From NCBI GenBank assembly GCA_016839805.1, contig JAEOTO010000009.1, positions 8,369 through 72,368 on the forward strand: DNA of 64,000 nt. Reading direction: 5' to 3'. Of this stretch, positions 1-64,000 are shown piece after piece (position 1 is the stretch's first letter; every line of letters begins with the position of its first letter). The DNA is from Candidatus Hermodarchaeota archaeon. Its GTDB lineage: Archaea > Asgardarchaeota > Hermodarchaeia > Hermodarchaeales > Hermodarchaeaceae. The position numbers and the translations under genes were made by a program. The notes below the pieces were generated by a model, which was not told the DNA's origin, made no database searches, and saw only the letters and a list, made by a program, of their open reading frames with translations.

Positions 1-173
1 TCAACATCTTCAACCTCTGCCTTCTGAAGAGAAACATCATTAGGTTGATTCATGATAAGCACCAAGACGTTCGAGATAACACCCTAGTATCTCTGCTTCT
101 CTCAATGATAGCAAGCTAAGGCTAGGGCCATCATAAAAATCCTCTACTTCCCACCACAACCCACTCAACGCTA

Positions 174-1271
174 TTACAGTATCATCCAACTCGCTGCCTT
201 GATCCCACGTTCCAGCGTCTCAACGCTGCCCGAAAAGGAAGCCGACTCGTCTGGGAGAAAGGTCTGTTGATTGTGTTGCCATTCAACCAAACTGACGAAG
301 ATGGTTCCGATGGAGAGGGTTAGTTCGATGGCGAGAGCTTGGAGGGGGAAGCTTGGAATACGGGGGACGGTGAGTACGGGGATGGGTTCGAGGGGGGTTA
401 CCTGTCCGAGCCATCGCATGGCTTCGAAGAGGAGGGGGTATTCGGAGTCTTCGTCGGTGGGTTCGGGGAGGTATTCGGGGGGGAATTGCCAGCCGTCGCG
501 GTCGCTGCCTTCTTCGATTTCTGCGTGGGGTCCAATGAGGAAGACTCGGCCACTTCCGTAGTTGCAGGACACTATTGCAGGGTCACCAGTTAGGTCATAT
601 GTGCCTAAAACGGTGTAATCTGTATCGTCGTATGGTTGGATGTAGGGGCCACCAACATAGAGGATTTGATAGGCTGCAGGCAGCGAATCGGTAATGGGGT
701 GGGTCTGGTTGATGATGTTAATTTGGGTCATCGCATACCCGGGTTCAGGTCGATCAGCGATTTCAAAGATGGGTCCCCAGGCGACGCCTGGAAAGAGGTC
801 AAGGTTCAGTTCGTCGCCTTCCACCTTATAGTTTGGTGGCGGAAAGTTGGCGTCGTCCATCCAGACCATGTAGTCACAGGCATAGTAGGCACCGGCGCAG
901 ATGCCAAAGTAGCCGCCGCCGTTGGCGACGAATTCTTGGATCTTAGTTTTTCCTTCGAGGCCGACTTCTTCCCAATAGGCCGGGTAATGTCCGCCCGGCC
1001 AGATGAGCACATCAACATCGGTGAGGGCTCCGGCTTGGATGTCGGATCCACGAAGGGTCGTGAATTCACAGCCTATCCACGCAACGAGGTTAGGAATGAT
1101 GATATCATCGACGGACCAGGCGCCCTCCCCATTATAGTAGGCCACGCGGAGATCCTGCATTCGTCGACCAGAAGAAAGATAAACAAAGTGCGTGTACAAA
1201 ACCGGGATCCCGATCACGACGATTAGGCTCAATCCTAGGACAACAGCTACTACCCTAGTCCGTTTCCTCAT
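174..1271 (-). CDS. Membrane-anchored class-I glutamine-amidotransferase-like (BPL_N-type) domain protein
   Basis: 365-aa ORF. N-terminal hydrophobic anchor VVAVVLGLSLIVVIGIPVLY. Motif GGGYFGICAGAYYACD resembles the nucleophile-elbow region of GATase1-like/BPL_N folds. The gene is visibly G+C-richer than its neighbours, which explains the four overlapping antisense ORFs. Confidence 0.6.
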   Translation of the reverse strand: MRKRTRVVAVVLGLSLIVVIGIPVLYTHFVYLSSGRRMQDLRVAYYNGEGAWSVDDIIIPNLVAWIGCEFTTLRGSDIQAGALTDVDVLIWPGGHYPAYWEEVGLEGKTKIQEFVANGGGYFGICAGAYYACDYMVWMDDANFPPPNYKVEGDELNLDLFPGVAWGPIFEIADRPEPGYAMTQINIINQTHPITDSLPAAYQILYVGGPYIQPYDDTDYTVLGTYDLTGDPAIVSCNYGSGRVFLIGPHAEIEEGSDRDGWQFPPEYLPEPTDEDSEYPLLFEAMRWLGQVTPLEPIPVLTVPRIPSFPLQALAIELTLSIGTIFVSLVEWQHNQQTFLPDESASFSGSVETLERGIKAASWMIL

Positions 1272-1399
1272 TGAATTCGCCCCGCTTCTAATAGCCTTCA
1301 GGACGGTATAAATGCTTCAATCGGGAAACCTCCTGAGGAATGGGACAGGTTATGGTTGCTGCTGGTCTGCGGATAGGCGAAAAGTCTGCAAGGATTCTT

Positions 1400-2767
1400 T
1401 TATTTTGGTGGTTTGTAACTTTCGGCTTGTTTTCTGGCTAAATCATGTGGTGGTTTCATATCCGCAGGAAGAGGAGATTTGTAGGTTTTGTCTTTCATGC
1501 GGTGTTTAAACTCGCCTTGGACCTTTTTGAGGGCTTCAGGTTTGGTCAGTAGGTCCAGGGCAGTGGTGGCTAGTGTTTTCGCAGAAAAGATGAGGGATTT
1601 GTGACCGATGCTCATGCCACAATGGGCAACTGTCCGCCAAGAATGAAAGGGGTCTACGATTGCACTTGTGGTTGTGTTGAATTCAAGGGCTGGGGCTTTC
1701 CAGCTGACGTCGCCGACATCAGTGGAGCTAGGCCAGACGATGCCTTCATCCCAGGGGTCTTCGACGGTGTTGCAGAGTGTCACGTCCATGAACTTTTCCC
1801 ATTGGGGGTGTTTTAATGCTTGTAACATCATGCGTTTTTCTTCTAGGGTTATATCTTGAATGATGGTTTTGCTGAATTGGATTTCTTTGGCATCATATTG
1901 GGGTGCTCCGATTTCGCGCATGTTGGCAACTATGAGGGCGCTGAGTTGTTTGTTAGGAATTACATTATGACAGCCAATCTCTTGTTCAATGGTGTGTGTG
2001 GTACCTGTCATTAAATCGGCGCCATCGGCAATTTTGAGGATTCGCTGGTAGATCTGTTCGAGTTGTTCCATTTCTGGAGCCCGAACAAAATACCAACTCC
2101 TGGCATACTCAGGAACTATGTTTGGTTGGGTTCCTCCTTGTTGGATTACGTAATGAATGCGGGCTTTGTCAATGATGTGCTCGCGCAGGAAGTTTACCCC
2201 GATATTCATGAGTTCCACTGCGTCAAGAGCGCAACGTCCAAGTTCCGGAGAACCGGCGGCATGAGCACTTTTTCCATAAAAGTGGAATTTATAGGACTTG
2301 ATAGCATTGGAGCTCCCAATGAGGGCAGAGTTCCAAGAATTTGGGTGATGACTGAGAACGGCATTCACATCATCGAAAAACCCATCCCGAACCATGAATA
2401 ATTTCCCTCCATAATTTTCTTCTGCAGGCGTACCATAGAAACGGATTGTGCCTTTGATGTCATTTTCAGCCATTGCAATTTTTGTGGCTATGGCGCCTCC
2501 TAGGCCTGAGGTTCCATGGATGTTGTGTCCGCAGCCATGACCTGGAGCGCCTTCTATAACAGGCTCTTTCGTTGGAACAGCCTTTTGTGATAACCCAGGG
2601 AGCGCGTCATATTCGCCCATAATACCAATAATTGGGTGTCCTTTCCCGTAGTTAGCGATAAAGGCGGTCGGCATATCTGCAATGCCACGTTGCACCTGGA
2701 AGCCATGTTCTTCTAGTGTATCTGCCAATAGGGCAGCGGACTTGAATTCCAAGTCCCAGTTCAGCAT
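1400..2767 (-). CDS. M20-family amidohydrolase (AbgB/aminobenzoyl-glutamate-utilisation-like) with a frameshifted 5' end; the first ~26 codons continue in ORF 2652..2846
   Basis: 455-aa ORF with metal-binding motifs PGHGCGHN and GTPAEE. It is clearly paralogous to 10462..11919 along its whole length. The conserved N-terminus (MVKQTAINWIEKNKTRLIEISDKIWEYAELG) sits upstream in another frame. Confidence 0.85.
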   Translation of the reverse strand: MLNWDLEFKSAALLADTLEEHGFQVQRGIADMPTAFIANYGKGHPIIGIMGEYDALPGLSQKAVPTKEPVIEGAPGHGCGHNIHGTSGLGGAIATKIAMAENDIKGTIRFYGTPAEENYGGKLFMVRDGFFDDVNAVLSHHPNSWNSALIGSSNAIKSYKFHFYGKSAHAAGSPELGRCALDAVELMNIGVNFLREHIIDKARIHYVIQQGGTQPNIVPEYARSWYFVRAPEMEQLEQIYQRILKIADGADLMTGTTHTIEQEIGCHNVIPNKQLSALIVANMREIGAPQYDAKEIQFSKTIIQDITLEEKRMMLQALKHPQWEKFMDVTLCNTVEDPWDEGIVWPSSTDVGDVSWKAPALEFNTTTSAIVDPFHSWRTVAHCGMSIGHKSLIFSAKTLATTALDLLTKPEALKKVQGEFKHRMKDKTYKSPLPADMKPPHDLARKQAESYKPPK

Positions 2768-2953
2768 ACTCCCAAATTTTGTCGCTTATTTCGATGAGTC
2801 GTGTTTTGTTCTTCTCTATCCAGTTAATCGCAGTTTGTTTGACCATAAACCATACCAGAAGACCACTATTATGCCCTATTAGCTTAAATATTCTAAATTC
2901 AGGATAGAAATGCCTGCATATGTGCCAGCGGAGGGTGTTGAGGGGGTGTCACA

Positions 2954-3952
2954 TCAGCTGGTGTTAGGGGGGTGTTCTTGGAGGATTTGTGCGAGTTTTG
3001 TTGAACCGATGTTGCCGCCTGAAACGATGCAAACGATGGTTCCTGTTCCCGCTTGACCGGAAAGTGCCGCAGCAACAGATACAGCGCCGGCACCTTCGGC
3101 AATAATTGAATTGCGATTGGCGAGGAGGCGAACGGCGTGGGCGGTTTCTTCGACGGTAACAACGAGGACGCCATCGAGTAATTTTTGGGCGAATTCCCAC
3201 ATTTCTGGTAAAAGAAAGGGATATCCAATTCCATCAACGAAACTGGGCGTATAAGGGATTGAGGTGGGAATGTGTCCTAACTTGAAGGCGTCAGCTAAGG
3301 GTGAACAAGATTCCACTTCTGCTGCGAAAATTTTCACTTGTGATTTAAGGCCACGCAGGGCTGATGCAATACCCACCGTTAACCCGCCACCCCCCCATGG
3401 AATAATAACCGAGTCCATATCAGGCAAATCTTCAATGAGTTCTAATCCGATGGTTCCATTCCCCGCCATGACCGCGGGATCAAAAAAAGGATGGACAAAC
3501 CGACCTTTCATCTCCTCATAGCTTTGCGATATGAGGGCTTGAAGGCCTTCTGGAATCGGTACGGTGATAGTTTGTGCACCGAATCGATGAATGGCATCTA
3601 CTTTTGCTTGAGAGATGCCTTCGGGCACTAGAATTGTACAGTTGATATTGAGGTTCTGCGAATGCCAGGCTAGAGCTTGAGCAAAATTTCCGGAGCTCAC
3701 GGTCCATATCCCTTCCTTTAGTTGTGACCTTTTGGCTTCTTTCAAAGCGTTACTCGCTGCACGAATTTTAAACGACCTAACAGGTTGGAGATTTTCTAAT
3801 TTCAGATAGATTTGAGCGGGTGATTCATCAGTTTTGAGGCGTACAAGCGGTGTTCGAAGAATGTCAGATGAAATCCGTTTCTGGGCGGTCTTAATGCTTG
3901 AAAGGGGTATTGGAACTGATGATTTATCAGGTCTTTTTGACATCTGAATCAC
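2954..3952 (-). CDS. Fold-type-II PLP-dependent threonine/serine dehydratase family enzyme
   Basis: 332-aa ORF. PLP-lysine motif SFKIRAASN and phosphate-binding glycine loop PWGGGGL. The other ORFs on this stretch are alternate-frame artefacts. Confidence 0.8.
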   Translation of the reverse strand: MIQMSKRPDKSSVPIPLSSIKTAQKRISSDILRTPLVRLKTDESPAQIYLKLENLQPVRSFKIRAASNALKEAKRSQLKEGIWTVSSGNFAQALAWHSQNLNINCTILVPEGISQAKVDAIHRFGAQTITVPIPEGLQALISQSYEEMKGRFVHPFFDPAVMAGNGTIGLELIEDLPDMDSVIIPWGGGGLTVGIASALRGLKSQVKIFAAEVESCSPLADAFKLGHIPTSIPYTPSFVDGIGYPFLLPEMWEFAQKLLDGVLVVTVEETAHAVRLLANRNSIIAEGAGAVSVAAALSGQAGTGTIVCIVSGGNIGSTKLAQILQEHPPNTS

Positions 3953-4025
3953 CTATACACGGAGAACTAGAGTCCTCGATGGTTATTGGATAATTAGTTG
4001 ATAAGACCGATATAAGCGAAAGGGA

Positions 4026-4061
4026 TTGTGATCTAAATTCGTTTGAGATAAAGGATCACAA
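4026..4061. promoter_or_regulatory. Perfect 8-bp inverted repeat TTGTGATC-N20-GATCACAA in a divergent promoter region (candidate operator)
   Basis: Read directly from the sequence. It lies between the divergent starts at 3952 (-) and 4096 (+) and is followed by a T-run. Confidence 0.3.
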
Positions 4062-4095
4062 CAGATTTTTTTTCTTTAAATCTAATTTCATCACA

Positions 4096-4893
4096 ATGAA
4101 AAACTATCCTCGGATGATAACCCCATCCACAGAACCTTATGATCCGATTCAGCTAGCAGAAGCGACACAACAGATTGTATGTCGTCCTGAGGACTACGCA
4201 CGAAAATATACGAGTGTGTATATCGCAGGGGTCTATGGTGGAATTGCGACGGCGTATGCTGTGGGCTGTCCGTTGCGGTGTACTTTTTGTTGGGTGGATG
4301 ATTCGCGGGAATATCCGGAGCGCCGTGGACGATTTTACACGCCCGAAGCATTAGTGGATGCCCTCTGGGATGCCGTGCGTGAAGGGTATATTCGGAAGGC
4401 TCGTATTTCTGGGGCTGAACCCACCCTGTGTAAAGCGCATTTATTAGCGGTGTTACCGCTCATTGAGGACTCGTTGTTTGAAACCTTTATGTTGGAGACG
4501 AATGGCATATTGTTTGGAGCGGATCCAGATTATGCAAAACGGGTGGCGCAATATGAGAAGGTGCATATTCGTTTGAGTTTGAAGGCGGCTACACCCGAGG
4601 GTTTTCAGAAGCGGACAGGCGCTCGAGGTGAAAGTATGGAATTACCGTTCCAAGCGATTGAGAATCTCTTACGGGCAAAGGCCAGTTTTCATGTGGCAGC
4701 TATGACGGATCCACGGTTAATGCCACAAACCGAACGGGAGTTACTAATTACCCGGCTGGCTGACCTGGATATGATGTTGGCTGAAAATCTGGAAGAAGAA
4801 CAATGTGATCCTTATAAGGCTACGATTCGTCGACTTGATGCTGCGGGCGTCGATGTTAAAACTTTCTTTTCGAATGCTGGGTTGGACGTTTAG
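4096..4893 (+). CDS. Radical SAM domain protein, function unknown
   Basis: 265-aa ORF with the canonical CxxxCxxC cluster motif in VGCPLRCTFCWVD. Confidence 0.7.
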   Translation: MKNYPRMITPSTEPYDPIQLAEATQQIVCRPEDYARKYTSVYIAGVYGGIATAYAVGCPLRCTFCWVDDSREYPERRGRFYTPEALVDALWDAVREGYIRKARISGAEPTLCKAHLLAVLPLIEDSLFETFMLETNGILFGADPDYAKRVAQYEKVHIRLSLKAATPEGFQKRTGARGESMELPFQAIENLLRAKASFHVAAMTDPRLMPQTERELLITRLADLDMMLAENLEEEQCDPYKATIRRLDAAGVDVKTFFSNAGLDV

Positions 4894-4926
4894 GGTTTTT
4901 ATTCTATGAGTCGCTAGTGGGCATAC

Positions 4927-5322
4927 ATGAGTTTCCTTTTGGACCCGTTTTTGTTGGTATTGTGTGGGGCAGTCATTGTATGGTTGCGGAATCGCTGGTT
5001 GTACCGGGTGACACCGCATGCCACGAAGGTGCTCGGCGTTATGACAGTTCTGTTGTTTTGGGTGGTGGCGGGGTCGTTGTATTTGAACTTGGGGTGGTTT
5101 GATGGGATCTGGTTGTGGACGGGTCGTGCGGTGAATGGGCGAGACTTCATGATTAACAGTGGCTTGTTCCAATTTGAGTATGTGTACACGATAGGGCTGA
5201 TTGATGCGATTGCCCTCATTTTATTCGGGCTCTATCCGCTGTGGCTGTATTGTGGAGTGTTTCTGGGATATTTGCTGTTCGGTCGTCATGAAGGACAAAC
5301 CGGGATGGTCGGACTGCTTTGA
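4927..5322 (+). CDS. Small multi-pass membrane protein, hypothetical
   Basis: 131-aa ORF with an ATG start and about four hydrophobic helices. No recognisable motif. Confidence 0.5.
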   Translation: MSFLLDPFLLVLCGAVIVWLRNRWLYRVTPHATKVLGVMTVLLFWVVAGSLYLNLGWFDGIWLWTGRAVNGRDFMINSGLFQFEYVYTIGLIDAIALILFGLYPLWLYCGVFLGYLLFGRHEGQTGMVGLL

Positions 5323-5344
5323 ACCCTACGGAGAGGAGCGCAAG

Positions 5345-6349
5345 ATGAAGAGACGAGTGTGTTTGGTAACAGGGGCGTGTGGGTTTGTTGGAAGCCATTT
5401 CATTGATCAGTTACTCCAACATCCCGAATATGAGGTTCGGGGAACCGATTTAGCGAGCGCGGATCAGACCTTCTTGAATCCTGACGCAGAATTCATGCCC
5501 GGAGATCTTAGGGACCCAACAACTTTTGCTCCCATTGTCAAAGGTGTTGATTTCATTTTTCATGCAGCTTCGCTATTTCGCTACTCTGCATCTTGGGATA
5601 ACTTGTCAGCGGTGAATGTTGAAGGCACTCGAAATCTTTGTAGTGTTGCAATGAAAGCAAAGGTTTCGAAATTTGTGCTCATTAGCAGTGCAGGTGTCTA
5701 TGGAATTCCCTGCTCAATACCTGTTCGAGAAGAGGATTCTCTCCATCCATCAAATCCATATGAACAATCAAAATTAGACCAGGAACAGGCTGCACAACAG
5801 GTCTGTGAAGATGGAAAACTGGGTCTAACTATTCTCCGTCCCGCTCCCATTTATGGACCTCGAAATCGTTATGGGATTGGCACTATATTGCGGATGGTGG
5901 CTTATGGACAACTCCCTATCATTTCAGAGAATGTCAATACCTTAGTCCCATTGGTCCACGTTGCTGATGTGGTTGGCGCTGGCCTGCACTTATTAACTCA
6001 TCCTGCAGCAACTGGTCAAATCTTCAACGTGGTCGATGATACTACATACCGCAAATACGAATTATTTTCTTACATAGCTCCACTACTGAATACTAAAATT
6101 TACCACACACGGGTTCCACTTCTACCCAAGTGGCTTCTTAAAGCTGTAGCCTCATGGTCGGAGTGGAAGGCTCGGAATATCACACATGACCTGCCTAAGA
6201 TAGAAAAGGCTACAATTGATTTGATGTATCATAACTATTGGTTTAGTAATGCTAAACTCAAAGCTACCGGCTATCAACTCATCTATCCTGACTCGCGCTT
6301 TGGATTAAAAGATACCATTGACTGGTTTAAACGCCATGATTGGCTCTAG
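5345..6349 (+). CDS. NAD-dependent epimerase/dehydratase (extended SDR; 3-beta-HSD-like)
   Basis: Rossmann motif VTGACGFVGSHF immediately after the ATG at 5345, which is preceded by GGAGAGGAG. Catalytic YxxxK in NPYEQSK. The ORF-track start at 5201 looks like a spurious upstream extension. Confidence 0.85.
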   Translation: MKRRVCLVTGACGFVGSHFIDQLLQHPEYEVRGTDLASADQTFLNPDAEFMPGDLRDPTTFAPIVKGVDFIFHAASLFRYSASWDNLSAVNVEGTRNLCSVAMKAKVSKFVLISSAGVYGIPCSIPVREEDSLHPSNPYEQSKLDQEQAAQQVCEDGKLGLTILRPAPIYGPRNRYGIGTILRMVAYGQLPIISENVNTLVPLVHVADVVGAGLHLLTHPAATGQIFNVVDDTTYRKYELFSYIAPLLNTKIYHTRVPLLPKWLLKAVASWSEWKARNITHDLPKIEKATIDLMYHNYWFSNAKLKATGYQLIYPDSRFGLKDTIDWFKRHDWL

Positions 6350-6440
6350 CGACATGCTGTTGCTAGGGCATTTATTGATGGTTCTATGTACTTGAAGCGA
6401 TTTTAAGGAACAGCTGACTGGATTGTAGGGTTAGGTTCGA

Positions 6441-7181
6441 TTAAGACTGGGTTCGTCGGCGTCGGAGTAAAGTGATGCCTACAGCCGTGAGGACTCCTAC
6501 CACGATGGCTGCGATGGGGAAGCCAGGGATTGGTGGTTGAGCTAATACTCCATCTGTACCGCTGACAACGATATTGTCGATACCGTAGCCGTGGGGGGCA
6601 CTTCCCAAACTGAAGTAATTAGAGGTAGTATAGGTGTTGTCTAAGGCCGTGAGGTATAGTGAACCTTCGACCCGGACATAGAAGGTGCCATTGGCGAGTC
6701 GGTCGATTTGGATGTCCTTCATACCGTCTGCGGGAGCGTAGGTGGCGCTGTCAAGTATGATTTCAGTCGTATCTGTTGATTTGATTAAATTGATGTGTGT
6801 GTTATTCAGTTCAATAAGATAGCCTTCCATGGTGGTATCAAAAATTGATGTGGTTTTGACATTGTGCATGAACCCGACGATGCCTTTTGTACACGTGGAG
6901 ATGTAAAGCAAGTCGAAGGTCCAGGTGCCATAGGATGCATCGCTAGCTCGGTAGATATGCGCCTCGTGTGGGAAACCGGTAGAGCTTGTTGAGCGCAGAA
7001 TCCCGACACCGGCTGCAAATCCCCCAATTGTGACGTTCCACTCTGGGTAGAAGCTTCCATCGGTGAAGTTGTCTGTCCAATAGACATCGGCGGCCGCACA
7101 GGGTGGGATGGTTGAAACCGCTACATTCAATATCAGAATTGATCCTATTACAAATGCTAAGAGGAGATGTTGTTTTTGCAT
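6441..7181 (-). CDS. Secreted protein with a PGF-CTERM archaeosortase-type sorting signal; body possibly ConA-like lectin/glucanase fold
   Basis: 246 aa. N-terminal signal/anchor LLLAFVIGSILILNVAV. C-terminus PPIPGFPIAAIVVGVLTAVGITLLRRRRTQS has a PGF motif, a hydrophobic helix and a basic tail. Several N-x-S/T sequons. Confidence 0.7.
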   Translation of the reverse strand: MQKQHLLLAFVIGSILILNVAVSTIPPCAAADVYWTDNFTDGSFYPEWNVTIGGFAAGVGILRSTSSTGFPHEAHIYRASDASYGTWTFDLLYISTCTKGIVGFMHNVKTTSIFDTTMEGYLIELNNTHINLIKSTDTTEIILDSATYAPADGMKDIQIDRLANGTFYVRVEGSLYLTALDNTYTTSNYFSLGSAPHGYGIDNIVVSGTDGVLAQPPIPGFPIAAIVVGVLTAVGITLLRRRRTQS

Positions 7182-7315
7182 GTATTTTCCCTCGATGCAA
7201 GCGGTTCCCCGGACTCTTTCATGCCACGTTCGTAACGCAGGTTCCAGGGAATAGTTACTTGTTGCTTCAATGTTGTTCTTATAATTATGTTTTCAGTCCG
7301 TCTATGCAGCGGTTG

Positions 7316-8923
7316 TTAACTGGTTGGTGCTAGTGTAATCTGTTTTTTCGCATATGTGATAATGATTGGAATTACTACTAGTTGGAGCTGGAGTTTGGGT
7401 GGACAGGAGTTGTGGGTTGTTAATCCTGTATATTCGATAGTTAGCCAGAGGATTGACTGGGGAGGGAAACGGATGTTTGTGTCACTGAGTTGTCCACTGG
7501 TGGGTGTTAAGCTAGTAGAGGGTGTCCAGCCGTTGTATTGCAGAATTGACATATTGGACAATTCCTTCCCGTAAATCTGATACGGTCCACCAGGAGCCCC
7601 TAAAAGGGTGATACGGCAAGTTGTGGAGCGTATCCCATGGTTAACCACGAGAACCGTGTAATTATTTTGCCCAGCTCCTCGTGTTACAAGATACGTGAGA
7701 GGAGGGGGGAAATAGCCTAAGAGGGTGAGTGGATTAATGGCTGCTGGGAGCACAGGATTTTCTGTTATTGCCACGAAGGGTTTCAGGGCATGGAAGCTGG
7801 GTTTTGCTGTGGTAGGGTTCCGAGTGAGAAGACCAAAGTTGGCTTCGGGACCGAAGAGTATCCAAGTGGGTGGGGGCATGGGTGTGTCTTTGGTTATTGA
7901 AAAACATGCAATATCAATGCCATTATCTGCAGCTCCGATTAAGACGGCAGTTGCATGTAGCGCTGCTTGCATTGTCCCCCATTGTGTATCCGATGAGAGA
8001 TCTTGTCCCCATTCATCAAAGACCCGTTCGCAATCATAGAATCCATTGTCATCTAATAGCGTTGTGACAGTGTGTATTGCATGAATCACTTGTGCAGGGT
8101 TATCCCAATATGCATGCCATGAGAAAAAGTCCAAGGGGACTCCATGAGTATTGACAGTAGACAATACGTTTGTCGTCCATTGGGTGAGATTGATATCAGC
8201 TAAACCTGGTCCACCAATCTTGAACGATACCCCTAATTGGGTTAGTCGAGCTGATACGACTGTATACAAGTTAAGAAACTCCGACATGGAACCATTCCAG
8301 AATGCGGAGAGGTTCGGTTCATTTCCAATTTCAACATAATCAAATGAGTAACTATGTCCGGTACCTCCAGGCCAGCCCTGTGTATAGTGCATCAACACTC
8401 GCGCCACCACTTCTGAATACGCCGCCAAATCTAGTGGCGGCTTATTAGGTGCTCCATCTCGGGCTAGAGAGCGCGGACATCCCGTGAAGGTCAAAATGGG
8501 TTTGGCACCTGTTTCGTTGACAACTTCGAAGAGGAGGTCGAGGTAGGTCCAGTTATAAAATTGTGGATTTTGGGCATCTGCTAACGACGTTCCATTAAAT
8601 ATTGTATGATACCATCCCCATCCAAGCCCTGCCGCAAGCTGCGCGCCAAACTGACACCAAACACGCATCCGTTGTAGCCCTAAACTGCGGAACAGGTCAT
8701 AGGCAATCTGGTCCCCATGAACTTCCGTAACATCCGGACCATAATCGTTGACACCCACTAGCTCGTGAACCGCCTCAAGTTCTTGTTGGGTCTGTACAAG
8801 AAGCTCCAGATCAGGACCTAACACACCAAAATAACTAAGCACAAGCCAACTACTGATGCCTATAAGGAAAATCACACAAATAATAGCTACTGCTTTTCTT
8901 TTACGCATGTTTAGACCTGCCAT
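7316..8923 (-). CDS. Signal-anchored clan GH-A glycoside hydrolase (GH39/GH5-like)
   Basis: 535 aa. N-terminal anchor AVAIICVIFLIGISSWLVL. Acid/base motif VEIGNEPN and candidate nucleophile region VFDEWGQD. Many N-glycosylation sequons. Confidence 0.65.
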   Translation of the reverse strand: MAGLNMRKRKAVAIICVIFLIGISSWLVLSYFGVLGPDLELLVQTQQELEAVHELVGVNDYGPDVTEVHGDQIAYDLFRSLGLQRMRVWCQFGAQLAAGLGWGWYHTIFNGTSLADAQNPQFYNWTYLDLLFEVVNETGAKPILTFTGCPRSLARDGAPNKPPLDLAAYSEVVARVLMHYTQGWPGGTGHSYSFDYVEIGNEPNLSAFWNGSMSEFLNLYTVVSARLTQLGVSFKIGGPGLADINLTQWTTNVLSTVNTHGVPLDFFSWHAYWDNPAQVIHAIHTVTTLLDDNGFYDCERVFDEWGQDLSSDTQWGTMQAALHATAVLIGAADNGIDIACFSITKDTPMPPPTWILFGPEANFGLLTRNPTTAKPSFHALKPFVAITENPVLPAAINPLTLLGYFPPPLTYLVTRGAGQNNYTVLVVNHGIRSTTCRITLLGAPGGPYQIYGKELSNMSILQYNGWTPSTSLTPTSGQLSDTNIRFPPQSILWLTIEYTGLTTHNSCPPKLQLQLVVIPIIITYAKKQITLAPTS

Positions 8924-9102
8924 CCCCTCTTTTAGTCCCCTTCTTTCTAATTAGATTAACCTGCGCCAACAAGAATGAGATTTGTTAATGGAAGTATGGA
9001 AATAAGTGGGTTTTAAGCAATAATTTCAGGATTTTTATTCGGAGAGAAGACCAATATAATAGAAAGTATACATTTGTCTTTATTCCCATATAGGAGGGAT
9101 CA

Positions 9103-9696
9103 TTGGTGGCAACACCAAGTCTAACGGGTCGAAAAGCCGAAGTATTATGGGCACTCCCCTATCTTGTAGATTTAGCCAAAGACGTATTGTCTGAAGAAGA
9201 GTATATTGAAGCTGAAACCACCGCGGTCTATTTGGTCCGAACTAAACAGCTGAATGACGCAGCAATGAAACGATTAACAACCTTAGTTGCACCACCACCC
9301 AAACAACCATTAACAGAGGCCCAACAGGCACTCAAAGCGTTGCCAAGATTTACCAGAGAAGCCATTCGGTATTTAGCTGACTATATCGAATTGTTAGTTC
9401 GCGCATGGAGTTTCGAGATTACCGGTGATGCCACCACCAAAACCAGGTCACTAGGCCATAATGTCCGACGGTTGATACCAAAGAAATTCGGACTACCCAC
9501 TGATCTCATCGATCACCTGAAGCGCTACAATTCATTCCTCTTTACACCCACAAAACATGATTTCACCATCTTCAAAGGACAACGACACCGCTTTACATCA
9601 CGAGAGGTTGTCCTGATCGCTTACATCACCATGAAACTAGCTGAACGAATAATTGAGTTATCTCCCGCTGCACGCCTCCAAGCCATCGCCTTCTAG
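9103..9696 (+). CDS. Hypothetical protein
   Basis: 197-aa ORF. TTG/GTG start 5-8 nt after a GGAGGG Shine-Dalgarno-like motif. No motif recognised. Confidence 0.5.
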   Translation: MVATPSLTGRKAEVLWALPYLVDLAKDVLSEEEYIEAETTAVYLVRTKQLNDAAMKRLTTLVAPPPKQPLTEAQQALKALPRFTREAIRYLADYIELLVRAWSFEITGDATTKTRSLGHNVRRLIPKKFGLPTDLIDHLKRYNSFLFTPTKHDFTIFKGQRHRFTSREVVLIAYITMKLAERIIELSPAARLQAIAF

Positions 9697-9707
9697 CTTG
9701 CCAGAGG

Positions 9708-10367
9708 GTGATCATCTTCACATATTTTGATGAAGAGTTCCGGGCTGCTCGATTAGCTTGGGAAAAGCAGTACGAAAAGGGATACTTTCTTGACCAGCCA
9801 ATCCAACCTGAAATGCCAAATATGGCCCAACACTTCAAAATCCATAAGGTAAACCGCATCTTGGATTTAGGATGCGGGAGTGGACGTCACACAGTTTATT
9901 TGGCTAAACAAGGCTTTGAGGTCTTTGGTTTAGATATTGCCCCATCGGGTCTTAGTGCCACAATCCAAAAACTTGCCATCGAAGGATTAACCGGTCACGT
10001 TACACTTGCAGATATCCTTCAGCTGCCTTATGAAGATGGGTTCTTTGATGCCCTAATCAGTGTACGTGTCATTCATCACAATCGGATTGCAGTTATCCGA
10101 AAAACCGTTCAAGAAATGTGGCGTGTGCTAAAACCACAAGGGCTTGTTTGGGTCACAGTTCCGGTTCCCACGGGCCATGGATCAAAACATGGACGGGAAA
10201 TAGAGCCTGGCACTTGGGTACCAAGCGAAGGTTGTGAAAAGGGGCTCCCTCACCATCTGTTCACAGAAGATGAATTAAAAGAGCTTTTCCAACACTTTAC
10301 GATCTTAGAATTACGAGTCTTCTCGATGAGTCACTATTCACTACTTGCAGAAAAACCAACAAGATAA
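9708..10367 (+). CDS. Class I SAM-dependent methyltransferase
   Basis: 219 aa. Motif I ILDLGCGSGRH with downstream acidic loop FGLDI. Confidence 0.85.
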   Translation: MIIFTYFDEEFRAARLAWEKQYEKGYFLDQPIQPEMPNMAQHFKIHKVNRILDLGCGSGRHTVYLAKQGFEVFGLDIAPSGLSATIQKLAIEGLTGHVTLADILQLPYEDGFFDALISVRVIHHNRIAVIRKTVQEMWRVLKPQGLVWVTVPVPTGHGSKHGREIEPGTWVPSEGCEKGLPHHLFTEDELKELFQHFTILELRVFSMSHYSLLAEKPTR

Positions 10368-10461
10368 CAAATTAAACGAATACAGATTTTTTTGTTAAGC
10401 CGAATTGTGTGTGGTTGATGAAACACAATTAAGGTTTAATTTAATGAAGATGTGGCGGTTA

Positions 10462-11919
10462 ATGAAGGTGGGTTTCTTGAATAAAGAGAAGGCTTGGAAT
10501 TGGATAACCAAGAATGAAGGACGAATTATCGAAATCAGTGATAAAATCTGGGAGTTCGCCGAACTGGGACTTGAAGAATTCAAATCATCCGCATTATTAG
10601 CTGATACATTAGAGGAACATGGATTTCATGTACAACGTGGCATTGCAGGAATGCCAACGGCGTTTGAAGCGGTGTATGGCAGCGGTAAGCCTGTAATTGG
10701 AATCATGGGCGAATATGACGCACTACCCGGATTATCTCAGAAAGCAGTTCCCTACAAGGAACCGGTCAAAGAAGGTGCTCCAGGTCATGGCTGTGGTCAT
10801 AATATACATGGAGCTTCAGGAATGGCAGGAGCCATCGCAGCAAAGGAGTTTTTGGAGCAGACAAAGCTGAAAGGCACTATCAAGTTCTTTGGTACGCCAG
10901 CTGAGGAAACCTACGATGCAAAAGTCTTCATTGTCCGTGCCGGCCATTTTGATGACGTAGAAGCCGTGCTGAGCCACCACCCCTATAAGATGAATGTCGG
11001 GCATCTGTACAGCACATTGGCAATGAACATGGCAAAGTTTCACTTCTATGGCGTCGCGTCTCATGCCGCCTATGCTCCCGAATATGGCCGTAGTGCCCTC
11101 GATGCAATCGAACTCATGAACATCGGCGTGAACTACATGCGCGAACATATCATCCAAGAAGCACGGATTCATTACGTCATTGAAGAGGGGGGCGGCCAAC
11201 CTAACGTGGTTCCCTCTTATGCACGGAGTTGGTACTACATCCGTGCACCAGAACGCGACCAGGTAGACCAAATCTATGAATGGATTCTCAAGATTGCAGA
11301 TGGTGCAGCCCAGATGACTCGAACCACTCATGCAGTAGAGCACCTGACGGGCTGTTGCAATATTATTGCTAATAAGGGCTTAAGCGACCTAGTGATCGCT
11401 AATATGCGTGAAATTGGTGCCCCACAATACACGAAGGAAGAACTAGCCTTCGCTAAGGAATTGGCGAAGACAATTACGAAAGAAGAAAAAATTAGTTCTC
11501 TCCGGATAACAAAGCGTCCAGGATGGGAAGCCCTCATTGATGTATTAATCGACCAAACGATTCCCGATGCATGGGACGAAGGAGAAGTACTTCCAGGATC
11601 TACGGATGTATCTGATGTTAGTTGGAAAACCCCCACCATGGAATTCACGACGGCAACTTGGGTCTTAGGAACCGCACCTCATTCCTGGCAAGCTGTCGCA
11701 CAATGTGGCATGGGTATTGGCCACCAATCCCTTCTCTTCGCTGCAAAAACCATATCTGGAGCTATCCTCGATTTATTAACTAAGCCAGAATTATTAAAAT
11801 TAATTTCCGACGAATTCCTCCACCGCACCAAAGGAAGAGAATACAAGACGCCTATTCCCACAGAAATAAAATCGCCCCTCGAAATTGTTGAAAAATCACC
11901 AACGTTCATCAAGCGCTAA
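10462..11919 (+). CDS. M20-family amidohydrolase (AbgB-like), intact paralogue of 1400..2846
   Basis: Motifs PGHGCGHN and GTPAEE. The start was chosen at ATG 10462 because it aligns with the paralogue's N-terminus. The ORF stays open upstream to 10405, so the start is uncertain. Confidence 0.85.
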   Translation: MKVGFLNKEKAWNWITKNEGRIIEISDKIWEFAELGLEEFKSSALLADTLEEHGFHVQRGIAGMPTAFEAVYGSGKPVIGIMGEYDALPGLSQKAVPYKEPVKEGAPGHGCGHNIHGASGMAGAIAAKEFLEQTKLKGTIKFFGTPAEETYDAKVFIVRAGHFDDVEAVLSHHPYKMNVGHLYSTLAMNMAKFHFYGVASHAAYAPEYGRSALDAIELMNIGVNYMREHIIQEARIHYVIEEGGGQPNVVPSYARSWYYIRAPERDQVDQIYEWILKIADGAAQMTRTTHAVEHLTGCCNIIANKGLSDLVIANMREIGAPQYTKEELAFAKELAKTITKEEKISSLRITKRPGWEALIDVLIDQTIPDAWDEGEVLPGSTDVSDVSWKTPTMEFTTATWVLGTAPHSWQAVAQCGMGIGHQSLLFAAKTISGAILDLLTKPELLKLISDEFLHRTKGREYKTPIPTEIKSPLEIVEKSPTFIKR

Positions 11920-11945
11920 CGTCATTAAGCGTAAATTTAACTTGT

Positions 11946-13007
11946 TTAACTTCCTTTGAAAAATCGGTGAAACGGCCGTGGTAGCCTCGAGAAATCAATT
12001 TGGCTAGCAATATCTGAGAGGTTTACAGAATTTAGAGTGTGCCAGTATAAAATAGGTCCTTCGTTTCCTTTACGGAGATAATCAATTACTCCTGCAAGGG
12101 TTTTTGCCGTGTAAGTGGGGTCCAAATTAAGCTGTTCGAATTCTAATGCCATATTAAGGGCTTCACTTCCTGCTTTGGTCGGATATCCATACCCTCTTCC
12201 GAGGAATTCATTGGACAATTCAAAACGAGGTTCATAGTGGAATTTTCCCACTTCAATTGTAGGTGTTAATAATCGAAGCGTTTTGCGCACCAGGGTCTTC
12301 ACACGGTCTCGATTGAATCGTGGATTACTCGTCACTTGAATTCCCATGACGCGTGAGTTTAATCCGGTTAATTGTAATCCTAATTCAATTCCAGAAATGG
12401 TTCCGACACTTCCCGCTGCCACAAAAATCAGCCGTGGTTCTGGCAGTAAACCAGCTTGAATTTGATTTCGTAATTCAAAGATAGCATTGAGGTATCCTAA
12501 GACACCAACAGGTGTGCTACCTCCTGTGGGAAGCCAGTAGATGTTTTTCCACCGTAAACGGTCGATAAGATTGAACCGAAGAGCTGTTCGCCACTTCGTT
12601 TTTGTATAAATTAATTCCGCCCCATAGAAGTACATGAGTTTCAGATTCTGGAGAACATTGGGAGTCACGGGTTGGTCTTCAATATAGATTCGCGTATGGA
12701 GGTTCTGTGACCGACCATGAATTGTAGTAGCTAATCCATGATTAGTTCCCAACCCACCCATAGTGACAATCATGTGCTTGTCCTGGTGAAGAGCATCAGC
12801 TAACAGAAATTCTAATTTGCGCACCTTATTTCCACCATACGCTTTCGACGTGAGATTATCAAGCTTCACCCACATCGCTTCTTTGGTTTTCAATGCTTTC
12901 TGCAAGTTGGTCAGTTGTCGAACGGGAGTCGGGTTTTCCAGAATTGAAATCCATGGAATACGGTCTTGAAGCGCGCTATACGCTTCAAACAGGGCTGGTT
13001 GCTTCAT
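11946..13007 (-). CDS. PLP-dependent ACC deaminase / D-cysteine desulfhydrase family enzyme
   Basis: 353 aa. Family-typical PLP-lysine motif GGNKVRKLEFLLADA and the overall fold-type-II pattern. Confidence 0.8.
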   Translation of the reverse strand: MKQPALFEAYSALQDRIPWISILENPTPVRQLTNLQKALKTKEAMWVKLDNLTSKAYGGNKVRKLEFLLADALHQDKHMIVTMGGLGTNHGLATTIHGRSQNLHTRIYIEDQPVTPNVLQNLKLMYFYGAELIYTKTKWRTALRFNLIDRLRWKNIYWLPTGGSTPVGVLGYLNAIFELRNQIQAGLLPEPRLIFVAAGSVGTISGIELGLQLTGLNSRVMGIQVTSNPRFNRDRVKTLVRKTLRLLTPTIEVGKFHYEPRFELSNEFLGRGYGYPTKAGSEALNMALEFEQLNLDPTYTAKTLAGVIDYLRKGNEGPILYWHTLNSVNLSDIASQIDFSRLPRPFHRFFKGS

Positions 13008-13124
13008 GAATCAAATAGCTCCGAATTCCATTGGTTTCACTGTTGTATAATAAACATAGGGGTATTCACAGCATAACTTTTTATGACTCCATTTGGCTAG
13101 GGGCGTTAGTGCGCGGGTGGTTGG

Positions 13125-14261
13125 TTGAGGACCCTTTCTCTGAGAGAAATTGTTGGCTTATTCATCTTTGGTCTGCTTGGATTTCTGCTTTACCTGTTCG
13201 GAGTCGGTTTGATACACAAAGCGTGGACCTATTTAATCGCGCTGATTGAAACAGGAAGTTACCCAACAGAACTCCTGCAAATGCTCTTCATACAGACGAA
13301 TCCATTCGGTATTGCCGGATTACACGATGTCGGTATCTTCTTGGCATCTTTAGGAATTATCCTTCTCTACGTTATCTATTTCGTGTGGCTCCTACCACTA
13401 GGAACACCAGAACGCAGCAGACGTGGCTTCCAATATATTCTGGGATTTCTTCTGGTATTTGCAGCCTGGATTGGAATCTGGATATGCATGCACCGGGCAT
13501 TCCTCCTGTTCCTTGAGTTTTGGCGGGGATATCTACCTGTTCCCACCTGGGTTATTGGTATATTCCAACTTACTCCCTCCACACTTCACAGCCTTGGATT
13601 AGCATTGGTTGGCCTATTTCTCTTGGGAACACTGCTCGTCATTCTCTACAAGGCTTACACACTCTTTTTGGCATCAGAAACTGAATCGGATGCAACAGTC
13701 GAATATTCAAATATCACAACAGGTGGAACCAGCGGTTCTGAAAGCATCGAGTGGCCAATTCCTTTCATCCAAATAAAGAAAGACTGGAAATTCTACTTTC
13801 TTGCCTTCCTACCCTACTTTTCGGCAGCATTCGCCATTTGGATCCTCCTCTTCGAAGGCTTCATTGCTTCACTATATGGAATCCCAATCCTCTGGGCCCT
13901 ACTTCCATGGATTCCATGGACACCAAATCACTACATGATATTCGGCGCTGGATTACTACTCCCAAGCATGCTAGCACTTTGGGGAATCATCGTCTTCATC
14001 CGACGGGCACCAGTAACAGGAATGCCAGGGAACAGTTGGTGGTGGCGAGGAGCACGACGCTTCCTCTTCGTGATTCTAACCATAATAGTCATCATATCCC
14101 TCTCAGCAGGGCTATTTATCCTCATTTGGACCTATTTACAGCTGGGAACACTTACTACATCTACTGCCTTACTCTGGCAACAGATCGGTGAAACATCAGT
14201 CCTCATTGGGCTAATAACGGCATTCATCATCATTGTAGGGGAACGAGCATCCGAAGCCTAA
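13125..14261 (+). CDS. Polytopic membrane protein, hypothetical
   Basis: 378-aa ORF with a TTG start and at least 8 hydrophobic segments. The alternate-frame ORFs inside it are rejected. Confidence 0.6.
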   Translation: MRTLSLREIVGLFIFGLLGFLLYLFGVGLIHKAWTYLIALIETGSYPTELLQMLFIQTNPFGIAGLHDVGIFLASLGIILLYVIYFVWLLPLGTPERSRRGFQYILGFLLVFAAWIGIWICMHRAFLLFLEFWRGYLPVPTWVIGIFQLTPSTLHSLGLALVGLFLLGTLLVILYKAYTLFLASETESDATVEYSNITTGGTSGSESIEWPIPFIQIKKDWKFYFLAFLPYFSAAFAIWILLFEGFIASLYGIPILWALLPWIPWTPNHYMIFGAGLLLPSMLALWGIIVFIRRAPVTGMPGNSWWWRGARRFLFVILTIIVIISLSAGLFILIWTYLQLGTLTTSTALLWQQIGETSVLIGLITAFIIIVGERASEA

Positions 14262-14296
14262 CTTATGCTATCCAGCCATCCAAATTTTCATTGAGA

Positions 14297-14734
14297 CTAA
14301 GTAGTATACCGTGGAACGTTGTCACGAAACCAAGGTGGAACCACTGCTTTGTCAACTCGATCTGAGGAAGGCATATAGGGCTTAATATCAATCACTGGCG
14401 TTCCATCGAAGGCATCGATTTGATCAATGTAAACACGATGCATATCATTATCAACTTTCTCGATGGCGACAATAGACAAGCCAATGGGTGTCGGTCGGGC
14501 AGGTGACCGACTCGCGAACACTCCAGACAACTTAGCATCGGCTTGTGGGGGATAATCTTGGAGGTTTGAACGGTAAGTAATGGAGTCACGACCTGTTATC
14601 CACCATAGCACAATCATGTGCGAAAACTGGTTCAGTTGGAGCACACCATCCCAGTACTGATCTGCGATTTCTATGTAAAGCTGATCCTCAGCCGGTTTCT
14701 TGACATGACCAATTATGTTAGCGCGGAATTCCAT
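14297..14734 (-). CDS. trmO: tRNA (t6A37-N6)-methyltransferase TrmO/TsaA (YaeB) family protein
   Basis: 145 aa. Family-typical GVFASRSPARPTPIGLSIV and DGTPVIDIKPYMP. Confidence 0.8.
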   Translation of the reverse strand: MEFRANIIGHVKKPAEDQLYIEIADQYWDGVLQLNQFSHMIVLWWITGRDSITYRSNLQDYPPQADAKLSGVFASRSPARPTPIGLSIVAIEKVDNDMHRVYIDQIDAFDGTPVIDIKPYMPSSDRVDKAVVPPWFRDNVPRYTT

Positions 14735-15107
14735 AAGGATAATTAGAAACTTTTATGGAAGAAGTTTACTCTCACAGTAACTTCGCAATAGACTTTCTCC
14801 CTGTGCGCTGTACTCCCCGAGTTCAGTGTTTATGACTCCACTAGGGTTATTTCTCATTAACCGATACGTTTAAATATTATTATAATAATATATTCTCACG
14901 CAATAAGAAAATTATCTAATCCAACGAGGTGGATTAGAGTCTCAAAATGGTACATCAAATTGGTGGTAAAAAATGAATATACAAAAAAGAAATGCGCGAG
15001 ATCAAACTCGTAAGGTTCCAAGTCGTTATGCTTATTCAATTGTCTTAGCTCAGCAATTGAAGTGTAACTAGAACCTGTCAACATCCTGTAAGCAGGACAC
15101 TGCTAGA

Positions 15108-15146
15108 GGGTTACATCCATGATGTAGCCCTCCTCTTCCTTTTTTT
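15108..15146 (+). terminator. 10-bp hairpin followed by a T7 tract (terminator-like)
   Basis: GGGTTACATC-CAT-GATGTAGCCC at 15108..15130, then TCCTCTTCC and TTTTTTT ending at 15146. No annotated + strand gene lies upstream. Confidence 0.4.
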
Positions 15147-15261
15147 AGTTTCTACCTCTCTTACTGCTTTAATTCTAAACGCCTTGTTGTGGGGTTTAAG
15201 TTCACTAAAAATTTATACACAGATAGCTAGTATAATGGAAACGTAGGATATACTGGCTGGT

Positions 15262-15528
15262 ATGTTTATGGTAAAAAAAGTTGAGAAGAAATCTGGTGAG
15301 GTTGAACCATTCATCCGTGAAAAAGTCGTCGTTTCCTGCTTGAAAACAGGGGCACCCTTGAGCGTTGCGCGTGAGATTGCTGATATGGTGGAGGCATCGC
15401 AGATGGAATCGATGACCTCTAAAGAGATCCGCGAAAATGTTCTTGGTGAACTTGAAAAATCAAATGATGAATACCGACGAAACTGGATTATGTATGATCG
15501 AGAAAAAGGGCGAATCACACCCGAATAA
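15262..15528 (+). CDS. Stand-alone ATP-cone domain protein
   Basis: 88 aa. VKKVEKKSGEVEPFIREKVVVS... fits the ATP-cone consensus (V-K-R/K-x-G-x-x-E-x-F). Confidence 0.7.
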   Translation: MFMVKKVEKKSGEVEPFIREKVVVSCLKTGAPLSVAREIADMVEASQMESMTSKEIRENVLGELEKSNDEYRRNWIMYDREKGRITPE

Positions 15529-15791
15529 TCGGGATTATAGTACCTATAGTTGAGGAGGAGCTGACTAAGTCATTATTAGAGCAAACACTCACCATTGGTT
15601 TCTTTACATTCTTTAATCCATTTGTCAGCATTCGGTTTCTAATTGAGTGTTGTGATGAGAACTGAGGTATAATTCCGTTTCTCCTGGATATCACTGCTCT
15701 TCCCCAATATTGACCTATAAAAGTCATGATGCAAAGTTTTAAACGCCTCAACTTTGAGCATTTCATAGTAACTTCTAGAGGAATTGATTAT

Positions 15792-16331
15792 ATGGCTGAT
15801 GAAGGAACTGCATCAACTCTGGTGTTAATTGCTGGGATAATTCAGCTTATCATCATGTTCATCATTGCGGGACTAACTGGATTATTCGCTATCTTGATTC
15901 CACTTATCCTAACATTACCACCGTCTGAATTACCACCCGAATTAACAATGGCTGATTTACAAATGGTAGTCAATTTGCTGGGTATTGTGGTTAGCGTTCT
16001 TGTTGTTATCACCATTTTGACCCTTATCTTTAGCATCCTTTGGCTAATGTGGCGGAAAGATCCGATAAAACACCGGGCAGGTTTAATTGTCACTGGCATC
16101 TTAGCTCTGATCTTTGGTGGCGTTCTTCCCGGGCTTTTAGCTCTCATTGGTGGCGCAATTGCGAAGCCCGAACCCGAATATAAACCACCCACCTTCCCAA
16201 GGACTCCATCGACTACTCCTGCTGAACCGACTGTGAAAGCTGCGGCTGGTAAATATTGTCCGGCCTGTGGTAACCCCATTGCCAATCCGAACGCTGAATT
16301 CTGCGGCGTGTGCGGTGCAAGTCTAACTTAA
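15792..16331 (+). CDS. Membrane protein with a C-terminal zinc ribbon
   Basis: Start taken at ATG 15792 (MADEGTAS); the ORF is open from 15726. About four TM helices, a Pro/Thr linker, then CPACGNPIANPNAEFCGVCG. Confidence 0.65.
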   Translation: MADEGTASTLVLIAGIIQLIIMFIIAGLTGLFAILIPLILTLPPSELPPELTMADLQMVVNLLGIVVSVLVVITILTLIFSILWLMWRKDPIKHRAGLIVTGILALIFGGVLPGLLALIGGAIAKPEPEYKPPTFPRTPSTTPAEPTVKAAAGKYCPACGNPIANPNAEFCGVCGASLT

Positions 16332-16399
16332 GGATATTAAAAAACCAACAAGAGTCCAGTATCGAGAATCAAGATGCTGTGAACATGGTGTTAGAGCAC

Positions 16400-17224
16400 C
16401 TAGAAGGGAATCGACTCGCCAACGGGCTTAAAGGTTATTGCATTCTCAGGACAGTAACGTTGACAGACACCACAACCAAAACAGGCGTGCGACTCGATAC
16501 TGGCTAGATTATTTTGAGAATCAATAGTTGGTACACCAAATGGACACTTAGTTTCGCAGATTCCACAGCCCGTACATTTACTGACGTCAACTTGGGCTCG
16601 TTGATGAGCTTTGTAAATGGGAGAGGTTATTTCCAGACGTTTTCGAAGTAAGTAGGGTCGACATACTGGCATATCACAATTACACAGCATACCTAAGTAA
16701 GGAACCCCCAGAGCCGACATGGCATGAACAACTGGACCAGTTTTAATCAACGCTTCGAGGGTTTCTTGGGCTTCTTCAGCGCTTACGTATTGGTGTGCTC
16801 CTCCACAATATTTAGGAAATCGGTGGGTATACTCATCAGTAAAGGCAATTCCATAACAGCTGAGGTTGGGATCAGATCCATAAGCCGAATACCGGCATAT
16901 GCAGGGGAGGAGAACGACAGCACGTTCACTTTCATCCGTCTGATAACTAGCAAGTTTCAAGATAGATAGCGCTTCGTCTGTGCTAATCACCTGATGATGG
17001 AGATACTGCATGTAACGGTGATTTTCTTTCTGCCGTTCTTCAACAGTAATAGGTCCTGAAGGAAGTAACTCTTTTGCACCTGGGGTAATTTCCCGTCCAA
17101 AGAAGCTCTCACAGAATTGCTTGACCTTCTCGCTGTGAGCGAGGTCCTTTGAATAATTACGAGCATTGAGATACCATTTTTTCCCATGTCCATGTTGAAC
17201 ACAATACTCACACATAGAAACCAC
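16400..17224 (-). CDS. 4Fe-4S dicluster domain protein
   Basis: 274 aa. Two ferredoxin motifs, CTGCGICETKCP and CFGCGVCQRYCP. N-terminal CEYCVQHGHGKKWYLN. Confidence 0.75.
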   Translation of the reverse strand: MVSMCEYCVQHGHGKKWYLNARNYSKDLAHSEKVKQFCESFFGREITPGAKELLPSGPITVEERQKENHRYMQYLHHQVISTDEALSILKLASYQTDESERAVVLLPCICRYSAYGSDPNLSCYGIAFTDEYTHRFPKYCGGAHQYVSAEEAQETLEALIKTGPVVHAMSALGVPYLGMLCNCDMPVCRPYLLRKRLEITSPIYKAHQRAQVDVSKCTGCGICETKCPFGVPTIDSQNNLASIESHACFGCGVCQRYCPENAITFKPVGESIPF

Positions 17225-17339
17225 TCTGAACGAATAGTGAATCCTTCCACTTTTTGATTTTTAGGTTATTAGCCGCTAAGGGGGAAGTCTCAAAAAGAAT
17301 CAATACTAATAAATATAGGTTTAAGGAGGCTGAAAAACA

Positions 17340-17726
17340 TTGATTCAATCAGATGCGATTCGTCAGGCACTCCGGGAAAAGCTGGAAAATGGCATCACTC
17401 TTAAGACAACCGGAGGTACTGAATTCCTCGTCGAGTCAATTAACCCTACAGAAATTGTATTTCGTGTTGGAGAAAAGAAGGTGCGCGTCGCGGTTATGTT
17501 AGATGCGGTCGACGATCTTGTCAAAGAGTTCAAATTCATCCCTCCTGGTGGTTGGATGCGAATTGGAGCCGTAACTGGTGAACCCAAACCAGGAACTCTA
17601 GCAGCAGTGGTTCGCGCACATACTCAAGGCGCAAGCTCAGCAAGTCAGTTTGCTGCAGTATTAGAACATATCCAAGTAGCAGAAGTTAATCCCACCCGGC
17701 CTGCAAGAATACGCCTGACTGTTTAG
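17340..17726 (+). CDS. Hypothetical protein
   Basis: 128-aa ORF with a TTG start 10 nt after AAGGAGG. Confidence 0.5.
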   Translation: MIQSDAIRQALREKLENGITLKTTGGTEFLVESINPTEIVFRVGEKKVRVAVMLDAVDDLVKEFKFIPPGGWMRIGAVTGEPKPGTLAAVVRAHTQGASSASQFAAVLEHIQVAEVNPTRPARIRLTV

Positions 17727-17731
17727 ATGAA

Positions 17732-19723
17732 CTAGATCTTTTTCAAATGAACCCGAGTTGAATTAAACACGGAACCATTTCCAATGGGCTGAGGTGTATC
17801 CGGAGTTAGGATATTTTGTGGTTTGCCTTTCTTTCCAATAAATTGCCGTGGTGACCATAATATCCCCGGAGGCACCGTTTCAGTTATGTGGGTATGCACT
17901 TGAATTGCGCCTTGCTCATTGTAGAGTTGGATTTCATCACCATCTTTTATCTTCAAAGTTTTTGCATCAATGGGGTGAATGTGCACGATTGCAGGAATAT
18001 CGCCGTAGATTTCCTGAAATTGTGTGTGAGTATAATTTCGGAGTGCACTGTTCAATAGTTGAAATTGGCCTGACTCCTTCTGAAGAATAGCCTGTTTGGG
18101 AATTGGGGAGATTCCATGCCTTAATGCTATGGAGGATGCAAACTCAATTTTTCCTGAAGGTGTTGAATATTCATCCAAGGAAATGGAATTTAGTTTTAAC
18201 CGGTTTCCATTGAGAAGATCATTCAAGTTCGGGGTCGATAAAGCGTTATTCATTGCCACCTTTATTGCTTGCCAAGGTGGCTGGTAGAGCCATTCGTCTT
18301 TTAGGTCTAATCGCTGCGCTAATTGTTGCATGACCCAGATTTCACTTCGGCTTGCATCATCTGGTTGAATAACTCGATTTGATTTCTGGACATAATGATG
18401 GCTCCACGGGATAACTAAGTCCTCTTTTTCAAGATAGGTGAGTGCAGGTAACACAATATCCGCGTAACGTGTAGTTTCGGTCCAGTGTGTCTCATGGACA
18501 ACGACAAACACATTATCCCGTAATAGTCCTTTTCGGAAGGCGGCTTGATTGGGCAATGTCAGCGCGGGATTCATATTATAGATATAAAGAAACTTGAATT
18601 CTCCATTCGCTAGATGCCTTCCTAACTGAACTTGGCTAACAACTTTGCTGGACTTTGAAGTAAGACTTTCTCCAGTCAAATATTCATAATCTATTGGATA
18701 GGCTTGTCCATTACTATAGAAGAATCCTCGATGCAGACCAATTACTGCGGGGAGGAGACTAATAGCTCGTACGGCTTCAGCTCCGTTCGAACTTTTTTGC
18801 ATTCCCAGTCCAATTAAAATGATACTTGAACGTTCTGTGCCATAGAGCCTTGCAAATTGCTCGATTTTTGCCGGTTTAAGTCCAGTCAGTTCTTTTAAGC
18901 GGTCAGGAGTCCATTTTTTACTTTCTGCACGAAATTGCTCAAAACCGACTGTCCATTCTTCTAGAAATACTGAATCCGTTAATCCTTCTTCAATGAGATA
19001 GTTCGCAAGCGCATAAGCTATTGCCACATCAGTTCCAGGTTGCGCCTGAATGTGAATGTCGGCTTTCTTTGCCGTTTCACTCACCCGGGGATCAATGACT
19101 ATTATTTTGGCTTGGTTCTGATCTTGGGCTTTGAGGGCAAGCCTCCACAAATGGGGTGAACTCACAGCCGCATTGAAACCCCAGAATATGATGAGTTTTT
19201 GGTTGATGAGGTCTTCGGGCTGGATACCGTGGCTGGAACCATAATGCAAGGCAAGCGCCTCATGACCGGACTTACTACAAATGCTATTATCGGTCTTGGA
19301 TGCTCCCAAGTTATTCCAAATGCGATGAGGAAAGTATTCGGTTAAGAGACCCATATTTCCAGCATATTCAAGGTGTAAGATCGCTTCTGCCCCTGCAATG
19401 AGTAACGTATCCTTCAACTTATCTGAGACAAGTTGAAGAGCCTTATCCCACGTGCACTTTTTTCCGAACTTATCCGGCTGTTGTTTATCTCGAATGTATG
19501 GAAATCGAACACGCTGAGAAGAAAAGGTACGATCTAAGTCTTTTGCCCCTCGTGGACAAGTAAAACCTTGAGTGATCGGGTGAGATGAATCACCCTTGAG
19601 TCTAAGGCGTTGATTGCCATCTGTAAATTCGGCTATCAGGTGACAGCTATCATAGCAATCCCGAGGACACACGGTGTTAATCTGTTTTTTAGACATTAGA
19701 CCGCTTCCATAATTTAAATTCAC
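17732..19723 (-). CDS. Molybdopterin (bis-MGD) oxidoreductase, cytoplasmic; DMSO reductase/formate dehydrogenase superfamily
   Basis: 663 aa. N-terminal Fe-S cysteine group CPRDCYDSCHL...FTCPRG. No Tat signal and no in-frame TGA. The true start may be ATG 19696 (MSKKQ). Confidence 0.8.
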   Translation of the reverse strand: MNLNYGSGLMSKKQINTVCPRDCYDSCHLIAEFTDGNQRLRLKGDSSHPITQGFTCPRGAKDLDRTFSSQRVRFPYIRDKQQPDKFGKKCTWDKALQLVSDKLKDTLLIAGAEAILHLEYAGNMGLLTEYFPHRIWNNLGASKTDNSICSKSGHEALALHYGSSHGIQPEDLINQKLIIFWGFNAAVSSPHLWRLALKAQDQNQAKIIVIDPRVSETAKKADIHIQAQPGTDVAIAYALANYLIEEGLTDSVFLEEWTVGFEQFRAESKKWTPDRLKELTGLKPAKIEQFARLYGTERSSIILIGLGMQKSSNGAEAVRAISLLPAVIGLHRGFFYSNGQAYPIDYEYLTGESLTSKSSKVVSQVQLGRHLANGEFKFLYIYNMNPALTLPNQAAFRKGLLRDNVFVVVHETHWTETTRYADIVLPALTYLEKEDLVIPWSHHYVQKSNRVIQPDDASRSEIWVMQQLAQRLDLKDEWLYQPPWQAIKVAMNNALSTPNLNDLLNGNRLKLNSISLDEYSTPSGKIEFASSIALRHGISPIPKQAILQKESGQFQLLNSALRNYTHTQFQEIYGDIPAIVHIHPIDAKTLKIKDGDEIQLYNEQGAIQVHTHITETVPPGILWSPRQFIGKKGKPQNILTPDTPQPIGNGSVFNSTRVHLKKI

Positions 19724-19822
19724 AGCTCTAAGTTTCGAGCGCTCGCTGCGTATTTAGTCGTAGTGCATTAATAATAGGAAGGTTCTTATCTCCTCCGACT
19801 TGAGAAGTCTACCGATTATTGA

Positions 19823-20353
19823 GTGGAAACGATGAACATGACAGATGCTTCAAAGTCTAAAGGCGAAAATAAGCATTGGAAGCAGACTATCTATGACTGG
19901 TTGGCTGAAGAGGGAATGTTCCGCAAGGACGTCGATGACCCCAAGGCAGCATTCCATTTTGGGATAAATTTCCCCGTGAATTCTCCATATCACATTGAGG
20001 TAGTGAAACCTCGTGATATGAAAGATGGTATTCTAATTGTCTCGGTGCTCCGTGTTGCTCCCTCACATCGTACGGCCCTGGCAAAACTGCCCGTAGAGAA
20101 ACGAAAATCCTTGGTACACGACTTAAAAATCCAACTGCTAACACGGCGACCAGGCTTCTCATTAAAGGGGAATGAAGGCGTGTGGGATGCTGTGCAATTC
20201 CAGGTCCGACTTCTCAACGACAATTTATCTAAAACAACGCTCCTTGAAGCCATCGATGATGTATTCCGAAGTATGCTCATAGTCATCTGGACCTTCGGAC
20301 ACAACTTTGGTGTTCCAACAGACCAGCAACAACAACCAGGATTCTACGCCTAA
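19823..20353 (+). CDS. Hypothetical protein (possibly DUF2299/YbjN-like)
   Basis: 176-aa ORF with a GTG start. The family assignment is only a weak recollection. Confidence 0.45.
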   Translation: METMNMTDASKSKGENKHWKQTIYDWLAEEGMFRKDVDDPKAAFHFGINFPVNSPYHIEVVKPRDMKDGILIVSVLRVAPSHRTALAKLPVEKRKSLVHDLKIQLLTRRPGFSLKGNEGVWDAVQFQVRLLNDNLSKTTLLEAIDDVFRSMLIVIWTFGHNFGVPTDQQQQPGFYA

Positions 20354-20434
20354 ACTCTGGTAATCTCACTTCTTTTGATTTACCTGAAAACTTTAAGAAG
20401 ATAGACTCTGAACATAGAGCCAAGGTGGCATCTT

Positions 20435-20761
20435 ATGAAAACCTGTGATGCATGTGGATATGAAAACGATAGCGATGCCGATTTCTGTGCCCGCTGTGGG
20501 GCTCATCTCGCCGCTGTGAAAGCCAAACCCGCTGAAGTAGAGAAAGAAGACGAAGACTGCTATGGAAAAGAAGAAGACGAATGTTTTGGGCTTCCACACG
20601 GAGGAGCAATATGTGGAATGCTCTTCGGATTGATTATCATCGTTTGGGCTCTTGGTATTATCTTTGGGTGGAATATTTGGGATTACTTCTGGCCACTCAT
20701 CCTCATTGTCATTGGTGGACTTATTGTTGTTGGTGCAATCTACACTATGCGTCGTCGTTGA
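20435..20761 (+). CDS. Zinc-ribbon / ECFG-motif / 2-TM membrane protein (paralogue P1)
   Basis: 108 aa. CDACGYENDSDADFCARCGAHL, acidic linker, ECFGLPHGGAICG, two TM helices, C-terminal RRR. Paralogous to 23284..23631. Confidence 0.7.
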   Translation: MKTCDACGYENDSDADFCARCGAHLAAVKAKPAEVEKEDEDCYGKEEDECFGLPHGGAICGMLFGLIIIVWALGIIFGWNIWDYFWPLILIVIGGLIVVGAIYTMRRR

Positions 20762-20775
20762 TAAGATCAAGAAAA

Positions 20776-21519
20776 TTAACTCTCTGATAGTGGACATCCG
20801 AGGATTCCGCATTGGGTACATATTCGTCGATGAGCCCGTCGAGACATGACTATTCGAGTAAAAATCCAATAACAAATCAGTGATAATAGGTAAACCGCAA
20901 GAAGGATATTATTCGTGAGTTGAATAACGTTTGATAAGATTAGAAAGGATCCTACGACGAATAATACATTAATGATTACTCGGACTCCTCCCTGATGTAC
21001 TCTTAGGAGTCGATAGAATGGGTGCTGCAATAGACCAATACCTACAAAGACAAATCCTAGCCAGAAAAAGGCTTCAGGGAAAATGAATTGAACACCGAAG
21101 AAGAAAAAGAGCGCCGTTCCAATAAGTGCAATTACTGCCCCTGTGACCAGGCCTGTACACCCAGCACAGTAAACCTTTTTTCTGAATGAAAAAACGTGGC
21201 TAGCATATGGATTACAGGTTGGATGGTGACCGCGTTTCTGAATAGGATGAAGTTCGTCTGTAGTTTGTGCGGGTTGGTTTCTGTGTTCTCCTTGAGAGGT
21301 CTTTTTTCGTGACGGTCGTCGGCAATGTGAAGGTGATACACCAGCAATAATACCAAGGATGCATATAGTGGTGAAGGCGATTCCGATTAGTTGATTCTGC
21401 CATAGGACTACTATCATGGGAGGAGGGTTAAGGAGTAAGAATGGCAGTAGACCAAGTCCAACCAATGACAAGAAAAGGGAGATAAGAGCAAGTTCAGAAC
21501 CTCGGGTTGATTGCGTCAA
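20776..21519 (-). CDS. DUF2085-like polytopic membrane protein
   Basis: 247 aa. HHPTCNPYASHVFSFRKKVYCAGCTGLVTG resembles the DUF2085 CH..RSF...CARCTG core. Its TTG start overlaps the upstream rSAM stop by 4 nt (TTGA). Confidence 0.6.
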   Translation of the reverse strand: MTQSTRGSELALISLFLSLVGLGLLPFLLLNPPPMIVVLWQNQLIGIAFTTICILGIIAGVSPSHCRRPSRKKTSQGEHRNQPAQTTDELHPIQKRGHHPTCNPYASHVFSFRKKVYCAGCTGLVTGAVIALIGTALFFFFGVQFIFPEAFFWLGFVFVGIGLLQHPFYRLLRVHQGGVRVIINVLFVVGSFLILSNVIQLTNNILLAVYLLSLICYWIFTRIVMSRRAHRRICTQCGILGCPLSES

Positions 21520-22976
21520 AATCGAAAAAGCCCCTTCAAAGTAGCTAGAAATCCCTTCCGCATCATATGCCGGTAGTAAGTCCGTTTCACCTTATTCTTG
21601 GCAAGTACCCCAGATATCCGGCGTCGCCATCCATAATACGCCCGGTAAGTAGCATAAAGCTCAGTTTGCACCTCTTCACGTGTGAGGTGTTCCGTTGGCA
21701 TAATCGCATGAACCATATCGAATCTCTCCCATCGGGGATCCTCAATCCAGCCACTCGCTAAGGCTTCTTCATACTTCGGCGTACCGGGGTATGGTGTCAT
21801 CGTCATAAACACTGCAACATCAGGGTCAAGGTCATTAATCCATTTACGAAACGCTTCAATGGTTTCATGAGAATCTTGGCGGTGTCCGATAATCGCCGTT
21901 GTTTGGGCAAGAATCTCATTTTCCTTTAACAATTCAATGGCTTCCTTGCCCATCCCAACCTCAATGCCCTTCTGATATTTCTTAAGCATTTTCGGGTCAT
22001 GACTCTCTAATCCCGTCATTATCCACTGCATTCCAGTCTCTCGCAACTTTGGAAGTAAGGTTTTGCCAGCAATGATTTCATCTACCCGTGTCTGGAAAAA
22101 CCACATTAGATCCTCGGTAATCCCCCGCTCAAGTAACTCATCACACAAAGTTTCCATCCAGTTGTCCAATTGAATATAATCATCTGTAAGCCACAGAAAC
22201 CTACTGCCAAACTCCTGGTATATATATTCAAACTCGTCAGCAACGCGTTGTGGTGATTTTCTGCGGCACTTTCCCCAATACCGCCATTGAGTACAAAAGG
22301 AGCATGAATGGTTACATCCTCGTCCACCTTCTACCAAAGCATAGGGTAAATCCTTCCCTGCAGGGAACCGATAGTTCAACATATGCTCCCGCACAAAGTG
22401 ATAACCTGGAAAAGGAAGCGTGTTTAAGTCTTTAATTAAAGGACGGTTTGGCGTATATACAATCTTTCCATTATGGCGAAATGAAAGTCCCTTCACCCGT
22501 GTCAGCGAGCGCTTCGATTCCAAGGCTTGGATTAACTCCAAAAGCGTTTGTTCCCCTTCACCCCGGACAATAAAATCCAGTTGCGGAACCCCCGCCAAAA
22601 CCTCCTGAGCCAGCACCGAAAAATGCTGACTTCCCACAACCGTGAAAATTCGCTTATCAATCTCTTTAGCCAATACCACTGTCCGAAGCGTTATCTCAGC
22701 ATTACAAGACGAAACCGTGCTTGGAGCCACAAGATCCGGTTGAAACGCCATAATTTGCTTCTCGACATCATCCCACTCCGCTTCCTCTGCCTGACAATCC
22801 ATCACCTGAATTTCTATTTCAGGATCATGAGCTTCCAGATAGCTTGCCAAACACAACAACCCTAACGGTGGCGGAATATATTCACCCATCACAAACCAGG
22901 GCTGTTTCGGAGGCTCAACGAAGAGAATTTTCACGAATTCACATTCCAACCAAATCGTGAATGCGCTTTCCCCCAC
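21516..22976 (-). CDS. B12-binding-domain radical SAM protein (class B rSAM)
   Basis: 486 aa. N-terminal B12-binding-like Rossmann region (ILFVEPP..PDLVAPS..VVGSQH..DFIVRGEGE), then GGRGCNHSCSFCTQW (CxxxCxxC). Confidence 0.85.
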   Translation of the reverse strand: MGESAFTIWLECEFVKILFVEPPKQPWFVMGEYIPPPLGLLCLASYLEAHDPEIEIQVMDCQAEEAEWDDVEKQIMAFQPDLVAPSTVSSCNAEITLRTVVLAKEIDKRIFTVVGSQHFSVLAQEVLAGVPQLDFIVRGEGEQTLLELIQALESKRSLTRVKGLSFRHNGKIVYTPNRPLIKDLNTLPFPGYHFVREHMLNYRFPAGKDLPYALVEGGRGCNHSCSFCTQWRYWGKCRRKSPQRVADEFEYIYQEFGSRFLWLTDDYIQLDNWMETLCDELLERGITEDLMWFFQTRVDEIIAGKTLLPKLRETGMQWIMTGLESHDPKMLKKYQKGIEVGMGKEAIELLKENEILAQTTAIIGHRQDSHETIEAFRKWINDLDPDVAVFMTMTPYPGTPKYEEALASGWIEDPRWERFDMVHAIMPTEHLTREEVQTELYATYRAYYGWRRRISGVLAKNKVKRTYYRHMMRKGFLATLKGLFRF

Positions 22977-23283
22977 CTTGAGATTTAACCCTTTGGTCTC
23001 TTCAGTACAAAAACACTGGAGAAGAAGAGGGGAACGGAGCTATGGCAATTCAGGCACCTCCAAAAAGGACACAATTGGAGGGGAGAGGGAATGGTTTCTA
23101 GGGGAGTGGAAGTGCCTAAATATTTGCCACTCCGGTCCGGTTAGTATTCCGGTTCCCCAGGTATTGCCAGGTGGAATGGCTTATTAAAACTTCTCATTAA
23201 CAACTTTTAGTTATTGGAATTTTTTGGGTTTCCCCAAAATCTTAAGAAGAGAAAGGTTGCTACTGCTGGGTGAGGTGTTCCTC

Positions 23284-23631
23284 ATGGTTTATTGCCATAA
23301 ATGCGGTGCAGAAAACGCAGAGGATGCTGACTTCTGCAAGAAATGTGGTGCTCCGCTCGCTCCCAAAGAAGATATTGGTAAGAGAATGGGTGTTTGGGGG
23401 CGACGTTTCGGTGAACGTGCTGAAGAAGAGTGCTTTGGCGTCACTGGTGGAGGAGCCATCTTTGGCATCATTATTGGCATCATCATAATTGGACTTGGGT
23501 TTTCTTTGGTCTATGGCTTACCGTTGTGGCTTTTGATTGGTCCCATTGTGGGAATTATCATTGGAGTACTCATTATTGTCTGTGCGTTGAATTCGATTCG
23601 TAGAAAGCGTTCCTTGAGGAAACAAGAGTGA
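23284..23631 (+). CDS. Zinc-ribbon / ECFG-motif / 2-TM membrane protein (paralogue P2)
   Basis: Start at ATG 23284 (MVYCHKCGAENAEDADFCKKCGAPL). Then EEECFGVTGGGAIFG, two TM helices and a basic tail RRKRSLRK. Confidence 0.7.
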   Translation: MVYCHKCGAENAEDADFCKKCGAPLAPKEDIGKRMGVWGRRFGERAEEECFGVTGGGAIFGIIIGIIIIGLGFSLVYGLPLWLLIGPIVGIIIGVLIIVCALNSIRRKRSLRKQE

Positions 23632-23634
23632 AAA

Positions 23635-24117
23635 ATGGAGGTTGTTGTTGTGGGTAAAAAAATGCCTGAAGGACCGGATATCCTGGGCGGAGTCACTGCG
23701 GGTCTCATCATTATCTTGATAGCGATACTCTTCGTTTTGACACCTTTCTTACTCGGTCATTTGTTCAACTTTATCACAAATTTTGCCTGGCAAGAAGTGT
23801 ATCCTGGGTTTATTTGGTGGGCTCCACAGAATCCCCATCCTGTGGTCTACAATACACTGTTTCTCTTCTTCCTCGGAACCCTGGTAATTAATGTCATAGT
23901 TCTAATATTACGGGTTATCTTCAGGGACTCTTATCGACGGCAAATTGAATCCATTGGCGGAATTATCGTCAGTATCGGTATTTCCTGGGCAGCATACAAC
24001 CTAACCCTGAATAACAATTTCACAGCCTTTGCAGGTTGGACTATCGTCTTCATTGGAGTAAGCATCATTATCTCGAGTCTAGGCTATTTCGCTGTCCGAT
24101 CAAAAATAGCAGAGTAA
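23635..24117 (+). CDS. Membrane protein, hypothetical
   Basis: 160 aa with four hydrophobic helices. It starts 3 nt after the P2 stop. Confidence 0.55.
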   Translation: MEVVVVGKKMPEGPDILGGVTAGLIIILIAILFVLTPFLLGHLFNFITNFAWQEVYPGFIWWAPQNPHPVVYNTLFLFFLGTLVINVIVLILRVIFRDSYRRQIESIGGIIVSIGISWAAYNLTLNNNFTAFAGWTIVFIGVSIIISSLGYFAVRSKIAE

Positions 24118-24192
24118 CTGCTTCATGCAATGTGAACATCCTTCGGATAAGAACCAGAGAAAATAGGCTTTCTAAGTAACACAGTGCAAAGG

Positions 24193-26103
24193 CTACTCTC
24201 GCTTCATCGGTCTTTTCATGGGAGAGTCTGCTGGATTCTTTGCCTCGGGAGAAGTTTTCGCCAATTCTTCTTGAGCACTTCTCAGGGCTTCTTCTGAGAT
24301 TTCTTCCGCTGTTTGGTGTGCATAGTAGGTATCATAAACAGCTTTGTACCGCCCACCTAGAGCTAATAGTTCCTCATGTGTCCCTTCTTCGACTATCTTG
24401 CCAAGGTCAAATACTAATACACGAGATGCGTTGGCGATTGTAGTTAGTCGGTGAGCGATCACGACCGTAGTTCGGTCCGAGAACAGTTTTTCTTGAGCTG
24501 CTTGAACCAGGGATTCTGAATAAGCATCCAACCGACTCGTCGCTTCATCGAGAATGAGGATTTTGGGGTTTGCCAGCATTGTCCGTGCTATTGAAATCAT
24601 TTGAACTTGTCCAGCACTTAGATTGCTTCCTCCTTCGACTAACATGGTATCGTATCCTTGAGGCAGAACCTCGATGAAATCATTCGCTCCAATTAAAGTG
24701 CTGAGACTAAGGATTTCGTCATCAGTTGCATCTGGTTTTCCGTAACGGATGTTTTCGAGGACGGTATCATCAAAAAGGTACGGTTCTTGCGCAATCAAGG
24801 CAACCATCTCATGAAGGGACTCAAGTGATATATCCCGGATATCTTGGTTCCCAATTAGAATCCGACCACTTTGTGGATCGTAAAACCGGTTTATGAGGGC
24901 TGCTACTGTGGTCTTACCAGCTCCGGTTGCACCCACAATTGCCACTAACTCTCCAGGATTGACTTTGAAATTTACTTCCTTGAGAACTTCAGTTTTCTCG
25001 ATATATGCAAAAGAGACGTTTTCAAAGGTAATTCCATCACTTGTTGGTTGAAGGGGAACTGCAGTTTCATTATCGATGATTGAGGGTTCAGCTTCTAATA
25101 TGTCCATTAAACGATCCATCGAAGCCGTAGACGCTTGGAACTGCGTTGCCATCATGCTCAGAGAAAGTAAGGGCCAAAGGAATCGTTGAATTAGAATTGT
25201 TCCCAGAAACACTTCACCAATTGTAAGTAAAGGTGCGGTCCCTGCGGCCAGACTACCTGCTACAAATAGGACTGCGGCTACGGCAGCGATCCCGGTTGCT
25301 CGGACGAGGGGCTGCATTAGTGTCATCAACATCATGAATCGAAATCCATGGCGATACGATTCCTGGTTTAATTCGCTTAACGTTGCAGCTGTTTCATCTT
25401 CGCGATTAAACGCTTTAGCAACATGAATGCCACTTAAGTTTTCAGCAATCTGTCCGGAAACATAACCGGTAGCGCGTTGTGCGGCTAACATGGTTCGCTG
25501 ACCGACGGTTCCGAAAAGAATGACAATAAGGATTACCACGGGAATTACAACTAAAGCCGTTAATGCGACTAATGGAGAGGTTAACCACATTAGACTAAAG
25601 GTTGCCAGCAGTAAGAGCATTTGACTAGCAAAATCAATGACGATCTGAATCCCTGCCGCGAGATTATCTGTATCGGTGGTGACTCGGGATGTGATATCGC
25701 CGCTTTGTTCTGAGGTATGATAAGACAGGTCGGCACCAACAAGTTTCTTATAGACGTCCTGTTGGAGAGATCGTACAAAACCAGCTTGAGCCCCTGATAA
25801 AATCCAAGTATTCAGTGATTGCAGAGTCCAACTTACCAGGCGAAGAATAACGTATAAGATGCCGAGATAGAAAATACCAAGCAATGTACTTCCTGGAAGT
25901 AGTACTAAGTTGATTCCCGTTGACAATACCAGAGGGTCAACGGCGCGAAAAATCGTGGCGATTACTGCTAAAACCGCTGCAACAACGATTAATTTTCTAA
26001 ATCGACCCAGATACCTAAACATGCTCCCTAGAAGAACACGTAATGGGCGGCTCCGTTTATGTTTGTCGCGAATCAATCCAGTGGGTCCACGGCGAACTGC
26101 CAT
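24193..26103 (-). CDS. ABC exporter, fused permease/ATPase (type I exporter half-transporter)
   Basis: 636 aa. Six-TM domain, Walker A GATGAGKTT, signature LSAGQVQ, Walker B ILILDEATS. Its start overlaps the upstream stop (TAATG). Confidence 0.9.
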   Translation of the reverse strand: MAVRRGPTGLIRDKHKRSRPLRVLLGSMFRYLGRFRKLIVVAAVLAVIATIFRAVDPLVLSTGINLVLLPGSTLLGIFYLGILYVILRLVSWTLQSLNTWILSGAQAGFVRSLQQDVYKKLVGADLSYHTSEQSGDITSRVTTDTDNLAAGIQIVIDFASQMLLLLATFSLMWLTSPLVALTALVVIPVVILIVILFGTVGQRTMLAAQRATGYVSGQIAENLSGIHVAKAFNREDETAATLSELNQESYRHGFRFMMLMTLMQPLVRATGIAAVAAVLFVAGSLAAGTAPLLTIGEVFLGTILIQRFLWPLLSLSMMATQFQASTASMDRLMDILEAEPSIIDNETAVPLQPTSDGITFENVSFAYIEKTEVLKEVNFKVNPGELVAIVGATGAGKTTVAALINRFYDPQSGRILIGNQDIRDISLESLHEMVALIAQEPYLFDDTVLENIRYGKPDATDDEILSLSTLIGANDFIEVLPQGYDTMLVEGGSNLSAGQVQMISIARTMLANPKILILDEATSRLDAYSESLVQAAQEKLFSDRTTVVIAHRLTTIANASRVLVFDLGKIVEEGTHEELLALGGRYKAVYDTYYAHQTAEEISEEALRSAQEELAKTSPEAKNPADSPMKRPMKRE

Positions 26104-27884
26104 TAATTGACTCCCTCCTTCTTAGATAGATTCTTGACATAGGGTAGGGCTCCTGGTAGTCTTTCAAAGATTCGTTGATAATGTTCGGAGGTTTGAAGCA
26201 GCTCATCATGAGTACCCTTTGCCACGAGGTGTCCCTTATCAACAATTACGATGAGGTCTGATTCAAGCAGTGTTCTAAGCCGTTGAGTGACAGTAATGCT
26301 TGTTCGATTTTTCATGACCTCGTCTAAGGCTTTTCGAAGTGAATATTCGGTTTGAGCATCAATGGCACTGACTGAGTCATCTAATAACAGAATCTTGGGG
26401 TCCTGCACAAGGGTTCGGGCAATCGCTAGACGTTGACGCTGCCCACCACTCAGGGTCATTCCCCGTTCTCCGATAATGGTGTCGTATCCTTGGGGTAATC
26501 TCTCAATGAACTCATGGGCCTGTGCCTTTTTCGCTGCATCCACAATTTCTTCTTCACACGCATCAACACATCCAAAGCCTATGTTATCATTGATGCTCAT
26601 TCGAAAGAGAAAAATATCCTGCTCAACTAGCCCAACAACTGCCCTGACATCACGAGTACAGACATTGTGAAGATCCACACCACCAATCAAAACACGGCCT
26701 TCTGTCGGATCATATAACCGTAAAAGAAGTTTCAAAATAGTGCTTTTTCCGCCGCCAGGACCACCGATAAGAGCGACACGCGAACCACTGGGAATGGTGA
26801 GATTAATGTTTTTCAAAGCGTAGGAATTTTCTTGTCCATTCTCAGTGAGATATTGGAAACTAACATTATCAAAAACGATGTCCCCAGTCCAATCCACTGT
26901 AGTGATGGGCTTCTCTGGTTCTTGAAGTGGATCTTGCCAATTGAGCACGTTGATGATTCGTTGGGCATTCACGTGTCCTCCACGAATCACTAAAAGAAAG
27001 CGTGGGAGCATAAAGCTGAAGGTATCAACTGCGCCGAGAAGGCCCAGGATTTGAACGAGGACACCAACGGTAAATACACCAAGTAGAACCTGATACGCAC
27101 CATAGAAAAACGCAGCGGTGGTAATTCCAGTTAAGATGAGTGCTGGGATGTAAAAGGCTGCAAGGCGGCCTTCTCGAGTGGTAAGCTGTTCATACTCTGC
27201 TGCTACATCGTTGAATTTTTCTTGTTCACGTTCTTCTGTTCCAAAGGCTCGGACTACCTCAATGCCTCGAAAAACTTCTTGGCTTACTGCCGTGATCCTT
27301 TCGTTTTGTTCAGATCGTGCACGACGAACCGGCTCAACCTTCACGGCATAACGATAGGCAAAGTAGAGGTATAGCGGAGCCCCAATTAACATGATAACTC
27401 CAAGCCACACATCAATTAGGGATAACAAGAACGCTGAAATGATTAGGGTTCCAATTGCTGTGATGATGTTTCTCAGAGCAGGATTAAGGGAGAACCGGAC
27501 CCATCGGACATCCTGCATAGCGACGGCTAGCAATAGTTTGCTATCAATCTGATCGTGGAATGTCATACTATTTTCCTGGACGAGTTCAAAGAATTCTTGC
27601 CTAGCATCACGTTCCCAGCGCAATGTGATTACGGCAAACGTATAACCCACTAGAAGAATCGTGATGAAGAGTGCAGCTGCTATTAGCAGAATAAGAAAAA
27701 CCTGGTTAATGAATGCCTGGGTGAAGCCCTGTGTCTCCAGTATATCAATGGCAACACCTAACACTAAGGCTGGTAATGTCGTCAGGTACGCACCAAGCAG
27801 GGCTAATCCTGTTGCAATAATGGTTACACCAGGATATCGCCGTAATGCGGCTAATTGATAACGTGATGCACTCTTGTACTTCAC
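26103..27884 (-). CDS. ABC exporter, fused permease/ATPase (partner half-transporter)
   Basis: 593 aa. Walker A GGPGGGKST, signature LSGGQRQRLAIAR, Walker B ILLLDDSVS. Confidence 0.9.
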   Translation of the reverse strand: MKYKSASRYQLAALRRYPGVTIIATGLALLGAYLTTLPALVLGVAIDILETQGFTQAFINQVFLILLIAAALFITILLVGYTFAVITLRWERDARQEFFELVQENSMTFHDQIDSKLLLAVAMQDVRWVRFSLNPALRNIITAIGTLIISAFLLSLIDVWLGVIMLIGAPLYLYFAYRYAVKVEPVRRARSEQNERITAVSQEVFRGIEVVRAFGTEEREQEKFNDVAAEYEQLTTREGRLAAFYIPALILTGITTAAFFYGAYQVLLGVFTVGVLVQILGLLGAVDTFSFMLPRFLLVIRGGHVNAQRIINVLNWQDPLQEPEKPITTVDWTGDIVFDNVSFQYLTENGQENSYALKNINLTIPSGSRVALIGGPGGGKSTILKLLLRLYDPTEGRVLIGGVDLHNVCTRDVRAVVGLVEQDIFLFRMSINDNIGFGCVDACEEEIVDAAKKAQAHEFIERLPQGYDTIIGERGMTLSGGQRQRLAIARTLVQDPKILLLDDSVSAIDAQTEYSLRKALDEVMKNRTSITVTQRLRTLLESDLIVIVDKGHLVAKGTHDELLQTSEHYQRIFERLPGALPYVKNLSKKEGVN

Positions 27885-28050
27885 TTCAAACCCATAGAAT
27901 TGATGATTTTGTTAGCGTCCAGCACTCTGAACTTGCTTTTAGAACCATCGGTCTTTCCGGAATGAAAAGGAAGTTATGTGATGGTGTTGAATTTCACACC
28001 AATTCATATTTGAATTTAGGATACGAAAGAGATACCCAGAGTGGTATGGA

Positions 28051-29193
28051 ATGGGCACTCAAAATCAGCATAACCGTTATTTGCGTGCATTCATTATTGC
28101 CTGTTTTGGCTGTTTTCTGATTGGGTACAGCCTGGTGTATCCAATCTACTACGCGACGAGTCCCTCAAGCATTTATGGATATGGAGGTAGGCGTTATGCT
28201 GGTGTGAAACCATACTTTGGAACTGTTTCTGAAAACGATACGGATTTCTATGCTGATATTGATGCTAATTTAGATGATCCCTTTTATTATTATGAGCTGA
28301 CTCTTGAGATTCGAAACTTCTATACCAATAATACTCCCGTAACTCTTATCCTTTCAACATATTTTACGAACCAGACAGTATCAAATTTCTATAATCTCAC
28401 AGCAGAACCCATCAACTATGAATTCCAAATTTGGGATCCTACTCAATTTTATCTCACAATTCAATACAATGGAAGCGCCTCAGCTTTCTCATTTTGGGCA
28501 GTAGTTCATGGTGAACTCCCGCTACATCCTATACCACCACCTCCAATTTTTCCTCTTGTAATGACCGGATCGGGTTTTGTAGTGGGAATAATCCTACTTG
28601 TCATTGGTTTATACGATTACAGGGTCCAAAAACGGAGCCGTCATTCATATAATCTGGATCGGGCTTTGATTTTTTGTTGTTTGGGTCTGCTCCTCGTCAC
28701 TTTGAGTTATCCGTCACTAGTCCGACCCCACTATACTCTCTATTATCATCCCCAGGAATACATCGATTTTGGTTTATTCTCTGGAACTGTTAACCAAACA
28801 GTCCCCTATGTCAACATGACCCTATGGGGTATTAATGAAAGTGTCGTGGAGATTCGAACATTCTTCGTGAATAATGCGTCTGTTACAATTCATGCATACC
28901 CCATCGACAGATCGACGAATCGCACATGGAATTATGTAAATTCCCGATACCCGGGATATCAGGATTTTGTGTTTGACACAACAGGTGATACGGTAATCGA
29001 GGTAGAACGTGAAACTGAGGATACAGGATTTAGCTGTTGGGTGTTGGCTAATTTTCGAGAGGTAGAGGTCCGTCAAAATTATGCTGGAAATTACGCCCCA
29101 TATGCTACAATATTTCTTATATCTGGTGTACTCTTACTTGGATTAGGGCTCTATTCCGCTTCTAAAGGCTTCAGAGAGATTCCCAAGCTATAA
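28051..29193 (+). CDS. Membrane glycoprotein with an internally duplicated ectodomain, hypothetical
   Basis: 380 aa. Layout is TM, ~150-aa domain, TM pair, ~150-aa domain, TM. The repeat is visible as LEIRNFYTNNTPVTLIL versus VEIRTFFVNNASVTIHA. Ten N-x-S/T sequons counted. Confidence 0.6.
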   Translation: MGTQNQHNRYLRAFIIACFGCFLIGYSLVYPIYYATSPSSIYGYGGRRYAGVKPYFGTVSENDTDFYADIDANLDDPFYYYELTLEIRNFYTNNTPVTLILSTYFTNQTVSNFYNLTAEPINYEFQIWDPTQFYLTIQYNGSASAFSFWAVVHGELPLHPIPPPPIFPLVMTGSGFVVGIILLVIGLYDYRVQKRSRHSYNLDRALIFCCLGLLLVTLSYPSLVRPHYTLYYHPQEYIDFGLFSGTVNQTVPYVNMTLWGINESVVEIRTFFVNNASVTIHAYPIDRSTNRTWNYVNSRYPGYQDFVFDTTGDTVIEVERETEDTGFSCWVLANFREVEVRQNYAGNYAPYATIFLISGVLLLGLGLYSASKGFREIPKL

Positions 29194-29242
29194 TTGGAAT
29201 TCAATAAGCTAAAGGGTGAAATAGCAGGAGCACTCATGAAAT

Positions 29243-30148
29243 GTGACGACTATGCTACAACTCACTGACCCGATCCAAGTCATTATTGAAGGGCTGATTC
29301 AATTCTGGTTGATCTGGGGACCATGGATTATCCCAATCCTCGAATTAGTACTGATTTGGGTTGCTCTGCTTATTATCGCAGGACTGCTAACCGGGTTTCT
29401 TCGGCGAAGGGCTGTGCGTGTGGGCATCCCGCCGGATGCGGTTAATGGGTTAATATTAGCAATCCGGTTACTTTTTCTCTGGTTCGGGATTGTCACCTTG
29501 GCTGCATTTGTTCCGCCATTATGGGACTACGCTGTAGCTATCGTCGGCAGCGCTTCGGTGATCATCGGGTTAGCTGTTGGGCTTGCGATTAGTCTGGCTA
29601 TGCGAAATATCATCGCTGGATTGTATGTGATGTTTAGCGATCCCTTTGATGTCGGGGATTATGTACGCATTGGAACCAACGAGGGCATTGTCCTCGAAAT
29701 CAGTATGAATTACACGAAATTACGCCAAATAGACGGCTCCATCACCCTCATTCCAAATAATAATGTCATGAATTCATCAGTAACGAATTTCCGATTTGAT
29801 CGCAAACGCAAAGCTAAAGCAAAGACCGATGCCGAAACTGCTGAGACTGCCTCATTGCCTAAACGGATATGGAATGTCATCAGCAAGGTGATGGATACTA
29901 CCGATCTCATCCAATATACCTTCGAGTTGAGGTTTCCTGTCAAGGATCCCCACGAGAAATATGATAAAATCCTTAATAGCGTGTGCAAAAAGTGGAAGGC
30001 AAAATTTGGCTTCGAACCCGTTTACGCGCTAACAAATATTTCTCATATAGCCTTTACTTATGCATTCACCATTTTCGTTGAAAACCCTCAGCTTCTTCTT
30101 GAACACCGATCTGATTTTATCGAAGATATTGGGCGAGCCATCTACTAA
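29243..30148 (+). CDS. Small-conductance mechanosensitive channel (MscS family)
   Basis: 301 aa. Three TM helices, then the MscS beta-domain signature PFDVGDYVRIGTNEGIVLEISMNYTKLRQIDGSITLIPNN. Confidence 0.85.
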   Translation: MTTMLQLTDPIQVIIEGLIQFWLIWGPWIIPILELVLIWVALLIIAGLLTGFLRRRAVRVGIPPDAVNGLILAIRLLFLWFGIVTLAAFVPPLWDYAVAIVGSASVIIGLAVGLAISLAMRNIIAGLYVMFSDPFDVGDYVRIGTNEGIVLEISMNYTKLRQIDGSITLIPNNNVMNSSVTNFRFDRKRKAKAKTDAETAETASLPKRIWNVISKVMDTTDLIQYTFELRFPVKDPHEKYDKILNSVCKKWKAKFGFEPVYALTNISHIAFTYAFTIFVENPQLLLEHRSDFIEDIGRAIY

Positions 30149-30304
30149 GACCATAATAGGGCACATTAAACCTACATTCTGAAATTTCAGGAGAAGAATT
30201 AGTGAAAAAATCGTTATTAAGTAGATAACAATTAGTTCGAATACTATATCAGCCAATAATTCTATCCTTTCTAATCAAACTGACATTTGTATGTGATCCA
30301 ATCT

Positions 30305-31117
30305 ATGCCTCAACAACCCGTCGCCTATGATTTACATCTTCATACAGAATTCAGCCCCGACTCCACCACACCAATGGCTGTTTATGCCGAAGCTGCTAAC
30401 CAATTAGCTCTTCACATTGGATTTCTGGATCATTTTGAACTGGCGTTTCTCGACCGCACTGACTTCTTGAACTATGATATGGTTCCCCAGCTTCTTGAAG
30501 CATTTGACTGTGTACACACAGATTATCCTCAAACATCAATTGGGCTAGAAGTCGATTTCTATAGTGATTTGAAATCAAAAGTCGCAGAATTCTGTGATGA
30601 CTATCGCTCTGATTTTGATTATTTCATAGGTGTTGTTCACACTGTTGACCGGTATGCGGTAACGGTTCTTGAAGAAATGGAAAACCTCGTCGCACAATTA
30701 GGTCTCCGTGAAGTTCTTGAACGCTACTTCAATGAGGTGGAAGGTGCCATTCAATCACGCCTCTTTAGCGGCATTGCTCATATCGATAGTGTAATGCGTT
30801 TTGTCCCCCTTTTTCCTGGAAGTACAGAATTAACGTCCCTTTGGTACACTCGCACAAAGGAATTATGCGTACTTTGTCAGAAGTTAGGTGTGTTAATTGA
30901 AGTAAATTTACGTGGATTAAATCATCCTTGGAAACAAATTCATCCGGCACCTTCCCTGATTAATGAACTTATTCCAGGTAGAGCTAAATTCTACGTGGGA
31001 TCAGATAGTCACTCCTTAAGCGAGTTCCAAACAGCAATACCAACTCTTATGCAGATGCATGCGTTTCTGGTTGAGCACGATAGCCTTGGGCTTCCAGAGG
31101 CTTTGCAAATCGGCTAG
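30305..31117 (+). CDS. PHP-domain phosphoesterase (HisJ-type histidinol-phosphatase family)
   Basis: N-terminal YDLHLHTEFSPDS PHP motif and later GSDSH. ATG 30305 is preferred over TTG 30287. Confidence 0.7.
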   Translation: MPQQPVAYDLHLHTEFSPDSTTPMAVYAEAANQLALHIGFLDHFELAFLDRTDFLNYDMVPQLLEAFDCVHTDYPQTSIGLEVDFYSDLKSKVAEFCDDYRSDFDYFIGVVHTVDRYAVTVLEEMENLVAQLGLREVLERYFNEVEGAIQSRLFSGIAHIDSVMRFVPLFPGSTELTSLWYTRTKELCVLCQKLGVLIEVNLRGLNHPWKQIHPAPSLINELIPGRAKFYVGSDSHSLSEFQTAIPTLMQMHAFLVEHDSLGLPEALQIG

Positions 31118-31719
31118 ACCCGGAAAAGGAATTCCAGTAGGATAATGGCCACTGCTGTTGCTACTCCAGCTCCCAAAGTTTGGAGACCATAGAACCAAGG
31201 ATTCTGTTCTGAAACGCGTCCAAGGAAGATACCCAATAAGAATAGCAGGATAAAGCCGGTAATTGCTGATATGATTACAGCGAGTTCCCATGGAATAGGG
31301 ATTCCAACACCGATTACGAAGAATGGGACTAGAAGAATTAACCCCGCAATGAAAGGGGCAAAACCATCAACGAATGATGACACTATAATGGCAAAACGTG
31401 ATGCTTTCTTAACCACGGTATCATCCAATTTACGAAGCATAGCGCGTTCCATTTCACGAAATTCCCGCTCTCGTTCCGCCTTTTCAGCAAGATATGTCCC
31501 CGCTAATCCTGAAAACATCATAGCCAGACACGCACCAATGCCTGCTGTAACAATGGCTTGAGCATCAAAATGGGCAGCGAAATGTGACGCTAGAATAATT
31601 CCCAAAATGGTGAGTGTTCCATCAAACGCATTCATGGCAAAATACCGTCGGGCAATCGGTCCGAGTTCTGAGATCCGGGCTAGTTGTTCCATTTTTTCTA
31701 TTCGTGACATAATCATCAA
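31114..31719 (-). CDS. VIT1/CCC1-like membrane transporter (putative)
   Basis: 201 aa. RRYFAMNAFDGTLTILG near the N-terminus, a Glu-rich cytoplasmic helix (EKAEREREFREME) and about five TM helices. The family call is moderate. Confidence 0.5.
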   Translation of the reverse strand: MMIMSRIEKMEQLARISELGPIARRYFAMNAFDGTLTILGIILASHFAAHFDAQAIVTAGIGACLAMMFSGLAGTYLAEKAEREREFREMERAMLRKLDDTVVKKASRFAIIVSSFVDGFAPFIAGLILLVPFFVIGVGIPIPWELAVIISAITGFILLFLLGIFLGRVSEQNPWFYGLQTLGAGVATAVAIILLEFLFRV

Positions 31720-31876
31720 CAGCTGCTTTCATTCATTCGCAAGTGTACCCGAAAAGCCTTATGAATCCACTGCGAAGAAAGGCAAAATCTGAATTTCATG
31801 AAAAGCACTCACTCTTCGATAGACTTTTGTTGATGGTACGAAAAGAATGAGACAAGAGTAGCAAGGAGCGGTACGA

Positions 31877-33205
31877 ATGGAGTCCAAAAGTGATAAGATT
31901 ATCTTTGGAAAAGGTGAACTTGAAGGTCATCGGTTTCATCTTCGGAAAGATCCGAAGGGTGGCACAATTGTCATCGACGCCTCACGATTACTATTCTTGA
32001 ATGAAACCGGTTATGACTATGCAACTGCTGCAGTCGAAGGAAAATCTGAAGATGAGGTAATCGCACTCATTAAACAGAAATATCGGGGTGCAAAACCAGA
32101 TGCGATTCGTGCTGATTATGATGAATTAAAAGACAAAATATTGTCGTTCATTGCACAGCCGGATGTTTCTCCCATCGAAACTTTTGACTTTGGTGAAGTC
32201 GAACCTTTCTCCCATGACCCCCAAGCACCATATCGCATCGATCTAGCACTCACATATCGCTGTAATAACAATTGCTCACATTGTTATGTGCCCCCAGAAC
32301 GGCGTGGATGGGATGCTACCCGGGAAATGGATACTAGTAAATGGAAGCAAGTTCTTGACAAATTACTGGATTTGGCCATCCCTCATGTAACCTTCACAGG
32401 TGGTGAACCCACCCTTCGTGACGACCTAGTAGAGCTTATTCAGTACAGTGAAGACATCGGCATAATCGCAGGACTAGTGACAAATGGACGGCGCCTCACC
32501 CAATCTATGGTGGATGATTTGGTCAACGCTGGAATAGACTACGTTCAAATTACCTTGGAATCACATCTCCCAGACATTCATGATCAAATGGTAGGAATAA
32601 CGGGTGCTTGGAAGGAGACCATGGCTGGTTTGAAGCGATTCATCGCCACCGATATCTATACCATAACCAATACCACACTAACCCAGCTAAACCGATCAAC
32701 AATCACAGACACCGTCGCATTTCTCGCGAAATTAGGTCAAACTAATTTTGCTATGAACGGTCTCATCTACTCAGGAAGTGGTCGTGATGTGGCTGATAAA
32801 CAAGCGATTCCCGAGCAAGACCTTGACGAACTCATCACTGATATTCTCGCTGAAGCCAGTGAACATGATATGAGGCTTATCTGGTATTCACCCACCATGT
32901 ATTGTCATTTTGATCCAACAGAATATGGGCTAGGTCCACGACGTTGCAGTGCAGCCTACTCAAGCCTTGCTATTGAGCCTAATGGGAACGTCTTACCCTG
33001 TCAAAGCTACTTTGAATCATTAGGGAATATTCTCAAAAATTCTTGGGACACCATCTGGAACCATCCTACTGCCAAAGCGCTCCGTGGACATACCAAAGTC
33101 GCTGAGGAATGCCTTTCGTGTGAGCTCCTCAAGAAATGCGGTGGCGGCTGTCCCCTCTTCACAGAATACAAAGAGGTTTGTTGCCATCACAGTCTAGGCG
33201 GTTAA
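31877..33205 (+). CDS. Radical SAM/SPASM enzyme with an N-terminal PqqD-like (RRE) domain; putative peptide/protein maturase
   Basis: 442 aa, preceded by an AAGGAG SD. N-terminal ~100 aa (LLFLNETGYDYATAAVEGKSEDEVIALIKQKYRGAKPDAIRADYDELKDKILSFI) fits the PqqD/RRE pattern. rSAM motif CNNNCSHC. C-terminal Cys-rich SPASM region ending in CLSCELLKKCGGGCP. Confidence 0.8.
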   Translation: MESKSDKIIFGKGELEGHRFHLRKDPKGGTIVIDASRLLFLNETGYDYATAAVEGKSEDEVIALIKQKYRGAKPDAIRADYDELKDKILSFIAQPDVSPIETFDFGEVEPFSHDPQAPYRIDLALTYRCNNNCSHCYVPPERRGWDATREMDTSKWKQVLDKLLDLAIPHVTFTGGEPTLRDDLVELIQYSEDIGIIAGLVTNGRRLTQSMVDDLVNAGIDYVQITLESHLPDIHDQMVGITGAWKETMAGLKRFIATDIYTITNTTLTQLNRSTITDTVAFLAKLGQTNFAMNGLIYSGSGRDVADKQAIPEQDLDELITDILAEASEHDMRLIWYSPTMYCHFDPTEYGLGPRRCSAAYSSLAIEPNGNVLPCQSYFESLGNILKNSWDTIWNHPTAKALRGHTKVAEECLSCELLKKCGGGCPLFTEYKEVCCHHSLGG

Positions 33206-33255
33206 CATCTTATCAACTCTTCAAAAACAGAGCCCCTTATTGAGAGGGTCAAGCG

Positions 33256-33969
33256 GTGGAACTCTACACGACCCATTTTCTATGCAACCAAGCCCACCGT
33301 ACAGCTCCAACCCGACAATTCTTCTATACGCAAACAAACTGGAAAACAGCACCTATCAGCCTAGATTTAGGCTGTGGAACCGGAGTAATTACATCCGAAC
33401 TTACCTTCTCCCATGCCCAAGCAATTGGACTCGACATCAATCCCGACCTCCTGACTCAAGCAGTTATGGATAACCGTCCCAATAACTCCGTCCACCTCGT
33501 TCTTGCAGATGCTACTTCTCTACCTTTTCGATCATCTATTGTCTCCTTTGTACTAAGCCACTTCACTTTAATGTGGATTCACAACCGTGAAACTGCCCTT
33601 GCTGAATTAAAGCGAATCCTCCGACCCGGGAGCCTTCTTGCGGCAATTGAACCAGATTACACGGGTCGAATTGAAATCCCCAAAAACGCCGAATACACTT
33701 CTCACTCTCCCATCATCGATTATCTAATATTTCGAGGGGCTGACCCCTTCATTGGTGGGAAACTCCCTTTTGAACTTCAAAATTTTGACTTCACTGAAGT
33801 GCAGTTTGGGACATTATCTTGGGAATATCATCCCGAAGCCGCCCAAACAGAGATTCAAGATGAAGCTACCCTCCTGCAAGCTAAAGGGATTCACTGGAAA
33901 CAACCGGTTTTCACTTACACTCCAATTTTTTGGGTTATCGCATTCAAACGAGAAATTCGCTCAGAATAG
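33256..33969 (+). CDS. Class I SAM-dependent methyltransferase
   Basis: 237 aa with a GTG start. Motif I SLDLGCGTGVIT. Confidence 0.8.
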   Translation: MELYTTHFLCNQAHRTAPTRQFFYTQTNWKTAPISLDLGCGTGVITSELTFSHAQAIGLDINPDLLTQAVMDNRPNNSVHLVLADATSLPFRSSIVSFVLSHFTLMWIHNRETALAELKRILRPGSLLAAIEPDYTGRIEIPKNAEYTSHSPIIDYLIFRGADPFIGGKLPFELQNFDFTEVQFGTLSWEYHPEAAQTEIQDEATLLQAKGIHWKQPVFTYTPIFWVIAFKREIRSE

Positions 33970-34039
33970 ATTAACTTGGACTGGGAGAAAAAAGGAGACG
34001 AGAAGGGACGCCCCTAAGATTGGCTCCCTTCTACAATGG

Positions 34040-34471
34040 CTATGGACCGAAGAGCCAAATGAGCAATAAGACTATTACGAAGACAAGAATGAACGCTATA
34101 ATGATCATGAAGATGACGTACAGTAAGCCAACGGCGATAGCGCCGAGTATTCCGGTATCAAAGAAGTGCATAATTAGCCAGATGTAAAGAATGAAGACAA
34201 CAAGCAGTGGTATGGCTATCGCTAGAATTTGACCAATTAGTCCAGGTGGCAATAATGGTGCGACAAATGTATCTATGACCCAACCTAAGATTTCGTTGAG
34301 AATAGCGCCTAGGAGAGAGATCCAGAGTGCGTCCGTGAATTTGGCATTTTCAGGTCCTGCAACTACACGACCTGCGATCCAGAGAATCAGTGATCCTAAT
34401 AACCAGACGATGAGGAAGGGAATGATTACCAATACGATGAATTCTATAATTTGCATTACGAGTACTCCCAT
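34040..34471 (-). CDS. Small four-TM membrane protein (possibly DUF360/holin-4-like)
   Basis: 143 aa, extremely hydrophobic. The family resemblance is weak. Confidence 0.5.
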   Translation of the reverse strand: MGVLVMQIIEFIVLVIIPFLIVWLLGSLILWIAGRVVAGPENAKFTDALWISLLGAILNEILGWVIDTFVAPLLPPGLIGQILAIAIPLLVVFILYIWLIMHFFDTGILGAIAVGLLYVIFMIIIAFILVFVIVLLLIWLFGP

Positions 34472-34620
34472 ACTGGTTTGTTAGTGGGATGTCTGAGGAA
34501 TTCTATCCTTAATATGTTATGGGAGCATTGTTTTTGTAATCACATCTACTCAAAGAGGGTGTCCTGAAAAATCGGGGATTATGGATTATATTTTGGATAC
34601 GGCTTCAGACATTCTGCTTT

Positions 34621-34866
34621 TTAAAATGGAATGGGTACAAACAAGATGAACGAAAGCGTCGTCACAACGACGTCAATTATGAAGTAACATACCACAGCTA
34701 ACATTGTAAGGGCTAACGCACTAAAAATCCCCATCTTCTGGTATAAAACGAGCAAAGCCAGCAGCACAATCATCGCGACAATAAGGGCAATGAAATTTAC
34801 CGGAATTGGGATGCTGAAATACATAATCCACCAACTGATTTCTTTCATTACCACGCTAATAATCAC
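34621..34866 (-). CDS. Small membrane protein, hypothetical
   Basis: 81 aa with three hydrophobic helices. Confidence 0.4.
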   Translation of the reverse strand: MIISVVMKEISWWIMYFSIPIPVNFIALIVAMIVLLALLVLYQKMGIFSALALTMLAVVCYFIIDVVVTTLSFILFVPIPF

Positions 34867-35209
34867 AATAATGAATGCTTGTCTGAAAGTAAATCCTTCT
34901 TCAGTTACAATTGGCTAGCAAAATAAAACGCAACAAAAACAACAAGAAACGAGAGAAAAAATCGGGAAACTGCCTGAACTATCAATGGTAATAAGAATGG
35001 TTCAATTTGCAGGATGTAGTCGCCTTCAAAATATTCTGTAACGCATCAGTAGCTTACTCATCACCCATAAATTTTCTCTTAATCAGTGAAATCAAGTAGA
35101 TTTTCACAGTCGAAGTTAGGTATTGGGTTTGTTTACTTATCGTGTCGTGTGAGTTAGGTTTAAAGGGGCTAATCCAGGTCTGTGACTCATATAGTGGGGC
35201 GATGGTCCA

Positions 35210-36547
35210 ATGCCACATTTTCTCGATCTATTCCTTCAAGAGTTACAAGAAAAACGTGAAGCCTTCCGTCGGAGGTTAACAGGTGAAGAAGCCTCAGAAT
35301 TAGATGGTCTTTTGAAGAAGTCGTTTATCAAGGAATGGCGAGAATTGCCTTCACCTAAAACAGAAGACCTTCGTGTAATTGCCGTAGACAGTGGACGTTC
35401 CATGCGAGAATACGCTGCAGGCTCACTCATGTATATTTGTCGGGCTAGTGCATACACTTCGTGGGGAAAACAATATCGGCGAGTCGTTTCAAACGCGCAT
35501 ATGATTAGTTCTCCACGGGAACGCCTTATTGACCTTGTGAGTCTGCGATCAGAGCACTTAGAACACCAAGTGGCTCTTGAAGCAGTGCAGGCATCATCGG
35601 ATGTTGATTTGGTGTTACTTGATGGATCTTTGTATGGTCGGATTACGCATGTCCCAATCTCGTTCAATTATCCTGGAGAACGGGATTTGTATTTACGTTT
35701 CATGCAGACTTTTATTCGACTTCTTGAAGAATGTCGTAAACGGAAGATTCTGATATTAGGTATAAGCAAGGATTCGGTGGCTCGGCATCTTACACGCCTG
35801 CTCTTGGAAACAGTCAAGGTTCAAGTATTGCAGAGCTTCAAGCAGATGCTTTCTTCCTCCGATTTCGAACAATTACACGAATATCTTGAAACCGAGGAGA
35901 AACAATCGGTTTCTGCTATTCGATTTCTACGGGATTTATCACTTAGCGACAACCAAGAACAATTGTTATGGGATTTACTCTATGAGCTGCGACGCCCACG
36001 ACCTGACTTTGCCCTAATTCAGGCCTGGACTGAAACTGCGGGGTATACAACACCAATTGAACCCTATCCAGATGTGCCACTGTTCAAATATGAGTCAAAA
36101 GATCCCGCTGATTATGTTCGACGACGGTTTGTAAACGCCTACAAAGATTATCAGCAAGAGGAAGATTTTGAGAACTGGGCGATTCCAGTGATGCGGGGTA
36201 CTTTCGAGCTCCCCACCTTCGTGACGTTTTGTGCAAAACTTGCACATAATGATACCCCGATGCGTATTGATATGCCTGCCTTTAATACAGGTTTACCAAC
36301 CCGTATTTCACAGATTTCTGCGGCTCGAATGCTCGATCCAACTCCTCAGCGGGTAATAGAGGTCTTACAGCTGCTTCAAGGGGAATATGGTGGACCTGAA
36401 CTCTACAACGTCTTTCTGGTCCGTGCAGACCAAGAAGCAAGATTACCTATGAGCGATGTGACAACCCTTTATGAACCATTGGTAGAAAAGGAATTGAAAA
36501 TACCCCTAGTACCTAAACGTCGAGACAGGAGGATACGATATGTCTAA
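35210..36547 (+). CDS. nurA: NurA 5'-3' nuclease
   Basis: 445 aa. NurA-type acidic motifs VIAVDSGRS and LVLLDGSLYG. Operon partner of herA, with which it overlaps by 8 nt. Confidence 0.85.
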   Translation: MPHFLDLFLQELQEKREAFRRRLTGEEASELDGLLKKSFIKEWRELPSPKTEDLRVIAVDSGRSMREYAAGSLMYICRASAYTSWGKQYRRVVSNAHMISSPRERLIDLVSLRSEHLEHQVALEAVQASSDVDLVLLDGSLYGRITHVPISFNYPGERDLYLRFMQTFIRLLEECRKRKILILGISKDSVARHLTRLLLETVKVQVLQSFKQMLSSSDFEQLHEYLETEEKQSVSAIRFLRDLSLSDNQEQLLWDLLYELRRPRPDFALIQAWTETAGYTTPIEPYPDVPLFKYESKDPADYVRRRFVNAYKDYQQEEDFENWAIPVMRGTFELPTFVTFCAKLAHNDTPMRIDMPAFNTGLPTRISQISAARMLDPTPQRVIEVLQLLQGEYGGPELYNVFLVRADQEARLPMSDVTTLYEPLVEKELKIPLVPKRRDRRIRYV

Positions 36548-38171
36548 AACCCAACAAGATGAGCCAGTAGGATTCATTGTTGAAGAAGCCCGAGCTACAG
36601 AATTCATATTTGCTAGTGACCGAAAACGGTATCCAGCGAAATTCGAATATCTCACCGTAAACTCAGAAGAATTGGTAGATAGGACACTCAAACCCGTCGA
36701 AGTTCTTGCTCAGGTTGAACGGATCACTTCCCAAAGCCTTGCCCTTCGTCGCAGTCTGGACATTGAAGCAATCTATCGGATTAAGGAAGCAGGAATTGAT
36801 GATGTCAAAACCTGGGGAATTGCACGGGTCCTAGGCTATCTAGTTCCTACAACCAAAGGACAACCTCCACGAATTCTCCTTCCTCGCCGCGCAGTGACTC
36901 CAGGAAACGCGATTTATATTGCACCAGATAGTCTTCTTGCCAAATTCTATGCCTATCCAAAAGAAGAGAGTCTTTATGTTGGAAATCTAATTTCTCGACC
37001 TCAGATTCCCGTGCATTTACGCATTAACGGCTTTCGACGGCATGTCGCCATTCTAGCCCAAACGGGTGCTGGTAAAAGCTATCTTACAGGTGTATTAATC
37101 GAAGAACTCATGGATCGGGGAGCCACTGTAATTATCATCGACCCTCATGCTGATTACGTATTCTTAAGTCAAAGTCTCAAAGGCGACAAACATGGTTTCT
37201 CAGACCGTGTAACTGTGTTCCAAAATCCCGAAAGCACCGGTCGATATAGCAAGAAAGATATCGGTGGAGTAGAATCCTATACCGTTCGATTAGCTGATCT
37301 TGACTTCGACGAATTATGCGGAATCTGCGGCATTGGCGAAAAGTATACCAATATCCGGGCAGGTTTAGCGACGGCTCTAAAACAACTCCAAGAAAGAAAT
37401 GTCGTCTATCTAACTGAGGATATCGAAAAGGAACTGAACACAGTAGCCAATACTGAGGATTTAGATAAATCCATCCGCTTCGGTGCTCTCAACGCAACAA
37501 AATATGTTAGACGCCTTCACCGCCTTCGCGTCTTCTCGCGCAGCGGCGTACCTATAGAGAAAATCATCAAACCCTATCATTCGTCGATTATCGATTTATC
37601 CGGACTTGGCAATCGCAGCACAGATTACATCGTCAGTCGGCTGCTAAAAGATGTGTTTGAAGCTGTGGCCACCGATGCCTTTGCATATCCCGTTTTTGTA
37701 GTCGTAGAGGAGGCACACACCTTTGTCCCCCCTGAATTCCCCACCTATTCTGCGAATATTATTCGACGAATTGCTCAAGAAGGACGAAAATTCGGTGTCT
37801 TCCTTCTCCTAATTAGTCAACGACCTGGGCGAATTCATCCAGATAGTCTTAGCCAATGTAATAGTCAGATCGTCCTCAAAATTACTAATCCTCGTGACCA
37901 AAACGCCATTGCTCAATCATCTGAACGGTTAAGTGAGGACCTTATCTCCGATCTACCCGGCTTAAATGTGGGCGAAGCTGTTGTAGTCGGTGATATTACT
38001 CGGACACCTGTGATGATTAAGGTTCGACCCCGTAATACGCGAGAGGGCGGTGCTGATATTGACGTCGTCGCTCGGCTCAAACAAGCCCGAAAAGCTGCAG
38101 GAATTGATGCCCAACTCGTTCAGGAACGTAAGCAAGAAAAGAAATTGAAGGGAGCGTTCTCTGAGGTGTAA
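36540..38171 (+). CDS. herA: HerA hexameric DNA helicase/translocase (FtsK-HerA superfamily)
   Basis: 543 aa. Walker A AQTGAGKSY, Walker B VFVVVEEAH, SD GGAGGA upstream. Confidence 0.9.
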   Translation: MSKTQQDEPVGFIVEEARATEFIFASDRKRYPAKFEYLTVNSEELVDRTLKPVEVLAQVERITSQSLALRRSLDIEAIYRIKEAGIDDVKTWGIARVLGYLVPTTKGQPPRILLPRRAVTPGNAIYIAPDSLLAKFYAYPKEESLYVGNLISRPQIPVHLRINGFRRHVAILAQTGAGKSYLTGVLIEELMDRGATVIIIDPHADYVFLSQSLKGDKHGFSDRVTVFQNPESTGRYSKKDIGGVESYTVRLADLDFDELCGICGIGEKYTNIRAGLATALKQLQERNVVYLTEDIEKELNTVANTEDLDKSIRFGALNATKYVRRLHRLRVFSRSGVPIEKIIKPYHSSIIDLSGLGNRSTDYIVSRLLKDVFEAVATDAFAYPVFVVVEEAHTFVPPEFPTYSANIIRRIAQEGRKFGVFLLLISQRPGRIHPDSLSQCNSQIVLKITNPRDQNAIAQSSERLSEDLISDLPGLNVGEAVVVGDITRTPVMIKVRPRNTREGGADIDVVARLKQARKAAGIDAQLVQERKQEKKLKGAFSEV

Positions 38172-38176
38172 ACACC

Positions 38177-39340
38177 GTGCCGATTACTATTCTTCACACC
38201 TCAGATTCACATTTAGATATTCCTGCCATTAAATTTGGTTCTCGGCGCTATGAACGAAAGAATGATTTTCTCAAATCCTTTGATACCATAGTTTCAACCG
38301 CTTTAGAAAAGAAACCCGATCTTTTTCTCCATTCTGGCGACCTTTTTGACGGACTGAATCCGCGAAATCCGGTTCGAGCCCGAGTCATGGAAGCCTTTAG
38401 AAAACTACACGAGAAACAGATTCCCATTTACATTATCAGCGGAAACCATGATGTTCCTCGGGCGCGTCGTCATGGAGTAGCCCCCCTATTAGAATACGCC
38501 CGTACAGGCTTTGTCAACTTTTTTCCTGAATGGGAAACAATACAATCTAGCACCATCAATTTGCATGACCTTGAAGTTGAAATCTCAGGAATTTCTTTTA
38601 ATCCCACATTAGGACCTTCAGAAGATCCCCTTCATCAATTATCCATTCCGGGAAAAGGTGATGTTAACATCCTTCTAGCCCACTATAATGTAGAAGGACT
38701 TCGTGGAACCTTTCCCTATGAACCCGATATCCTACTCAAGTCAATACCCAAGAATCTGACATATCTTGCTGCAGGTCACAACCACGAATATCAAAAGCAA
38801 CAAGTTGGAAACACAACAATCTGTACTCCCGGAAGCACAGAGCACGTAACCTTTTCTGAGGAATCTCAAAAGAAGGGTTTTGTCTGGTTAGAAATCGACA
38901 CACATGCCGTACAAAAACTCCAATTCTTCCCCATTGAAACCCGCCCAATGCAAACACAGGATGTCACGATTCCCGCTGATGTTAATATCAATCAAATGCT
39001 TATCAAAGAAATCGATCGTCTGCGAAATCCCCAGCTTATCCTCCGGTTTCGTCTTCAGGGTGTCATGACGATTAAATCAGCTGAACAGTATCGTCGAACT
39101 GAAGTCGTACGGCATGGGTTTGCGAAATGCTTCTCCACTGAAATCGTGGACGAACTCGAATACATCAGCCCCGATCCAGATTTTCTTACTCCTGAAACTG
39201 AATTGAAACCACCAATCACCGAATATCGTGATTATGTTAATGCGAGAGTAAAACAAGAGAAAGACCTAGAAAAGAAGGCATTACTCCAAAAAGCATTAGA
39301 TCGCGGGCTAGCTCTTTTAGAAGACTCAGGAGGTTGGTAG
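38177..39340 (+). CDS. mre11: Mre11 nuclease
   Basis: 387 aa with a GTG start. All phosphoesterase motifs are present: HTSDSHLD, GDLFD, GNHD, LLAH, GHNHE. Confidence 0.9.
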   Translation: MPITILHTSDSHLDIPAIKFGSRRYERKNDFLKSFDTIVSTALEKKPDLFLHSGDLFDGLNPRNPVRARVMEAFRKLHEKQIPIYIISGNHDVPRARRHGVAPLLEYARTGFVNFFPEWETIQSSTINLHDLEVEISGISFNPTLGPSEDPLHQLSIPGKGDVNILLAHYNVEGLRGTFPYEPDILLKSIPKNLTYLAAGHNHEYQKQQVGNTTICTPGSTEHVTFSEESQKKGFVWLEIDTHAVQKLQFFPIETRPMQTQDVTIPADVNINQMLIKEIDRLRNPQLILRFRLQGVMTIKSAEQYRRTEVVRHGFAKCFSTEIVDELEYISPDPDFLTPETELKPPITEYRDYVNARVKQEKDLEKKALLQKALDRGLALLEDSGGW

Positions 39341-39344
39341 GGGA

Positions 39345-41711
39345 ATGGTCGTTTTACAGCAACTAGTGGCTCGAGATTTCAAGCACTTAGATCTTGATAT
39401 CAACTTTCCTCAAGGCATCCTCGCGATTAGTGGTCCAAATGAATCCGGAAAATCTTCAATCTTTGAAGCAATACTCTTTGCCTTCTTCGGACGGACCCAT
39501 AAAGCACCCTTGGGACAAAAAGACCGCCTCATCAATTACGATGCGGATAAACTATTCGTACGTTTATTCTTTGAAGTTGAAGGTACCCAATACCGAATTA
39601 CTCGACAAATCCATCGAAAACGTCCCAGTACTGCCCAACTCCACAAAATCGCTCGATCTGGACAAGCTTCTCTTCTAGCAACAGGGGTCAAAAATGTCGA
39701 AGCTGAAGTGAGCACTCTACTTAATGGAGTGGATCTGAATGACCTACTGGCAAGCAATATCGTACTTCAGAAAGATTTAGACCGTCTGGCACAAATGCCG
39801 AAAATGGACCGTCGACACGTTATCAATGCAATGATGGGACGCGAGTGCTTTTCACGCGCTGATAATAAACTAGCAACTGAACTCCGACCCTTAAGAAATG
39901 CCCTCAAACCAACAGGAGAAACTCTCAAAGAGCTGCGGTTCCGTAAAGACGCGTACCTAGAACAGACTCAGGAATTAGAAGCAAAGCAAAAAACTTTGAC
40001 TCAAATTGAGGGTCAATTAAAAGAAATTAATCAAACATTTGCTCAAAGTGAGAAGAAATACAAGGCTGTCAAGGCTTACAAGATAGCAAAAGATGAACAA
40101 AAGGATTTAGAGCGTGAAATTAAGTTCCGACTAGAAACTCAGGACCGCTTGGAAAAGCAATTAGCGAATTTGGATAAACTTCAGAGGCAACAAAAGAAAC
40201 TCCGTGGGCAAGCGAAACAGCTTGACTATCTTCAAGATGATATGACCATCTTTGAACAATTGCAAGACGCATCTGAAAAGCTCAAAGCTACTGTAGACGA
40301 ACTACAAATGACGACCGAAGTTATTTCATCACTTGAAGGCCAAGTGGGCGAGTTAAGTACACTGCAAGACGTTGTAACAGAGTATGAACAAATTAAGAAT
40401 CAGCGAATCAGTATCGAAGTCAGCCAAAACCAGATTCTCTCACCTCTCCTTTACATTCCTTCGATTGGACTTCTTGCCGCTGGAATTATGGCACTCTTCT
40501 TCAATCTAATCGTAGGGATAGTTTTTCTCCTAGCATCCATTCCCTTTGTAGCTTATCTCATCAAGAATTATTTCAATTATAGTCGCCTTGCAGCCAAACT
40601 AGATCAGATGCGAAGAAAAGAAGAGGAACTGAGTGAACAGGTAGCAAAGTACCGGACCAAAGAAACTTTTGAAGAACAACTTCAAGACCGCCTCAACCGA
40701 GATAAAGAACTAACCAACCAAATCACGCAGCTCTCAACACAAGTTCAGAGTCAACTCAAAAACCTCTCAACGACATTATTAGAAGGGGTAAAACCACCAA
40801 AGGACTCTGACGCACACACTCTGCGAGACACTGTAAGAACCGTAGAACAAAGACTTTTGGAACTTCAAGCAAGTCAGAAATCAGTTACTGACCAGTTACA
40901 ATCAATTGAGGGACAATTAGCAGATCTTCGTGAAGCAAAAGCAGATCTTACACGAATTGTGAAAGAAATTACTACCCTACGAGAACAACTTTCTTCAATG
41001 ACTCTTCCCCCACTTCCCGAAGAAATTGCCGAGTATACCGAAGCGTTGTATGAGCAGCTCGACCAGCAAATCAAGACAATGGGTGAAGAAAAAGCGACTA
41101 TACAAGAGAGTCGGAGAAATACTGTTCAGCGTATTAATGAACTTTCAGTTCTTCTAAAAGAGAACGAAGGAGTTCTAGACGAATTCACAAATAAAGAACG
41201 GGAATTTTTCCAGCTTGATCAGAATATAAAATCTGGTGAACTCACGATTGAATTAATACGTGAGGTCGCGGAACAAGGTCGTGAACAAGTACGTCCACGC
41301 GTTGTACATGTCATGGAACGTATATTGGCAACGATTACTGATGGAAAATACCGGTTTCCTAAGCTAAGTGAAGACTATAGCCTTAAGGTCTATTCGGCAA
41401 CAGCTGGTGAATATGTACAAGCAACACTCTACAGCGGAGGAACCGAAGATCAATTCCTCCTAGCTCTCCGTCTTGGATTTGCTATTGCATTGCTTCCCCA
41501 AGGCCGTGGTGCGACGCCCCAATTCCTTCTACTCGATGAACCCTTCGGAGGTTCTGATATTCAACGCAGGGATAATATTATTCGTCTACTGAAAGATGAA
41601 TTATCTCGCACCTTTCAACAAATTATTGTCGTGAGTCATCAGTCGGCTGTCCTCTCAGCTTCTGAACATCAATTTCGAATGATCAATGGACGAATTATTC
41701 ATTCGGATTAG
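39345..41711 (+). CDS. rad50: Rad50-family SMC-like ATPase lacking the zinc hook; hydrophobic hairpin at the coiled-coil apex
   Basis: 788 aa. Walker A GPNESGKSS, signature YSGGTEDQ, Walker B/D-loop LLLDEPFGGSD, H-loop VVSHQ, and long heptad-rich arms. Residues 364-406 are ILSPLLYIPSIGLLAAGIMALFFNLIVGIVFLLASIPFVAYLI. The whole protein has one Cys. Confidence 0.85.
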   Translation: MVVLQQLVARDFKHLDLDINFPQGILAISGPNESGKSSIFEAILFAFFGRTHKAPLGQKDRLINYDADKLFVRLFFEVEGTQYRITRQIHRKRPSTAQLHKIARSGQASLLATGVKNVEAEVSTLLNGVDLNDLLASNIVLQKDLDRLAQMPKMDRRHVINAMMGRECFSRADNKLATELRPLRNALKPTGETLKELRFRKDAYLEQTQELEAKQKTLTQIEGQLKEINQTFAQSEKKYKAVKAYKIAKDEQKDLEREIKFRLETQDRLEKQLANLDKLQRQQKKLRGQAKQLDYLQDDMTIFEQLQDASEKLKATVDELQMTTEVISSLEGQVGELSTLQDVVTEYEQIKNQRISIEVSQNQILSPLLYIPSIGLLAAGIMALFFNLIVGIVFLLASIPFVAYLIKNYFNYSRLAAKLDQMRRKEEELSEQVAKYRTKETFEEQLQDRLNRDKELTNQITQLSTQVQSQLKNLSTTLLEGVKPPKDSDAHTLRDTVRTVEQRLLELQASQKSVTDQLQSIEGQLADLREAKADLTRIVKEITTLREQLSSMTLPPLPEEIAEYTEALYEQLDQQIKTMGEEKATIQESRRNTVQRINELSVLLKENEGVLDEFTNKEREFFQLDQNIKSGELTIELIREVAEQGREQVRPRVVHVMERILATITDGKYRFPKLSEDYSLKVYSATAGEYVQATLYSGGTEDQFLLALRLGFAIALLPQGRGATPQFLLLDEPFGGSDIQRRDNIIRLLKDELSRTFQQIIVVSHQSAVLSASEHQFRMINGRIIHSD

Positions 41712-42623
41712 TTATATCAGTTTAATCAGAACTGGGCGAGTTTCTTGGTATTGATATCCTTGAGTTTCAAGGAATCCGTATTGATTTTCACGGGAAAATA
41801 CTGTCAATTGAGTTACACCGTTTGTTTTACTCAAAAACTCAGTAACTGGTAATACAGTTGCCAAGAAGCTGGAGGCTTGGCTAGTTTTAGCTAACCAAAT
41901 TCTTACATAGTGATGGTCAGTGGATAAGGCTTCATCATTTTCTTGACGTAGCAACCAAAGATTAGGACGTGGTATGTCGGTTTCTAGTAGTGTGTATAAT
42001 CGATTCATGTTACGTAAATATGCCCAGGTATACTGTGAGGAGTAATTAATTCCCAGCCCTGGCTCAAAACCCATTGGTAGTTGTTTACGTGGTGCCCATT
42101 GTAGAGGAATTCTTTGGATACTAGATTTGGTAGGGAGAAGAGATTCGCGTTTTAACGACTTGGTGAATTTGGCTTCGTGTCCTGAAAGGTTAAAACCATT
42201 AGTGCAGAAAAAATTGACGGCTTCATCATCCTCAGTTATCGTAGTTACTTGTGTACAGCCCTTCGCCTGGCTAATTTGGCAAGCATGTTCTAATAGAATT
42301 GAGCCAATGCCTTCATGGCGATGCTCAGGGTCAACAATAATCCATGCGATATTACCTTGCTTTGTGGTCGGTGATATCTTCTCAAAAAGAAGTTCGACCT
42401 CTCCCAGGATAGCATCTTTGGTACGGGCTACTAGAATGATTCCACCTGCATCTTCCATTACCTGTAGATGAAGGTTGAGTGTGTCAGGGTCAACCCAAGG
42501 ACCTTCTTGCTGCCAGCGCTCCCATTTAGAGAGCCCTTCTTCAGCAAAGGTGCTTCGATTTAGGGTTACTAGGCCTAATAGGTCCCGTTTTACATTGGCT
42601 TCTTGCACTATAACTTCATTCAC
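41712..42623 (-). CDS. GNAT-family N-acetyltransferase (two-domain)
   Basis: 303 aa. Acetyl-CoA-binding motif IVDPEHRHEGIGSILLEHA. Its stop codon directly abuts the rad50 stop, with zero intergenic nucleotides. Confidence 0.75.
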   Translation of the reverse strand: MNEVIVQEANVKRDLLGLVTLNRSTFAEEGLSKWERWQQEGPWVDPDTLNLHLQVMEDAGGIILVARTKDAILGEVELLFEKISPTTKQGNIAWIIVDPEHRHEGIGSILLEHACQISQAKGCTQVTTITEDDEAVNFFCTNGFNLSGHEAKFTKSLKRESLLPTKSSIQRIPLQWAPRKQLPMGFEPGLGINYSSQYTWAYLRNMNRLYTLLETDIPRPNLWLLRQENDEALSTDHHYVRIWLAKTSQASSFLATVLPVTEFLSKTNGVTQLTVFSRENQYGFLETQGYQYQETRPVLIKLI

Positions 42624-42718
42624 GATTTTTGCTGAAGGGTATTAGTTAAAATAAAATCTTCTCTAAAGCCATATCAATCTCTATTTTCTAACCCCAAAAT
42701 AGATAATAGTAGGTTTAT

Positions 42719-44101
42719 ATGCTATTCACGACGGAGACACCGGAGAATATAGTCATGAGCGATTCAGAACTTCATCGTTGGCAAAAAGCCTTCCCCCTAG
42801 CAGGGTTCAAACCCGCACTCAACGCACCAACAAACGAAGAAAAACGGATCGCACAGCAATTTTGTCCAACCATCTATGCCGACTTAGAATTGGTTAAGGA
42901 GGAGCAAGCGGATTTAACAAAGAATCTTGGAATCGATGGAAAAGCTACCGGCTTCTTCGCATCACTTAAAGAACGAGTGGCAAGTAAAGACTTTGCAGGA
43001 ATTGCGGATACCCTGTTTTTGTTCTGTCTTGGCGATTTCCCCAATAACCTCGCTGGGGCAAAACTCGCGATTCTTGGAGTCGAACTCCCTGAAAGTGAAA
43101 TCCCTTGGGATAAAGAAATGCGCAAGGTATTAGATCAACTTCGTGAAAGGCTCCAATCCGAATACTCACAACAATCTCGTGACTTTATCACCAATCTCTT
43201 CCACATGATTCTTCCCACTGAGCAAACACCAACTTGTGTACTCAAATACCAGGTCAATAAAGATCCCAATGATCCTAATATCTACTGCATTCAGTATTTT
43301 GCTTATTGGCCAATTCAGCTGTTTCCTCGCCACTTGTATGATTATGAGCCGATTTATGTCATTGTCCGTAAAGAAGGCAAAACGTATCATCCACTGATAA
43401 CCACTTTTAATGCTGAATATGGAGCCCGACCCTTACTGAAAGGAAAACGACCAGGTCATATGATTCGAACGTTTTTCAATTGGGATAGTAAAGACCTGCA
43501 AATCTCTCCTGATGATTTCAATCCAATGGCAGACTATATGACCAAAGCCTTTGGGGGGAGTTACTTTTATGAGAAAGTGCCTAGCGATCGCCGTGTGAGT
43601 CACATAGAAAACCTCCAATGTGGTGCTCATACCATCGCTTTACATGTCCCTAATCGGTGGCATTCTTATGATCTTTGCACTGCTGATGTACGCCGGGATA
43701 AGACAGCACTTCCCTGTAACCTTCACCCACTCAAAACACAAGATTTGCTTCATATTGAATGGAACATCCTGAACCCTTTCCAAGCACCCTTTCTTTATCC
43801 CAATATCGGAAAGAAAAATGCCCTTATGCATTTCCCGCTGGATGCATCCACACTCTGGAAGAGTGAAATCTATCGTCGATGGAGTGACTATGCAATGGTG
43901 GAGTTTCATATCAAACACGGACGCCCATCTCAAACGGTATCGAACATGTATGCGTACCAAGTAGGGCTTTTCATCGATTTGTTCGGAGAAATTACTGGGG
44001 AAAGCATGGGATTAAGTATGTGGCCATTAATCGAGGCACGCGAACGCGAAATCGAAGGAACTCTCTCCTTTATCAAACGTTTACGGCGACCAAAGAAATA
44101 G
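42719..44101 (+). CDS. Hypothetical 460-aa protein, unknown family
   Basis: Long clean ORF with no confidently recognised domain. The segment YFAYWPIQLFPRHLYDYEPIYVIV is faintly reminiscent of the H-x-x-D-W-E core of Vps62/NPP1-like proteins, at very low confidence. Confidence 0.55.
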   Translation: MLFTTETPENIVMSDSELHRWQKAFPLAGFKPALNAPTNEEKRIAQQFCPTIYADLELVKEEQADLTKNLGIDGKATGFFASLKERVASKDFAGIADTLFLFCLGDFPNNLAGAKLAILGVELPESEIPWDKEMRKVLDQLRERLQSEYSQQSRDFITNLFHMILPTEQTPTCVLKYQVNKDPNDPNIYCIQYFAYWPIQLFPRHLYDYEPIYVIVRKEGKTYHPLITTFNAEYGARPLLKGKRPGHMIRTFFNWDSKDLQISPDDFNPMADYMTKAFGGSYFYEKVPSDRRVSHIENLQCGAHTIALHVPNRWHSYDLCTADVRRDKTALPCNLHPLKTQDLLHIEWNILNPFQAPFLYPNIGKKNALMHFPLDASTLWKSEIYRRWSDYAMVEFHIKHGRPSQTVSNMYAYQVGLFIDLFGEITGESMGLSMWPLIEAREREIEGTLSFIKRLRRPKK

Positions 44102-44104
44102 GAC

Positions 44105-44566
44105 GTGATAATACTGATGTTGAATCAAGCTACTGAGGCGACTCCGTCAATCGCCGAGCGTGGGTCCCACCAACGATTTTGGTGGGCTCTTCTAGTCACA
44201 CTTTTTGTAGTCTTCTTCATCTGGGGATTCTTCCAACCCTACCCATTAAATCTTATTTTATGGGCTGTTGGTCTCTTTTTTTTGGTTATTTTTCTTATTC
44301 TAATATACCGAAGTGCTCGTGCTCCTTCAAAGATAGAGCTAGCTGAGATTCGACGGCTAATAGTATGTGACAAATGCGGTGTTGAAACAGAAGGACCTTA
44401 TGAAGCAGGGGACCATGTTTTTCGTGAAATTGGACCCTGTCCGCGTTGTGATGGACGTCTTTACATTAAGGCAATTTATAGTATTGAAAAGAAAGAGCCC
44501 CTCAAACGCCAGCAACCCCAAAAAGAAACTATCGTTGAAAATGAGGTTGTTAAAGACGCAGGCTAG
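44105..44566 (+). CDS. 2-TM membrane protein with a C-terminal zinc ribbon
   Basis: 153 aa with a GTG start 3 nt after the upstream stop. Two TM helices, then CDKCGVETEG...CPRCDGRL. Confidence 0.6.
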   Translation: MIILMLNQATEATPSIAERGSHQRFWWALLVTLFVVFFIWGFFQPYPLNLILWAVGLFFLVIFLILIYRSARAPSKIELAEIRRLIVCDKCGVETEGPYEAGDHVFREIGPCPRCDGRLYIKAIYSIEKKEPLKRQQPQKETIVENEVVKDAG

Positions 44567-44569
44567 CGT

Positions 44570-45493
44570 CTAGTGTTTTCTCATCAGTCTCTGAATGTTG
44601 TCAGAAAATAGTTGTTTGAGGTCTTCCATGGTTACTTTTAGTCGTTGGAAGATTTTCAGTTGTTTTTCTAAAATATCATACCGAAAGCCGCGAGGGAACA
44701 TTGAACTATCTGTTCCAAATACAATTCGCTTTGGTCCTCCTGCTTCCAATGTTCGTTTCATAACGCCCTCTAAATCTGAGGGATATGGAATATACCGCAT
44801 CCAAATATTGGATCCTGAAGTATCCACATAGACGTTATCCGTTTGATAAAACAACAGAAGGGTTTCTCGGAACATTCCTGCTCCTAAATGGGCAATCCCA
44901 AATTTTACATCAGGGAAGTCACGTGCTGGAGGTTGCAAATCTAGCGGATTACCATAACGAAGATCTACACCTGCTCCTACAGAAATCCCAAAATGATGGA
45001 GGACTGGAACCTTAAGGTCATCTGCGATTTGATAAATCCTATATGCTTCTTTGCTGTGTGTATAGAACCCATGAAGGACGGGATAGAGTTTGTATCCATG
45101 AAATCCAAGTTCTCGAATAACATGACGGGCCTGATCTTCAGCTTCAGGTAACAGGGGATTGATATTCGCGTAACCATAGAAGCGGTTAGGGAACCGTTTG
45201 AGTGCGTCTGCAAATTCGTCCCATGATTCAGGACCCACCATCATTCCAATTCGAGCTATTCCATATCGATCCAGTTCGGTAACCCATTTTTGGGCAAAAT
45301 CCTCATCAGGACCTGGCTGGTCAACTGAAGTCATATCGGTTCGAGTGCGAATTCGTCGCTGGATAGCCTTGGAATCAACTTGCCAGGACTGGAAAGTTTT
45401 GTAAGAAAGATAATGGGAGTGACTATCAATTACTGATAATCCCAGTTGTTGATGTAGGTACTTTGTTGTCTTGGAGGTTTTTGACATGAGCAA
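44570..45493 (-). CDS. Metal-dependent TIM-barrel amidohydrolase (amidohydrolase_2-like)
   Basis: 307 aa. N-terminal VIDSHSHY metal-binding motif, later HLGAG and DSS. Confidence 0.7.
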   Translation of the reverse strand: MLMSKTSKTTKYLHQQLGLSVIDSHSHYLSYKTFQSWQVDSKAIQRRIRTRTDMTSVDQPGPDEDFAQKWVTELDRYGIARIGMMVGPESWDEFADALKRFPNRFYGYANINPLLPEAEDQARHVIRELGFHGYKLYPVLHGFYTHSKEAYRIYQIADDLKVPVLHHFGISVGAGVDLRYGNPLDLQPPARDFPDVKFGIAHLGAGMFRETLLLFYQTDNVYVDTSGSNIWMRYIPYPSDLEGVMKRTLEAGGPKRIVFGTDSSMFPRGFRYDILEKQLKIFQRLKVTMEDLKQLFSDNIQRLMRKH

Positions 45494-45661
45494 TCTCCAA
45501 TAAGGTGACTGAAAACAGGGTTTAAGAATCTGATGCAGTTCTGACCCAAATCGCAGCTACAACAAAATCGAAACAAAAAGAGTCACGAGGAACGCAGGTT
45601 TAAAAGCCTGTGATAGTTTCGAATCAATGACGTTCAGCAATCGCTGGAGATGTGAATCCAG

Positions 45662-46348
45662 GTGTTTGACTCTACCAATGAATCAAAAGCCGATAAGGAA
45701 CCGGTTACCATTGAGGTTGGTGAAATAGCCCTTGAAGGGATTCTCGAGCTTGTTGAAAAAGATCAACAACCGGGTCTTGTTCTTTGTCATCCTCACCCAC
45801 TATTCGGGGGCAACATGGATGATAGTCGACTTCTTGCTTTGAGCAATGCTGCTGTCAATAAGGGCTTTAACATTCTTCGATTCAATTACCGTGGAGTCGG
45901 TAAAAGTCAGGGAAAATTCGGACAAGGAATTGGCGAAATCCAAGACACAATTGCTGCATTGAGCTTGCTCCGTTCCCATCCTCATACAGATGATTCACGG
46001 ATTGCTCTGCTTGGCTACAGTTTTGGAGGCAGTATCGCGATTGCAGCAGCCATGGATGCGAATCCAGCTGCTCTCGTTGCGATAAGTGCGCGCTATCGAA
46101 TGCCTGATTTGGACCCAAACCTTGTCACTGAAGCGATTCGTTACGTTAACTGTCCAAGTTACATTATTCACGGGCGGGATGATGCAACCGTTAATTATGT
46201 AGAATCTGAAGCAATTTATGCGCATTTACAAGTCGAAGAGAAATATCTTCGGTTGATAAAAGGTGCCAACCATTTTTGGACTCGAAAGCTTGATTCAATC
46301 ATACTAATGATACTTACGTTCCTTAAGGACAAATTACAATTAAAATAG
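45662..46348 (+). CDS. Alpha/beta hydrolase
   Basis: 228 aa. Nucleophile elbow LLGYSFGGSIA, downstream HGRDD and a His near the C-terminus. Confidence 0.75.
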   Translation: MFDSTNESKADKEPVTIEVGEIALEGILELVEKDQQPGLVLCHPHPLFGGNMDDSRLLALSNAAVNKGFNILRFNYRGVGKSQGKFGQGIGEIQDTIAALSLLRSHPHTDDSRIALLGYSFGGSIAIAAAMDANPAALVAISARYRMPDLDPNLVTEAIRYVNCPSYIIHGRDDATVNYVESEAIYAHLQVEEKYLRLIKGANHFWTRKLDSIILMILTFLKDKLQLK

Positions 46349-46443
46349 GCTGAACTTTCTTTATCCCACTTTTTTGCTTAAAATTTTCTTAACAATAATG
46401 CTTAAGTGTAGGCTTGTGGTGCTAAGGGCGCGAGGTTGCCCGA

Positions 46444-47787
46444 ATGGTCAAAGTCTATGGAAAAGCTGCCAAAGAAGTGACACGTCTATTACGAAAGGGT
46501 GATGTAACCATTGATCTGGTCGGCATAGGAAATATGGGACTCCCTGTTGCAGTATCTTTTGCCAAGGAAGGAGCGAAAGTCGTGGGAGTCCGAAGAGACC
46601 CGATAATCGTGGACCGAATTAATCGGGGTGAATCTCCTCTTATTGGCGAACCAAAATTTTCAGATCTTTTGCGTGATGTAGTGAAGGCTGGGAAATTTAA
46701 AGCCACAATAGATGGCGCGGCTGCTGCGAAAGAGTCAGATGTAATTGTAATTCTTGTCCCTCTGCTTGTCGATGATAGAGGGCAGGAAGATTACTCGATC
46801 ATTCGAGTTGCTGCTGATGTAGCAAGTAAAGGTATTGAGAAAGGTGACCTCGTAATCACTTCTACAACAATGCCTCCTGGAGCGACTGAACAAGTTGTAA
46901 AACCCGTTCTCGAAACTGGAAGTGGATTAGTTGCAGGTACAGATTTCGGCCTTGCTCATAGTCCTGAACGCCTTATGGTTGGTCGAGTAATGCGGAATCT
47001 CTACAAGTTTCCGAAAGTTGTGGGGGGTATCGATAAGGCCAGTACAGAAGCGGCTGCAGGGATCTATGGCGTCTTCGGCGAGGTGGTACAGACTTCTTCA
47101 CTGATTACGGCCGAACTAGTTAAAGTGGCTGAAGGAACATTTCGAGATGTAAACATCGGTTATGCGAATTTTCTTGCAAAACTATGTGAACCATTGGGGA
47201 TAGATGCCTGGGAGGTAATAACTGCAGCAAATAAAGACACGGGGGAGCACTGCATGATTCATCGTCCCAGTGCTGGTGTTGGTGGTCATTGTATCCCTGT
47301 ATATCCTTGGTTCCTCATTAACAAAGCAATGGAAGTGGGTGAGGATGCAACACTCCTACGTCAAGTCCGATACATCAATGATAGCATGTCAATTCACACA
47401 GTAGATTTGGTCATCAGGTGTCTCAATAGTCATTCTCAAGCTGTTAAGGAATCTCAAGTTAGTCTCCTAGGAATTTCCTTCCGAGCTAATGTCAAAGAAA
47501 CACGTTTTGCAGCAAGTCTCCAGATTCTTAAACATCTCAAAGAATATCAACCCAAAGTGATTCAAGCTTATGATCCATACTTCTCGGCGAAAGAACTTCA
47601 AGAGCTCGGATTTACTCCCGTTTCCTTCGAAGAAGCGCTAAAGGCAGACTGTTGCATTCTAATTGCCTCCCATCAGGAATTCGTCAAGGCGAAGGCAAAA
47701 CTAGAGGCCATTAAGAATCGGTTAATTGACACCACTAATCTTTTGTCCGAAGCATCATGGAAAGTGGGTCGTGTTCCCGTTCACTAA
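46444..47787 (+). CDS. Nucleotide-sugar dehydrogenase (UDP-glucose/GDP-mannose dehydrogenase family)
   Basis: 447 aa. NAD motif VGIGNMGLPVA and catalytic Cys motif GVGGHCIPVYP. Confidence 0.85.
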   Translation: MVKVYGKAAKEVTRLLRKGDVTIDLVGIGNMGLPVAVSFAKEGAKVVGVRRDPIIVDRINRGESPLIGEPKFSDLLRDVVKAGKFKATIDGAAAAKESDVIVILVPLLVDDRGQEDYSIIRVAADVASKGIEKGDLVITSTTMPPGATEQVVKPVLETGSGLVAGTDFGLAHSPERLMVGRVMRNLYKFPKVVGGIDKASTEAAAGIYGVFGEVVQTSSLITAELVKVAEGTFRDVNIGYANFLAKLCEPLGIDAWEVITAANKDTGEHCMIHRPSAGVGGHCIPVYPWFLINKAMEVGEDATLLRQVRYINDSMSIHTVDLVIRCLNSHSQAVKESQVSLLGISFRANVKETRFAASLQILKHLKEYQPKVIQAYDPYFSAKELQELGFTPVSFEEALKADCCILIASHQEFVKAKAKLEAIKNRLIDTTNLLSEASWKVGRVPVH

Positions 47788-47870
47788 CTGGAGTATTAAA
47801 GACCTAGTAAGAAAATAAACAAATTCTACTTCATCTGAAATAGTGCAATCCTCCGAGGAGGGCAATTCCG

Positions 47871-48785
47871 ATGGATGCAATCGATAAGGGTATTCTCAAC
47901 CATATGGCGAATAATTGTCGTATCACCTACCGTGAGCTTTCTTTGAAATTTGACATTTCTTCCAGTGCAATAAAAAAAAGGGTGAAAAAACTCGAAGAGA
48001 GTGGCATCATCGAAGATTACGGTGTAAATCTATCCCGAGCAATGACAGGAACGAACTTGCTCTTTGGGTTTCTAGCAACGGATGGGTCCCAAGATGAAGA
48101 AGACTTTGTCACTACACTTGGGAACCAAGAAATGTTAGTCGCCGCAGCTTCCTACACAGGAGGCCATTATGCACTCATCGCTGAATACCGGAACTCCCAA
48201 GATCTATGGGAGATTGGTGCTTTCCTTCGTAACTTTGATTGCGTAATAAACATCGAAACCCATCAATTGCTGAGCCTTCAGGGGTCTACGATGGAGCTTA
48301 CGAAATTGCACCTGCGTGTCATTAATGTGCTCCTCGATGATCCACGTATGTCAATTGTGGATATCGCACAAAAAACAGGATTAACATCACGAAGAGTTCG
48401 AAGATTAGTGAACGAACTGGTCGAAGGGCAAGCAGTCCTTTTTCGTTCCTTTAACGAACTTGGAGCAGCTGGCAGCATTCCTTTCTTAATGTGGATAACT
48501 TGGAATGAAAAAGAGACGGATCACAACGCTATTCGGGACTGGCTGGACAAGACATTCAACCTCTCCCTCTGGGAGAGCTTTATTTCCGCAGAAGCTCCTA
48601 TTATGATTTGCCTCCTATCGGGTGAAGATCTCACTGAAGTAGATTCCATTGCTCGAACAACACGACAGCACCCACATATACCCACAGTCACTGTGCAAAT
48701 ATCGAAACATCACCAGTATTTCCCCGGTTTAAGCTACCGAATTCTCCTCAAAACCCTGGAAGAAGCTGGGGTCCGCAAGTCATAA
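47871..48785 (+). CDS. Lrp/AsnC-family transcriptional regulator with two tandem HTH modules
   Basis: 304 aa, preceded by a GAGGAGGG SD. Two AsnC-type HTH segments: DKGILNHMANNCRITYRELSLKFDISSSAIKKRVKKLEESGII and LRVINVLLDDPRMSIVDIAQKTGLTSRRVRRLVNELVEG. Confidence 0.75.
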   Translation: MDAIDKGILNHMANNCRITYRELSLKFDISSSAIKKRVKKLEESGIIEDYGVNLSRAMTGTNLLFGFLATDGSQDEEDFVTTLGNQEMLVAAASYTGGHYALIAEYRNSQDLWEIGAFLRNFDCVINIETHQLLSLQGSTMELTKLHLRVINVLLDDPRMSIVDIAQKTGLTSRRVRRLVNELVEGQAVLFRSFNELGAAGSIPFLMWITWNEKETDHNAIRDWLDKTFNLSLWESFISAEAPIMICLLSGEDLTEVDSIARTTRQHPHIPTVTVQISKHHQYFPGLSYRILLKTLEEAGVRKS

Positions 48786-48804
48786 GTTCAAGATTAAAAC
48801 ACCC

Positions 48805-49626
48805 TTACATGAAATCGCTTCGTTTGTAAATGCGCTTTTTATACCGATATTCATCAACGCTAAGCGAATCCATCACGGTTAATGGCTCCTTTTTAACTAG
48901 ATTTCGACATGCTCGATATGCAATCCAATAGGAATTCGTATCTCCATTAGAGACAAGTTCCTTTACTATGGTAATGACGAGTTCTGGGAGTCGTCGTGCC
49001 AAATCGCTGAGGTTATTTCCAACAGATGTCCGAGGATAAGCTAAGGGTTCTCGAAACAGTAATCTAAGAATGGATAAAGAATACTCAGGCTTTCTGTATA
49101 TCCACTGGTTCTCTTGCACAGGACGCAGTGTTTCTGCAACAAAGCGACGATGATTCGGATTATCAGATTTCGCTAACTTACACAGAAAGGATTTGACCTC
49201 CATTGGATACTTTTGGGTGAGCTTGCGGAAAAACATCTGAGCAAATTCTCGGATTTCCCAATCCTCTCCTGCAGCTGTGAGTTCAAAATAGGAAAACACG
49301 CGTTGATATTCCTCTAACCCATAATAGGAGAGGATGCCCAGGGCGACGCCCCTACTTCGAGCCTCGCTACTCAATTCAAAAATTCGTGACGCAACATCAT
49401 AGACGGGCAACTGGGCATCCATGAATTGACTGTATAGATATTTGCTAAGAACCTTAATCGTGTACACTCGACCAAACGAACTACGACGCTTATCCGGAAT
49501 GTTCGTATACAGCTTATCGAGAATAGAAGGTAAGTTAATTATTGCTGAATTAAAGTCCCCATGCTGAATTGGATGAAGGATTCTGTCAGTTATGGTGCTC
49601 TTGATGTGCAAATCTAGGATGTCCAT
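48805..49626 (-). CDS. HEAT-repeat DNA-alkylation-repair-enzyme-like protein (AlkD/COG4335-like)
   Basis: The C-terminal HRRFVAETLRP...PRTSVGNNLSDLARRLPELV resembles that family. Start set at ATG 49626, because the longer ORF (to 49983) would overlap the tfb gene and its promoter. Confidence 0.55.
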   Translation of the reverse strand: MDILDLHIKSTITDRILHPIQHGDFNSAIINLPSILDKLYTNIPDKRRSSFGRVYTIKVLSKYLYSQFMDAQLPVYDVASRIFELSSEARSRGVALGILSYYGLEEYQRVFSYFELTAAGEDWEIREFAQMFFRKLTQKYPMEVKSFLCKLAKSDNPNHRRFVAETLRPVQENQWIYRKPEYSLSILRLLFREPLAYPRTSVGNNLSDLARRLPELVITIVKELVSNGDTNSYWIAYRACRNLVKKEPLTVMDSLSVDEYRYKKRIYKRSDFM

Positions 49627-49703
49627 CGAAGCCACAGATTCCCTTTGAAAAGTTCGTGGTTTATAAGTGGGAGTTGATGTTTTTGGTGCTATTATTGCGG
49701 TGC

Positions 49704-49711
49704 TATAAAAA
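49704..49711 (+). promoter_or_regulatory. Archaeal TATA box (TATAAAAA) of the tfb gene
   Basis: TATAAAAA lies 18-25 nt upstream of the first in-frame start candidate (TTG 49729), in the 100-bp divergent spacer. Confidence 0.45.
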
Positions 49712-49728
49712 GCCGCTAGCGCTTTTCT

Positions 49729-50676
49729 TTGGGTGAGGTTAAAGGCTTCTTGACAGTAGAGTATAGCAATAATTCGGCAGTCGCAGCAAAACATGCTGAT
49801 GTAACGCGCTGCCCAGATTGTAATTCTCAAGATATTGTCCATGACCCACAACGGGGTGAACTTATCTGCACGGGCTGTGGAATGGTTCTTTCCGAAGCAT
49901 TGATTGATCCCCGCGCTGGGGTTCGAGCATTTACACCGGAAGAAAAAGCACAGCGAAGCACGAATGGGCTTCCGCTTTCTCAAATGCTTCCTGATTATGG
50001 TTTATCCACGAAAGTTTCCAAGCGTATAAATGGGAATGGCGTGTCTGCTGAACGGGCAGGTCGCCTTGAACGAATCTTGCGATGGAACTCCCGGTCAACC
50101 TGGCGGAGACGAAACTTCACGATTGCATTCACCGAGATTCGACGAATGGCAGAAAAGCTAAGCATTCCCGGACATATTCGAGAAACCGCAGCTATTTACT
50201 ACCGAAAGGCTTACAAACACGATCTCTTGCGCGGTCATAGTATCAAAGCTATGGTGGCGGCCTGCGTGTTTGCTTCTGCAAAAACCTGTGGTTTCCCCCT
50301 AACGTTAGAGAATGTTTTGAAAACTTCAGGTGAAGAAGATCGCGTCATTAAACGCTGTTATGTCCTGTTGGTGAAAACGCTAAATTTGAAACCTAAGCGC
50401 CAGAATCTTGCATCTATCGTCCCACGCTTCGCTAACCACCTCGGCCTATCAGCTCCGGTAGAGCAACGGGCAATAGAAATCCTCGGGATAACATCGGAGA
50501 AACTTCAACTATCTGGCAAAGACCCGAAAGGCTATGTTGCCGCGGCTATCTATCTTGCAGCCAAACAACTTGGTGAAACCCGCTCTCAACAAGCCGTTGC
50601 TTCGGCTCTTGGAATAACCGAAGTCACACTACGCTCACGACAACGTGAGATTGCTAAGATTATCACATTCAATTAG
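49729..50676 (+). CDS. tfb: Transcription initiation factor TFB (TFIIB homologue)
   Basis: N-terminal zinc ribbon CPDCNS...CTGCG, then two cyclin-fold repeats. There is no in-frame ATG before the zinc ribbon. The start is TTG 49729 or TTG 49750, the latter preceded by GGTGAGGT. Confidence 0.9.
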   Translation: MGEVKGFLTVEYSNNSAVAAKHADVTRCPDCNSQDIVHDPQRGELICTGCGMVLSEALIDPRAGVRAFTPEEKAQRSTNGLPLSQMLPDYGLSTKVSKRINGNGVSAERAGRLERILRWNSRSTWRRRNFTIAFTEIRRMAEKLSIPGHIRETAAIYYRKAYKHDLLRGHSIKAMVAACVFASAKTCGFPLTLENVLKTSGEEDRVIKRCYVLLVKTLNLKPKRQNLASIVPRFANHLGLSAPVEQRAIEILGITSEKLQLSGKDPKGYVAAAIYLAAKQLGETRSQQAVASALGITEVTLRSRQREIAKIITFN

Positions 50677-50794
50677 TGGCCTCAACGACCCTAGTTTATG
50701 ACAGAAACATTTCCCAACAAGTCTTAAAACACCCAAGGGTATTGCAATTCTACATGTTGATTCAAATACTGAGTCAACAGAACATTTCGACCTT

Positions 50795-52174
50795 GTGGTG
50801 CGACATTTGGCAGGTACCTCTTTGGATTCGTTATTTCAACCAAAGTCTATTGCAATTATTGGGGCCTCCGATAAACCTGATCGCATTGGGTTCCAAGTCA
50901 TAAAGAGTCTCCAATTAGGAGCGTTTCAAGGAACAATTTATCCTGTAAATCCACGACTCAAAGCGGTACTCAAATTTCCTGTCTACGCATCGATAGAAGC
51001 GGTACCGGGAGAAATTGATTTAGCAATCATCGTGCTACGCAAAGATCGAGTATTAGATGCTATTGATGCCTGTGGCCGCAAGGGTGTTCGATCTGTCATT
51101 GTAATGAGCTCAGGCTTTAGTGAGTTGGGAGATGATGCTACAGAGCAAGCCCTAGTACAACAAGTGCATCAGTATGGCATGCGAATGCTGGGTCCTAATT
51201 GTGCAGGATTTGCTTCAACATGGGAAGGAATCTATGCCAGTTTTGAAAATCGGTTACAAAAGGGTCATGTGGCATTTATTTCACAAAGTGGCGCCATGTG
51301 CGCCGTTATCCTTGCTCTAGCGCGAGCTGTTGGGCTAGGATTTAGTTTATTCGTCAGTTATGGGAACCAAGCGGATATTGGTCCTGAAGAAATTCTCCAA
51401 TATTTAACTGCTCATACTCCTACGAAGTTAATTGGCTGGTATCTTGAAGGTATTACTACTGCGCATCAGTTTATTTCGAAGGCAAAATCTCTTTCACGTC
51501 AAAAACCTTTAGTTGTGTTAAAACCTGGAGAAACGCTCCAAGCTACCCGTGCTATCCGCTCACATACAGGTACAATAGCAGGGGAACAGGCAATATATGC
51601 TGGTGCATTTCGGCAATCAGGGATTCTCCAAGCAACTAACCTTGACGAGTTTATCGACGCTTGTCAAATCTTAGCTACACAGCCTTTACCAAAGGGGAAT
51701 CGAGTTGGAATTATTACAAACAGTGGCGGCCCTGGGGTGCTAGCAGTAGATGCTTGTGCACAAATGAGGCTTGATGTGACACCTTTTCCTGCGCCACTGA
51801 TCACAAAACTTGAGGAAGTCTTGCCTCCCTTTTACCCAATGGTGAACCCTGTCGATGTAGGGCCAGAAGGAACCCCTGAGACCTACCAGCATATAACCAA
51901 ACTTCTCCTGGATAATTCAGGTCTTGATATGGTGTTAGTATTGTGTGTTCCAACAGTCTTTTCGTCAATTCATTCGATCTCGAAAAGCATTATTTCAGCA
52001 AAAAAAACTAACTCGAAAAAACCCTTAGTTACGTGCTGGTTAGCCGGTGATATTGTTGAAGAAGGACTACCTCTTCTCATACAAGCTGGTATCCCTAATT
52101 TTCCAACTCCTCAACGAGCCGCGAAAGCATTACAATTTTTACACCATCGTGCTAACTGGCTTCGTTCACATTAA
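50795..52174 (+). CDS. ADP-forming acetyl-CoA synthetase alpha subunit / CoA-binding protein
   Basis: 459 aa with a GTG start. LFQPKSIAIIGASDKPDRIG CoA-binding N-terminus, GPNCAGF motif, phosphohistidine-loop-like SHTGT. Confidence 0.8.
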   Translation: MVRHLAGTSLDSLFQPKSIAIIGASDKPDRIGFQVIKSLQLGAFQGTIYPVNPRLKAVLKFPVYASIEAVPGEIDLAIIVLRKDRVLDAIDACGRKGVRSVIVMSSGFSELGDDATEQALVQQVHQYGMRMLGPNCAGFASTWEGIYASFENRLQKGHVAFISQSGAMCAVILALARAVGLGFSLFVSYGNQADIGPEEILQYLTAHTPTKLIGWYLEGITTAHQFISKAKSLSRQKPLVVLKPGETLQATRAIRSHTGTIAGEQAIYAGAFRQSGILQATNLDEFIDACQILATQPLPKGNRVGIITNSGGPGVLAVDACAQMRLDVTPFPAPLITKLEEVLPPFYPMVNPVDVGPEGTPETYQHITKLLLDNSGLDMVLVLCVPTVFSSIHSISKSIISAKKTNSKKPLVTCWLAGDIVEEGLPLLIQAGIPNFPTPQRAAKALQFLHHRANWLRSH

Positions 52175-52251
52175 CCCTATTACGTCTCATCTAGTGTGCC
52201 CATAAGACTAAAATTGTGAAGGTGTGTCGGAACTCGTGGAGGATTCCTCAA

Positions 52252-54054
52252 ATGCGTATTGCTGTATTAGACCCTCGAGCCTGTAACCCTGCAAAGTGCA
52301 CTAGAGAGTGTCAGCGTTTCTGTCCTCCTCAGCGAATGGGGGATGAGGTGGTCATATTTGATAAAAAAAAGAAAGATAGCCAGCCACGTATTGTGGAACT
52401 CCTCTGTACTGGCTGTGGAATCTGTACTCGGAAGTGTCCCTTTAGAGCTCTCCGAATTATTAATCTCGCCGATGAATTAGACACGGACACCTCTCATCGC
52501 TATGGTCCTAACAGCTTCAAACTTTTCCGCCTGCCAATACCTACACCTGGTTCCGTGACGGGGTTAGTAGGAGCGAATGGGACAGGAAAATCCACTGCGC
52601 TCAAAATTCTCGCTACCCAATTACGCCCCAATCTTGGTAATTTCGAGGAACCTCCAGATTGGCCAGATATAATTCGCCATTACCGTGGATCGGGTTTACA
52701 GCCCTATTTTGAACAAGCCTCACATGGTGGCCTTACTGTTGCCTACAAACCGCAGAATGTCACATCAATCTCTGAAGCCTATCAAGGTTCAGTGCAACAA
52801 CTCCTTGAGGCTACAAATGAACGCGGTAAACTACGAGAACTCCTGACTCAACTGGAACTGAAAAGCGTTCTACAACGTGACGTATCTGTCCTCAGTGGTG
52901 GAGAACTACAACGGGTGGCTATCGCTGCTGTAATGGCACGCGATGCCGACGTATATCTAATTGATGAACCCACTTCTTACCTGGATGTCTATCAACGTGT
53001 TCGCGCAGCCCGTGCCATTAGGTCACTAGCACAGGAAGGAAAAATGGTCATCAGTGTTGTTCATGACTTAGCAGTGGCTGACTACATCTCCGATTATGTC
53101 TGTATTTTCTACGGTGAACCCGGAGTATATGGAATTGTGTCTAATCCCCATGGTGTTCGCGAAGGTATCAATATCTATCTCAATGGTTATCTCCCTGACA
53201 GTAATGTTCGATTCAGAAATGAAGAAATTCGGTTCGAAACCCGACCACCAGCCGCTGAATATTGGGCTACCGTAGAAGTCCTTTTAGAATATGAGGCTAT
53301 GACTAAATCCTTTGAAGACTTCTCACTTCAAATCATGCCCGGACAAGTTCACCAAGGTGAAGTCATTGGTGTCCTGGGTCCCAATGGCATCGGAAAAACA
53401 ACCTTTGTCCGACTTCTAGCAAAAGATATGAAGCCTGATGAAGGTGTCCTCCCTGAAACCGATCTCAAAGTTAGTTACAAACCACAATATCTAAGCGGTG
53501 AAAGTGACGCCACGGTGATCAAGACCCTAGAAGAAGTTGGAGGGGCTAGAGTCATTACCAGCATCTTCAAATCCGATGTCTTACGACCCCTAGCACTTGA
53601 CCAACTAAAGGACCGCCAAATTAACGAACTAAGCGGTGGCGAACTTCAACGAGTTGCTATTGCAACCTGCTTAGCTCGTCCCGCAGATCTCTTTCTCTTT
53701 GATGAGCCATCAGCCTTTCTAGACATTGAACAACGTCTTGCAGCAGCTAAAGTCATTCGCTCCATTGTCCACGACCAGGGTAAAGCCGCCTTCGTTGTCG
53801 AACATGACATGGTTACCATCTCCGCTTTTGCAGATACTATCTCCGTTTTCACAGGAAAACCTGGTCTAGAAGGGTTCTGTCAAGCTCCCATTGACCTACG
53901 GATGGGCATGAACACGTTTCTCAAGGAAATGGGGGTTACATTTCGCCGCGATCACGCCACTGGTCGACCACGGGTCAATAAAGAAGATAGTCGCCTTGAT
54001 CGGGAGCAAAAGCAGCGAGGCGAATACTATTACATTAGCACTGAAGCTGAATAA
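52252..54054 (+). CDS. ABCE1 (RNase L inhibitor / ribosome-recycling ATPase)
   Basis: Start at ATG 52252 after a GTGGAGGA SD. N-terminal double 4Fe-4S domain (CNPAKCTRECQRFCPP, CTGCGICTRKCP). Two NBDs (GANGTGKST, GPNGIGKTT), each with LSGGELQR. Confidence 0.92.
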   Translation: MRIAVLDPRACNPAKCTRECQRFCPPQRMGDEVVIFDKKKKDSQPRIVELLCTGCGICTRKCPFRALRIINLADELDTDTSHRYGPNSFKLFRLPIPTPGSVTGLVGANGTGKSTALKILATQLRPNLGNFEEPPDWPDIIRHYRGSGLQPYFEQASHGGLTVAYKPQNVTSISEAYQGSVQQLLEATNERGKLRELLTQLELKSVLQRDVSVLSGGELQRVAIAAVMARDADVYLIDEPTSYLDVYQRVRAARAIRSLAQEGKMVISVVHDLAVADYISDYVCIFYGEPGVYGIVSNPHGVREGINIYLNGYLPDSNVRFRNEEIRFETRPPAAEYWATVEVLLEYEAMTKSFEDFSLQIMPGQVHQGEVIGVLGPNGIGKTTFVRLLAKDMKPDEGVLPETDLKVSYKPQYLSGESDATVIKTLEEVGGARVITSIFKSDVLRPLALDQLKDRQINELSGGELQRVAIATCLARPADLFLFDEPSAFLDIEQRLAAAKVIRSIVHDQGKAAFVVEHDMVTISAFADTISVFTGKPGLEGFCQAPIDLRMGMNTFLKEMGVTFRRDHATGRPRVNKEDSRLDREQKQRGEYYYISTEAE

Positions 54055-54072
54055 TTTCTTTCTCCCACATGA

Positions 54073-55014
54073 TTATGTCTTTTTTAATGGACCTAAGGGA
54101 CCCTGATGGTTGACCAGCACCTTCACAACATTTCGTCCTTTTGGTACGCCCAATGATCGTGCAACCGGCTCGCATTTCGTTCGAAGCAGGTGCGCCGTTG
54201 GTGCTGGTAAAGTAAATTCAGGAAGGGTTTCATGATGCCCCATACCTTTAGCAATTACCAAGTCAGTAGTCTTGAAACGGTCGAGAAACTCCTGTGAGCA
54301 CCACGGGGGTAAAACACCAACAGATCCTCCTCCAGTTGTAATAACCTCTGTGATGTCCACTAATCCTCCTGTATTCGCATCCTCAAGCATTGCATCGTTT
54401 AATACTGGTGCTCCTTTAACCGTCACTGTGACTTCAGTACCCAACTCAATTAGGGTGTTAACTAATAGACGGTCAAACACGACTTCACCTGCATTATCAG
54501 TTAAATACAGTGTAGTTTTCGATTTTTTGGCTCGCTGATAAAGCTGATCAATCTGGTCAATCGCCAAGTCCCCTTCAACTTGAGAAATTAGTTCAGCCAT
54601 ATTATCCCAAGGAATTTCATGCCCTGCCACACCATACTCGATAATATTTCCTAGTGACGCAGCCATACAAGCTCGACGAAAACGCTGTTTAAGATCTTTG
54701 ACTTGAGTTACAAAGTCCTCAAGGAAGGGAACAATCTTTAACGCAGTTTCATTTGACTCCTGCTTCAGTCTTGCGTAAGGATCGGGGCACCCTGTGATTT
54801 GTTGAATGGAATGATCCCGCAGCGTTCCCACATAAGCCGGAATCTTCTCCATACGTCCTCCCTTAGTTAGGGAATTATAGAGGATTCCAACAACTTCAGT
54901 CATAGCTTCTAATTGCAGATCAAGGTTAGGTGTTGCTAACTCAACCTCTTGAAACGCTCGAGAGATAAGACAACTCACACACTGCGAATCAATTTGCAAA
55001 AGCTTGCCTCCCAA
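54073..55014 (-). CDS. DUF89/ARMT1-like damage-control phosphatase family protein
   Basis: 313 aa. Family-typical YLTDNAGEVVFDRLL and AKGMGHHE motifs. Confidence 0.7.
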   Translation of the reverse strand: MGGKLLQIDSQCVSCLISRAFQEVELATPNLDLQLEAMTEVVGILYNSLTKGGRMEKIPAYVGTLRDHSIQQITGCPDPYARLKQESNETALKIVPFLEDFVTQVKDLKQRFRRACMAASLGNIIEYGVAGHEIPWDNMAELISQVEGDLAIDQIDQLYQRAKKSKTTLYLTDNAGEVVFDRLLVNTLIELGTEVTVTVKGAPVLNDAMLEDANTGGLVDITEVITTGGGSVGVLPPWCSQEFLDRFKTTDLVIAKGMGHHETLPEFTLPAPTAHLLRTKCEPVARSLGVPKGRNVVKVLVNHQGPLGPLKKT

Positions 55015-55097
55015 CGATGTGAGATTTCTAGCAGGAATAGCAGTTTTAAGCCTTTTAGATACGCTACGGTTATCATTTCGAAGAGATAATGAAGTAG

Positions 55098-55171
55098 CGG
55101 GCCCTCAGCGATTTGAACGCGGGACCTCCAGATTCGGAGTCTGGCGCCATATCCAACTAGGCCAAGGGCCC
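55098..55171 (-). tRNA. tRNA-Arg (anticodon CCG)
   Basis: Hand-folded cloverleaf. Acceptor GGGCCCT/AGGGCCC, anticodon arm CCAGA-CTCCGAA-TCTGG, T-arm CCGCG-TTCAAAT-CGCTG (one C:U mismatch at 50:64), discriminator G. No encoded CCA. Confidence 0.85.
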
Positions 55172-55301
55172 TTGCTTCTCGAGTGAGAAATGGAAGTCAT
55201 ATGTCCTATTAAATACGTTTAGGCATTTATCGATGGAAATGGGTCCCATACGATAGAGATTTAATTCAACTACACAGGATGATACAACGGAGTTCTCTCT
55301 A

Positions 55302-56408
55302 ATGCGTTTAGACCGTGCACAGCGGGTTATGACCCGGGAAGAAACGAGTGGCATTCTTCTTTTTAATCCCTTTAATATTCGTTATTTAACCGGGTATAGA
55401 CCTGCATGTGTACACGGGATCTCAGTAGCTGTTTTAGGTCAAGATACCGAACCCTGGCTAATTTTGCCAGAGGCGGAATTAGATCTTGCTAATGCACAGT
55501 CTTGGTTTAGCCAAGTCCACTCCTATATACCATCACAAGGTGAAGGATCCACCCAATCAACACTTCTTAATTGTATCCAGGAGGCAATTGAAGAACATAA
55601 TTTCCAATCTGTTGACATCGGCATAGAATTAGATTATATTTCAGCCCGGCGCTTTGAATACTTGAAACGCTTACTTCCGGATGCTGGCTTCAAGAATATC
55701 TCCAGTCCCATGGCGGAATTACGCATGGTCAAAGATGAAGCTGAGGTTGAGAAGATTCATACGGCTGTCCAAATCGCGGAACATGGAATACGTGCCGCGA
55801 TTGAATTTATTCAACCTGGAATTACTGAAATCGAAGTCGCTGCAGAGGTAGAGCGTACTCTAAGAAAAGCCGGAGCAACCACCACTGGTTATCCGACGGT
55901 CATTGCTTCAGGACCAAGGGCGGCTTGCCCTTATGCAGCTGCTAGTCGTCGCGAAATCGGTTCAGGTGAATTTGTAATAATTTCGATTTCAGCAATTAAT
56001 GATGATTACTGTTCGAATTTAACACGGACAGTGATGACTGGAAAACCAAAGAAAAGCCAGCTAGCGCTTTTTGAATGTGCCAGAGACGCTGTTAATGCTG
56101 CACGGACTCAGCTTAACCCAGAAACACTAGTTCGTGATATTGCTTTGAGTATACGACGAATTGCTGATGATCGAGGAGTTCTAAAATACCTAATGCCTCA
56201 GATGGGGAATGGGATTGGACTTCAACCTATTGAACGACCACTAATATCGCCCACCAATGAGAGTCTGCTACTTCCTGGAATGGTTTTCACGATTGAGGCA
56301 AGTCTCTTCAAACCTAATGTGGGTGGAGTACGGCTTGGTGACACGATAGTATATCAAAAAAATGGCACTTATCATACGCTCAACCAAATCTCACTTCATA
56401 CTGTGTAA
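55302..56408 (+). CDS. M24-family Xaa-Pro peptidase (creatinase/prolidase fold)
   Basis: 368 aa. N-terminal creatinase-like domain (GILLFNPFNIRYLTGY) and a C-terminal pita-bread domain pattern. Confidence 0.8.
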   Translation: MRLDRAQRVMTREETSGILLFNPFNIRYLTGYRPACVHGISVAVLGQDTEPWLILPEAELDLANAQSWFSQVHSYIPSQGEGSTQSTLLNCIQEAIEEHNFQSVDIGIELDYISARRFEYLKRLLPDAGFKNISSPMAELRMVKDEAEVEKIHTAVQIAEHGIRAAIEFIQPGITEIEVAAEVERTLRKAGATTTGYPTVIASGPRAACPYAAASRREIGSGEFVIISISAINDDYCSNLTRTVMTGKPKKSQLALFECARDAVNAARTQLNPETLVRDIALSIRRIADDRGVLKYLMPQMGNGIGLQPIERPLISPTNESLLLPGMVFTIEASLFKPNVGGVRLGDTIVYQKNGTYHTLNQISLHTV

Positions 56409-56410
56409 TT

Positions 56411-57040
56411 GTGGAACTCATTTTCACTCAATATCGGTTTCTGCTATTGACGCTTCGAGAAAATATTATAATGCTTCCTTCTATTGTTGTAATGTTCACA
56501 ACACAGCCAAACGCTCTTCTCTACAAGGCGAGGTTAATGTCATACGAAAAAGAGTGTCGAAACCACCGGAAAACACTGGAGAAGCTACTAAAAGAATGCA
56601 TTGATACCCTGGAACACCCCCCCAACGTGATCGCACAAAACAATATGATTCTACTAAAGGCGATATTAGAAAAAGCCCTAATGGTCGCCGATGAAACTAT
56701 ACGTGCTGCTACACTTCAACCAACTGAAGTTGAATCAATTCTAGATCGCTTCTCTCAAAATACCAACCAGTATGGCACCAACCCTGCCCTTGATGAAGTT
56801 GATGCCATGCGACGGGAGATCGAAAGGTTTACTCGCGCCGTAGACATCCTGAATGCTATGCGGAAACGCCGTGAGCTCTCACATCGGCTAGTAGGGCACG
56901 ATCCCCGTTTAATGGGACCCTGGGCTCGTTGGGTAAGAACCCTGGAAGGTTATAAAATCAATCAGGATATCAGCGAAAAGCACCGCGAAAATCTACTTTC
57001 AGATATTGATTCCTGGCGGGAAATACTCTCAGGTACCTAG
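56411..57040 (+). CDS. Hypothetical helical protein
   Basis: 209-aa ORF with a GTG start 2 nt after the upstream stop. The N-terminal ~40 codons look atypical, so the true start may be an internal Met. Confidence 0.4.
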   Translation: MELIFTQYRFLLLTLRENIIMLPSIVVMFTTQPNALLYKARLMSYEKECRNHRKTLEKLLKECIDTLEHPPNVIAQNNMILLKAILEKALMVADETIRAATLQPTEVESILDRFSQNTNQYGTNPALDEVDAMRREIERFTRAVDILNAMRKRRELSHRLVGHDPRLMGPWARWVRTLEGYKINQDISEKHRENLLSDIDSWREILSGT

Positions 57041-57132
57041 AGACGCACACTGCTAGCCCAGACGCTAGTGCTACATTATTAAGCAAAGTCTTTAAAGGCA
57101 ATTTTAACACCCTACAACAATACTCGAAACAA

Positions 57133-57209
57133 GGGCCCGTGGCCTAGTTGGATATGGCGCTGGATTGCGGATTCAGAGATCCGGGGTTCAAATCCCCGCG
57201 GGCCCGCCA
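57133..57209 (+). tRNA. tRNA-Arg (anticodon GCG), CCA encoded
   Basis: Hand-folded. Acceptor GGGCCCG/CGGGCCC, anticodon arm CTGGA-TTGCGGA-TTCAG, T-arm CGGGG-TTCAAAT-CCCCG, discriminator G, then genomic CCA. Confidence 0.9.
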
Positions 57210-57215
57210 TTATTT

Positions 57216-58400
57216 TCAAGGAATGCAAACAAGTTCTTTTTGAGGGGTTGAAAGGAATCGACAACCTTTCTTTGTGACGACAATGTTTTCTTCTAAACTT
57301 ATTTGACCATAGTTCTTCGTCCGAACATGTGGTTCAAGTGTAAAGACGTTTCCTACTTCAACTACTCCTTTCGGACTCGCACCATATCGGTCCCAGAGTG
57401 GTCCTAGGAGAGTGCCACCATCATGCGCTTCTTGACCAACTTGGTGACCAAGTGCGTGCCCATATTCTTCATACCCTCTTTCTTGGAGGAATTGACGGGC
57501 GATATCATCCGCTTCAAAACCGTTAACTCCTGGTTTGATAAATTCTGCAGCCTTTTGAATGGCATCACGGACCGCATCAAAAGCGGTTTGAACCTCGTCT
57601 GGAATATCTCGCGCAGAACCGAAAAAGAACATCCTTTGCAAATCCGAACAATAACCTTTGTATCGGACACCAAAATCAAAGTGAAGGAGATGCCCAGTTT
57701 TGGTTTTATTATCCGTGGGTCCAGCATGCCCAAACTCTTTGTTAGGTCCTGCATCAACAGCAGGATTATGATCTGCGTCCCAGGCAAAAGTAACATTATG
57801 TACTTGCATGCGTTGATGGAAAAAGCGGTAAATCTCTAATTCCGTTTGATCTACTTGGACAAACTTTCTTGCCTCATTGTAGATTTGTTCAGTAATGTTA
57901 ATGGCTGTCTGGATTCGGTTAACTTCTTCAGAGCTTTTTCGTCCACGCAACCGAGTCATGAGCGGTTCTGCGCTCATAAATCGATCAGGATATGATGTTC
58001 CTTCTAAGTATTCTCTGAGGAGGTTATACATGGCGTAGGTTATTCCATCTGCAGCATAGTCATCGCGGCTATAATTCAAGCCGATTTGTTTCGGTTTGAT
58101 CTGATCCAACTCTGTTCGTAAGGCGTCCCGAATGCTTTGAGTATAGGGAACAACTTTGGTAAACACTTCTAGGGCTTCTATTCCTTGGGCGTCATAATTA
58201 CCGACAATAGCGATGCGTTCACCGGTTTTTGTGAATATTAGCGCTGACTGCCAAACCACATCGCTACCTAATACAAGGGCGATTGCAGGGTCTGCCATTA
58301 GTTTGGTTTCTCTAACCCAAATAAGCCATGCGTCCATATTCAATTCTTTGAGAAGGTCACAGGCTTGTTGGCTTTTTTGCTGGGGGAGATTGGTGTTCAT
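57216..58400 (-). CDS. M24-family Xaa-Pro aminopeptidase
   Basis: Metal-ligand region GHALGHQVGQEAHDGG and LEPH. ATG 58400 (MNTNLPQQ), preceded by GGTGA, is preferred. The ORF is open to TTG 58454. Confidence 0.8.
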   Translation of the reverse strand: MNTNLPQQKSQQACDLLKELNMDAWLIWVRETKLMADPAIALVLGSDVVWQSALIFTKTGERIAIVGNYDAQGIEALEVFTKVVPYTQSIRDALRTELDQIKPKQIGLNYSRDDYAADGITYAMYNLLREYLEGTSYPDRFMSAEPLMTRLRGRKSSEEVNRIQTAINITEQIYNEARKFVQVDQTELEIYRFFHQRMQVHNVTFAWDADHNPAVDAGPNKEFGHAGPTDNKTKTGHLLHFDFGVRYKGYCSDLQRMFFFGSARDIPDEVQTAFDAVRDAIQKAAEFIKPGVNGFEADDIARQFLQERGYEEYGHALGHQVGQEAHDGGTLLGPLWDRYGASPKGVVEVGNVFTLEPHVRTKNYGQISLEENIVVTKKGCRFLSTPQKELVCIP

Positions 58401-58494
58401 GATTCTTTCACCATCTGTCTTCACGGTTTGTATAGAAACCTTTTTTCCTGTCAAAGCGAGAGTTGGGCGAGTAGTAAATGATATTTGATGTAGG

Positions 58495-59916
58495 TTGGCG
58501 CTAGTCTTGGCTAAGTATTTAATTATTGACTCAAAAGGTAAAGAAGAGCCACTGGACTTAGATGATTTAGATAGTCACGAAGCAATCAAAGGGGAATTCC
58601 GTACTTTTATTGAGATTGAAGAGCTTGGAAGGGGTGCTAAAGGTGAACCTCCACATATTCGAGTAATGCGTCAACTCGAATTAATTGATTATGAACCTGC
58701 CTCTGACGTGGGACATTTCCGGTTTTATCCTAAAGGGGCGCTGTTAAAAGAACTGCTTGAAGATTATGTGCACACCATCGCTGTTGATTTAATTGGGGCA
58801 ATGCGTATTGAGACTCCACTCATGTACCGATTGAGTCAGAAGGACATTGCAGAACAAGCTGAAAAATTCCTAGAAAAAGACTATCGCATCAAATTGAGTA
58901 AGGATAAGGAGCTTCTCCTCCGGTTTGCTGGTGATTTTGGGTTGTTTTCAATTATGAAAAATGTCCAGATGTCACAGCGTCAGCTACCCATTCGGGTCTT
59001 TGAACTTTCACCTTCCTTTCGGCTAGAAAAGCGTGGTGAATGTGTTGGTCTTCGCCGACTTCGTGCTTTCACAATGCCAGATATTCATTGCTTCTGTGCT
59101 GACTACGAACAGGGGAAAGAAGAATTTGCTATGATTACCAAAAACTATGATCGACTTATCAAAGGGCTGGGAATTGAGTACCTGCTTGTATTCCGACTGG
59201 TCGAAGAATATTATACTCAAACTCGAGATCTTCTTGTGGAATTAGCCCGAGATCTGAAACGGCCTATCCTCTTGGAATTGCTTCCAGAGATGAGTCATTA
59301 TTGGAATGTGAAAAATGAATTTCAATTTGTCGATGCGGCTGAAGGATCGGGACAATTGAGTACGGTGCAACTCGACGTAACTGACGCTGAGCGATATGGC
59401 ATTACCTATGTTAATGATGCTGGAGAAGAAGTTGGTTGTATAATCGTTCATACCAGCATTGGGAGCCTCGAACGGTTAGTTTATGGGCTTTTAGAAAGTG
59501 CCGTAAAACGTCAGCAAAAGGGACAGCCTCCCATGCTGCCCCTATGGCTCTCTCCGGTCCAAGTAGTCGTTATTCCTGTTGCTGATCGTCATGAGGACTT
59601 TGCTAATAAAGCAGTTGACCAACTTCGTAACCAAAACGTTCGTGCTGTCCTTGATGATCGTGGGAAAACCCTTAGTTGGAAAGTTCGAAATGCAGGAAAA
59701 CAGTGGATTCCCTTTGTTGCGGTAGTGGGAGACAAAGAACTGCAATCGAACTCGTTATCGGTCACAATCCGAGAGAAATCAAGTTCCAAGAAAGCACACA
59801 GCGATTCTATGAAACTAGATAATCTCGTCCAATTAATCCACGAGGCTAGCCAAGATAAACCCTTCAGTCAACTTTCCCTTCCCAAAAGAATGTCGATGTG
59901 GCCCATTTTCATCTAA
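58495..59916 (+). CDS. thrS: Threonyl-tRNA synthetase, catalytic-only form (no N-terminal editing domain)
   Basis: 473 aa. Class II motif 2 SFRLEKRGECVGLRRLRAFTMPDIH and motif 3 GSLERLVYGLLE. ThrRS-type anticodon-binding domain PLWLSPVQVVVIPV...KVRNAGKQWIPFVAVVGDKE. Confidence 0.8.
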   Translation: MALVLAKYLIIDSKGKEEPLDLDDLDSHEAIKGEFRTFIEIEELGRGAKGEPPHIRVMRQLELIDYEPASDVGHFRFYPKGALLKELLEDYVHTIAVDLIGAMRIETPLMYRLSQKDIAEQAEKFLEKDYRIKLSKDKELLLRFAGDFGLFSIMKNVQMSQRQLPIRVFELSPSFRLEKRGECVGLRRLRAFTMPDIHCFCADYEQGKEEFAMITKNYDRLIKGLGIEYLLVFRLVEEYYTQTRDLLVELARDLKRPILLELLPEMSHYWNVKNEFQFVDAAEGSGQLSTVQLDVTDAERYGITYVNDAGEEVGCIIVHTSIGSLERLVYGLLESAVKRQQKGQPPMLPLWLSPVQVVVIPVADRHEDFANKAVDQLRNQNVRAVLDDRGKTLSWKVRNAGKQWIPFVAVVGDKELQSNSLSVTIREKSSSKKAHSDSMKLDNLVQLIHEASQDKPFSQLSLPKRMSMWPIFI

Positions 59917-59949
59917 CCTCATAATTTCAAAATAGGGCCATTTTAGCCA

Positions 59950-61320
59950 TTAGACTCCAGTTTTTTTATGTAATTTCGCTACGAAAAAGCCCTCGGTATC
60001 CTGTTTATGCGGAAAAAGCCGCTGACATTGTACCTGCCCCTCGAAGGCGGGTGACCCAAAAAAAGGTTGTGTAGGTACAAGCTCAAAATCTTTGTTGGCA
60101 TCTAAAAAATCTCGAATAAGGTGTTCATTTTCTTCCAGTGTAATTGAACAGGTTGAATAGACAATATACCCGTCTGGTGCAACGATTTGACTCCCCCTTT
60201 GCATAAGGCCTTTTTGAACCTTGGTTAGCCGCTGAACTAGTTCAGGGGTCATCGTCCACTTAACTTCTGGACGTGTTTGAATGACTCCAGTGTTGCTACA
60301 GGGCGGATCAACTAGCACGCTATCAACTTGAAAGTCTTGTCGGAAGGGCAATTTGAAGCTGTTTGCTAGGAGTATGTGGGTATTACAGACTCCAAGGCGA
60401 GTTAGATTTCGTTTGAGTTCTTGGGTTCGAACAGGAATATTATCAACAGCGATGATGTTACCATGGTTTTCCATTAATTGTGCAAGATGAGAGGTCTTAC
60501 TTCCGGGTGCAGCACATAAATCTACAATAATACTCTCCCGTTTGGGGTTAAGGATTCTGGCTACTAAGGCGCTGGCAAGACTTTGCAAATAGATGATGTT
60601 CTGGGTGTACAAGTTGGTATGGACAACTGGCTGGGTTCCTCGTTGAACTTTGTAGATCTCAGGAAGGTGGGGAGTGGGGGTGCATTGGAATTCTTCTTTT
60701 TCAAGGCGCATAACGGCAGATTCAGCTTTGTCATGAAGGGTATTGATTCGAATATAGATTGATGGACTTTGTAAACTAGCAAAGAAGAATTCACGAGCCT
60801 CATCTAATCCCAGAAGCTGTTTTGCATATTCAAACATCCATTGAGGAACAGAATATTGAAGGGTGTTTTGCTCTTCACGACTTGTTGTTTGAATTATGGT
60901 GTGTAAATTGGTTTGTTGAATTTTTCGAAGCACGGCATTACCAAAACCAGCGAGACGCTTATTTCTTCGTCTTTTGATGATAGAGACTGCTTCGTTAGTA
61001 GCGAGTGCGGGTACGCCTTCACCAAATAGGATCAAGTAGGCTGCAATTCGCAATGTATTTCGAGTCAGAGAATCGAGATCAGTTATTGACGTTTTTTCAA
61101 GAACTGAATTCAGTACGTAATCAATTGTATTTAATCGTCGCACGGTTTCAAATACAAGACTGTGAATTGCAGTGCGTATACGCCAATCGGTAATCTTCCA
61201 CTCCTTTGCAAGTTGGCCCATCGCAGTCCGCAATGAATAATGGATATCTTCCCAACGCGACAATACTTCAGCTGCTGCTTCTTCTCGACTAATTTCACTG
61301 CGTTGGGATTTTCCAGACAC
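59950..61320 (-). CDS. NOL1/NOP2/Sun (RsmB-like) RNA m5C methyltransferase with an N-terminal NusB-like domain
   Basis: 456 aa with a GTG start. SAM motif DLCAAPGSKTSH and catalytic Cys motifs DPPCSNTGV and YSTCSIT. Confidence 0.88.
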   Translation of the reverse strand: MSGKSQRSEISREEAAAEVLSRWEDIHYSLRTAMGQLAKEWKITDWRIRTAIHSLVFETVRRLNTIDYVLNSVLEKTSITDLDSLTRNTLRIAAYLILFGEGVPALATNEAVSIIKRRRNKRLAGFGNAVLRKIQQTNLHTIIQTTSREEQNTLQYSVPQWMFEYAKQLLGLDEAREFFFASLQSPSIYIRINTLHDKAESAVMRLEKEEFQCTPTPHLPEIYKVQRGTQPVVHTNLYTQNIIYLQSLASALVARILNPKRESIIVDLCAAPGSKTSHLAQLMENHGNIIAVDNIPVRTQELKRNLTRLGVCNTHILLANSFKLPFRQDFQVDSVLVDPPCSNTGVIQTRPEVKWTMTPELVQRLTKVQKGLMQRGSQIVAPDGYIVYSTCSITLEENEHLIRDFLDANKDFELVPTQPFFGSPAFEGQVQCQRLFPHKQDTEGFFVAKLHKKTGV

Positions 61321-61691
61321 TTTTTCGACTTCTCCACGGATTGCCTGGAAATTGGTGTATTATAAAATTAGTGATAGTATCGCATATCAGGGTAATAAAC
61401 TGTTGGAGTCTTTCTACCACCTTGTAGACAAATAAGGTCACCTAACCCCGAAAGAATTCACGTCAACCCCTCCACGACACTGAACACCTTCAATAACTCT
61501 CCACACCCATTCAGAAATCCCTCGGGGTCTATCAGCCTTAAAACCTCCTTCTCAACAATATAACATACAAGAAAAACTTCAAACAGGACCCAACACCATG
61601 ACACGGGCAGGCGAAATCCCCACGGAGCATGCCACCACCTCCCCCACCGAATCTTTCCCGCTACCCACTTCCTCATCACCAACAAAGTCAA

Positions 61692-62994
61692 GTGGTTATG
61701 AGCTTGTTCATCGTGCCTATAAAACCAGTTAAAACTGAACAACCAACAACGTACCATTTGCCGCAAACATGCTGGCTGTGCTCGCTTCGCGTACAACTGG
61801 GGACTCCGTCGGAAGATAGACGAATACCAGAAAACGGGGCAATCGCCCAACGCAATTGCGTTACATCGCGAATTAAACCGGCTTAAGTCGACCGACTTCC
61901 CCTGGATGTATAAGGTGTCCAAGTGTGCCCCTCAAGAGGCCCTCCGCAACCTCGATCGAGCCTTCGCCCATTTCTTCCGTCGATTGAAAAACGGTGACCC
62001 CCGGGGATTCCCCAAGTTTAAGTCCCGAAAATACGGCATTGGCTCCTTCCGCCTGACAGGAACAATTCGAGTCTTTCCTAACACCATCCAACTCCCACGC
62101 TTGGGACGACTCCGACTGAAGGAGCAGGGCTACCTGCCAGCAGAATCCGATCAGGTGCACATTCTCTCAGCAACCCTATCAGAGAAAGCAGGTCGATGGT
62201 TTGTTTCACTTCTAGTGCAAGAAACCTTGGTGGTCCCTGACAATCGGGGTCCTGTGGTGGGCGTGGATGTTGGGCTTCACCGGTTGGCTGTTGTGTCCGA
62301 TGGAACACTATATGAAAATCCTCAGGCGTTGTTGCGCTTTGAACGGAAACTGAAACGCATGCAGCGGTCTCTGGCCCGGAAAAGGCGAGGGAGCAGGAAT
62401 CGTAGACGGATGGTGCGTCGGCTCCAGCGGTTACATTGGCGAATCACGAATATCCGGCGAGATGCCCTCCACCAGGTCACGTCGATGCTGGCGAGAACCA
62501 AGGCAGTCATCGTGGTTGAAGATCTGAATGTGGAGGGAATGAAACAGCATCCGCATCTTGCCAAAGCCGTTACGAATGCGGGCTTCTTTGAGTTTCGTCG
62601 CCAACTGGTCTACAAAACCGCATGGTATGGGTCACAATTGGTCGTGGCACCTCGGTTCTATCCTTCATCGAAGCGGTGTTCGCAGTGCGGGTATATAAAA
62701 GAGAATTTGGCGTTATCTGTCCGTGTCTTTGGTTGTGAGCGGTGTGGGGTTCGCTTAGACCGGGATGTGAATGCGAGTTATAATTTAGTTGCTGTCGCCG
62801 TGAGTTGCACGGAGACGCTAAACGCCTGGCGTGAGACGGGAGGTGACAGCCCTTCTGTGGGGCAGTGCCCGTCGATGATGCAGGAACTGAACACCATCCA
62901 AGGAGATGTCTTAGATGGGTAAGTTTCAGACAACGGTCCGCAAAAGACTAAAGAAACAGATACCATCTCATGGATACAATCACTCGTGTGGTTG
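61692..62994 (+). mobile_element. IS200/IS605-family (IS1341-like, tnpA-less) TnpB element, decayed; left boundary uncertain
   Basis: TnpB homology spans about 61690..62922 in more than one frame. A candidate right-end hairpin CAATCAC-TCGT-GTGGTTG lies at 62977..62994. The region is visibly G+C-richer than its flanks. Confidence 0.65.
61906..62922 (+). pseudogene. tnpB: TnpB (OrfB) RNA-guided endonuclease; N-terminal ~70 codons displaced by frameshift(s)
   Basis: RuvC triad context is intact (VVGVDVGL, VVVEDLNVEGM, LDRDVNASYNL) and the zinc finger CSQCGY...CERCG is present. The conserved N-terminus RAYKT | QLKLNNQQRTICRKHAGCARFAYNWGL lies upstream of the first ATG. It is split by a stop (TAA 61720) and a frame change at an A-run. 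Confidence 0.8.
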
Positions 62995-63001
62995 AGCTTA
63001 T

Positions 63002-63817
63002 ATGGCGACACTGTGGCAAATTGTCTCAAAACTTAGTAAATTGGCACCTTCAATGTATGTCCCTGCTGATGATGTTGATGGTGTCATTCTCGGAATTAGT
63101 GATATAGCCAAGCAGAAACGGGTGCGACTCACTTCTGCTGCTGTTTGTGTTGATATTACCGTACCTGTGGTTATTCAATGCAGTGATATAGGTGCCAACC
63201 TTCTCGTTGCCCATCGTTCACCCTTTCCTAGGTCACAATCGCGTTTAACGGGTGTTCCACAACTTCTCCTTCGACATCTGCTAAAGCAAAACATTACGGT
63301 GTATATTGCTCATTATAACTGGGCGATGGTTGACGGTGGGATGAACGATGTCCTTGCACATACTCTAGGCTTCAAAGTAAACGATGTTTTTAAAATTCCT
63401 CTGAATGGGAATCTAATGCCCCTTGGTCGTGCGTGTTCTGTTCCGAAAGAAACGAGCTTGAAATCTTTCATTCAGTATGTATCCAAACGATTGAAGGTCC
63501 CGTCCATTAATTATGTTGGCAACCTAGATGAGGAAATTGAACGCTTAGTAATTGTTGCAGGTAAAGGGATTACACCCAAGTGGCTATTTTTTGCCTGGGA
63601 ACAAGGCTATGACACATATTTTACTGGGCATTTCACACACGAACTAGCCATCCAGGCAAGTCAGCTTAAAATGAAGATAGTTGCTATTCCTCAAGTCGCA
63701 ACAGAGATTCCTGGAATGAGTCGATTAACTCAGATTCTACGAGCAGAACATCCCCAAGTTACATTTAATTTCATGGAGCCATCATTACCCTATTCCACTC
63801 TCCTTTCACAACCATAA
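63002..63817 (+). CDS. NIF3-family dinuclear-metal-centre protein (GTP cyclohydrolase I type 2 homologue)
   Basis: 271 aa. Family pattern DGVILGISD...NLLVAHRSPF...VATEIPGM. Confidence 0.65.
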   Translation: MATLWQIVSKLSKLAPSMYVPADDVDGVILGISDIAKQKRVRLTSAAVCVDITVPVVIQCSDIGANLLVAHRSPFPRSQSRLTGVPQLLLRHLLKQNITVYIAHYNWAMVDGGMNDVLAHTLGFKVNDVFKIPLNGNLMPLGRACSVPKETSLKSFIQYVSKRLKVPSINYVGNLDEEIERLVIVAGKGITPKWLFFAWEQGYDTYFTGHFTHELAIQASQLKMKIVAIPQVATEIPGMSRLTQILRAEHPQVTFNFMEPSLPYSTLLSQP

Positions 63818-63849
63818 CTCACAAGTGTTGAAGTGAGCGAGGTCATAAC

Positions 63850-64000
63850 ATGCAAAACCCGTTAATCATTGACCTTGGCACTGGGTTTCTCAAGTACGGA
63901 TTTCCTTCTCAAACTAAACCAAGAATACTACCCGCTTATATAAAAACCACAGGGGGCAAAACAGGCGATGAATACCTCATAAGACTCGATCCCACGCGAG
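63850..64000 (+). CDS. Actin-family ATPase (actin/crenactin-like), 5' fragment truncated by the window end
   Basis: GAGGT SD 6 nt upstream. The N-terminus MQNPLIIDLGTGFLKYGFPSQTKPRILPAYI matches the actin phosphate-1 motif (xxIDxGSGxxKxGFAG..xPrxxFPS). Confidence 0.6.
   Translation, partial: MQNPLIIDLGTGFLKYGFPSQTKPRILPAYIKTTGGKTGDEYLIRLDPTR

Follow-up and report, generated by a model that had tools for sequence, protein, structure and literature searches.

Radical-SAM enzymes account for much of the membrane chemistry of archaea, and for several archaeal lipid modifications we know of no enzyme. In the stretch of DNA analysed here (64,000 nucleotides, hereafter the window), a gene for a radical-SAM enzyme with a B12-binding domain (rSAM) stands among genes for membrane proteins, which raises the question of whether these genes work together and, if so, on what substrate. 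The source of this DNA is a Hermodarchaeota (Asgard) genome. We identified the rSAM, a six-helix membrane protein (Mem) and a small zinc-ribbon protein as a previously undescribed gene module of hundreds of anaerobic archaea; a literature search found no paper describing it.

All open reading frames that a sequence-only reading of this DNA had claimed were recovered (Table 1). The junctions it described could likewise be read from the sequence: the rSAM stop overlaps the Mem start in a TTGA, P3 follows P2 after 3 nt, and the two ABC genes are joined by TAATG. P1 and Mem are convergent, with 14 nt between their stops. The core order is therefore B12-rSAM, then the TTGA-coupled Mem, then a zinc-ribbon/'ECFG'/2-TM protein facing them. 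The GTG listed for the rSAM is likely its true start, because homologues are 472 aa long (range, 472-478 aa). The promoters of the rSAM and P2 presumably both lie in the intergenic region that separates these divergent genes.

Table 1. Features of the locus (positions counted from the first letter of the window).
Feature	Position	Strand	Length	Basis or remark
P1	20435..20761	+	108 aa	ORF scan and Zn_Ribbon_1 match
Mem	20776..21519	-	247 aa	ORF scan
B12-rSAM	21516..22934	-	472 aa	start = GTG 22934; longest ORF reaches 22976
Intergenic rSAM/P2	22935..23283	no strand	349 nt	flanking genes divergent; sequence read
P2	23284..23631	+	115 aa	ORF scan and Zn_Ribbon_1 match
P3	23635..24117	+	160 aa	3-nt gap after P2
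ABC pair, first gene	24193..26103	-		PF00664 + PF00005
ABC pair, second gene	26103..27884	-		PF00664 + PF00005

The gene order could reflect nothing but inherited synteny of unrelated genes. The Hermodarchaeota region is wholly syntenic, a DUF2299 gene and the ABC pair included, and synteny is therefore weak evidence at this short evolutionary range. Beyond Hermodarchaeota, however, all flanking genes differ, whereas the order, the orientation and the abutting or overlapping junctions of the trio are kept across archaeal phyla. A Mem-only motif scan, with no selection for neighbours, yielded 120 loci (set 1), wherein a zinc-ribbon ORF abuts Mem in 90 of 101 (83 convergent, 7 on the same strand) and the rSAM gene immediately precedes Mem in 89 of 103. 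The respective counts were 64/70 and 63/68 in a second set of 72 loci, which partly overlaps the first. The reverse test, starting from zinc-ribbon homologues, recovered Mem in 6 of 7 cases and the rSAM in 5 of 7. About 190 loci share this order and orientation, and they belong to Bathyarchaeia, Thermoplasmata/Methanomassiliicoccales, Methanobacterium, Methanoperedens/ANME-2, Methanomethylicales, Nitrososphaeria and Asgard archaea; in about 10% of loci, Mem and the zinc-ribbon gene are paired but no rSAM adjoins them. Distances among homologues are correlated between the three proteins (matrix r = 0.82-0.84; Mantel p = 0.001), and our data show that the trio was inherited together in at least six archaeal lineages. 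Mean pairwise divergence of 44-69% argues against a recently spread mobile element. We regard mere synteny of unrelated genes as scarcely credible: these genes form a functional unit, as had been suggested, and whether the search starts from Mem or from the zinc-ribbon protein, the proposed link between the 'ECFG' family and the rSAM and membrane-protein genes is seen in several archaeal phyla.

The two small proteins had been taken for paralogues, and BLASTP aligns P1 with P2 at 40% identity across 87 aa (E = 5e-10). P1 has a CxxC-x11-CxxC zinc ribbon at its N-terminus, followed by an acidic linker, the 'ECFG' Cys, a hairpin of two transmembrane (TM) helices and a C-terminal RRR; hydropathy and charge predict an N-in/C-in topology. 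Both proteins match Zn_Ribbon_1 (PF13240) above its cut-off of 25 bits (P1, 25.7 bits; P2, 36.2 bits), and P2 carries the motif as ECFGVTGGG. Two hydrophobic helices complete the likeness and bear out the paralogy, with the reservation that a crude hydropathy scan resolved just the second P2 helix, the first being inferred from the alignment with P1. Across the zinc-ribbon family, the four ribbon Cys are present in 128 of 135 ORFs, the consensus reads CxxCG at both knuckles, and at least 95% of sequences keep the 'ECFG' Cys. This Cys is juxtamembrane, a few residues ahead of TM1 on the predicted cytoplasmic side, and conservation extends along the whole protein, TM hairpin included.

P1 is the canonical zinc-ribbon partner and P2 is a divergent second copy. 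The synteny of P2 is shared by Hermod-lineage loci (L001-L007, L014), and a second copy occupies the P2 position in Asgard loci L030, L047, L074, L089 and L109; among the loci examined, only those of the Hermod/Asgard lineage have a copy placed between the rSAM and P3. Two copies are also found in Bathyarchaeia (L049, L055), at other positions. Bracketing by two paralogues is thus present in the window but is not the general design, in which one convergent P1-type copy is usual.

P3, which has four TM helices and no Pfam or NCBIfam family in profile searches, is a facultative fourth component in several phyla. A local HMM of P3 gave 28 matches, including Bathyarchaeia, Methanomethylicales, Methanobacteriaceae and Thermoproteota. 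Where gene layout was inspected (e.g. L035, L144), P3 is encoded on the strand opposite to the rSAM gene and upstream of it; in one exception (L120) it is beside the zinc-ribbon gene. Clustering of neighbours across loci returned no recurring neighbour of the module besides P3. Both ABC genes combine ABC_membrane and ABC_tran domains (Pfam), as in a type-I ABC exporter heterodimer, and had been noted next to the unit. They adjoin the module only in Hermod-lineage loci; the pair is Hermod-lineage synteny outside the module, which removes the main support for the suggestion that the small proteins are modified and exported.

The rSAM has an N-terminal B12-binding domain (PF02310, 67.8 bits) followed by a Radical_SAM core (PF04055, 58.9 bits) whose CxxxCxxC motif reads GCNHSCSFC, confirming its earlier assignment to class B. 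It has no Pfam domain beyond these two, and hence no Pfam-detectable recognition element, and it ends in a long basic amphipathic helix. HMM classification leaves it outside known families, again as anticipated. The best NCBIfam match, BchE (TIGR02026), aligns over nearly the full length at 254.1 bits against a cut-off of 481.35; HpnR (TIGR04367) gives 155 bits (cut-off, 650), HpnJ (TIGR03471) 143 bits (cut-off, 578), and the RiPP enzymes ApyD and rSAM_ocin_1 110-116 bits. BchE, HpnR and HpnJ identities were rejected, since all scores fall below the curated cut-offs. These three enzymes share the domain order of the rSAM and act on hydrophobic substrates; the host lineages of the module are not known to make bacteriochlorophyll or hopanoids. 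The AF2 model (pLDDT 89.9) has as its top Foldseek matches AprD4, TsrM, OxsB, CysS, MgmA and TokK, all at <20% identity, with a TM score of about 0.7 to AprD4, TsrM, OxsB, CysS and TokK. Cobalamin use is no more than a prediction from the domain, since AprD4 is the top structural neighbour and its B12-like domain is not known to bind cobalamin.

Mem displays its conserved residues exclusively in K/R-rich loops, and this K/R-rich face is presumed to be cytoplasmic. Alignments identified H98, H99, C102, C118-x2-C121 (directly ahead of TM3) and C234-x2-C237 as invariant and G97, P100 and C242 as nearly invariant, which amounts to five invariant and one nearly invariant Cys and 2-4 conserved His. 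Mem had been described as DUF2085-like. DUF2085 proteins are polytopic membrane proteins with a CxxC directly ahead of a TM helix; Mem shares this feature but additionally has HHPxC and a C-terminal CxxCx4C. DUF2085 (PF09858) was rejected as its identity, as the window protein has no match at E <= 10 and 2 of 71 Mem family members match weakly (best E = 0.02), below the gathering score; the resemblance is one of motif only. Profile searches assigned Mem to no Pfam or NCBIfam family, and its AF2 model (pLDDT 84.5, pTM 0.82) gave no Foldseek match in the PDB at E <= 0.001; as modelled, Mem has no known fold. The view that no characterised system has this composition stands.

The Mem family comprises 706 cluster representatives (50% identity clusters, E <= 1e-3), about 6% of which are fused at the Mem N-terminus to a PEMT/ICMT-type membrane methyltransferase. 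Among the best 150 Mem representatives, 9 of 9 full-length N-terminally extended representatives tested are PEMT::Mem fusions that exceed the Pfam cut-off, and the same fusion was found in four loci. The fused domain shares a superfamily with the intramembrane SAM methyltransferases PEMT, ICMT, LmtA and MddA; its scores are below NCBIfam equivalog cut-offs, so superfamily membership is the most that can be claimed. Unlike these fused relatives, the window Mem has no such domain, and no stand-alone PEMT-type methyltransferase was found in the window or the examined loci.

These features would also suit a cofactor or redox module, wherein the rSAM acts with BchE-like chemistry on a cofactor associated with the membrane, be it a tetrapyrrole, a corrinoid or a quinone-like compound, while the His/Cys cluster of Mem and the rubredoxin-like CxxCG...CxxCG ribbon hold iron and supply the enzyme with electrons. 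BchE is the top-scoring family across nearly the full length, both knuckles have the CxxCG form, the conserved Cys and His of Mem lie on its presumed cytoplasmic face, and in one locus (L040) a TspO/MBR tetrapyrrole-binding protein gene adjoins the rSAM. However, the BchE score is about half of the cut-off, the TspO adjacency was seen just once, biosynthesis genes for tetrapyrroles, corrinoids or quinones do not recur around the module, and the PEMT fusion is left unexplained. Moreover, the carriers are non-phototrophs with very different cofactor content. We therefore consider a cofactor substrate improbable.

We tentatively favour, with less than even confidence, modification of isoprenoid ether lipids by an rSAM complex docked at the membrane. 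The module would encode a membrane-bound enzyme complex around one cytoplasmic class-B rSAM. Mem may dock this soluble enzyme at the cytoplasmic membrane face via a Zn or Fe-S site and present to it a membrane-embedded isoprenoid ether lipid of the archaeol or GDGT type, on which the rSAM would perform radical C-H chemistry; C-methylation seems likeliest, and desaturation or a cyclisation-type reaction is possible. Accessory subunits for assembly, regulation or electron delivery could be provided by the zinc-ribbon/2-TM protein(s) and by P3, with the duplicated subunit P2 pairing with P3 in the Hermodarchaeon, and the neighbouring ABC exporter would be unrelated. All partners of the rSAM are integral membrane proteins by hydropathy prediction, which counts for a lipid substrate. 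The PEMT::Mem fusions, in which the added domain has relatives that act within the membrane on lipids or prenyl-cysteine as methyl acceptors, point by analogy in the same direction, and the best rSAM profiles, BchE, HpnR and HpnJ, describe hydrophobic-substrate enzymes and outscore the RiPP profiles, suggesting a similar preference.

The known archaeal lipid-modifying class-B rSAMs are GrsA/B, Gmm, Cgm/Pgm and Ted (Garcia et al. PNAS 2024 PMC11214058; bioRxiv 10.1101/2025.10.20.683597). Such enzymes, Cgm and Ted among them, are predicted to bind the membrane peripherally via a C-terminal amphipathic region, and Ted homologues are reported in Bathyarchaeota, Methanobacteriota, Thermoplasmatota and Asgard (bioRxiv 10.1101/2025.10.20.683597). 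The module rSAM resembles these enzymes in being an archaeal class-B protein with a C-terminal amphipathic region, and the host range of Ted is similar to that of the module; by analogy, both the helix and the host range would favour a lipid substrate. Published descriptions nevertheless set the module rSAM apart. Archaeal lipid rSAMs exceed 495 aa, whereas the module rSAM has 472-478 aa, which is also below the length filter of the Ted definition (similarity to DRO69_02625 at E <= 1e-100, >= 500 aa; bioRxiv 10.1101/2025.10.20.683597). In some lineages only, ted overlaps an AttH-like hydratase gene, hgs (bioRxiv 10.1101/2025.10.20.683597), whereas in 89 of 103 loci Mem is the gene that overlaps the 3' end of the module rSAM gene. 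No Cys/His-rich 6-TM or zinc-ribbon/2-TM partner has been reported for archaeal lipid rSAMs: Tes, Grs, Gms, Gmm, Cgm/Pgm and Ted work as single proteins in heterologous hosts (PMC11214058; bioRxiv 10.1101/2025.10.20.683597). That characterised enzymes act alone would, by this comparison, count against a lipid-modifying complex. The pairs that have no adjacent rSAM, and the invariance of the Cys in the zinc-ribbon protein, would be accommodated just as well by a function centred on a protein.

Such a function would make the zinc-ribbon/2-TM protein the substrate, wherein the Mem-held rSAM modifies the juxtamembrane Cys or a residue close to it, with C- or S-methylation and thioether/lipid attachment among the possible reactions, and the PEMT/ICMT-type domain adds a further methyl in fusion lineages. 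We consider this unlikely, though a serious contender. The highly conserved 'ECFG' Cys is predicted to face the cytoplasm, as are the rSAM and the metal site of Mem, and Mem and zinc-ribbon pairs persist where no rSAM adjoins. Multi-copy substrates are typical of protein-modification systems, and two small-protein copies per enzyme occur in P1/P2 here and in L017/L018, L049 and L055. Protein- and peptide-modifying B12-rSAMs exist, with MgmA among the structural neighbours and ApyD and rSAM_ocin_1 among the profile matches. The fused domain, moreover, counts protein-S-isoprenylcysteine O-methyltransferase and a thiol S-methyltransferase among its relatives. Against this, in 83 of 90 cases the gene for the small protein converges on Mem and is thus transcribed on its own; its product is conserved throughout like a structural subunit, with no leader/core pattern; no protease and no Pfam-detectable recognition element was found in the rSAM, the exporter is not conserved with the module, and RiPP rSAM profiles score below those of lipid and tetrapyrrole rSAMs. 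RiPP-type maturation in particular was rejected on the grounds of convergence, whole-length conservation, the absence of an extra rSAM domain and the restriction of the ABC pair to the Hermod lineage.

Eukaryotic DHHC S-acyltransferases are polytopic, bind metal in a cytosolic loop that is rich in Cys and His and precedes a TM helix, and target juxtamembrane Cys of TM proteins. By analogy only, Mem too is polytopic with a Cys/His-rich loop before a TM helix; however, its motif is HHPxC instead of DHHC, and the folds are not similar, with DHHC enzymes absent from the Foldseek matches. The comparison may serve as a lead on a possible mode of action and is no family assignment. An archaeal protein-modification machine in which the rSAM on a new-fold Mem methylates or lipidates the juxtamembrane Cys region of the zinc-ribbon protein, with an ICMT/PEMT step in some lineages, is doubtful. 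If true, protein modification would be a new kind of archaeal post-translational modification and, in Asgard archaea, a counterpart of eukaryotic juxtamembrane Cys lipidation and prenyl-cysteine methylation.

In the literature searched, this is the first B12-rSAM found with obligate, dedicated membrane partners, two of which (Mem and P3) represent families without annotation. The module is widespread in Bathyarchaeia, Thermoplasmata, methanogens, methane oxidisers and Asgard archaea, groups that dominate anoxic sediments and whose lipids serve as biomarkers; if it is lipid-modifying, it may explain an orphan biomarker. The literature searched contained no enzyme for butanetriol or pentanetriol backbones. 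Methylation of the butanetriol-GDGT (BDGT) backbone is a weakened candidate, because BDGTs have been described as a lineage-specific marker of the genus Baizosediminiarchaeum (PMC12694404) and M. luminyensis is absent from the matches of our pattern-limited scan. The module is also carried by a cultured archaeon, Methanobacterium ferruginis NBRC 105197, and is thus experimentally accessible.

Our data demonstrate a self-contained module, spread across archaeal phyla, that joins one soluble class-B (B12-binding) radical-SAM enzyme (rSAM) with two or three small membrane-integral proteins: a six-TM Cys/His-rich protein (Mem), a zinc-ribbon protein with an ECFG motif and two TM helices (ZnR-2TM, or ZnR) and, optionally, the four-TM protein P3. 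The conserved metal-ligand residues are predicted to lie on the cytoplasmic side, and fusions to an intramembrane SAM methyltransferase recur in the module. No description of the module was found in full-text literature searches; it varies the class-B rSAM theme in a way not yet described, by having obligate membrane partners.

All genes that the sequence-only reading had listed at the window locus were found where it had placed them (table below). The two ZnR-2TM proteins of the window, P1 and P2, are paralogues as proposed (BLASTP 40% identity over 87 aa, E = 5e-10). Hydropathy supported the two TM helices claimed for P1; for P2, this crude scan picked up just the second helix, and the position of the first was taken from the alignment to P1. 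The two hydrophobic helices and basic tail of P1 predict an N-in/C-in topology. Translational coupling of rSAM and Mem was also borne out, as the rSAM stop overlaps the TTG start of the 247-aa Mem (TTGA). Because rSAM homologues are 472-478 aa long, the rSAM start is likely the GTG at 22934, not 22976. The Mem and P1 genes are convergent, with 14 nt between their stop codons; P3 begins 3 nt after P2, and the ABC half-transporter genes are indeed TAATG-coupled. The nearest public loci belong to Hermodarchaeota and other Asgard MAGs (rSAM protein identity 91%). Hermod-lineage synteny extends over the whole stretch (ABC-ABC, P3, P2, rSAM, Mem, P1, DUF2299), which, taken alone, says little about function.

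Coordinates of the module genes, their neighbours and related loci
Feature	Location	Strand	Description
P1	window 20435-20761	+	zinc ribbon (PF13240), acidic linker, ECFG motif
Mem	window 20776-21519	-	six-TM Cys/His-rich protein
rSAM	window 21516-22934	-	class-B radical-SAM enzyme
P2	window 23284-23631	+	zinc ribbon (PF13240), acidic linker, ECFG motif
P3	window 23635-24117	+	four-TM protein
ABC pair	window 24193-26103, 26103-27884	-	exporter genes
663-aa ORF	window 17732-19723	-	between DUF2299 gene and 17340-17726 gene
380-aa protein	window 28051-29193	+	membrane-anchored, no Pfam family
M. ferruginis rSAM	L207:1473-2924		NBRC 105197
M. ferruginis Mem	L207:2929-3711		NBRC 105197
M. ferruginis ZnR	L207:3902-4237	-	NBRC 105197
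PEMT-Mem fusion loci	L066:4185-5438, L107:451-1704, L137:4453-5661, L070:3541-4712		
PEMT-Mem fusion proteins			P0355, P0375, P0405, P0410, P0446, P0449, P0453, P0464, P0490
rSAM paralogue	L012:9998-11458		no Mem, no ZnR
Split rSAM	L146:5025-6454		Thermoplasmata contig
~235-aa zinc-ribbon protein	L146:3213-3914		directly upstream of ZnR-2TM gene, co-oriented; also L051, L052, L061, L064, L067, L082, L117, L128
TspO/MBR locus	L040:254-2395		Thermoplasmatales MAG

Searches with Mem recovered 109 homologous proteins, distant Bathyarchaeia members included, and an exhaustive profile search returned 706 representatives (50% clusters) at E <= 1e-3, of which 437 reach E <= 1e-10. On the Bathyarchaeia contigs, a B12-rSAM adjoins Mem, which is followed by one or two zinc-ribbon/ECFG/2-TM genes; a Methanobacteriota MAG with a 46% identical rSAM retains the order rSAM > Mem < ZnR. 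Loci were sampled without bias towards their neighbours by scanning the Mem motif GHHPxC-x15-CxxCxGL as degenerate DNA in one genome per GTDB species, which gave at least 120 loci, and neighbours were sought with local HMMs. Among 80 of these loci, counted from record titles, Bathyarchaeia form the majority, alongside Methanomassiliicoccales/Thermoplasmata, Methanobacterium, Methanoperedens, Methanomethylicales, Nitrososphaeria, Thermoproteota and Asgard. An orthologous rSAM lies directly upstream of Mem on the same strand in 89 of the 103 loci with upstream room, and a ZnR-2TM ORF abuts Mem in 90 of the 101 with downstream room (83 convergent, 7 co-oriented). Two lineage-specific Mem alignment scans yielded 72 loci, overlapping the first set in part, with ZnR in 64/70 and rSAM in 63/68. 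In the reverse test, a profile of the ECFG and 2-TM part matched 396 proteins; a Mem homologue abuts six of seven sampled matches on long contigs, five of which also have the rSAM. Moreover, the Mem, rSAM and ZnR distance matrices of 65 complete loci correlate (r = 0.82-0.84, Mantel p = 0.001), which fits inheritance as a unit, with a contribution from shared species phylogeny.

The linkage of the ECFG family to rSAM and Mem thus held in other archaea in both search directions and is stronger than the sequence-only reading could know. These cross-phylum data exclude purely inherited synteny without a functional unit. The module design is (P3 <) / rSAM > Mem > < ZnR-2TM. Bracketing by two paralogues, previously taken to suggest a functional unit, is not part of it: P1 is the canonical copy, and P2 is an extra divergent copy between rSAM and P3 in Hermodarchaeota. 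Four module-bearing contigs (L032, L071, L099 and L168) are binned as Anaerolineales, Candidatus Acidoferrum, Patescibacteria and Nanoarchaeia, which probably reflects mis-binning, not transfer.

Clustering of all neighbouring ORFs revealed no recurrent partner beyond the trio except P3. The local P3 HMM gave 28 matches, among them Bathyarchaeia, Methanomethylicales, Methanobacteriaceae, Thermoproteota and Asgard; in loci of examined layout, P3 lies upstream of rSAM on the opposite strand, except in L120, where it stands beside the ZnR gene. The ABC pair (a heterodimeric type-I exporter, MsbA-like, under every equivalog cut-off) was ruled out as a system part, since it is a neighbour of the module in no lineage but Hermod. 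An additional ~235-aa protein, which combines a zinc ribbon with what look like several TM helices, is encoded in Thermoplasmata-type loci; in that lineage it may correspond to the P2 and P3 pair. On the Thermoplasmata contig L146, the rSAM is spread over three gene calls (one for B12-binding, one for Radical_SAM and one for a C-terminal piece) next to intact Mem and ZnR, which suggests frameshifts or a pseudogene. In a single case, a TspO/MBR (tetrapyrrole-binding) gene lies directly upstream of rSAM, with a masked N run between them.

In Mem, all K/R residues fall in three loops (11, 3 and 4 residues), and the opposite-side loops are K/R-free. Because K/R are confined to one side, the conserved Cys/His are all predicted to face the cytoplasm. 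The invariant or nearly invariant residues are G-H-H-P-x-C, C118-x2-C121 (immediately before TM3), H230 and C234-x2-C237-x4-C242; these six Cys and three to four His would be enough for two Zn sites or one Fe-S site. AF2 models Mem with confidence (pLDDT 84.5, pTM 0.82). In the PDB, Foldseek detected no similar structure at E <= 0.001, and a profile search of the PDB sequences yielded no relative. A DHHC, VKOR or DsbB-like fold was rejected, as Foldseek against the PDB gave VKOR only at E 5.9, and DHHC and DsbB were absent. The earlier label "DUF2085-like" was dropped: Mem has no Pfam or NCBIfam match, and weak DUF2085 matches occur in only 2/71 family members.

Some Bathyarchaeia have a Mem whose N-terminus is fused to an intramembrane SAM methyltransferase domain of the PEMT/ICMT type. 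This ~190-aa PEMT domain occurs in 9 of the best 150 Mem representatives (35-50 bits, Pfam cut-off 25), and a tenth candidate among them is a fragment. In four loci the fusion sits within the usual rSAM-Mem-ZnR operon, and in the three complete ones the ZnR gene is co-oriented with Mem, not convergent. The domain's NCBIfam relatives, all below cut-offs, are protein-S-isoprenylcysteine O-methyltransferase, lipid A phosphate methyltransferase and methanethiol S-methyltransferase. No stand-alone PEMT-like gene was found near the module or in the window, nor were rSAM-Mem or Mem-ZnR fusions.

Our best reading, which we hold tentatively, is that Mem anchors rSAM at the membrane and offers it an isoprenoid ether lipid; rSAM would then perform radical C-H chemistry on the lipid, most likely methylation, and ZnR-2TM and P3 would be accessory subunits. 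Alternatively, the ZnR-2TM protein itself may be modified. Its family consensus is MVYCxKCGTKNxDDAxxCxxCGAxL ... ExECFGxPxGG - TM - W..WP - TM - RR, at least 95% of sequences keep the ECFG cysteine, Thermoplasmata carry the variant CxxxC[AVH]G, and many Bathyarchaeia members, like P1, show another CFG/CYG a few positions before ECFG. That this invariant juxtamembrane cysteine region is the substrate is the main rival; it would suit the multi-copy small genes and the Mem and ZnR pairs without an adjacent rSAM (~10% of loci). However, the convergent gene arrangement, conservation over the whole ZnR-2TM length and the absence of a protease, exporter and recognition domain make it less likely than the lipid reading.

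The rSAM architecture is clearly class-B (B12-binding plus Radical_SAM), and its C-terminal ~25 residues form a basic amphipathic helix. No known family fits: BchE ranks first among the curated profiles with 254 bits (cut-off 481), followed by HpnR (155), HpnJ (143) and RiPP enzymes (110-116), and no solved structure exceeds 20% identity. The BchE-like similarity and the rubredoxin-like CxxCG knuckles would agree with a cofactor or redox role of the module, which we consider improbable. A paralogue ~60% identical to rSAM occurs in the same Hermod/Asgard genomes (L008-L012) without Mem and ZnR, so these partners are specific to the module's rSAM subfamily. Divergently upstream of the paralogue, L008 and L012 carry a gene for an unrelated multi-helix membrane protein, and a small protein gene, GYD-like by sequence reading, lies downstream in L008 and L010.

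The published work closest to the module concerns B12-rSAMs that modify archaeal lipids. Cgm, Pgm and Ted (bioRxiv 10.1101/2025.10.20.683597), like Gmm (PMC11214058), each consist of one protein longer than 495 aa that is predicted to attach to the membrane through its C-terminus. Ted homologues are reported in Bathyarchaeota, Methanobacteriota, Thermoplasmatota and Asgard, and ted overlaps a gene for an AttH-like hydratase (bioRxiv 10.1101/2025.10.20.683597). By these published descriptions, Ted has a similar host range to the module but differs in protein length and overlapping gene, and Cgm and Gmm differ from the module rSAM in length and neighbourhood. Methylation of the butanetriol-GDGT (BDGT) backbone came to mind because the module distribution comprises Bathyarchaeia and Methanomassiliicoccales, and the searchable literature apparently identifies no BDGT enzyme. 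BDGTs are described as a marker specific to the genus Baizosediminiarchaeum (PMC12694404), and the module was rejected as the backbone methylase, being far broader than the reported producers; such methylation is kept as a minor sub-possibility. M. luminyensis was absent from 42 Thermoplasmata-type matches in a pattern-limited scan, in which absence is not proof.

Methanobacterium ferruginis NBRC 105197 has the full trio, and the module's chemistry can be tested directly in this strain or by using its genes. A search for RNA runs covering the window or M. ferruginis found none.

Two further window genes lie outside the module. The 663-aa ORF, which we take to resemble a molybdopterin oxidoreductase, is a variable insertion: it is present in L001 and L005, missing from the otherwise syntenic L002, L004, L006 and L007, and represented by a short remnant match in L003. 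The 380-aa protein has an apparent internal duplication, as both halves match one L002 region.

Follow-up and report, generated by a model that had tools for sequence, protein, structure and literature searches.

A radical-SAM/SPASM enzyme and methyltransferase of an Asgard archaeon: candidate maturases of a Cys-Ala-tail membrane protein probably encoded at a separate locus

Described maturases and the enzyme of the window

Sactisynthases of the SkfB, AlbA and CteB type make thioethers between Cys-S and C-alpha. SkfB and AlbA, and also CteB of the SCIFF peptides, combine an N-terminal RiPP recognition element (RRE), a CX3CX2C radical-SAM (rSAM) core and a two-cluster SPASM domain, and the substrates of SkfB and AlbA are Cys-rich. 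QhpD and anSME, which generate the thioethers of the QHNDH gamma subunit and the formylglycine of sulfatases, respectively, are rSAM/SPASM enzymes whose targets are Cys residues of a protein or subunit that remains functional, as opposed to an exported natural product. In the ACGX-repeat system (TIGR04340, rSAM_ACGX), and likewise in GeoRSP and SynChlorMet, an rSAM/SPASM enzyme is paired with a substrate containing short-period Cys-containing repeats. Here, we compare these systems with an enzyme and a methyltransferase (MT) encoded in a 64-kb stretch of Asgard DNA, hereafter the window (Table 1).

Table 1. Positions of the features discussed in the text.
Feature	Position	Strand	Remarks
M20 peptidase, small rSAM, GH39, MT block	1400-10367		syntenic with L107 of a close relative
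RRE-rSAM-SPASM enzyme gene	31877-33205	+	442 aa, intact; ATG start, AAGGAG 9 nt upstream
Predicted PqqD-like RRE, N-terminal	31898-32155	+	residues ~8-93; 3-4 beta strands, then 3 helices
CX3CX2C radical-SAM cluster motif	32261-32284	+	C129, C133, C136; invariant columns
SPASM region	32903-33154	+	7 invariant Cys: C343, C357, C375, C412, C415, C421, C425
Class I SAM methyltransferase (MT)	33256-33969	+	237 aa, GTG start, 50-nt gap after rSAM
Polytopic membrane protein	34040-34471	-	143 aa; convergent with MT; no Cys
Hydrophobic ORF	34621-34866	-	81 aa; weak matches in 2 clade loci only

The earlier note on this DNA had read the enzyme as a three-part peptide maturase, and each of the three parts was recovered. 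Pfam matches were obtained for the rSAM core (PF04055, E 6e-25, residues 125-283) and for the Cys-rich SPASM tail (PF13186, E 3e-11, residues 357-416), and the ten Fe-S cysteines (3+7) are invariant in the alignment of all 87 family members. The seven SPASM cysteines would be enough for two auxiliary [4Fe-4S] clusters. The AlphaFold2 (AF2) model of the enzyme (pLDDT 78, pTM 0.82) matches rSAM folds in Foldseek searches, and the features of the rSAM/SPASM superfamily, a CX3CX2C motif in a partial TIM barrel and a SPASM region with about seven cysteines, are both present.

The N-terminal PqqD-type RRE required additional lines of evidence. For the window protein alone, the PqqD match (18.6 bits, E 0.0025, residues 37-84) is below the gathering score of 23.4 bits. 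Nevertheless, a PqqD-like RRE, as found fused or stand-alone in RiPP-type maturases, is supported by three observations. First, 14 of 20 full-length members of the rSAM family match PqqD (best E 8e-8), and two close-to-full-length homologues pass the cut-off. Second, the AF2 model predicts the RRE-like succession of strands and helices given in Table 1. Third, alignments of the entire model with SkfB and SuiB, two maturases that contain an RRE, span 426-448 columns (E 4e-20 and 1e-17). The segment is as conserved as the catalytic core, with an identity of 71-91% within the window clade (defined below) and of 62-65% to the enzymes of the tail-linked loci L088 and L089.

The closest solved structures are those of SkfB, SuiB and PqqE, all RRE-dependent maturases of peptides, which fits the peptide-maturase reading. 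The top match in Foldseek is SkfB (6efn, E 4e-20, 426 columns; sequence E 6e-20), and the NCBIfam model of AlbA aligns over residues 37-423. The RRE, rSAM and SPASM folds of SuiB, the Lys-Trp cyclase of streptide, align over their full length (5v1s/5v1t, E ~1e-17, 431-448 columns), but the identity is only 17-18%, the presumed substrate is of a different type and a Lys/Trp motif is absent. PqqE is the best PDB sequence match (6c8v, E 9e-24), and in the window enzyme the PqqD-type RRE is fused.

The window enzyme reaches none of the curated NCBIfam cut-offs of the six named enzymes with which it was compared, i.e., SkfB (98 versus 300 bits), AlbA (70 versus 850), PqqE (TIGR02109; 135 versus 381), AhbD (TIGR04545; 138 versus 500), NirJ2 (136 versus 500) and MftC (108 versus 265). 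Neither is it a member of the rSAM_ACGX, GeoRSP or SynChlorMet families (74, 119 and 96 bits, respectively, versus cut-offs of 400). The highest scores, about 135 bits, are those of AhbD, NirJ2 and PqqE, which would be in line with an AhbD/NirJ/PqqE/MftC-like enzyme of cofactor or tetrapyrrole maturation. We consider such a function very improbable. The scores are far below the cut-offs of 381-500 bits, on which ground a haem or cofactor role was rejected; the AhbD and NirJ matches span the rSAM core only; an RRE is present; and haem, PQQ (pqqA-D) and mycofactocin genes occur in none of the approximately 90 neighbourhoods inspected. An anaerobic sulfatase-maturating enzyme was also rejected, because anSME lacks an RRE and matches the window enzyme weakly and in the SPASM region only (4k37, E 2e-4), and neither sulfatase nor qhp genes are located nearby. 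Sulfatase genes were also absent from the neighbourhoods of the family. Thus, the ties of orthologues to cofactor, haem or sulfatase maturation, which the earlier note had named as evidence against its reading, were not found in these neighbourhoods.

Linkage of the enzyme family to a Cys-Ala-tail membrane protein

Comparison of the neighbourhoods of orthologues revealed a conserved partner, which is not a short ORF but a protein of about 550 aa, hereafter the tail protein. The rSAM family is present in Asgard, Korarchaeota, Bathyarchaeia, Chloroflexi and other phyla, and the window enzyme is 44-68% identical to its tail-linked members over at least 93% of the length. Fifty-eight loci from genomes outside the window clade were informative, having at least 1.9 kb of upstream sequence. 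In 51 of these, the tail-protein gene ends directly upstream of the rSAM gene, and 40 of the 51 also contain a Zn-ribbon gene. An adjacent tail gene is lacking in seven (bacterial) loci, and hence the linkage is strong but not absolute. The operon has four or five genes in its complete form, and the usual gene order is Zn-ribbon membrane protein (about 120 aa, two TM helices), tail protein, rSAM, sometimes a second rSAM, and MT. The second rSAM is shorter and was found in Chloroflexi, of which 19 loci carry it. The MTs form one homologous cluster in blast comparisons, present in 37 of 58 distant loci with at least 3 kb of downstream sequence and in 11 of 11 loci of the window clade.

The tail protein (about 520-620 aa) is a single-pass, type-I-like membrane protein, in which a beta-sandwich ectodomain is connected through the single TM helix to a helical domain in the cytoplasm. 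The latter is followed by a conserved amphipathic 'FAN..V.GF' helix, a Pro/Gly/Ser linker and an almost invariant C-terminus, ...CACACACA[G/S/VS]CACACAGGGR-COOH. The family comprises 466 clusters at 50% identity (E<=1e-30). Among 141 newly fetched representatives, 133 have the Cys-Ala tail (131 in the two-block form and two in a short form), and the eight that end without it look like fragments. The layout of ectodomain, TM helix and cytoplasmic domain is similar to that of DUF2207 membrane proteins, and weak matches to the DUF2207 N- and C-domains were obtained for 3 of 52 members each, all below the gathering scores. The Cys-Ala tail and the genetic link to an rSAM set the tail-protein family apart. 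No matching Pfam or NCBIfam model for the system was found, nor a description in the literature searched.

Few features of the system are as conserved as the tail, CACACACA-x-CACACAGGGR, and this implies that it has a specific role, be it structural, redox or metal-binding. Genome mining usually takes RRE-rSAM-SPASM enzymes as indicators of small secreted RiPPs. Here, the conserved partner is instead a tail that belongs to a large, resident membrane protein. The near-invariance of its Cys-Ala repeat from Chloroflexi to Asgard archaea, across no fewer than 466 clusters at 50% identity, is indicative of a protein-maturation system. A conserved protease or exporter was not found in the rSAM neighbourhoods, which fits the modification of a resident protein rather than of a secreted peptide. 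The system would differ from those of the sactisynthases in having no protease or exporter, in having an MT partner, and in its presumed substrate, which is not a short leader-core peptide but the C-terminal tail of a membrane protein of about 550 aa. The ACGX system differs as well, since the repeats considered here are of the form (Cys-Ala)n and terminate a large membrane protein.

Since the rSAM gene elsewhere lies directly beside the gene for the Cys-Ala-tail protein, the precursor that appears to be missing from the window is most likely the tail of that protein, encoded elsewhere in the genome. The earlier note had described an orphan RiPP-like module. This description is borne out in part. 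A precursor is absent locally, but the module is not a one-off with a hidden small peptide; its two genes supply the enzymes of a four-gene system that is conserved across domains.

The window clade and the split loci of relatives

The window enzyme belongs to a clade of 12 loci that retain the rSAM and MT genes and locally lack the tail and Zn-ribbon genes; here, the pair adjoins a NurA-HerA-Mre11-Rad50 operon. In a neighbour-joining tree, the clade is nested inside an archaeal subclade whose other members are tail-linked. Its nearest outgroups, 65-68% identical to the window enzyme, have the operon. L089 (68%) has the order ZnR-TM, 582-aa tail protein, rSAM and MT, and both L088 (65%) and the Korarchaeota locus L086 (56%) have the order ZnR-TM, tail protein and rSAM. 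In L085 and L087 (57-59%), the rSAM gene is located within a few kb of tail proteins. The downstream gene of the window, correctly assigned by the earlier note to a class I MT 50 nt 3' of the rSAM gene (Methyltransf_11, E 6e-21), is orthologous to the MT of the canonical operon, with 36% identity to the L089 MT and 30-36% to bacterial and Heimdall MTs. By homology, tree placement and the presence of this MT, the window pair belongs to the tail-maturase family, and it is the upstream tail gene that is absent.

The tail gene was searched for in several ways. The gene for the ...CACACA..CACACAGGGR protein that would be expected upstream is absent from the window and from the 11 other clade loci. 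No tail protein, homologue of its body or Zn-ribbon partner was detected in the window, in 10 clade loci or on the contig of the clade enzyme P0008. A six-frame regular-expression screen for ORFs with Cys-X repeats or of the Cys-Ala type was negative for the window and 10 clade loci. No ORF of the window or the clade was matched by an HMM of 59 tail proteins, and when the Zn-ribbon and tail proteins of L088, L089, L090, L091 and L107 were used as tblastn queries, no match was obtained in the window. A metagenome scan for the tail gene of the window's genome returned 15 loci, all distant and of the bacterial type. According to their NCBI accession numbers, the Hodarchaeota tail protein P0239 and the clade rSAM P0007 come from different MAGs, and the JGI sample identifiers differ between P0008 and the split tail loci.

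For RRE-dependent RiPP maturases, an adjacent precursor gene would be expected, and a classical RiPP cluster with an unannotated precursor could have been hidden in the spacers, which contain ORFs of 10-54 codons. However, the small ORFs (at least 10 codons) in the spacers 31700-31900, 33950-34060 and 34450-35230 lack conservation within the clade, and neither a Cys-rich ORF nor one with a leader-like motif is among them. Moreover, the partner seen throughout the family is a large protein. We regard this explanation as hardly tenable, and the screens bear out the earlier note in that no plausible precursor is located nearby. Of the options which that note had left for the substrate, a gene elsewhere and a protein are favoured by the family linkage, while a small peptide ORF is not.

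The local absence of the partner genes might also mean that the pair is the decaying remnant of a lost system. This is extremely unlikely, as the ORFs are intact in 12 diverged genomes, all catalytic cysteines are retained and the rSAM is constrained (dN 0.08-0.17, dS saturated). Judged from its sequence, with ten Fe-S cysteines kept, an RRE conserved like the core and a low dN, the window enzyme is intact and strongly constrained.

A more serious possibility, although still an unlikely one, is that the clade pair took a new substrate (another protein, an unlinked small peptide or a small molecule) after losing its linkage to the tail. The tail and Zn-ribbon genes are missing from all 12 clade loci, the clade forms a distinct branch, and the MT diverges much faster than the rSAM (50-56% versus 75-88% identity). 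On the other hand, conservation of the RRE and of all cluster ligands equals that in the tail-linked outgroups, no other conserved Cys-rich candidate is present nearby in the window or the clade loci, and relatives have stand-alone tail loci, which would need a maturase acting in trans. One of these is L107, with the order pyrF, ZnR-TM, ZnR and 588-aa tail protein; a family rSAM is not present within 10 kb downstream and seemingly not on its 63-kb contig, among the rSAM family matches. The other, L091, encodes two tail proteins and has no rSAM within 6 kb. Split loci thus exist in relatives. As one such locus, with a tail protein but no maturase, is that of a close relative of the window organism (L107), the substrate of the window pair is probably the tail of a protein whose gene lies elsewhere.

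The window pair might instead be accessory, adding modifications to a tail that is also served by a complete operon with its own rSAM elsewhere in the genome. Two family rSAMs lie near tail proteins in both L085 and L087, and the second rSAM of the 19 Chloroflexi loci would fit this arrangement, but the tail loci L091 and L107 show no rSAM and no second paralogue from a window-clade genome was found among the close Asgard matches. We consider this explanation rather improbable. Our preferred reading, which we hold with moderate confidence, is that the rSAM and MT of the window are the maturase half of the conserved system, that the operon was split, and that the pair acts in trans on a tail protein encoded elsewhere.

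Proposed maturation and genomic surroundings

In the proposed pathway, the RRE would bind immediately ahead of the tail, at the conserved helix or the linker, and the rSAM/SPASM enzyme would then subject the Cys-Ala core to radical chemistry. This would most likely yield multiple thioether cross-links from Cys-S to an Ala (or Gly) carbon, as in sactipeptide and ranthipeptide synthases, after which the MT may methylate a remaining thiol, amine or terminal carboxylate. In the window lineage, the operon would have been split such that the rSAM and MT stayed together and act on a tail protein elsewhere. Alternatively, the Cys-Ala tail could be a ligand of a metal or cluster, or the reaction could be an epimerisation or an oxidation instead of a cross-linking. 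More broadly, we see an even chance that this is an ancient post-translational modification system of Asgard, other archaea and several bacterial phyla, which places rSAM modifications, plausibly a Cys-Ala thioether ladder together with methylation, on the C-terminal tail that a membrane protein of ribophorin-I/DUF2207-like layout exposes to the cytoplasm, and whose enzymes and substrate are genetically unlinked in the Asgard lineage of the window. For genome mining, this would account for a class of rSAM/SPASM genes that appear as "orphans" because no precursor is encoded nearby, and it makes a testable prediction for the substrate, namely the last ~90 residues of the tail protein.

Other genes of the window were considered as parts of the system. 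An ABC exporter pair (24193-27884) was rejected, as unrelated genes intervene and it is not conserved with the family. The earlier note had pointed to two hydrophobic ORFs beyond the MT on the other strand; these are present, but outside the conserved system, and were rejected as substrates because they are devoid of Cys and do not occur in canonical operons. The reality or relevance of the 81-aa ORF is doubtful. The 143-aa membrane protein is kept in 11 of 11 clade loci and is probably a neighbour by descent rather than a component of the system.

Finally, part of the window is syntenic with L107. The M20 peptidase of L107 is 82% identical in amino acids and 77% in nucleotides to window positions 1400-2767, and its small rSAM, GH39 and MT genes are also syntenic with the block 1400-10367. 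The stand-alone tail locus of L107 is located ~4.5 kb beyond this syntenic block, which provides context for where the substrate gene may lie.

The radical SAM enzyme of the window

ORF calling reproduced the coordinates that the earlier note had given for the genes of the radical SAM (rSAM) enzyme and the methyltransferase (MT) (Table). The enzyme matches the Pfam models Radical_SAM (E 6e-25) and SPASM (E 3e-11), and three rSAM and seven SPASM cysteines are invariant in 87 of 87 family members. The N-terminal PqqD-type RiPP recognition element (RRE) proposed in that note scored 18.6 bits, below the PqqD cut-off of 23.4 bits. Nevertheless, this assignment is sound, because PqqD is matched by 14 of 20 full-length homologues (two above the cut-off), the AlphaFold2 (AF2) model (pLDDT 78, pTM 0.82) shows strands (residues 8-42) and then three helices (43-93), and an alignment of the complete model with the RRE-containing enzymes SkfB (E 4e-20) and SuiB (E 1e-17) extends over 426-448 columns, PqqE being next. 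A PDB sequence search was consistent with these structural matches. The NCBIfam equivalog cut-offs (381-500) were not reached, the best models being AhbD, NirJ2 and PqqE (~135 bits), and we regard a role in cofactor or haem chemistry as very improbable.

Coordinates of features in the window, in compared genome or metagenome loci (L-handles) and in the tail protein P0163 (residues)
Feature	Position	Strand	Basis or remark
M20-type amidohydrolase	1400-2767	-	
Small rSAM	4096-4893		
GH39	7316-8923		
197-aa ORF	9103-9696	+	no Pfam domain
Second class I MT	9708-10367		TehB/Methyltransf_25-like
Paralogous M20-type amidohydrolase	10405-11919	+	
Molybdopterin oxidoreductase	17732-19723	-	
B12-binding rSAM enzyme	21516-22976	-	
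Tandem ABC exporter half-transporters	24193-27884	-	
VIT1-family gene, divergent, upstream of rSAM	31114-31719	-	ORF calling, Pfam
rSAM enzyme, 442 aa	31877-33205	+	ORF calling; Shine-Dalgarno-like sequence present
MT, 237 aa	33256-33969	+	ORF calling; 50 nt 3′ of rSAM; Shine-Dalgarno-like sequence present
Hydrophobic ORF, 143 aa, four TM	34040-34471	-	ORF calling; weak, sub-threshold Phage_holin_4_2 match
Hydrophobic ORF, 81 aa	34621-34866	-	ORF calling
NurA-HerA-Mre11-Rad50 operon, downstream of the pair	35210-41711		
tRNA gene	55098-55171	-	with the next, sole Rfam matches in the window
tRNA gene	57133-57206	+	
Tail proteins (examples)	L002:6327-7958, L003:6355-8004, L089:1132-2880, L088:1868-3604, L107:3479-5245		~55 further loci
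Extra soluble Zn-ribbon proteins	L090:5636-5974, L091:5457-5831, L107:3090-3458		
Second rSAM, Chloroflexi	L033, L034, L049, L051, L052, L054, L060, L062, L064, L067-L070, L076, L078-L082		e.g. L033:11305-12459
246-aa secreted/membrane proteins, Anaerolineae	e.g. L036:8944-9684		
N-terminal helix	P0163 3-26		AF2 model
Beta-sandwich	P0163 47-233		pLDDT >95
TM helix	P0163 256-282		Lys/Arg-rich stretch after
Helical domain	P0163 312-471		
Two conserved amphipathic helices	P0163 510-543		family-wide motif 'FAN..V.GF'
Disordered Pro-rich linker, then Cys-Ala tail	P0163 C-terminus		

Full-length homologues with 44-51% identity are present in archaea (Heimdall-, Hod-, Loki-, Hel- and Sigynarchaeota, Korarchaeota, Bathyarchaeia and Nanoarchaeia) and in bacteria (Chloroflexi, Planctomycetota, Actinomycetota, Cloacimonadota and delta-proteobacteria).

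A Cys-Ala-tail protein encoded next to the enzyme family

In the two distant loci examined first, the gene directly 5′ of the rSAM gene encodes a protein of 543 or 549 aa without a Pfam domain, with the C-termini GGGGGCACACACAGCACACAGGGR and GGGGGGCACACACACACAGGGR, respectively. Our linkage survey covered 80 genome loci; 58 of those outside the window clade (rSAMs 75-98% identical to the window enzyme) had enough upstream DNA. The gene of such a tail protein ends at most ~100 nt from the rSAM start in 51 of these 58, and in 40 of those loci it is preceded by the gene of a ~120-aa Zn-ribbon protein with two TM helices (ZnR-TM). An MT of the window-MT homology cluster lies downstream of the rSAM gene in 37 of 58 distant loci with at least 3 kb of downstream DNA, and 19 Chloroflexi loci encode a second rSAM, a shorter paralogue of ~385 aa, between the RRE-rSAM and the MT. 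No conserved protease or exporter was found across the neighbourhoods of the rSAM family.

One Anaerolineae rSAM subclade (L028, L036, L074 and L084) lacks an adjacent tail gene, keeps the MT downstream and has one to three tandem genes for 246-aa secreted/membrane proteins upstream instead. This subclade is an independent case of rSAM/tail uncoupling.

The tail-protein family comprises 466 clusters (50% identity) at E<=1e-30, a number that rises to 948 when the limit is E<=1e-10. Among 141 newly fetched representatives, 131 have a two-block Cys-Ala tail, 2 have a short tail and 8 are tail-less, the last of which look like fragments. The C-terminus of these ~520-620-aa proteins, CACACACA[G/S/VS]CACACAGGGR, is near-invariant; it reads CACACACACACAGGGR in Heimdall members and CVCACAxCACACACVSCACACAHGGAR in those of Bathyarchaeia. 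Neither Pfam nor NCBIfam has a model of the family, every source lists it as 'hypothetical', DUF2207 gives only weak matches (3 of 52 members), and literature searches returned no paper describing it.

The anatomy of the tail protein (Table) is based on the AF2 model of P0163 from locus L088 (pLDDT 80). From the Lys/Arg-rich stretch after the predicted TM helix, we infer that the C-terminal half is cytoplasmic; the tail would then be within reach of the cytoplasmic rSAM and MT. The best Foldseek matches of the model were ribophorin I/Ost1 of the eukaryotic oligosaccharyltransferase (8b6l_O, 8pn9_E and 6s7o_E; E 1e-9 to 1e-10 over 454-463 columns). M1-aminopeptidase N-domains scored similarly, and Pfam Ribophorin_I gave no sequence match. 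Because the TM-scores are only ~0.24, we treat these likenesses as a fold-level lead only.

The window clade and its closest relatives

All the closest relatives outside the window clade have the canonical arrangement. Locus L089 (68% identity to the window rSAM) encodes a 126-aa ZnR-TM, a 582-aa protein ending SCACACACVSCACACAGGGR, the rSAM and an MT of 234 aa, which shares 36% identity with its window counterpart. The Ranarchaeia locus L088 (65%) encodes a 131-aa protein, a 578-aa tail protein and the rSAM, and the Korarchaeota locus L086 (56%) is arranged likewise. In the archaeal loci L085 and L087 (57-59%), one or two tail genes (two in L085) and a second family rSAM are situated within a few kb of the rSAM gene; that the window enzyme is itself an accessory second maturase seems to us quite improbable.

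A neighbour-joining tree, a rough method here with long branches, nests the window clade inside this archaeal subclade. The gene order VIT1(-), rSAM, MT, 139-144-aa membrane protein(-), NurA is found in 11 of 11 clade loci and on the contig of the clade rSAM P0008, and a PHP gene precedes VIT1 in nine of the 11; in the window, a PHP phosphatase gene lies upstream of the rSAM gene. No tail protein, tail-body homologue or Zn-ribbon partner was found in the 11 loci or on the P0008 contig. The 143-aa neighbour of the pair keeps its position in all 11, lacks Cys and has no counterpart in the canonical operons. A hidden local peptide precursor has only the slightest chance of being the substrate.

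Synonymous sites are saturated when the window is compared with clade members; in these comparisons the rSAM (75-88% identity, dN 0.08-0.17) shows much stronger conservation than the MT (50-56%) or the 143-aa neighbour (36-64%). Judged from these sequences, the orphan pair is alive, and it is hardly credible that it is a relic. The RRE, with 71-91% identity within the clade and 62-65% to the tail-linked L088 and L089, is conserved equally to the catalytic core, as expected if the kind of partner that it recognises has not changed. A new substrate acquired by the rSAM-MT pair after uncoupling is unlikely.

Stand-alone tail loci and a putative split system

Tail genes unaccompanied by the enzymes occur at three loci of organisms related to that of the window. 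Locus L091 has the order Topo IB, pyrF(-), ZnR-TM, a second Zn-ribbon protein and two tail proteins, with no family rSAM within 6 kb downstream; L090 shares its left-hand synteny. Locus L107, on a 63-kb contig, carries pyrF(-), ZnR-TM, ZnR and a tail protein of 588 aa with the C-terminus SCACACACVSCACACAGGGR, with no family rSAM in the 10 kb that follow. None of the family rSAM matches comes from a contig of this length, so the L107 contig does not seem to encode one. The M20 peptidase of L107 shares 82% (aa) and 77% (nt) identity with the first M20 of the window; its small rSAM is 75%, its GH39 61% and its MT 56% identical to the window counterparts (for the MT, the second one in the Table). 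A close relative thus has a stand-alone locus of the putative substrate, and some 4.5 kb separate it from a block that shares synteny with the window's left end.

We therefore consider it somewhat probable that the window pair acts in trans as the maturase half of a 'Cys-Ala-tail' system that has been split, an unlinked tail gene included. The earlier note was right in observing an orphan RiPP-like module and half right in interpreting it: the enzyme is a maturase of the peptide type with no precursor nearby, but the substrate class would be a protein tail and the module a fragment of a conserved cross-domain system. We did not find this system described in the literature; relative to known systems it would be a variation on the maturase theme of RRE-rSAM-SPASM enzymes. 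The surprise lies in the Cys-Ala tail family and is tempered, for the window alone, by the absent substrate gene.

Cys-rich cores are the substrates of the rSAM/SPASM enzymes SkfB, AlbA, CteB, PapB and QhpD. By analogy, the window enzyme could abstract H from Ala or Gly carbons, the resulting thioethers to neighbouring Cys thiols forming with the help of auxiliary clusters, and the MT would methylate afterwards. Such thioether chemistry on the tail is a tentative proposal, on balance doubtful; the enzyme may instead catalyse epimerisation or oxidise Cys, or the tail may bind a metal or cluster.

The stand-alone Asgard tail loci have Topo IB/pyrF synteny in common and encode an extra soluble Zn-ribbon protein (~112-124 aa, double CxxC) between ZnR-TM and the tail genes. 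The 197-aa ORF of the window, followed by the second MT, is 68% identical to the product of an L091 gene two ORFs 3′ of the tail proteins. The paralogous M20 genes flank one block, containing the small rSAM, a NAD-epimerase-like ORF (by reading only), GH39 and the second MT, which is partly syntenic with L107 and rearranged. The ABC exporter pair lies ~4 kb upstream of the window rSAM; neither it nor the B12-binding rSAM or molybdopterin oxidoreductase is conserved with the rSAM family. The neighbours of the rSAM-MT pair (VIT1, PHP and the NurA-HerA-Mre11-Rad50 operon) and the best protein matches (75-98% identity; labelled Thor-, Hod-, Hermodarchaeota or 'Promethearchaeota') assign the window to an Asgard archaeon, and the window sequence is present in a marine sediment metagenome (run X1).

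Follow-up and report, generated by a model that had tools for sequence, protein, structure and literature searches.

The last gene of a nurA-herA-mre11-rad50 operon in the window (the whole 64,000-nucleotide stretch of Hermodarchaeota DNA analysed here) encodes a Rad50-type protein in which a predicted membrane hairpin takes the place of the zinc hook at the tips of the coiled-coil arms. We consider it probable that this protein is the Rad50 of a Mre11 complex co-expressed with HerA and NurA, with a membrane hairpin for a hook and a general role in the processing of break ends. The hook-less hydrophobic apex is not unique to this genome and is the hallmark of a large, little-studied family of archaeal and bacterial proteins. 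To our knowledge, the zinc hook is regarded as universal and functionally essential in Rad50/SbcC, from studies of yeast, human, archaeal and bacterial proteins; in the present case, the hook has given way to an apparent membrane anchor in a large natural family encoded within the canonical archaeal end-resection operon. The gene is organized as follows.

39345..41711, + strand: rad50-like gene, hook-less with a hydrophobic apex (788 aa plus stop)
39345..39842, + strand: N-terminal ABC head lobe (motif positions; AlphaFold beta/alpha head, pLDDT ~85-95)
39432-39458, + strand: Walker A GPNESGKSS, aa 30-38 (motif search)
39762-39776, + strand: Q-loop, Q142 (motif search)
39843..40433, + strand: ascending coiled-coil arm, aa 167-363 (AlphaFold helices 167-292, 296-338 and 341-364)
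40434..40562, + strand: hydrophobic apex block, aa 364-406 (Kyte-Doolittle maximum 2.68; AlphaFold; conservation)
40443-40502, + strand: predicted apex helix 1 (AlphaFold helix 367-386)
40503-40505, + strand: predicted apex turn residue N387 (the only break between the helices in AlphaFold)
40506-40562, + strand: predicted apex helix 2 (start of AlphaFold helix 388-472)
40563..41336, + strand: descending coiled-coil arm, aa 407-664 (AlphaFold helices 388-472, 490-551, 566-606 and 610-664)
41337..41708, + strand: C-terminal ABC head lobe (motif positions)
41430-41453, + strand: signature YSGGTEDQ, aa 696-703 (motif search)
41526-41558, + strand: Walker B/D-loop LLLDEPFGGSD, aa 728-738 (motif search)
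41628-41642, + strand: H-loop VVSHQ, aa 762-766 (motif search)

The split ABC head of the Rad50/SbcC family is present in the 788-aa protein: Pfam AAA_23 and SMC_N both scored above their cut-offs, and all the ABC-ATPase head motifs listed in the original prediction were located. The two long arms that had been described there also appear in the AlphaFold2 model (mean pLDDT 83), in which segments 167-364 and 388-664, of coiled-coil type, fold back on each other and thus form the antiparallel coiled-coil insertion of the family; the descending arm is interrupted at aa 473-489 and 552-565. The best match in a PDB profile search was the Rad50 of M. jannaschii (4.9e-51), the top Foldseek match was the C. 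thermophilum Rad50 7zr1 (6e-23) and the NCBIfam match was Rad50_Sulf (7.6e-39). The curated NCBIfam thresholds for archaeal Rad50 equivalogs, which span 700-1087 bits, were not passed (Rad50_Sulf, 133 bits for a cut-off of 1000; PRK03918, 129 for a cut-off of 700). Judged by its closest family and structure matches, which are archaeal Rad50 heads, the protein is a Rad50.

The CxxC motif found at the apex in the Rad50/SbcC family is missing. The only cysteine of the protein (C168, in GRECFS) lies in the head and there is no CxxC, which bears out the earlier argument that a protein with this single cysteine cannot form a zinc hook. Pfam Rad50_zn_hook (PF04423) gave no match at E<=1 either; this model is insensitive, since in a control it found one of four hook-bearing homologues, and that one under its cut-off, so that the absence of the hook rests on cysteine content and not on the silent HMM. 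The orthologue of Thermofilum pendens has no cysteine at all and the Dictyoglomus protein only three. A mid-protein CxxC is present in none of 71 homologues with a hydrophobic apex, and no hook was found in the 148 hydrophobic-apex members of the best 150 representatives (at 50% identity); the most distant homologues, which do carry a mid-protein CxxC, lack the hydrophobic block. If membrane insertion is confirmed, T. pendens and Dictyoglomus thermophilum, both cultured and cysteine-poor in this protein, would be ideal for mapping the topology by cysteine accessibility.

At the position of the hook, residues 364-406 (ILSPLLYIPSIGLLAAGIMALFFNLIVGIVFLLASIPFVAYLI) form an uncharged stretch of 43 aa, confirmed at 40434..40562 as first reported, although the uncharged run is in reality longer and covers 48 aa (359-406). 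The 19-residue Kyte-Doolittle mean peaks at 2.68, and the windows above 1.6 all start at residues 364-392. Uncharged runs of at least 48 residues were obtained in 0 of 20,000 residue shuffles, and a maximum of at least 2.68 in 0.36% of them, although the shuffles retain the hydrophobic residues of the block itself. The AlphaFold model, of moderate confidence at the apex (pLDDT 63-79), has one helix spanning 367-386 and another spanning 388-472, separated only by N387, in agreement with the two hydrophobic helices of ~20 aa split by an Asn that had been read from the sequence; in the model of the distant Infirmifilum homologue P0068, the arms are reproduced and the apex is of low confidence (pLDDT ~42-48). 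The Eisenberg mean hydrophobicities <H> of the two apex helices are 0.81 and 0.91 and their moments 0.12 and 0.14; such low moments indicate that the helices are not amphipathic, and they score as transmembrane-type. The flank KNYFNYSRLAAKLDQMRRK, next to the predicted membrane segment, is basic and aromatic. The block thus has the sequence features of a transmembrane hairpin, i.e., two spans of ~20 residues, hydrophobicity at transmembrane level, the central N387 and positive flanks.

The same block is present in 71 of 71 close-to-distant homologues and in 148 of the 150 best representatives (50% identity). Its median length among family representatives is 47 aa, about twice 20 residues plus a turn, and a turn-promoting or polar residue lies within the central 10 aa in 121 of 149. 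Across the family, the flanks have a net charge of +2.5, whereas the arms would predict −0.8 (p=1.4e-24); net positive charge on both sides fits an in-out-in membrane hairpin. Forty-four full-length Asgard orthologues (47-88% identity, from independent assemblies) have the block at the same position, with conservation of 0.71 over the apex and 0.78 over the first putative transmembrane helix, as compared with 0.56-0.58 for the arms, and with near-invariant apex residues (SP, Y, PSI, AG, G, PF and YL). This residue-specific conservation suggests specific helix-helix packing. The block is also encoded in complete genomes of cultured organisms, including T. pendens Hrk5 (CP000505), Infirmifilum sp. 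SLHALR2 (CP182482) and D. thermophilum (CP001146). We therefore rejected the idea that the block is peculiar to this contig, through misassembly, a frameshift or a recent insertion, and give it a negligible probability: the open reading frame runs without a break and keeps the two head lobes in the same frame, and the block recurs in the 44 Asgard orthologues from independent assemblies as well as in these complete genomes.

Compared with the canonical Mre11-Rad50/HerA-NurA systems of Pyrococcus furiosus, Methanocaldococcus jannaschii and Sulfolobus, the hook-less system shares the four-gene operon, the ABC head motifs, the long antiparallel coiled-coil arms and a neighbouring mre11 gene whose product has its nuclease motifs intact. 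It differs by having 0-1 cysteines (in the window protein and that of T. pendens) and a transmembrane-type hairpin of ~43 aa at the apex. Two head motifs also differ from the canonical ones, as they stand in PfRad50: Walker A is GxNE[SA]GKS instead of GxNGSGKS and the signature is SGGTEDQ instead of SGGE.

A distant characterised precedent is SbcE (YhaN) of B. subtilis, described in 2009 as an SbcC-like protein without CxxC, with a conserved hydrophobic central domain between the arms that is completely insoluble when isolated (PMC2811018). SbcE is encoded beside the SbcD/Mre11-like nuclease SbcF (YhaO) and has a role in double-strand-break repair; SbcE-YFP forms foci on nucleoids and at the poles, not a rim along the membrane, and SbcE accumulates at the competence pole, its loss cutting transformation 20-fold (PMC2811018). 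The central domain was not described as membrane-spanning in that study (PMC2811018). Both SbcE/YhaN and the window protein are hook-less with a hydrophobic centre between the arms, and the yhaO-yhaN-yhaM locus of Salinibacillus (L077) encodes a protein with a central hydrophobic block at ~471-518. In UniProt, YhaN is presumably annotated with transmembrane segments.

Membership of the window protein in the SbcE/YhaN group was rejected, because head-profile scores and a rough head tree place the Bacillales SbcE further away than SbcC and PfRad50. The archaeal head profile gives 34-88 bits with Bacillales YhaN-type proteins, less than with PfRad50 (~107) and hook-bearing SbcC (~140), and SbcE branches apart from the archaeal hook-less family in the tree. 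AAA_27 scores 25 bits (cut-off 22) with the window protein and AAA_23 scores 72 bits, so that AAA_27 is not its best head model, whereas for a genuine YhaN-type protein the ranking is the opposite (AAA_27, 83 bits; AAA_23, 47). SbcE/YhaN has no HerA-NurA partners, whereas the partners in the window are NurA and HerA and the operon includes no OB/HD exonuclease of the yhaM type. By analogy, SbcE, acting in break repair with an SbcD-like partner, may nevertheless serve as a functional precedent, and a hook-less family of this kind had partly been characterised already. The original remark that no such arrangement was known to have been described holds only in part: the family is widespread and has a partial precedent since 2009, but membrane insertion was never proposed there. 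A literature search whose scope excludes Krishnan et al. 2020 (NAR 48:10045), where an earlier mention would be likeliest, retrieved no description of a membrane-type Rad50. If confirmed, membrane insertion would explain both the polar localisation of SbcE and the insolubility of its central domain, and would prompt a re-reading of the 2009 data (PMC2811018).

Most likely, the apex hairpin is inserted in the membrane, as predicted from hydropathy, hydrophobic moment, flanks, conservation and the AlphaFold model; together with the conserved operon, the same evidence upholds the original proposal of a hydrophobic hairpin in place of the CxxC hook. One could alternatively propose that the hairpins stay out of the membrane and that two of them form a soluble, greasy four-helix bundle replacing dimerisation through zinc. 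Hydrophobic dimerisation had been named as an alternative in the original prediction, dimerisation at the apex is the conserved requirement of Rad50, the residue-specific conservation of the apex suggests helix-helix packing and SbcE-YFP foci have been described on nucleoids (PMC2811018). Such a bundle would however need polar outer faces, and both helices are uniformly hydrophobic; moreover, block length clusters near twice a membrane span, the flanks obey the positive-inside rule (p~1e-24) and the central domain of SbcE is insoluble on its own (PMC2811018). We regard a soluble bundle as improbable. Since the extracellular turn of an in-out-in hairpin would comprise about one residue, which is unusually tight, the segment could equally well be re-entrant or monotopic.

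With a membrane-inserted hairpin, the following mechanism can be proposed. The Rad50 subunit, co-expressed with Mre11, the translocase HerA and the nuclease NurA, would combine an ordinary Rad50-type head with antiparallel arms of ~200 residues (~30 nm), at the tips of which the 43-residue helix-Asn-helix hairpin would replace the zinc hook and enter the cytoplasmic membrane, its two ends remaining in the cytoplasm. The hairpin would then do two jobs of the hook: the arm tips of two Rad50 proteins would be joined by lateral packing of their hairpins within the two-dimensional membrane, and the complex would be fixed in space with its heads reaching ~30 nm into the cytoplasm. The heads would clamp DNA ends, followed by cleavage by Mre11 and resection by HerA-NurA. 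We infer both the dimerisation through hairpins and the general role in processing double-strand-break ends. If confirmed, this family would be a natural experiment on the purpose of the Rad50 apex, separating tethering itself from zinc chemistry, and some archaea and bacteria would use the membrane to organise DNA-end processing in space.

The gene at 39345..41711 had been read as the last of a nurA-herA-mre11-rad50 operon; this was confirmed, with three tightly coupled genes upstream.

35210..36547, + strand: nurA, first gene of the operon (445 aa; Pfam NurA, 6e-18)
36540..38171, + strand: herA, hexameric DNA translocase/helicase (543 aa; Pfam DUF87/HerA, 1.2e-37)
38177..39340, + strand: mre11, nuclease partner (387 aa; Pfam Metallophos, 9.5e-18; NCBIfam Mre11_Sulfo, 1.8e-27)

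The four genes are clustered and co-oriented, as in the archaeal HerA-NurA-Mre11-Rad50 end-resection operon, with an 8-nt overlap between nurA and herA and a gap of 5 nt between herA and mre11; mre11 ends 4 nt upstream of rad50, the adjacency that is usual for the Rad50/SbcC family. Mre11 has intact phosphoesterase motifs (DSH, GDLFD and GNHD), and HerA contains the Walker B motif FVVVEEAH and scores higher with the NCBIfam model for double-strand-break repair HerA (223 bits) than with the best PADLOC HerA model (176 bits). The order nurA-herA-mre11-rad50 was found in 12 other loci, and nurA homologues precede the hook-less rad50 in L001-L005, L008, L010, L013, L014, L019, L090 and L091. The operon with a hook-less hydrophobic-apex Rad50 is present in T. 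pendens Hrk5, Infirmifilum, Bathyarchaeia and other Asgard archaea and also in the bacterium D. thermophilum; it lies amid ordinary metabolic genes in Infirmifilum, T. pendens, a Guaymas Thermoprotei, Bathyarchaeia, Thor/Hermod-type Asgard archaea and Dictyoglomus. It is syntenic across an Asgard clade. One syntenic neighbour gene encodes 460 aa.

This gene context bears on a second reading of the same membrane-anchored complex, namely that its main job concerns DNA crossing the membrane, either imported through competence- or Ced/Ted-like exchange or belonging to an invading linear phage or plasmid, while another Rad50 repairs the chromosome. The ends of foreign or imported DNA emerge first at the membrane, and SbcE is located at the competence pole with the 20-fold effect on transformation mentioned above (PMC2811018). 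Some Thermoproteales have Rad50 and HerA-like genes beside their Ted DNA-import loci, and it has been proposed that HerA-NurA makes the transferred ssDNA (PMC9905601). In addition, Mre11 is the sole companion of the hook-less Rad50 in several loci of Bathyarchaeia/Nitrososphaeria. Against this, genes for pili, Ced/Ted, competence or defence are absent within 6-10 kb of every archaeal locus examined, and the gene content is that of the essential archaeal end-resection operon, with synteny across the Asgard clade. PADLOC produced no defence-specific match, only generic ones (mad3, 93 bits; LmuB, 78 bits) that score below the double-strand-break repair models, and, judged by a plasmid search, plasmids carry essentially no members of the family. 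On these negative PADLOC and plasmid searches, a defence or mobile-element role was rejected, and the uptake, transfer or defence function once suggested for this protein finds no echo in its housekeeping neighbourhoods. We thus hold a main role in membrane-crossing DNA to be unlikely.

Other proteins of the superfamily resemble the window protein in part. Bacterial SbcCD of the E. coli type shares the Mre11/SbcD and Rad50/SbcC gene pair, the ABC head and the coiled-coil arms (PDB profile match to E. coli SbcC, 4e-25), but SbcC has a CxxC hook, and the hook-bearing bacterial homologues (P0073 and P0075-78) have neither the hydrophobic block nor HerA-NurA neighbours. The archaea-specific SMC-related proteins (ASRPs) ClsN/coalescin and Sph1/2, as well as arcadin-4, are likewise archaeal SMC-superfamily ATPases with coiled-coil arms; the NCBIfam matches of the window protein to ASRP (9e-17) and Rkd4 (2e-6) are weak, Rad50 models scoring much better. 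The great majority of ASRP sequences include a zinc hook (PMC9389158) and, unlike the window protein, ASRPs are not paired with Mre11. Lamassu LmuB, Wadjet JetC, PARIS AriA and MADS mad3 share a Rad50/SMC-type head and a coiled coil, but their PADLOC scores are lower than those of the Rad50 repair models, and the window protein has Mre11, HerA and NurA as partners, with no effector genes and no defence island.

The hook-less system could be an accessory paralogue beside a canonical hook-bearing Rad50. No further SMC-like open reading frame was found in the 64-kb window. A search with the PfRad50 head (an approximate query, 97% identical to UniRef entries) returned only short fragments and no informative taxa, one Bathyarchaeial match being a stand-alone fragment of 151 aa. 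The SMC-like protein P0091, which bears a hook, likewise stands alone and has no Mre11 beside it. Tentatively, and at somewhat less than even probability, the hook-less membrane-anchored protein may be the sole Rad50 in Thermofilaceae, parts of Bathyarchaeia/Nitrososphaeria, Thor/Hermod-type Asgard archaea and Dictyoglomus. If so, an essential Mre11-Rad50/HerA-NurA end-resection machine would work tethered to the cell membrane in those lineages, the zinc hook would be dispensable provided that the arm tips are held together otherwise, and prokaryotes, close relatives of eukaryotes among them, could organise double-strand-break processing at the cell periphery. Among the 120 matches listed in a search for Mre11, each named genus of Thermofilaceae was represented by one Mre11 type.

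The nurA, herA, mre11 and rad50-like genes of the window are co-oriented, their junctions being, in order, an 8-nt overlap, a 5-nt gap and a 4-nt gap, and Pfam and NCBIfam searches assign them as follows:

35210-36547, + strand: nurA (NurA)
36540-38171, + strand: herA (HerA/DUF87)
38177-39340, + strand: mre11 (Mre11-type metallophosphoesterase)
39345-41711, + strand: rad50-like gene, 788 aa (AAA_23/SMC_N Rad50-like ATPase)

The original prediction of a Rad50 that carries a hydrophobic apex block in place of the CxxC zinc hook, within this four-gene operon, is borne out by motifs, coordinates and cysteine content. All the ABC head motifs that it listed were located at their expected positions, residues 364-406 are the exact translation of 40434-40562, and C168 is the sole cysteine of the protein, which contains no CxxC. 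The apex block is the only region exceeding the usual transmembrane threshold (Kyte-Doolittle 19-residue maximum of 2.68), and the uncharged run at this site reaches 48 aa, a length not equalled in any of 20,000 shuffles. The Pfam scan returned no zinc-hook match in this protein; since the Pfam model is insensitive, recovering one of four hook-bearing homologues in a control and missing the other three, it is the absence of cysteines that argues for the hook-less state. An artefactual origin of the apex block was considered and is excluded.

This architecture is a family-wide trait. Among 79 homologues drawn from a search of 5.8 billion proteins (one further row being the query itself), all 71 hydrophobic-apex relatives, which include Asgard, 'Thermoprotei', Infirmifilum and other proteins at ~19-88% identity, possess the block and lack CxxC; the most distant homologues reverse the pattern, with a mid-protein CxxC and no block. 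The same picture came from searching 1.84 billion cluster representatives exhaustively with a profile, the block being present in 148 of the 150 best representatives (at least 335 bits), none of these with a hook. Of the other two, one is a fragment of 239 aa and one has an incidental CxxC within its hydrophobic segment. Nearly all of the 150 share the Walker A motif GxNE[SAT]GK[ST]. Across cluster representatives the block has a median length of 47 aa, and its central ten positions hold a polar or turn-promoting residue in 121 of 149. Conservation in 44 Asgard orthologues is higher in the apex (0.71; 0.78 in its first helix) than in the arms (0.56-0.58), with near-invariant SP, Y, PSI, AG, G, PF and YL residues, an indication that the helices pack specifically and are more than a plain greasy anchor. 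A Chloroflexota homologue (locus L022, 2590..6447, extracted as a 1286-aa ORF) has WCEAC at mid-protein and no clear hydrophobic block; this could mark an exception or an intermediate in an otherwise hook-less clade, or an ORF-calling problem in high-GC DNA.

The AlphaFold2 model of the window protein (mean pLDDT 83, from an 18-sequence alignment) shows two long helical arms on a head of the Rad50 type. Foldseek retrieved Chaetomium Rad50 as top match, with SMC proteins and archaeal Rad50 heads ranking next, and the family profile matches Methanocaldococcus (M. jannaschii) Rad50 (4.9e-51) and E. coli SbcC (4e-25). N387 is the sole break between helices 367-386 and 388-472 (apex pLDDT 63-79), so that the predicted helix-turn-helix is placed exactly at the arm tip. 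Work on turn propensity by Monne, von Heijne and co-workers in 1999 reportedly implies that one central Asn or Pro can induce a helical hairpin in a hydrophobic stretch of ~40 residues. The model of the Infirmifilum homologue reproduces head and arms; its apex is of low confidence and thus provides no independent structural backing for the hairpin.

The apex helices have Eisenberg mean hydrophobicities of 0.81 and 0.91 and hydrophobic moments of only 0.12-0.14, values typical of membrane spans and not of amphipathic bundle helices. The 12-residue flanks are net positive on both sides (+2.5 in total versus -0.8 predicted from the arms; Wilcoxon p=1.4e-24), as expected under the positive-inside rule for an in-out-in hairpin whose two arms are cytoplasmic. 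Both this charge bias and the non-amphipathic character of the helices make a soluble hydrophobic bundle at the apex unlikely. The best-supported reading is that the window protein is a membrane-anchored Mre11-Rad50 component. The hairpin would insert in the membrane with both ends cytoplasmic, and lateral association of the hairpins of two Rad50 molecules would replace zinc-mediated apex dimerisation. The heads, held ~30 nm into the cell, could then clamp DNA ends for Mre11, with HerA-NurA resection after the Mre11 step.

The same four-gene order with a hook-less, hydrophobic-apex Rad50 occurs in Infirmifilum sp. SLHALR2 (complete genome), in Thermofilum pendens Hrk5 (Rad50 of 840 aa with zero cysteines), in Guaymas 'Thermoprotei' contigs, on a 204-kb JGI contig, in Bathyarchaeia and one uncultured archaeon, and in Thor/Hermod-type Asgard MAGs. 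The names carried by its closest relatives put the organism of the window in this Thor/Hermod type of Asgard archaea too. In some Bathyarchaeia and Nitrososphaeria loci, mre11 alone lies upstream of the hook-less Rad50. The bacterium Dictyoglomus thermophilum (L091, CP001146.1, 3206..10130) encodes the complete operon in archaeal gene order, with a hook-less, hydrophobic-apex Rad50 of 983 aa, suggesting that the module passed between domains as a whole. On a Thermofilaceae-like contig (L004, 6273..6940), a PIN/CcdA-type toxin-antitoxin pair on the opposite strand is inserted between nurA and herA and interrupts an operon that is compact elsewhere. Another contig (L089, 7001..9592) carries a stand-alone gene for an 863-aa hook-bearing SMC-like protein. 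The Rad50_zn_hook match of this protein falls slightly below cut-off, and its gene has no Mre11 neighbour; the context is likely archaeal, as the contig also encodes 4HFCP synthase (methanofuran pathway) and a split transketolase, and the protein is probably an archaea-specific SMC-related protein, not a Rad50.

The original interpretation is partly supported: its structural part holds, whereas the accompanying suggestion of a role in uptake or defence does not. Neighbours of the archaeal and Dictyoglomus operons are metabolic or translational genes, and genes for pili, Ced/Ted, competence or defence were not seen around the operons examined. All PADLOC matches were generic and scored below the repair models, and plasmid records contained essentially nothing similar. 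Gene content and housekeeping context suggest a resident end-resection system. The main rival explanation keeps the architecture unchanged and assigns it to the processing of DNA crossing the membrane; its best argument is the competence phenotype of SbcE. This protein, Bacillus subtilis YhaN, was characterised in 2009 as an SbcC-like protein without CxxC. Its central domain is conserved, hydrophobic in the first half and insoluble on expression; the protein has the SbcD-like SbcF as partner, is involved in transformation and break repair, and is found at competence poles and in foci (PMC2811018). Membrane insertion was not proposed in that paper (PMC2811018).

SbcE is a hook-less precedent, and the claim to uniqueness does not hold, the trait being family-wide; by its scores against an archaeal head-only profile, SbcE is related to the window protein only distantly.

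Head-profile scores (bits)
267-521: archaeal family members
176-235: Rubrobacter, Chloroflexota and Dictyoglomus hydrophobic-apex proteins
~140: hook-bearing bacterial SbcC
~107: PfRad50
34-88: Bacillales YhaN-type

SbcC-like genes without a hook and with a hydrophobic apex, often adjoining an SbcD-like gene, also turned up at many bacterial loci in a genome scan using the Walker A and signature motifs of the family; they come from Chloroflexota, Actinomycetota, Bacillota, Planctomycetota, Gammaproteobacteria, Myxococcota and others. One of these loci, from Salinibacillus, is a genuine yhaO-yhaN-yhaM, and its YhaN-type protein (AAA_27, 83 bits) has a central hydrophobic block. In a rough neighbour-joining tree without support values, the archaeal clade groups with Dictyoglomus, Chloroflexota and Rubrobacter, hook-bearing proteins are sister, and YhaN-type and Planctomycetota/Gammaproteobacteria groups fall elsewhere. 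Our literature search found no description of a membrane-bound Rad50 or SbcC, and an apex of hydrophobic or membrane type goes unmentioned in reviews on Rad50 hinges and on archaeal SMC-like proteins.

The operon of the window is accompanied by the following features:

31877..33969, + strand: radical SAM/SPASM protein with a weak PqqD-like N-terminus, then a class I methyltransferase
34040..34471 and 34621..34866, both - strand: very hydrophobic small ORFs (143 and 81 aa) just upstream of nurA
41712..42623, - strand: GNAT acetyltransferase (303 aa) adjoining the rad50 stop codon
42719..44101, + strand: 460-aa ORF without match in Pfam, NCBIfam and PDB sequence searches
55097..55171 (- strand) and 57133..57209 (+ strand): tRNA-Arg genes (anticodons CCG and GCG), the sole RNA genes detected

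In each of the four Asgard loci examined (L005, L008, L009 and L010; 60-75% identity) the 460-aa ORF directly follows the rad50-like gene, and it is not present beside TACK operons; either a lineage-specific partnership or simple synteny could account for this. The position of the GNAT acetyltransferase is kept in three of these loci and the gene is missing from L008. The 143-aa ORF, with a sub-threshold Phage_holin_4_2 match (3.5e-3), has a counterpart upstream of nurA in L010 (59% identity). The radical SAM/SPASM protein and the methyltransferase, also syntenic in L010, look like a peptide-maturation pair.
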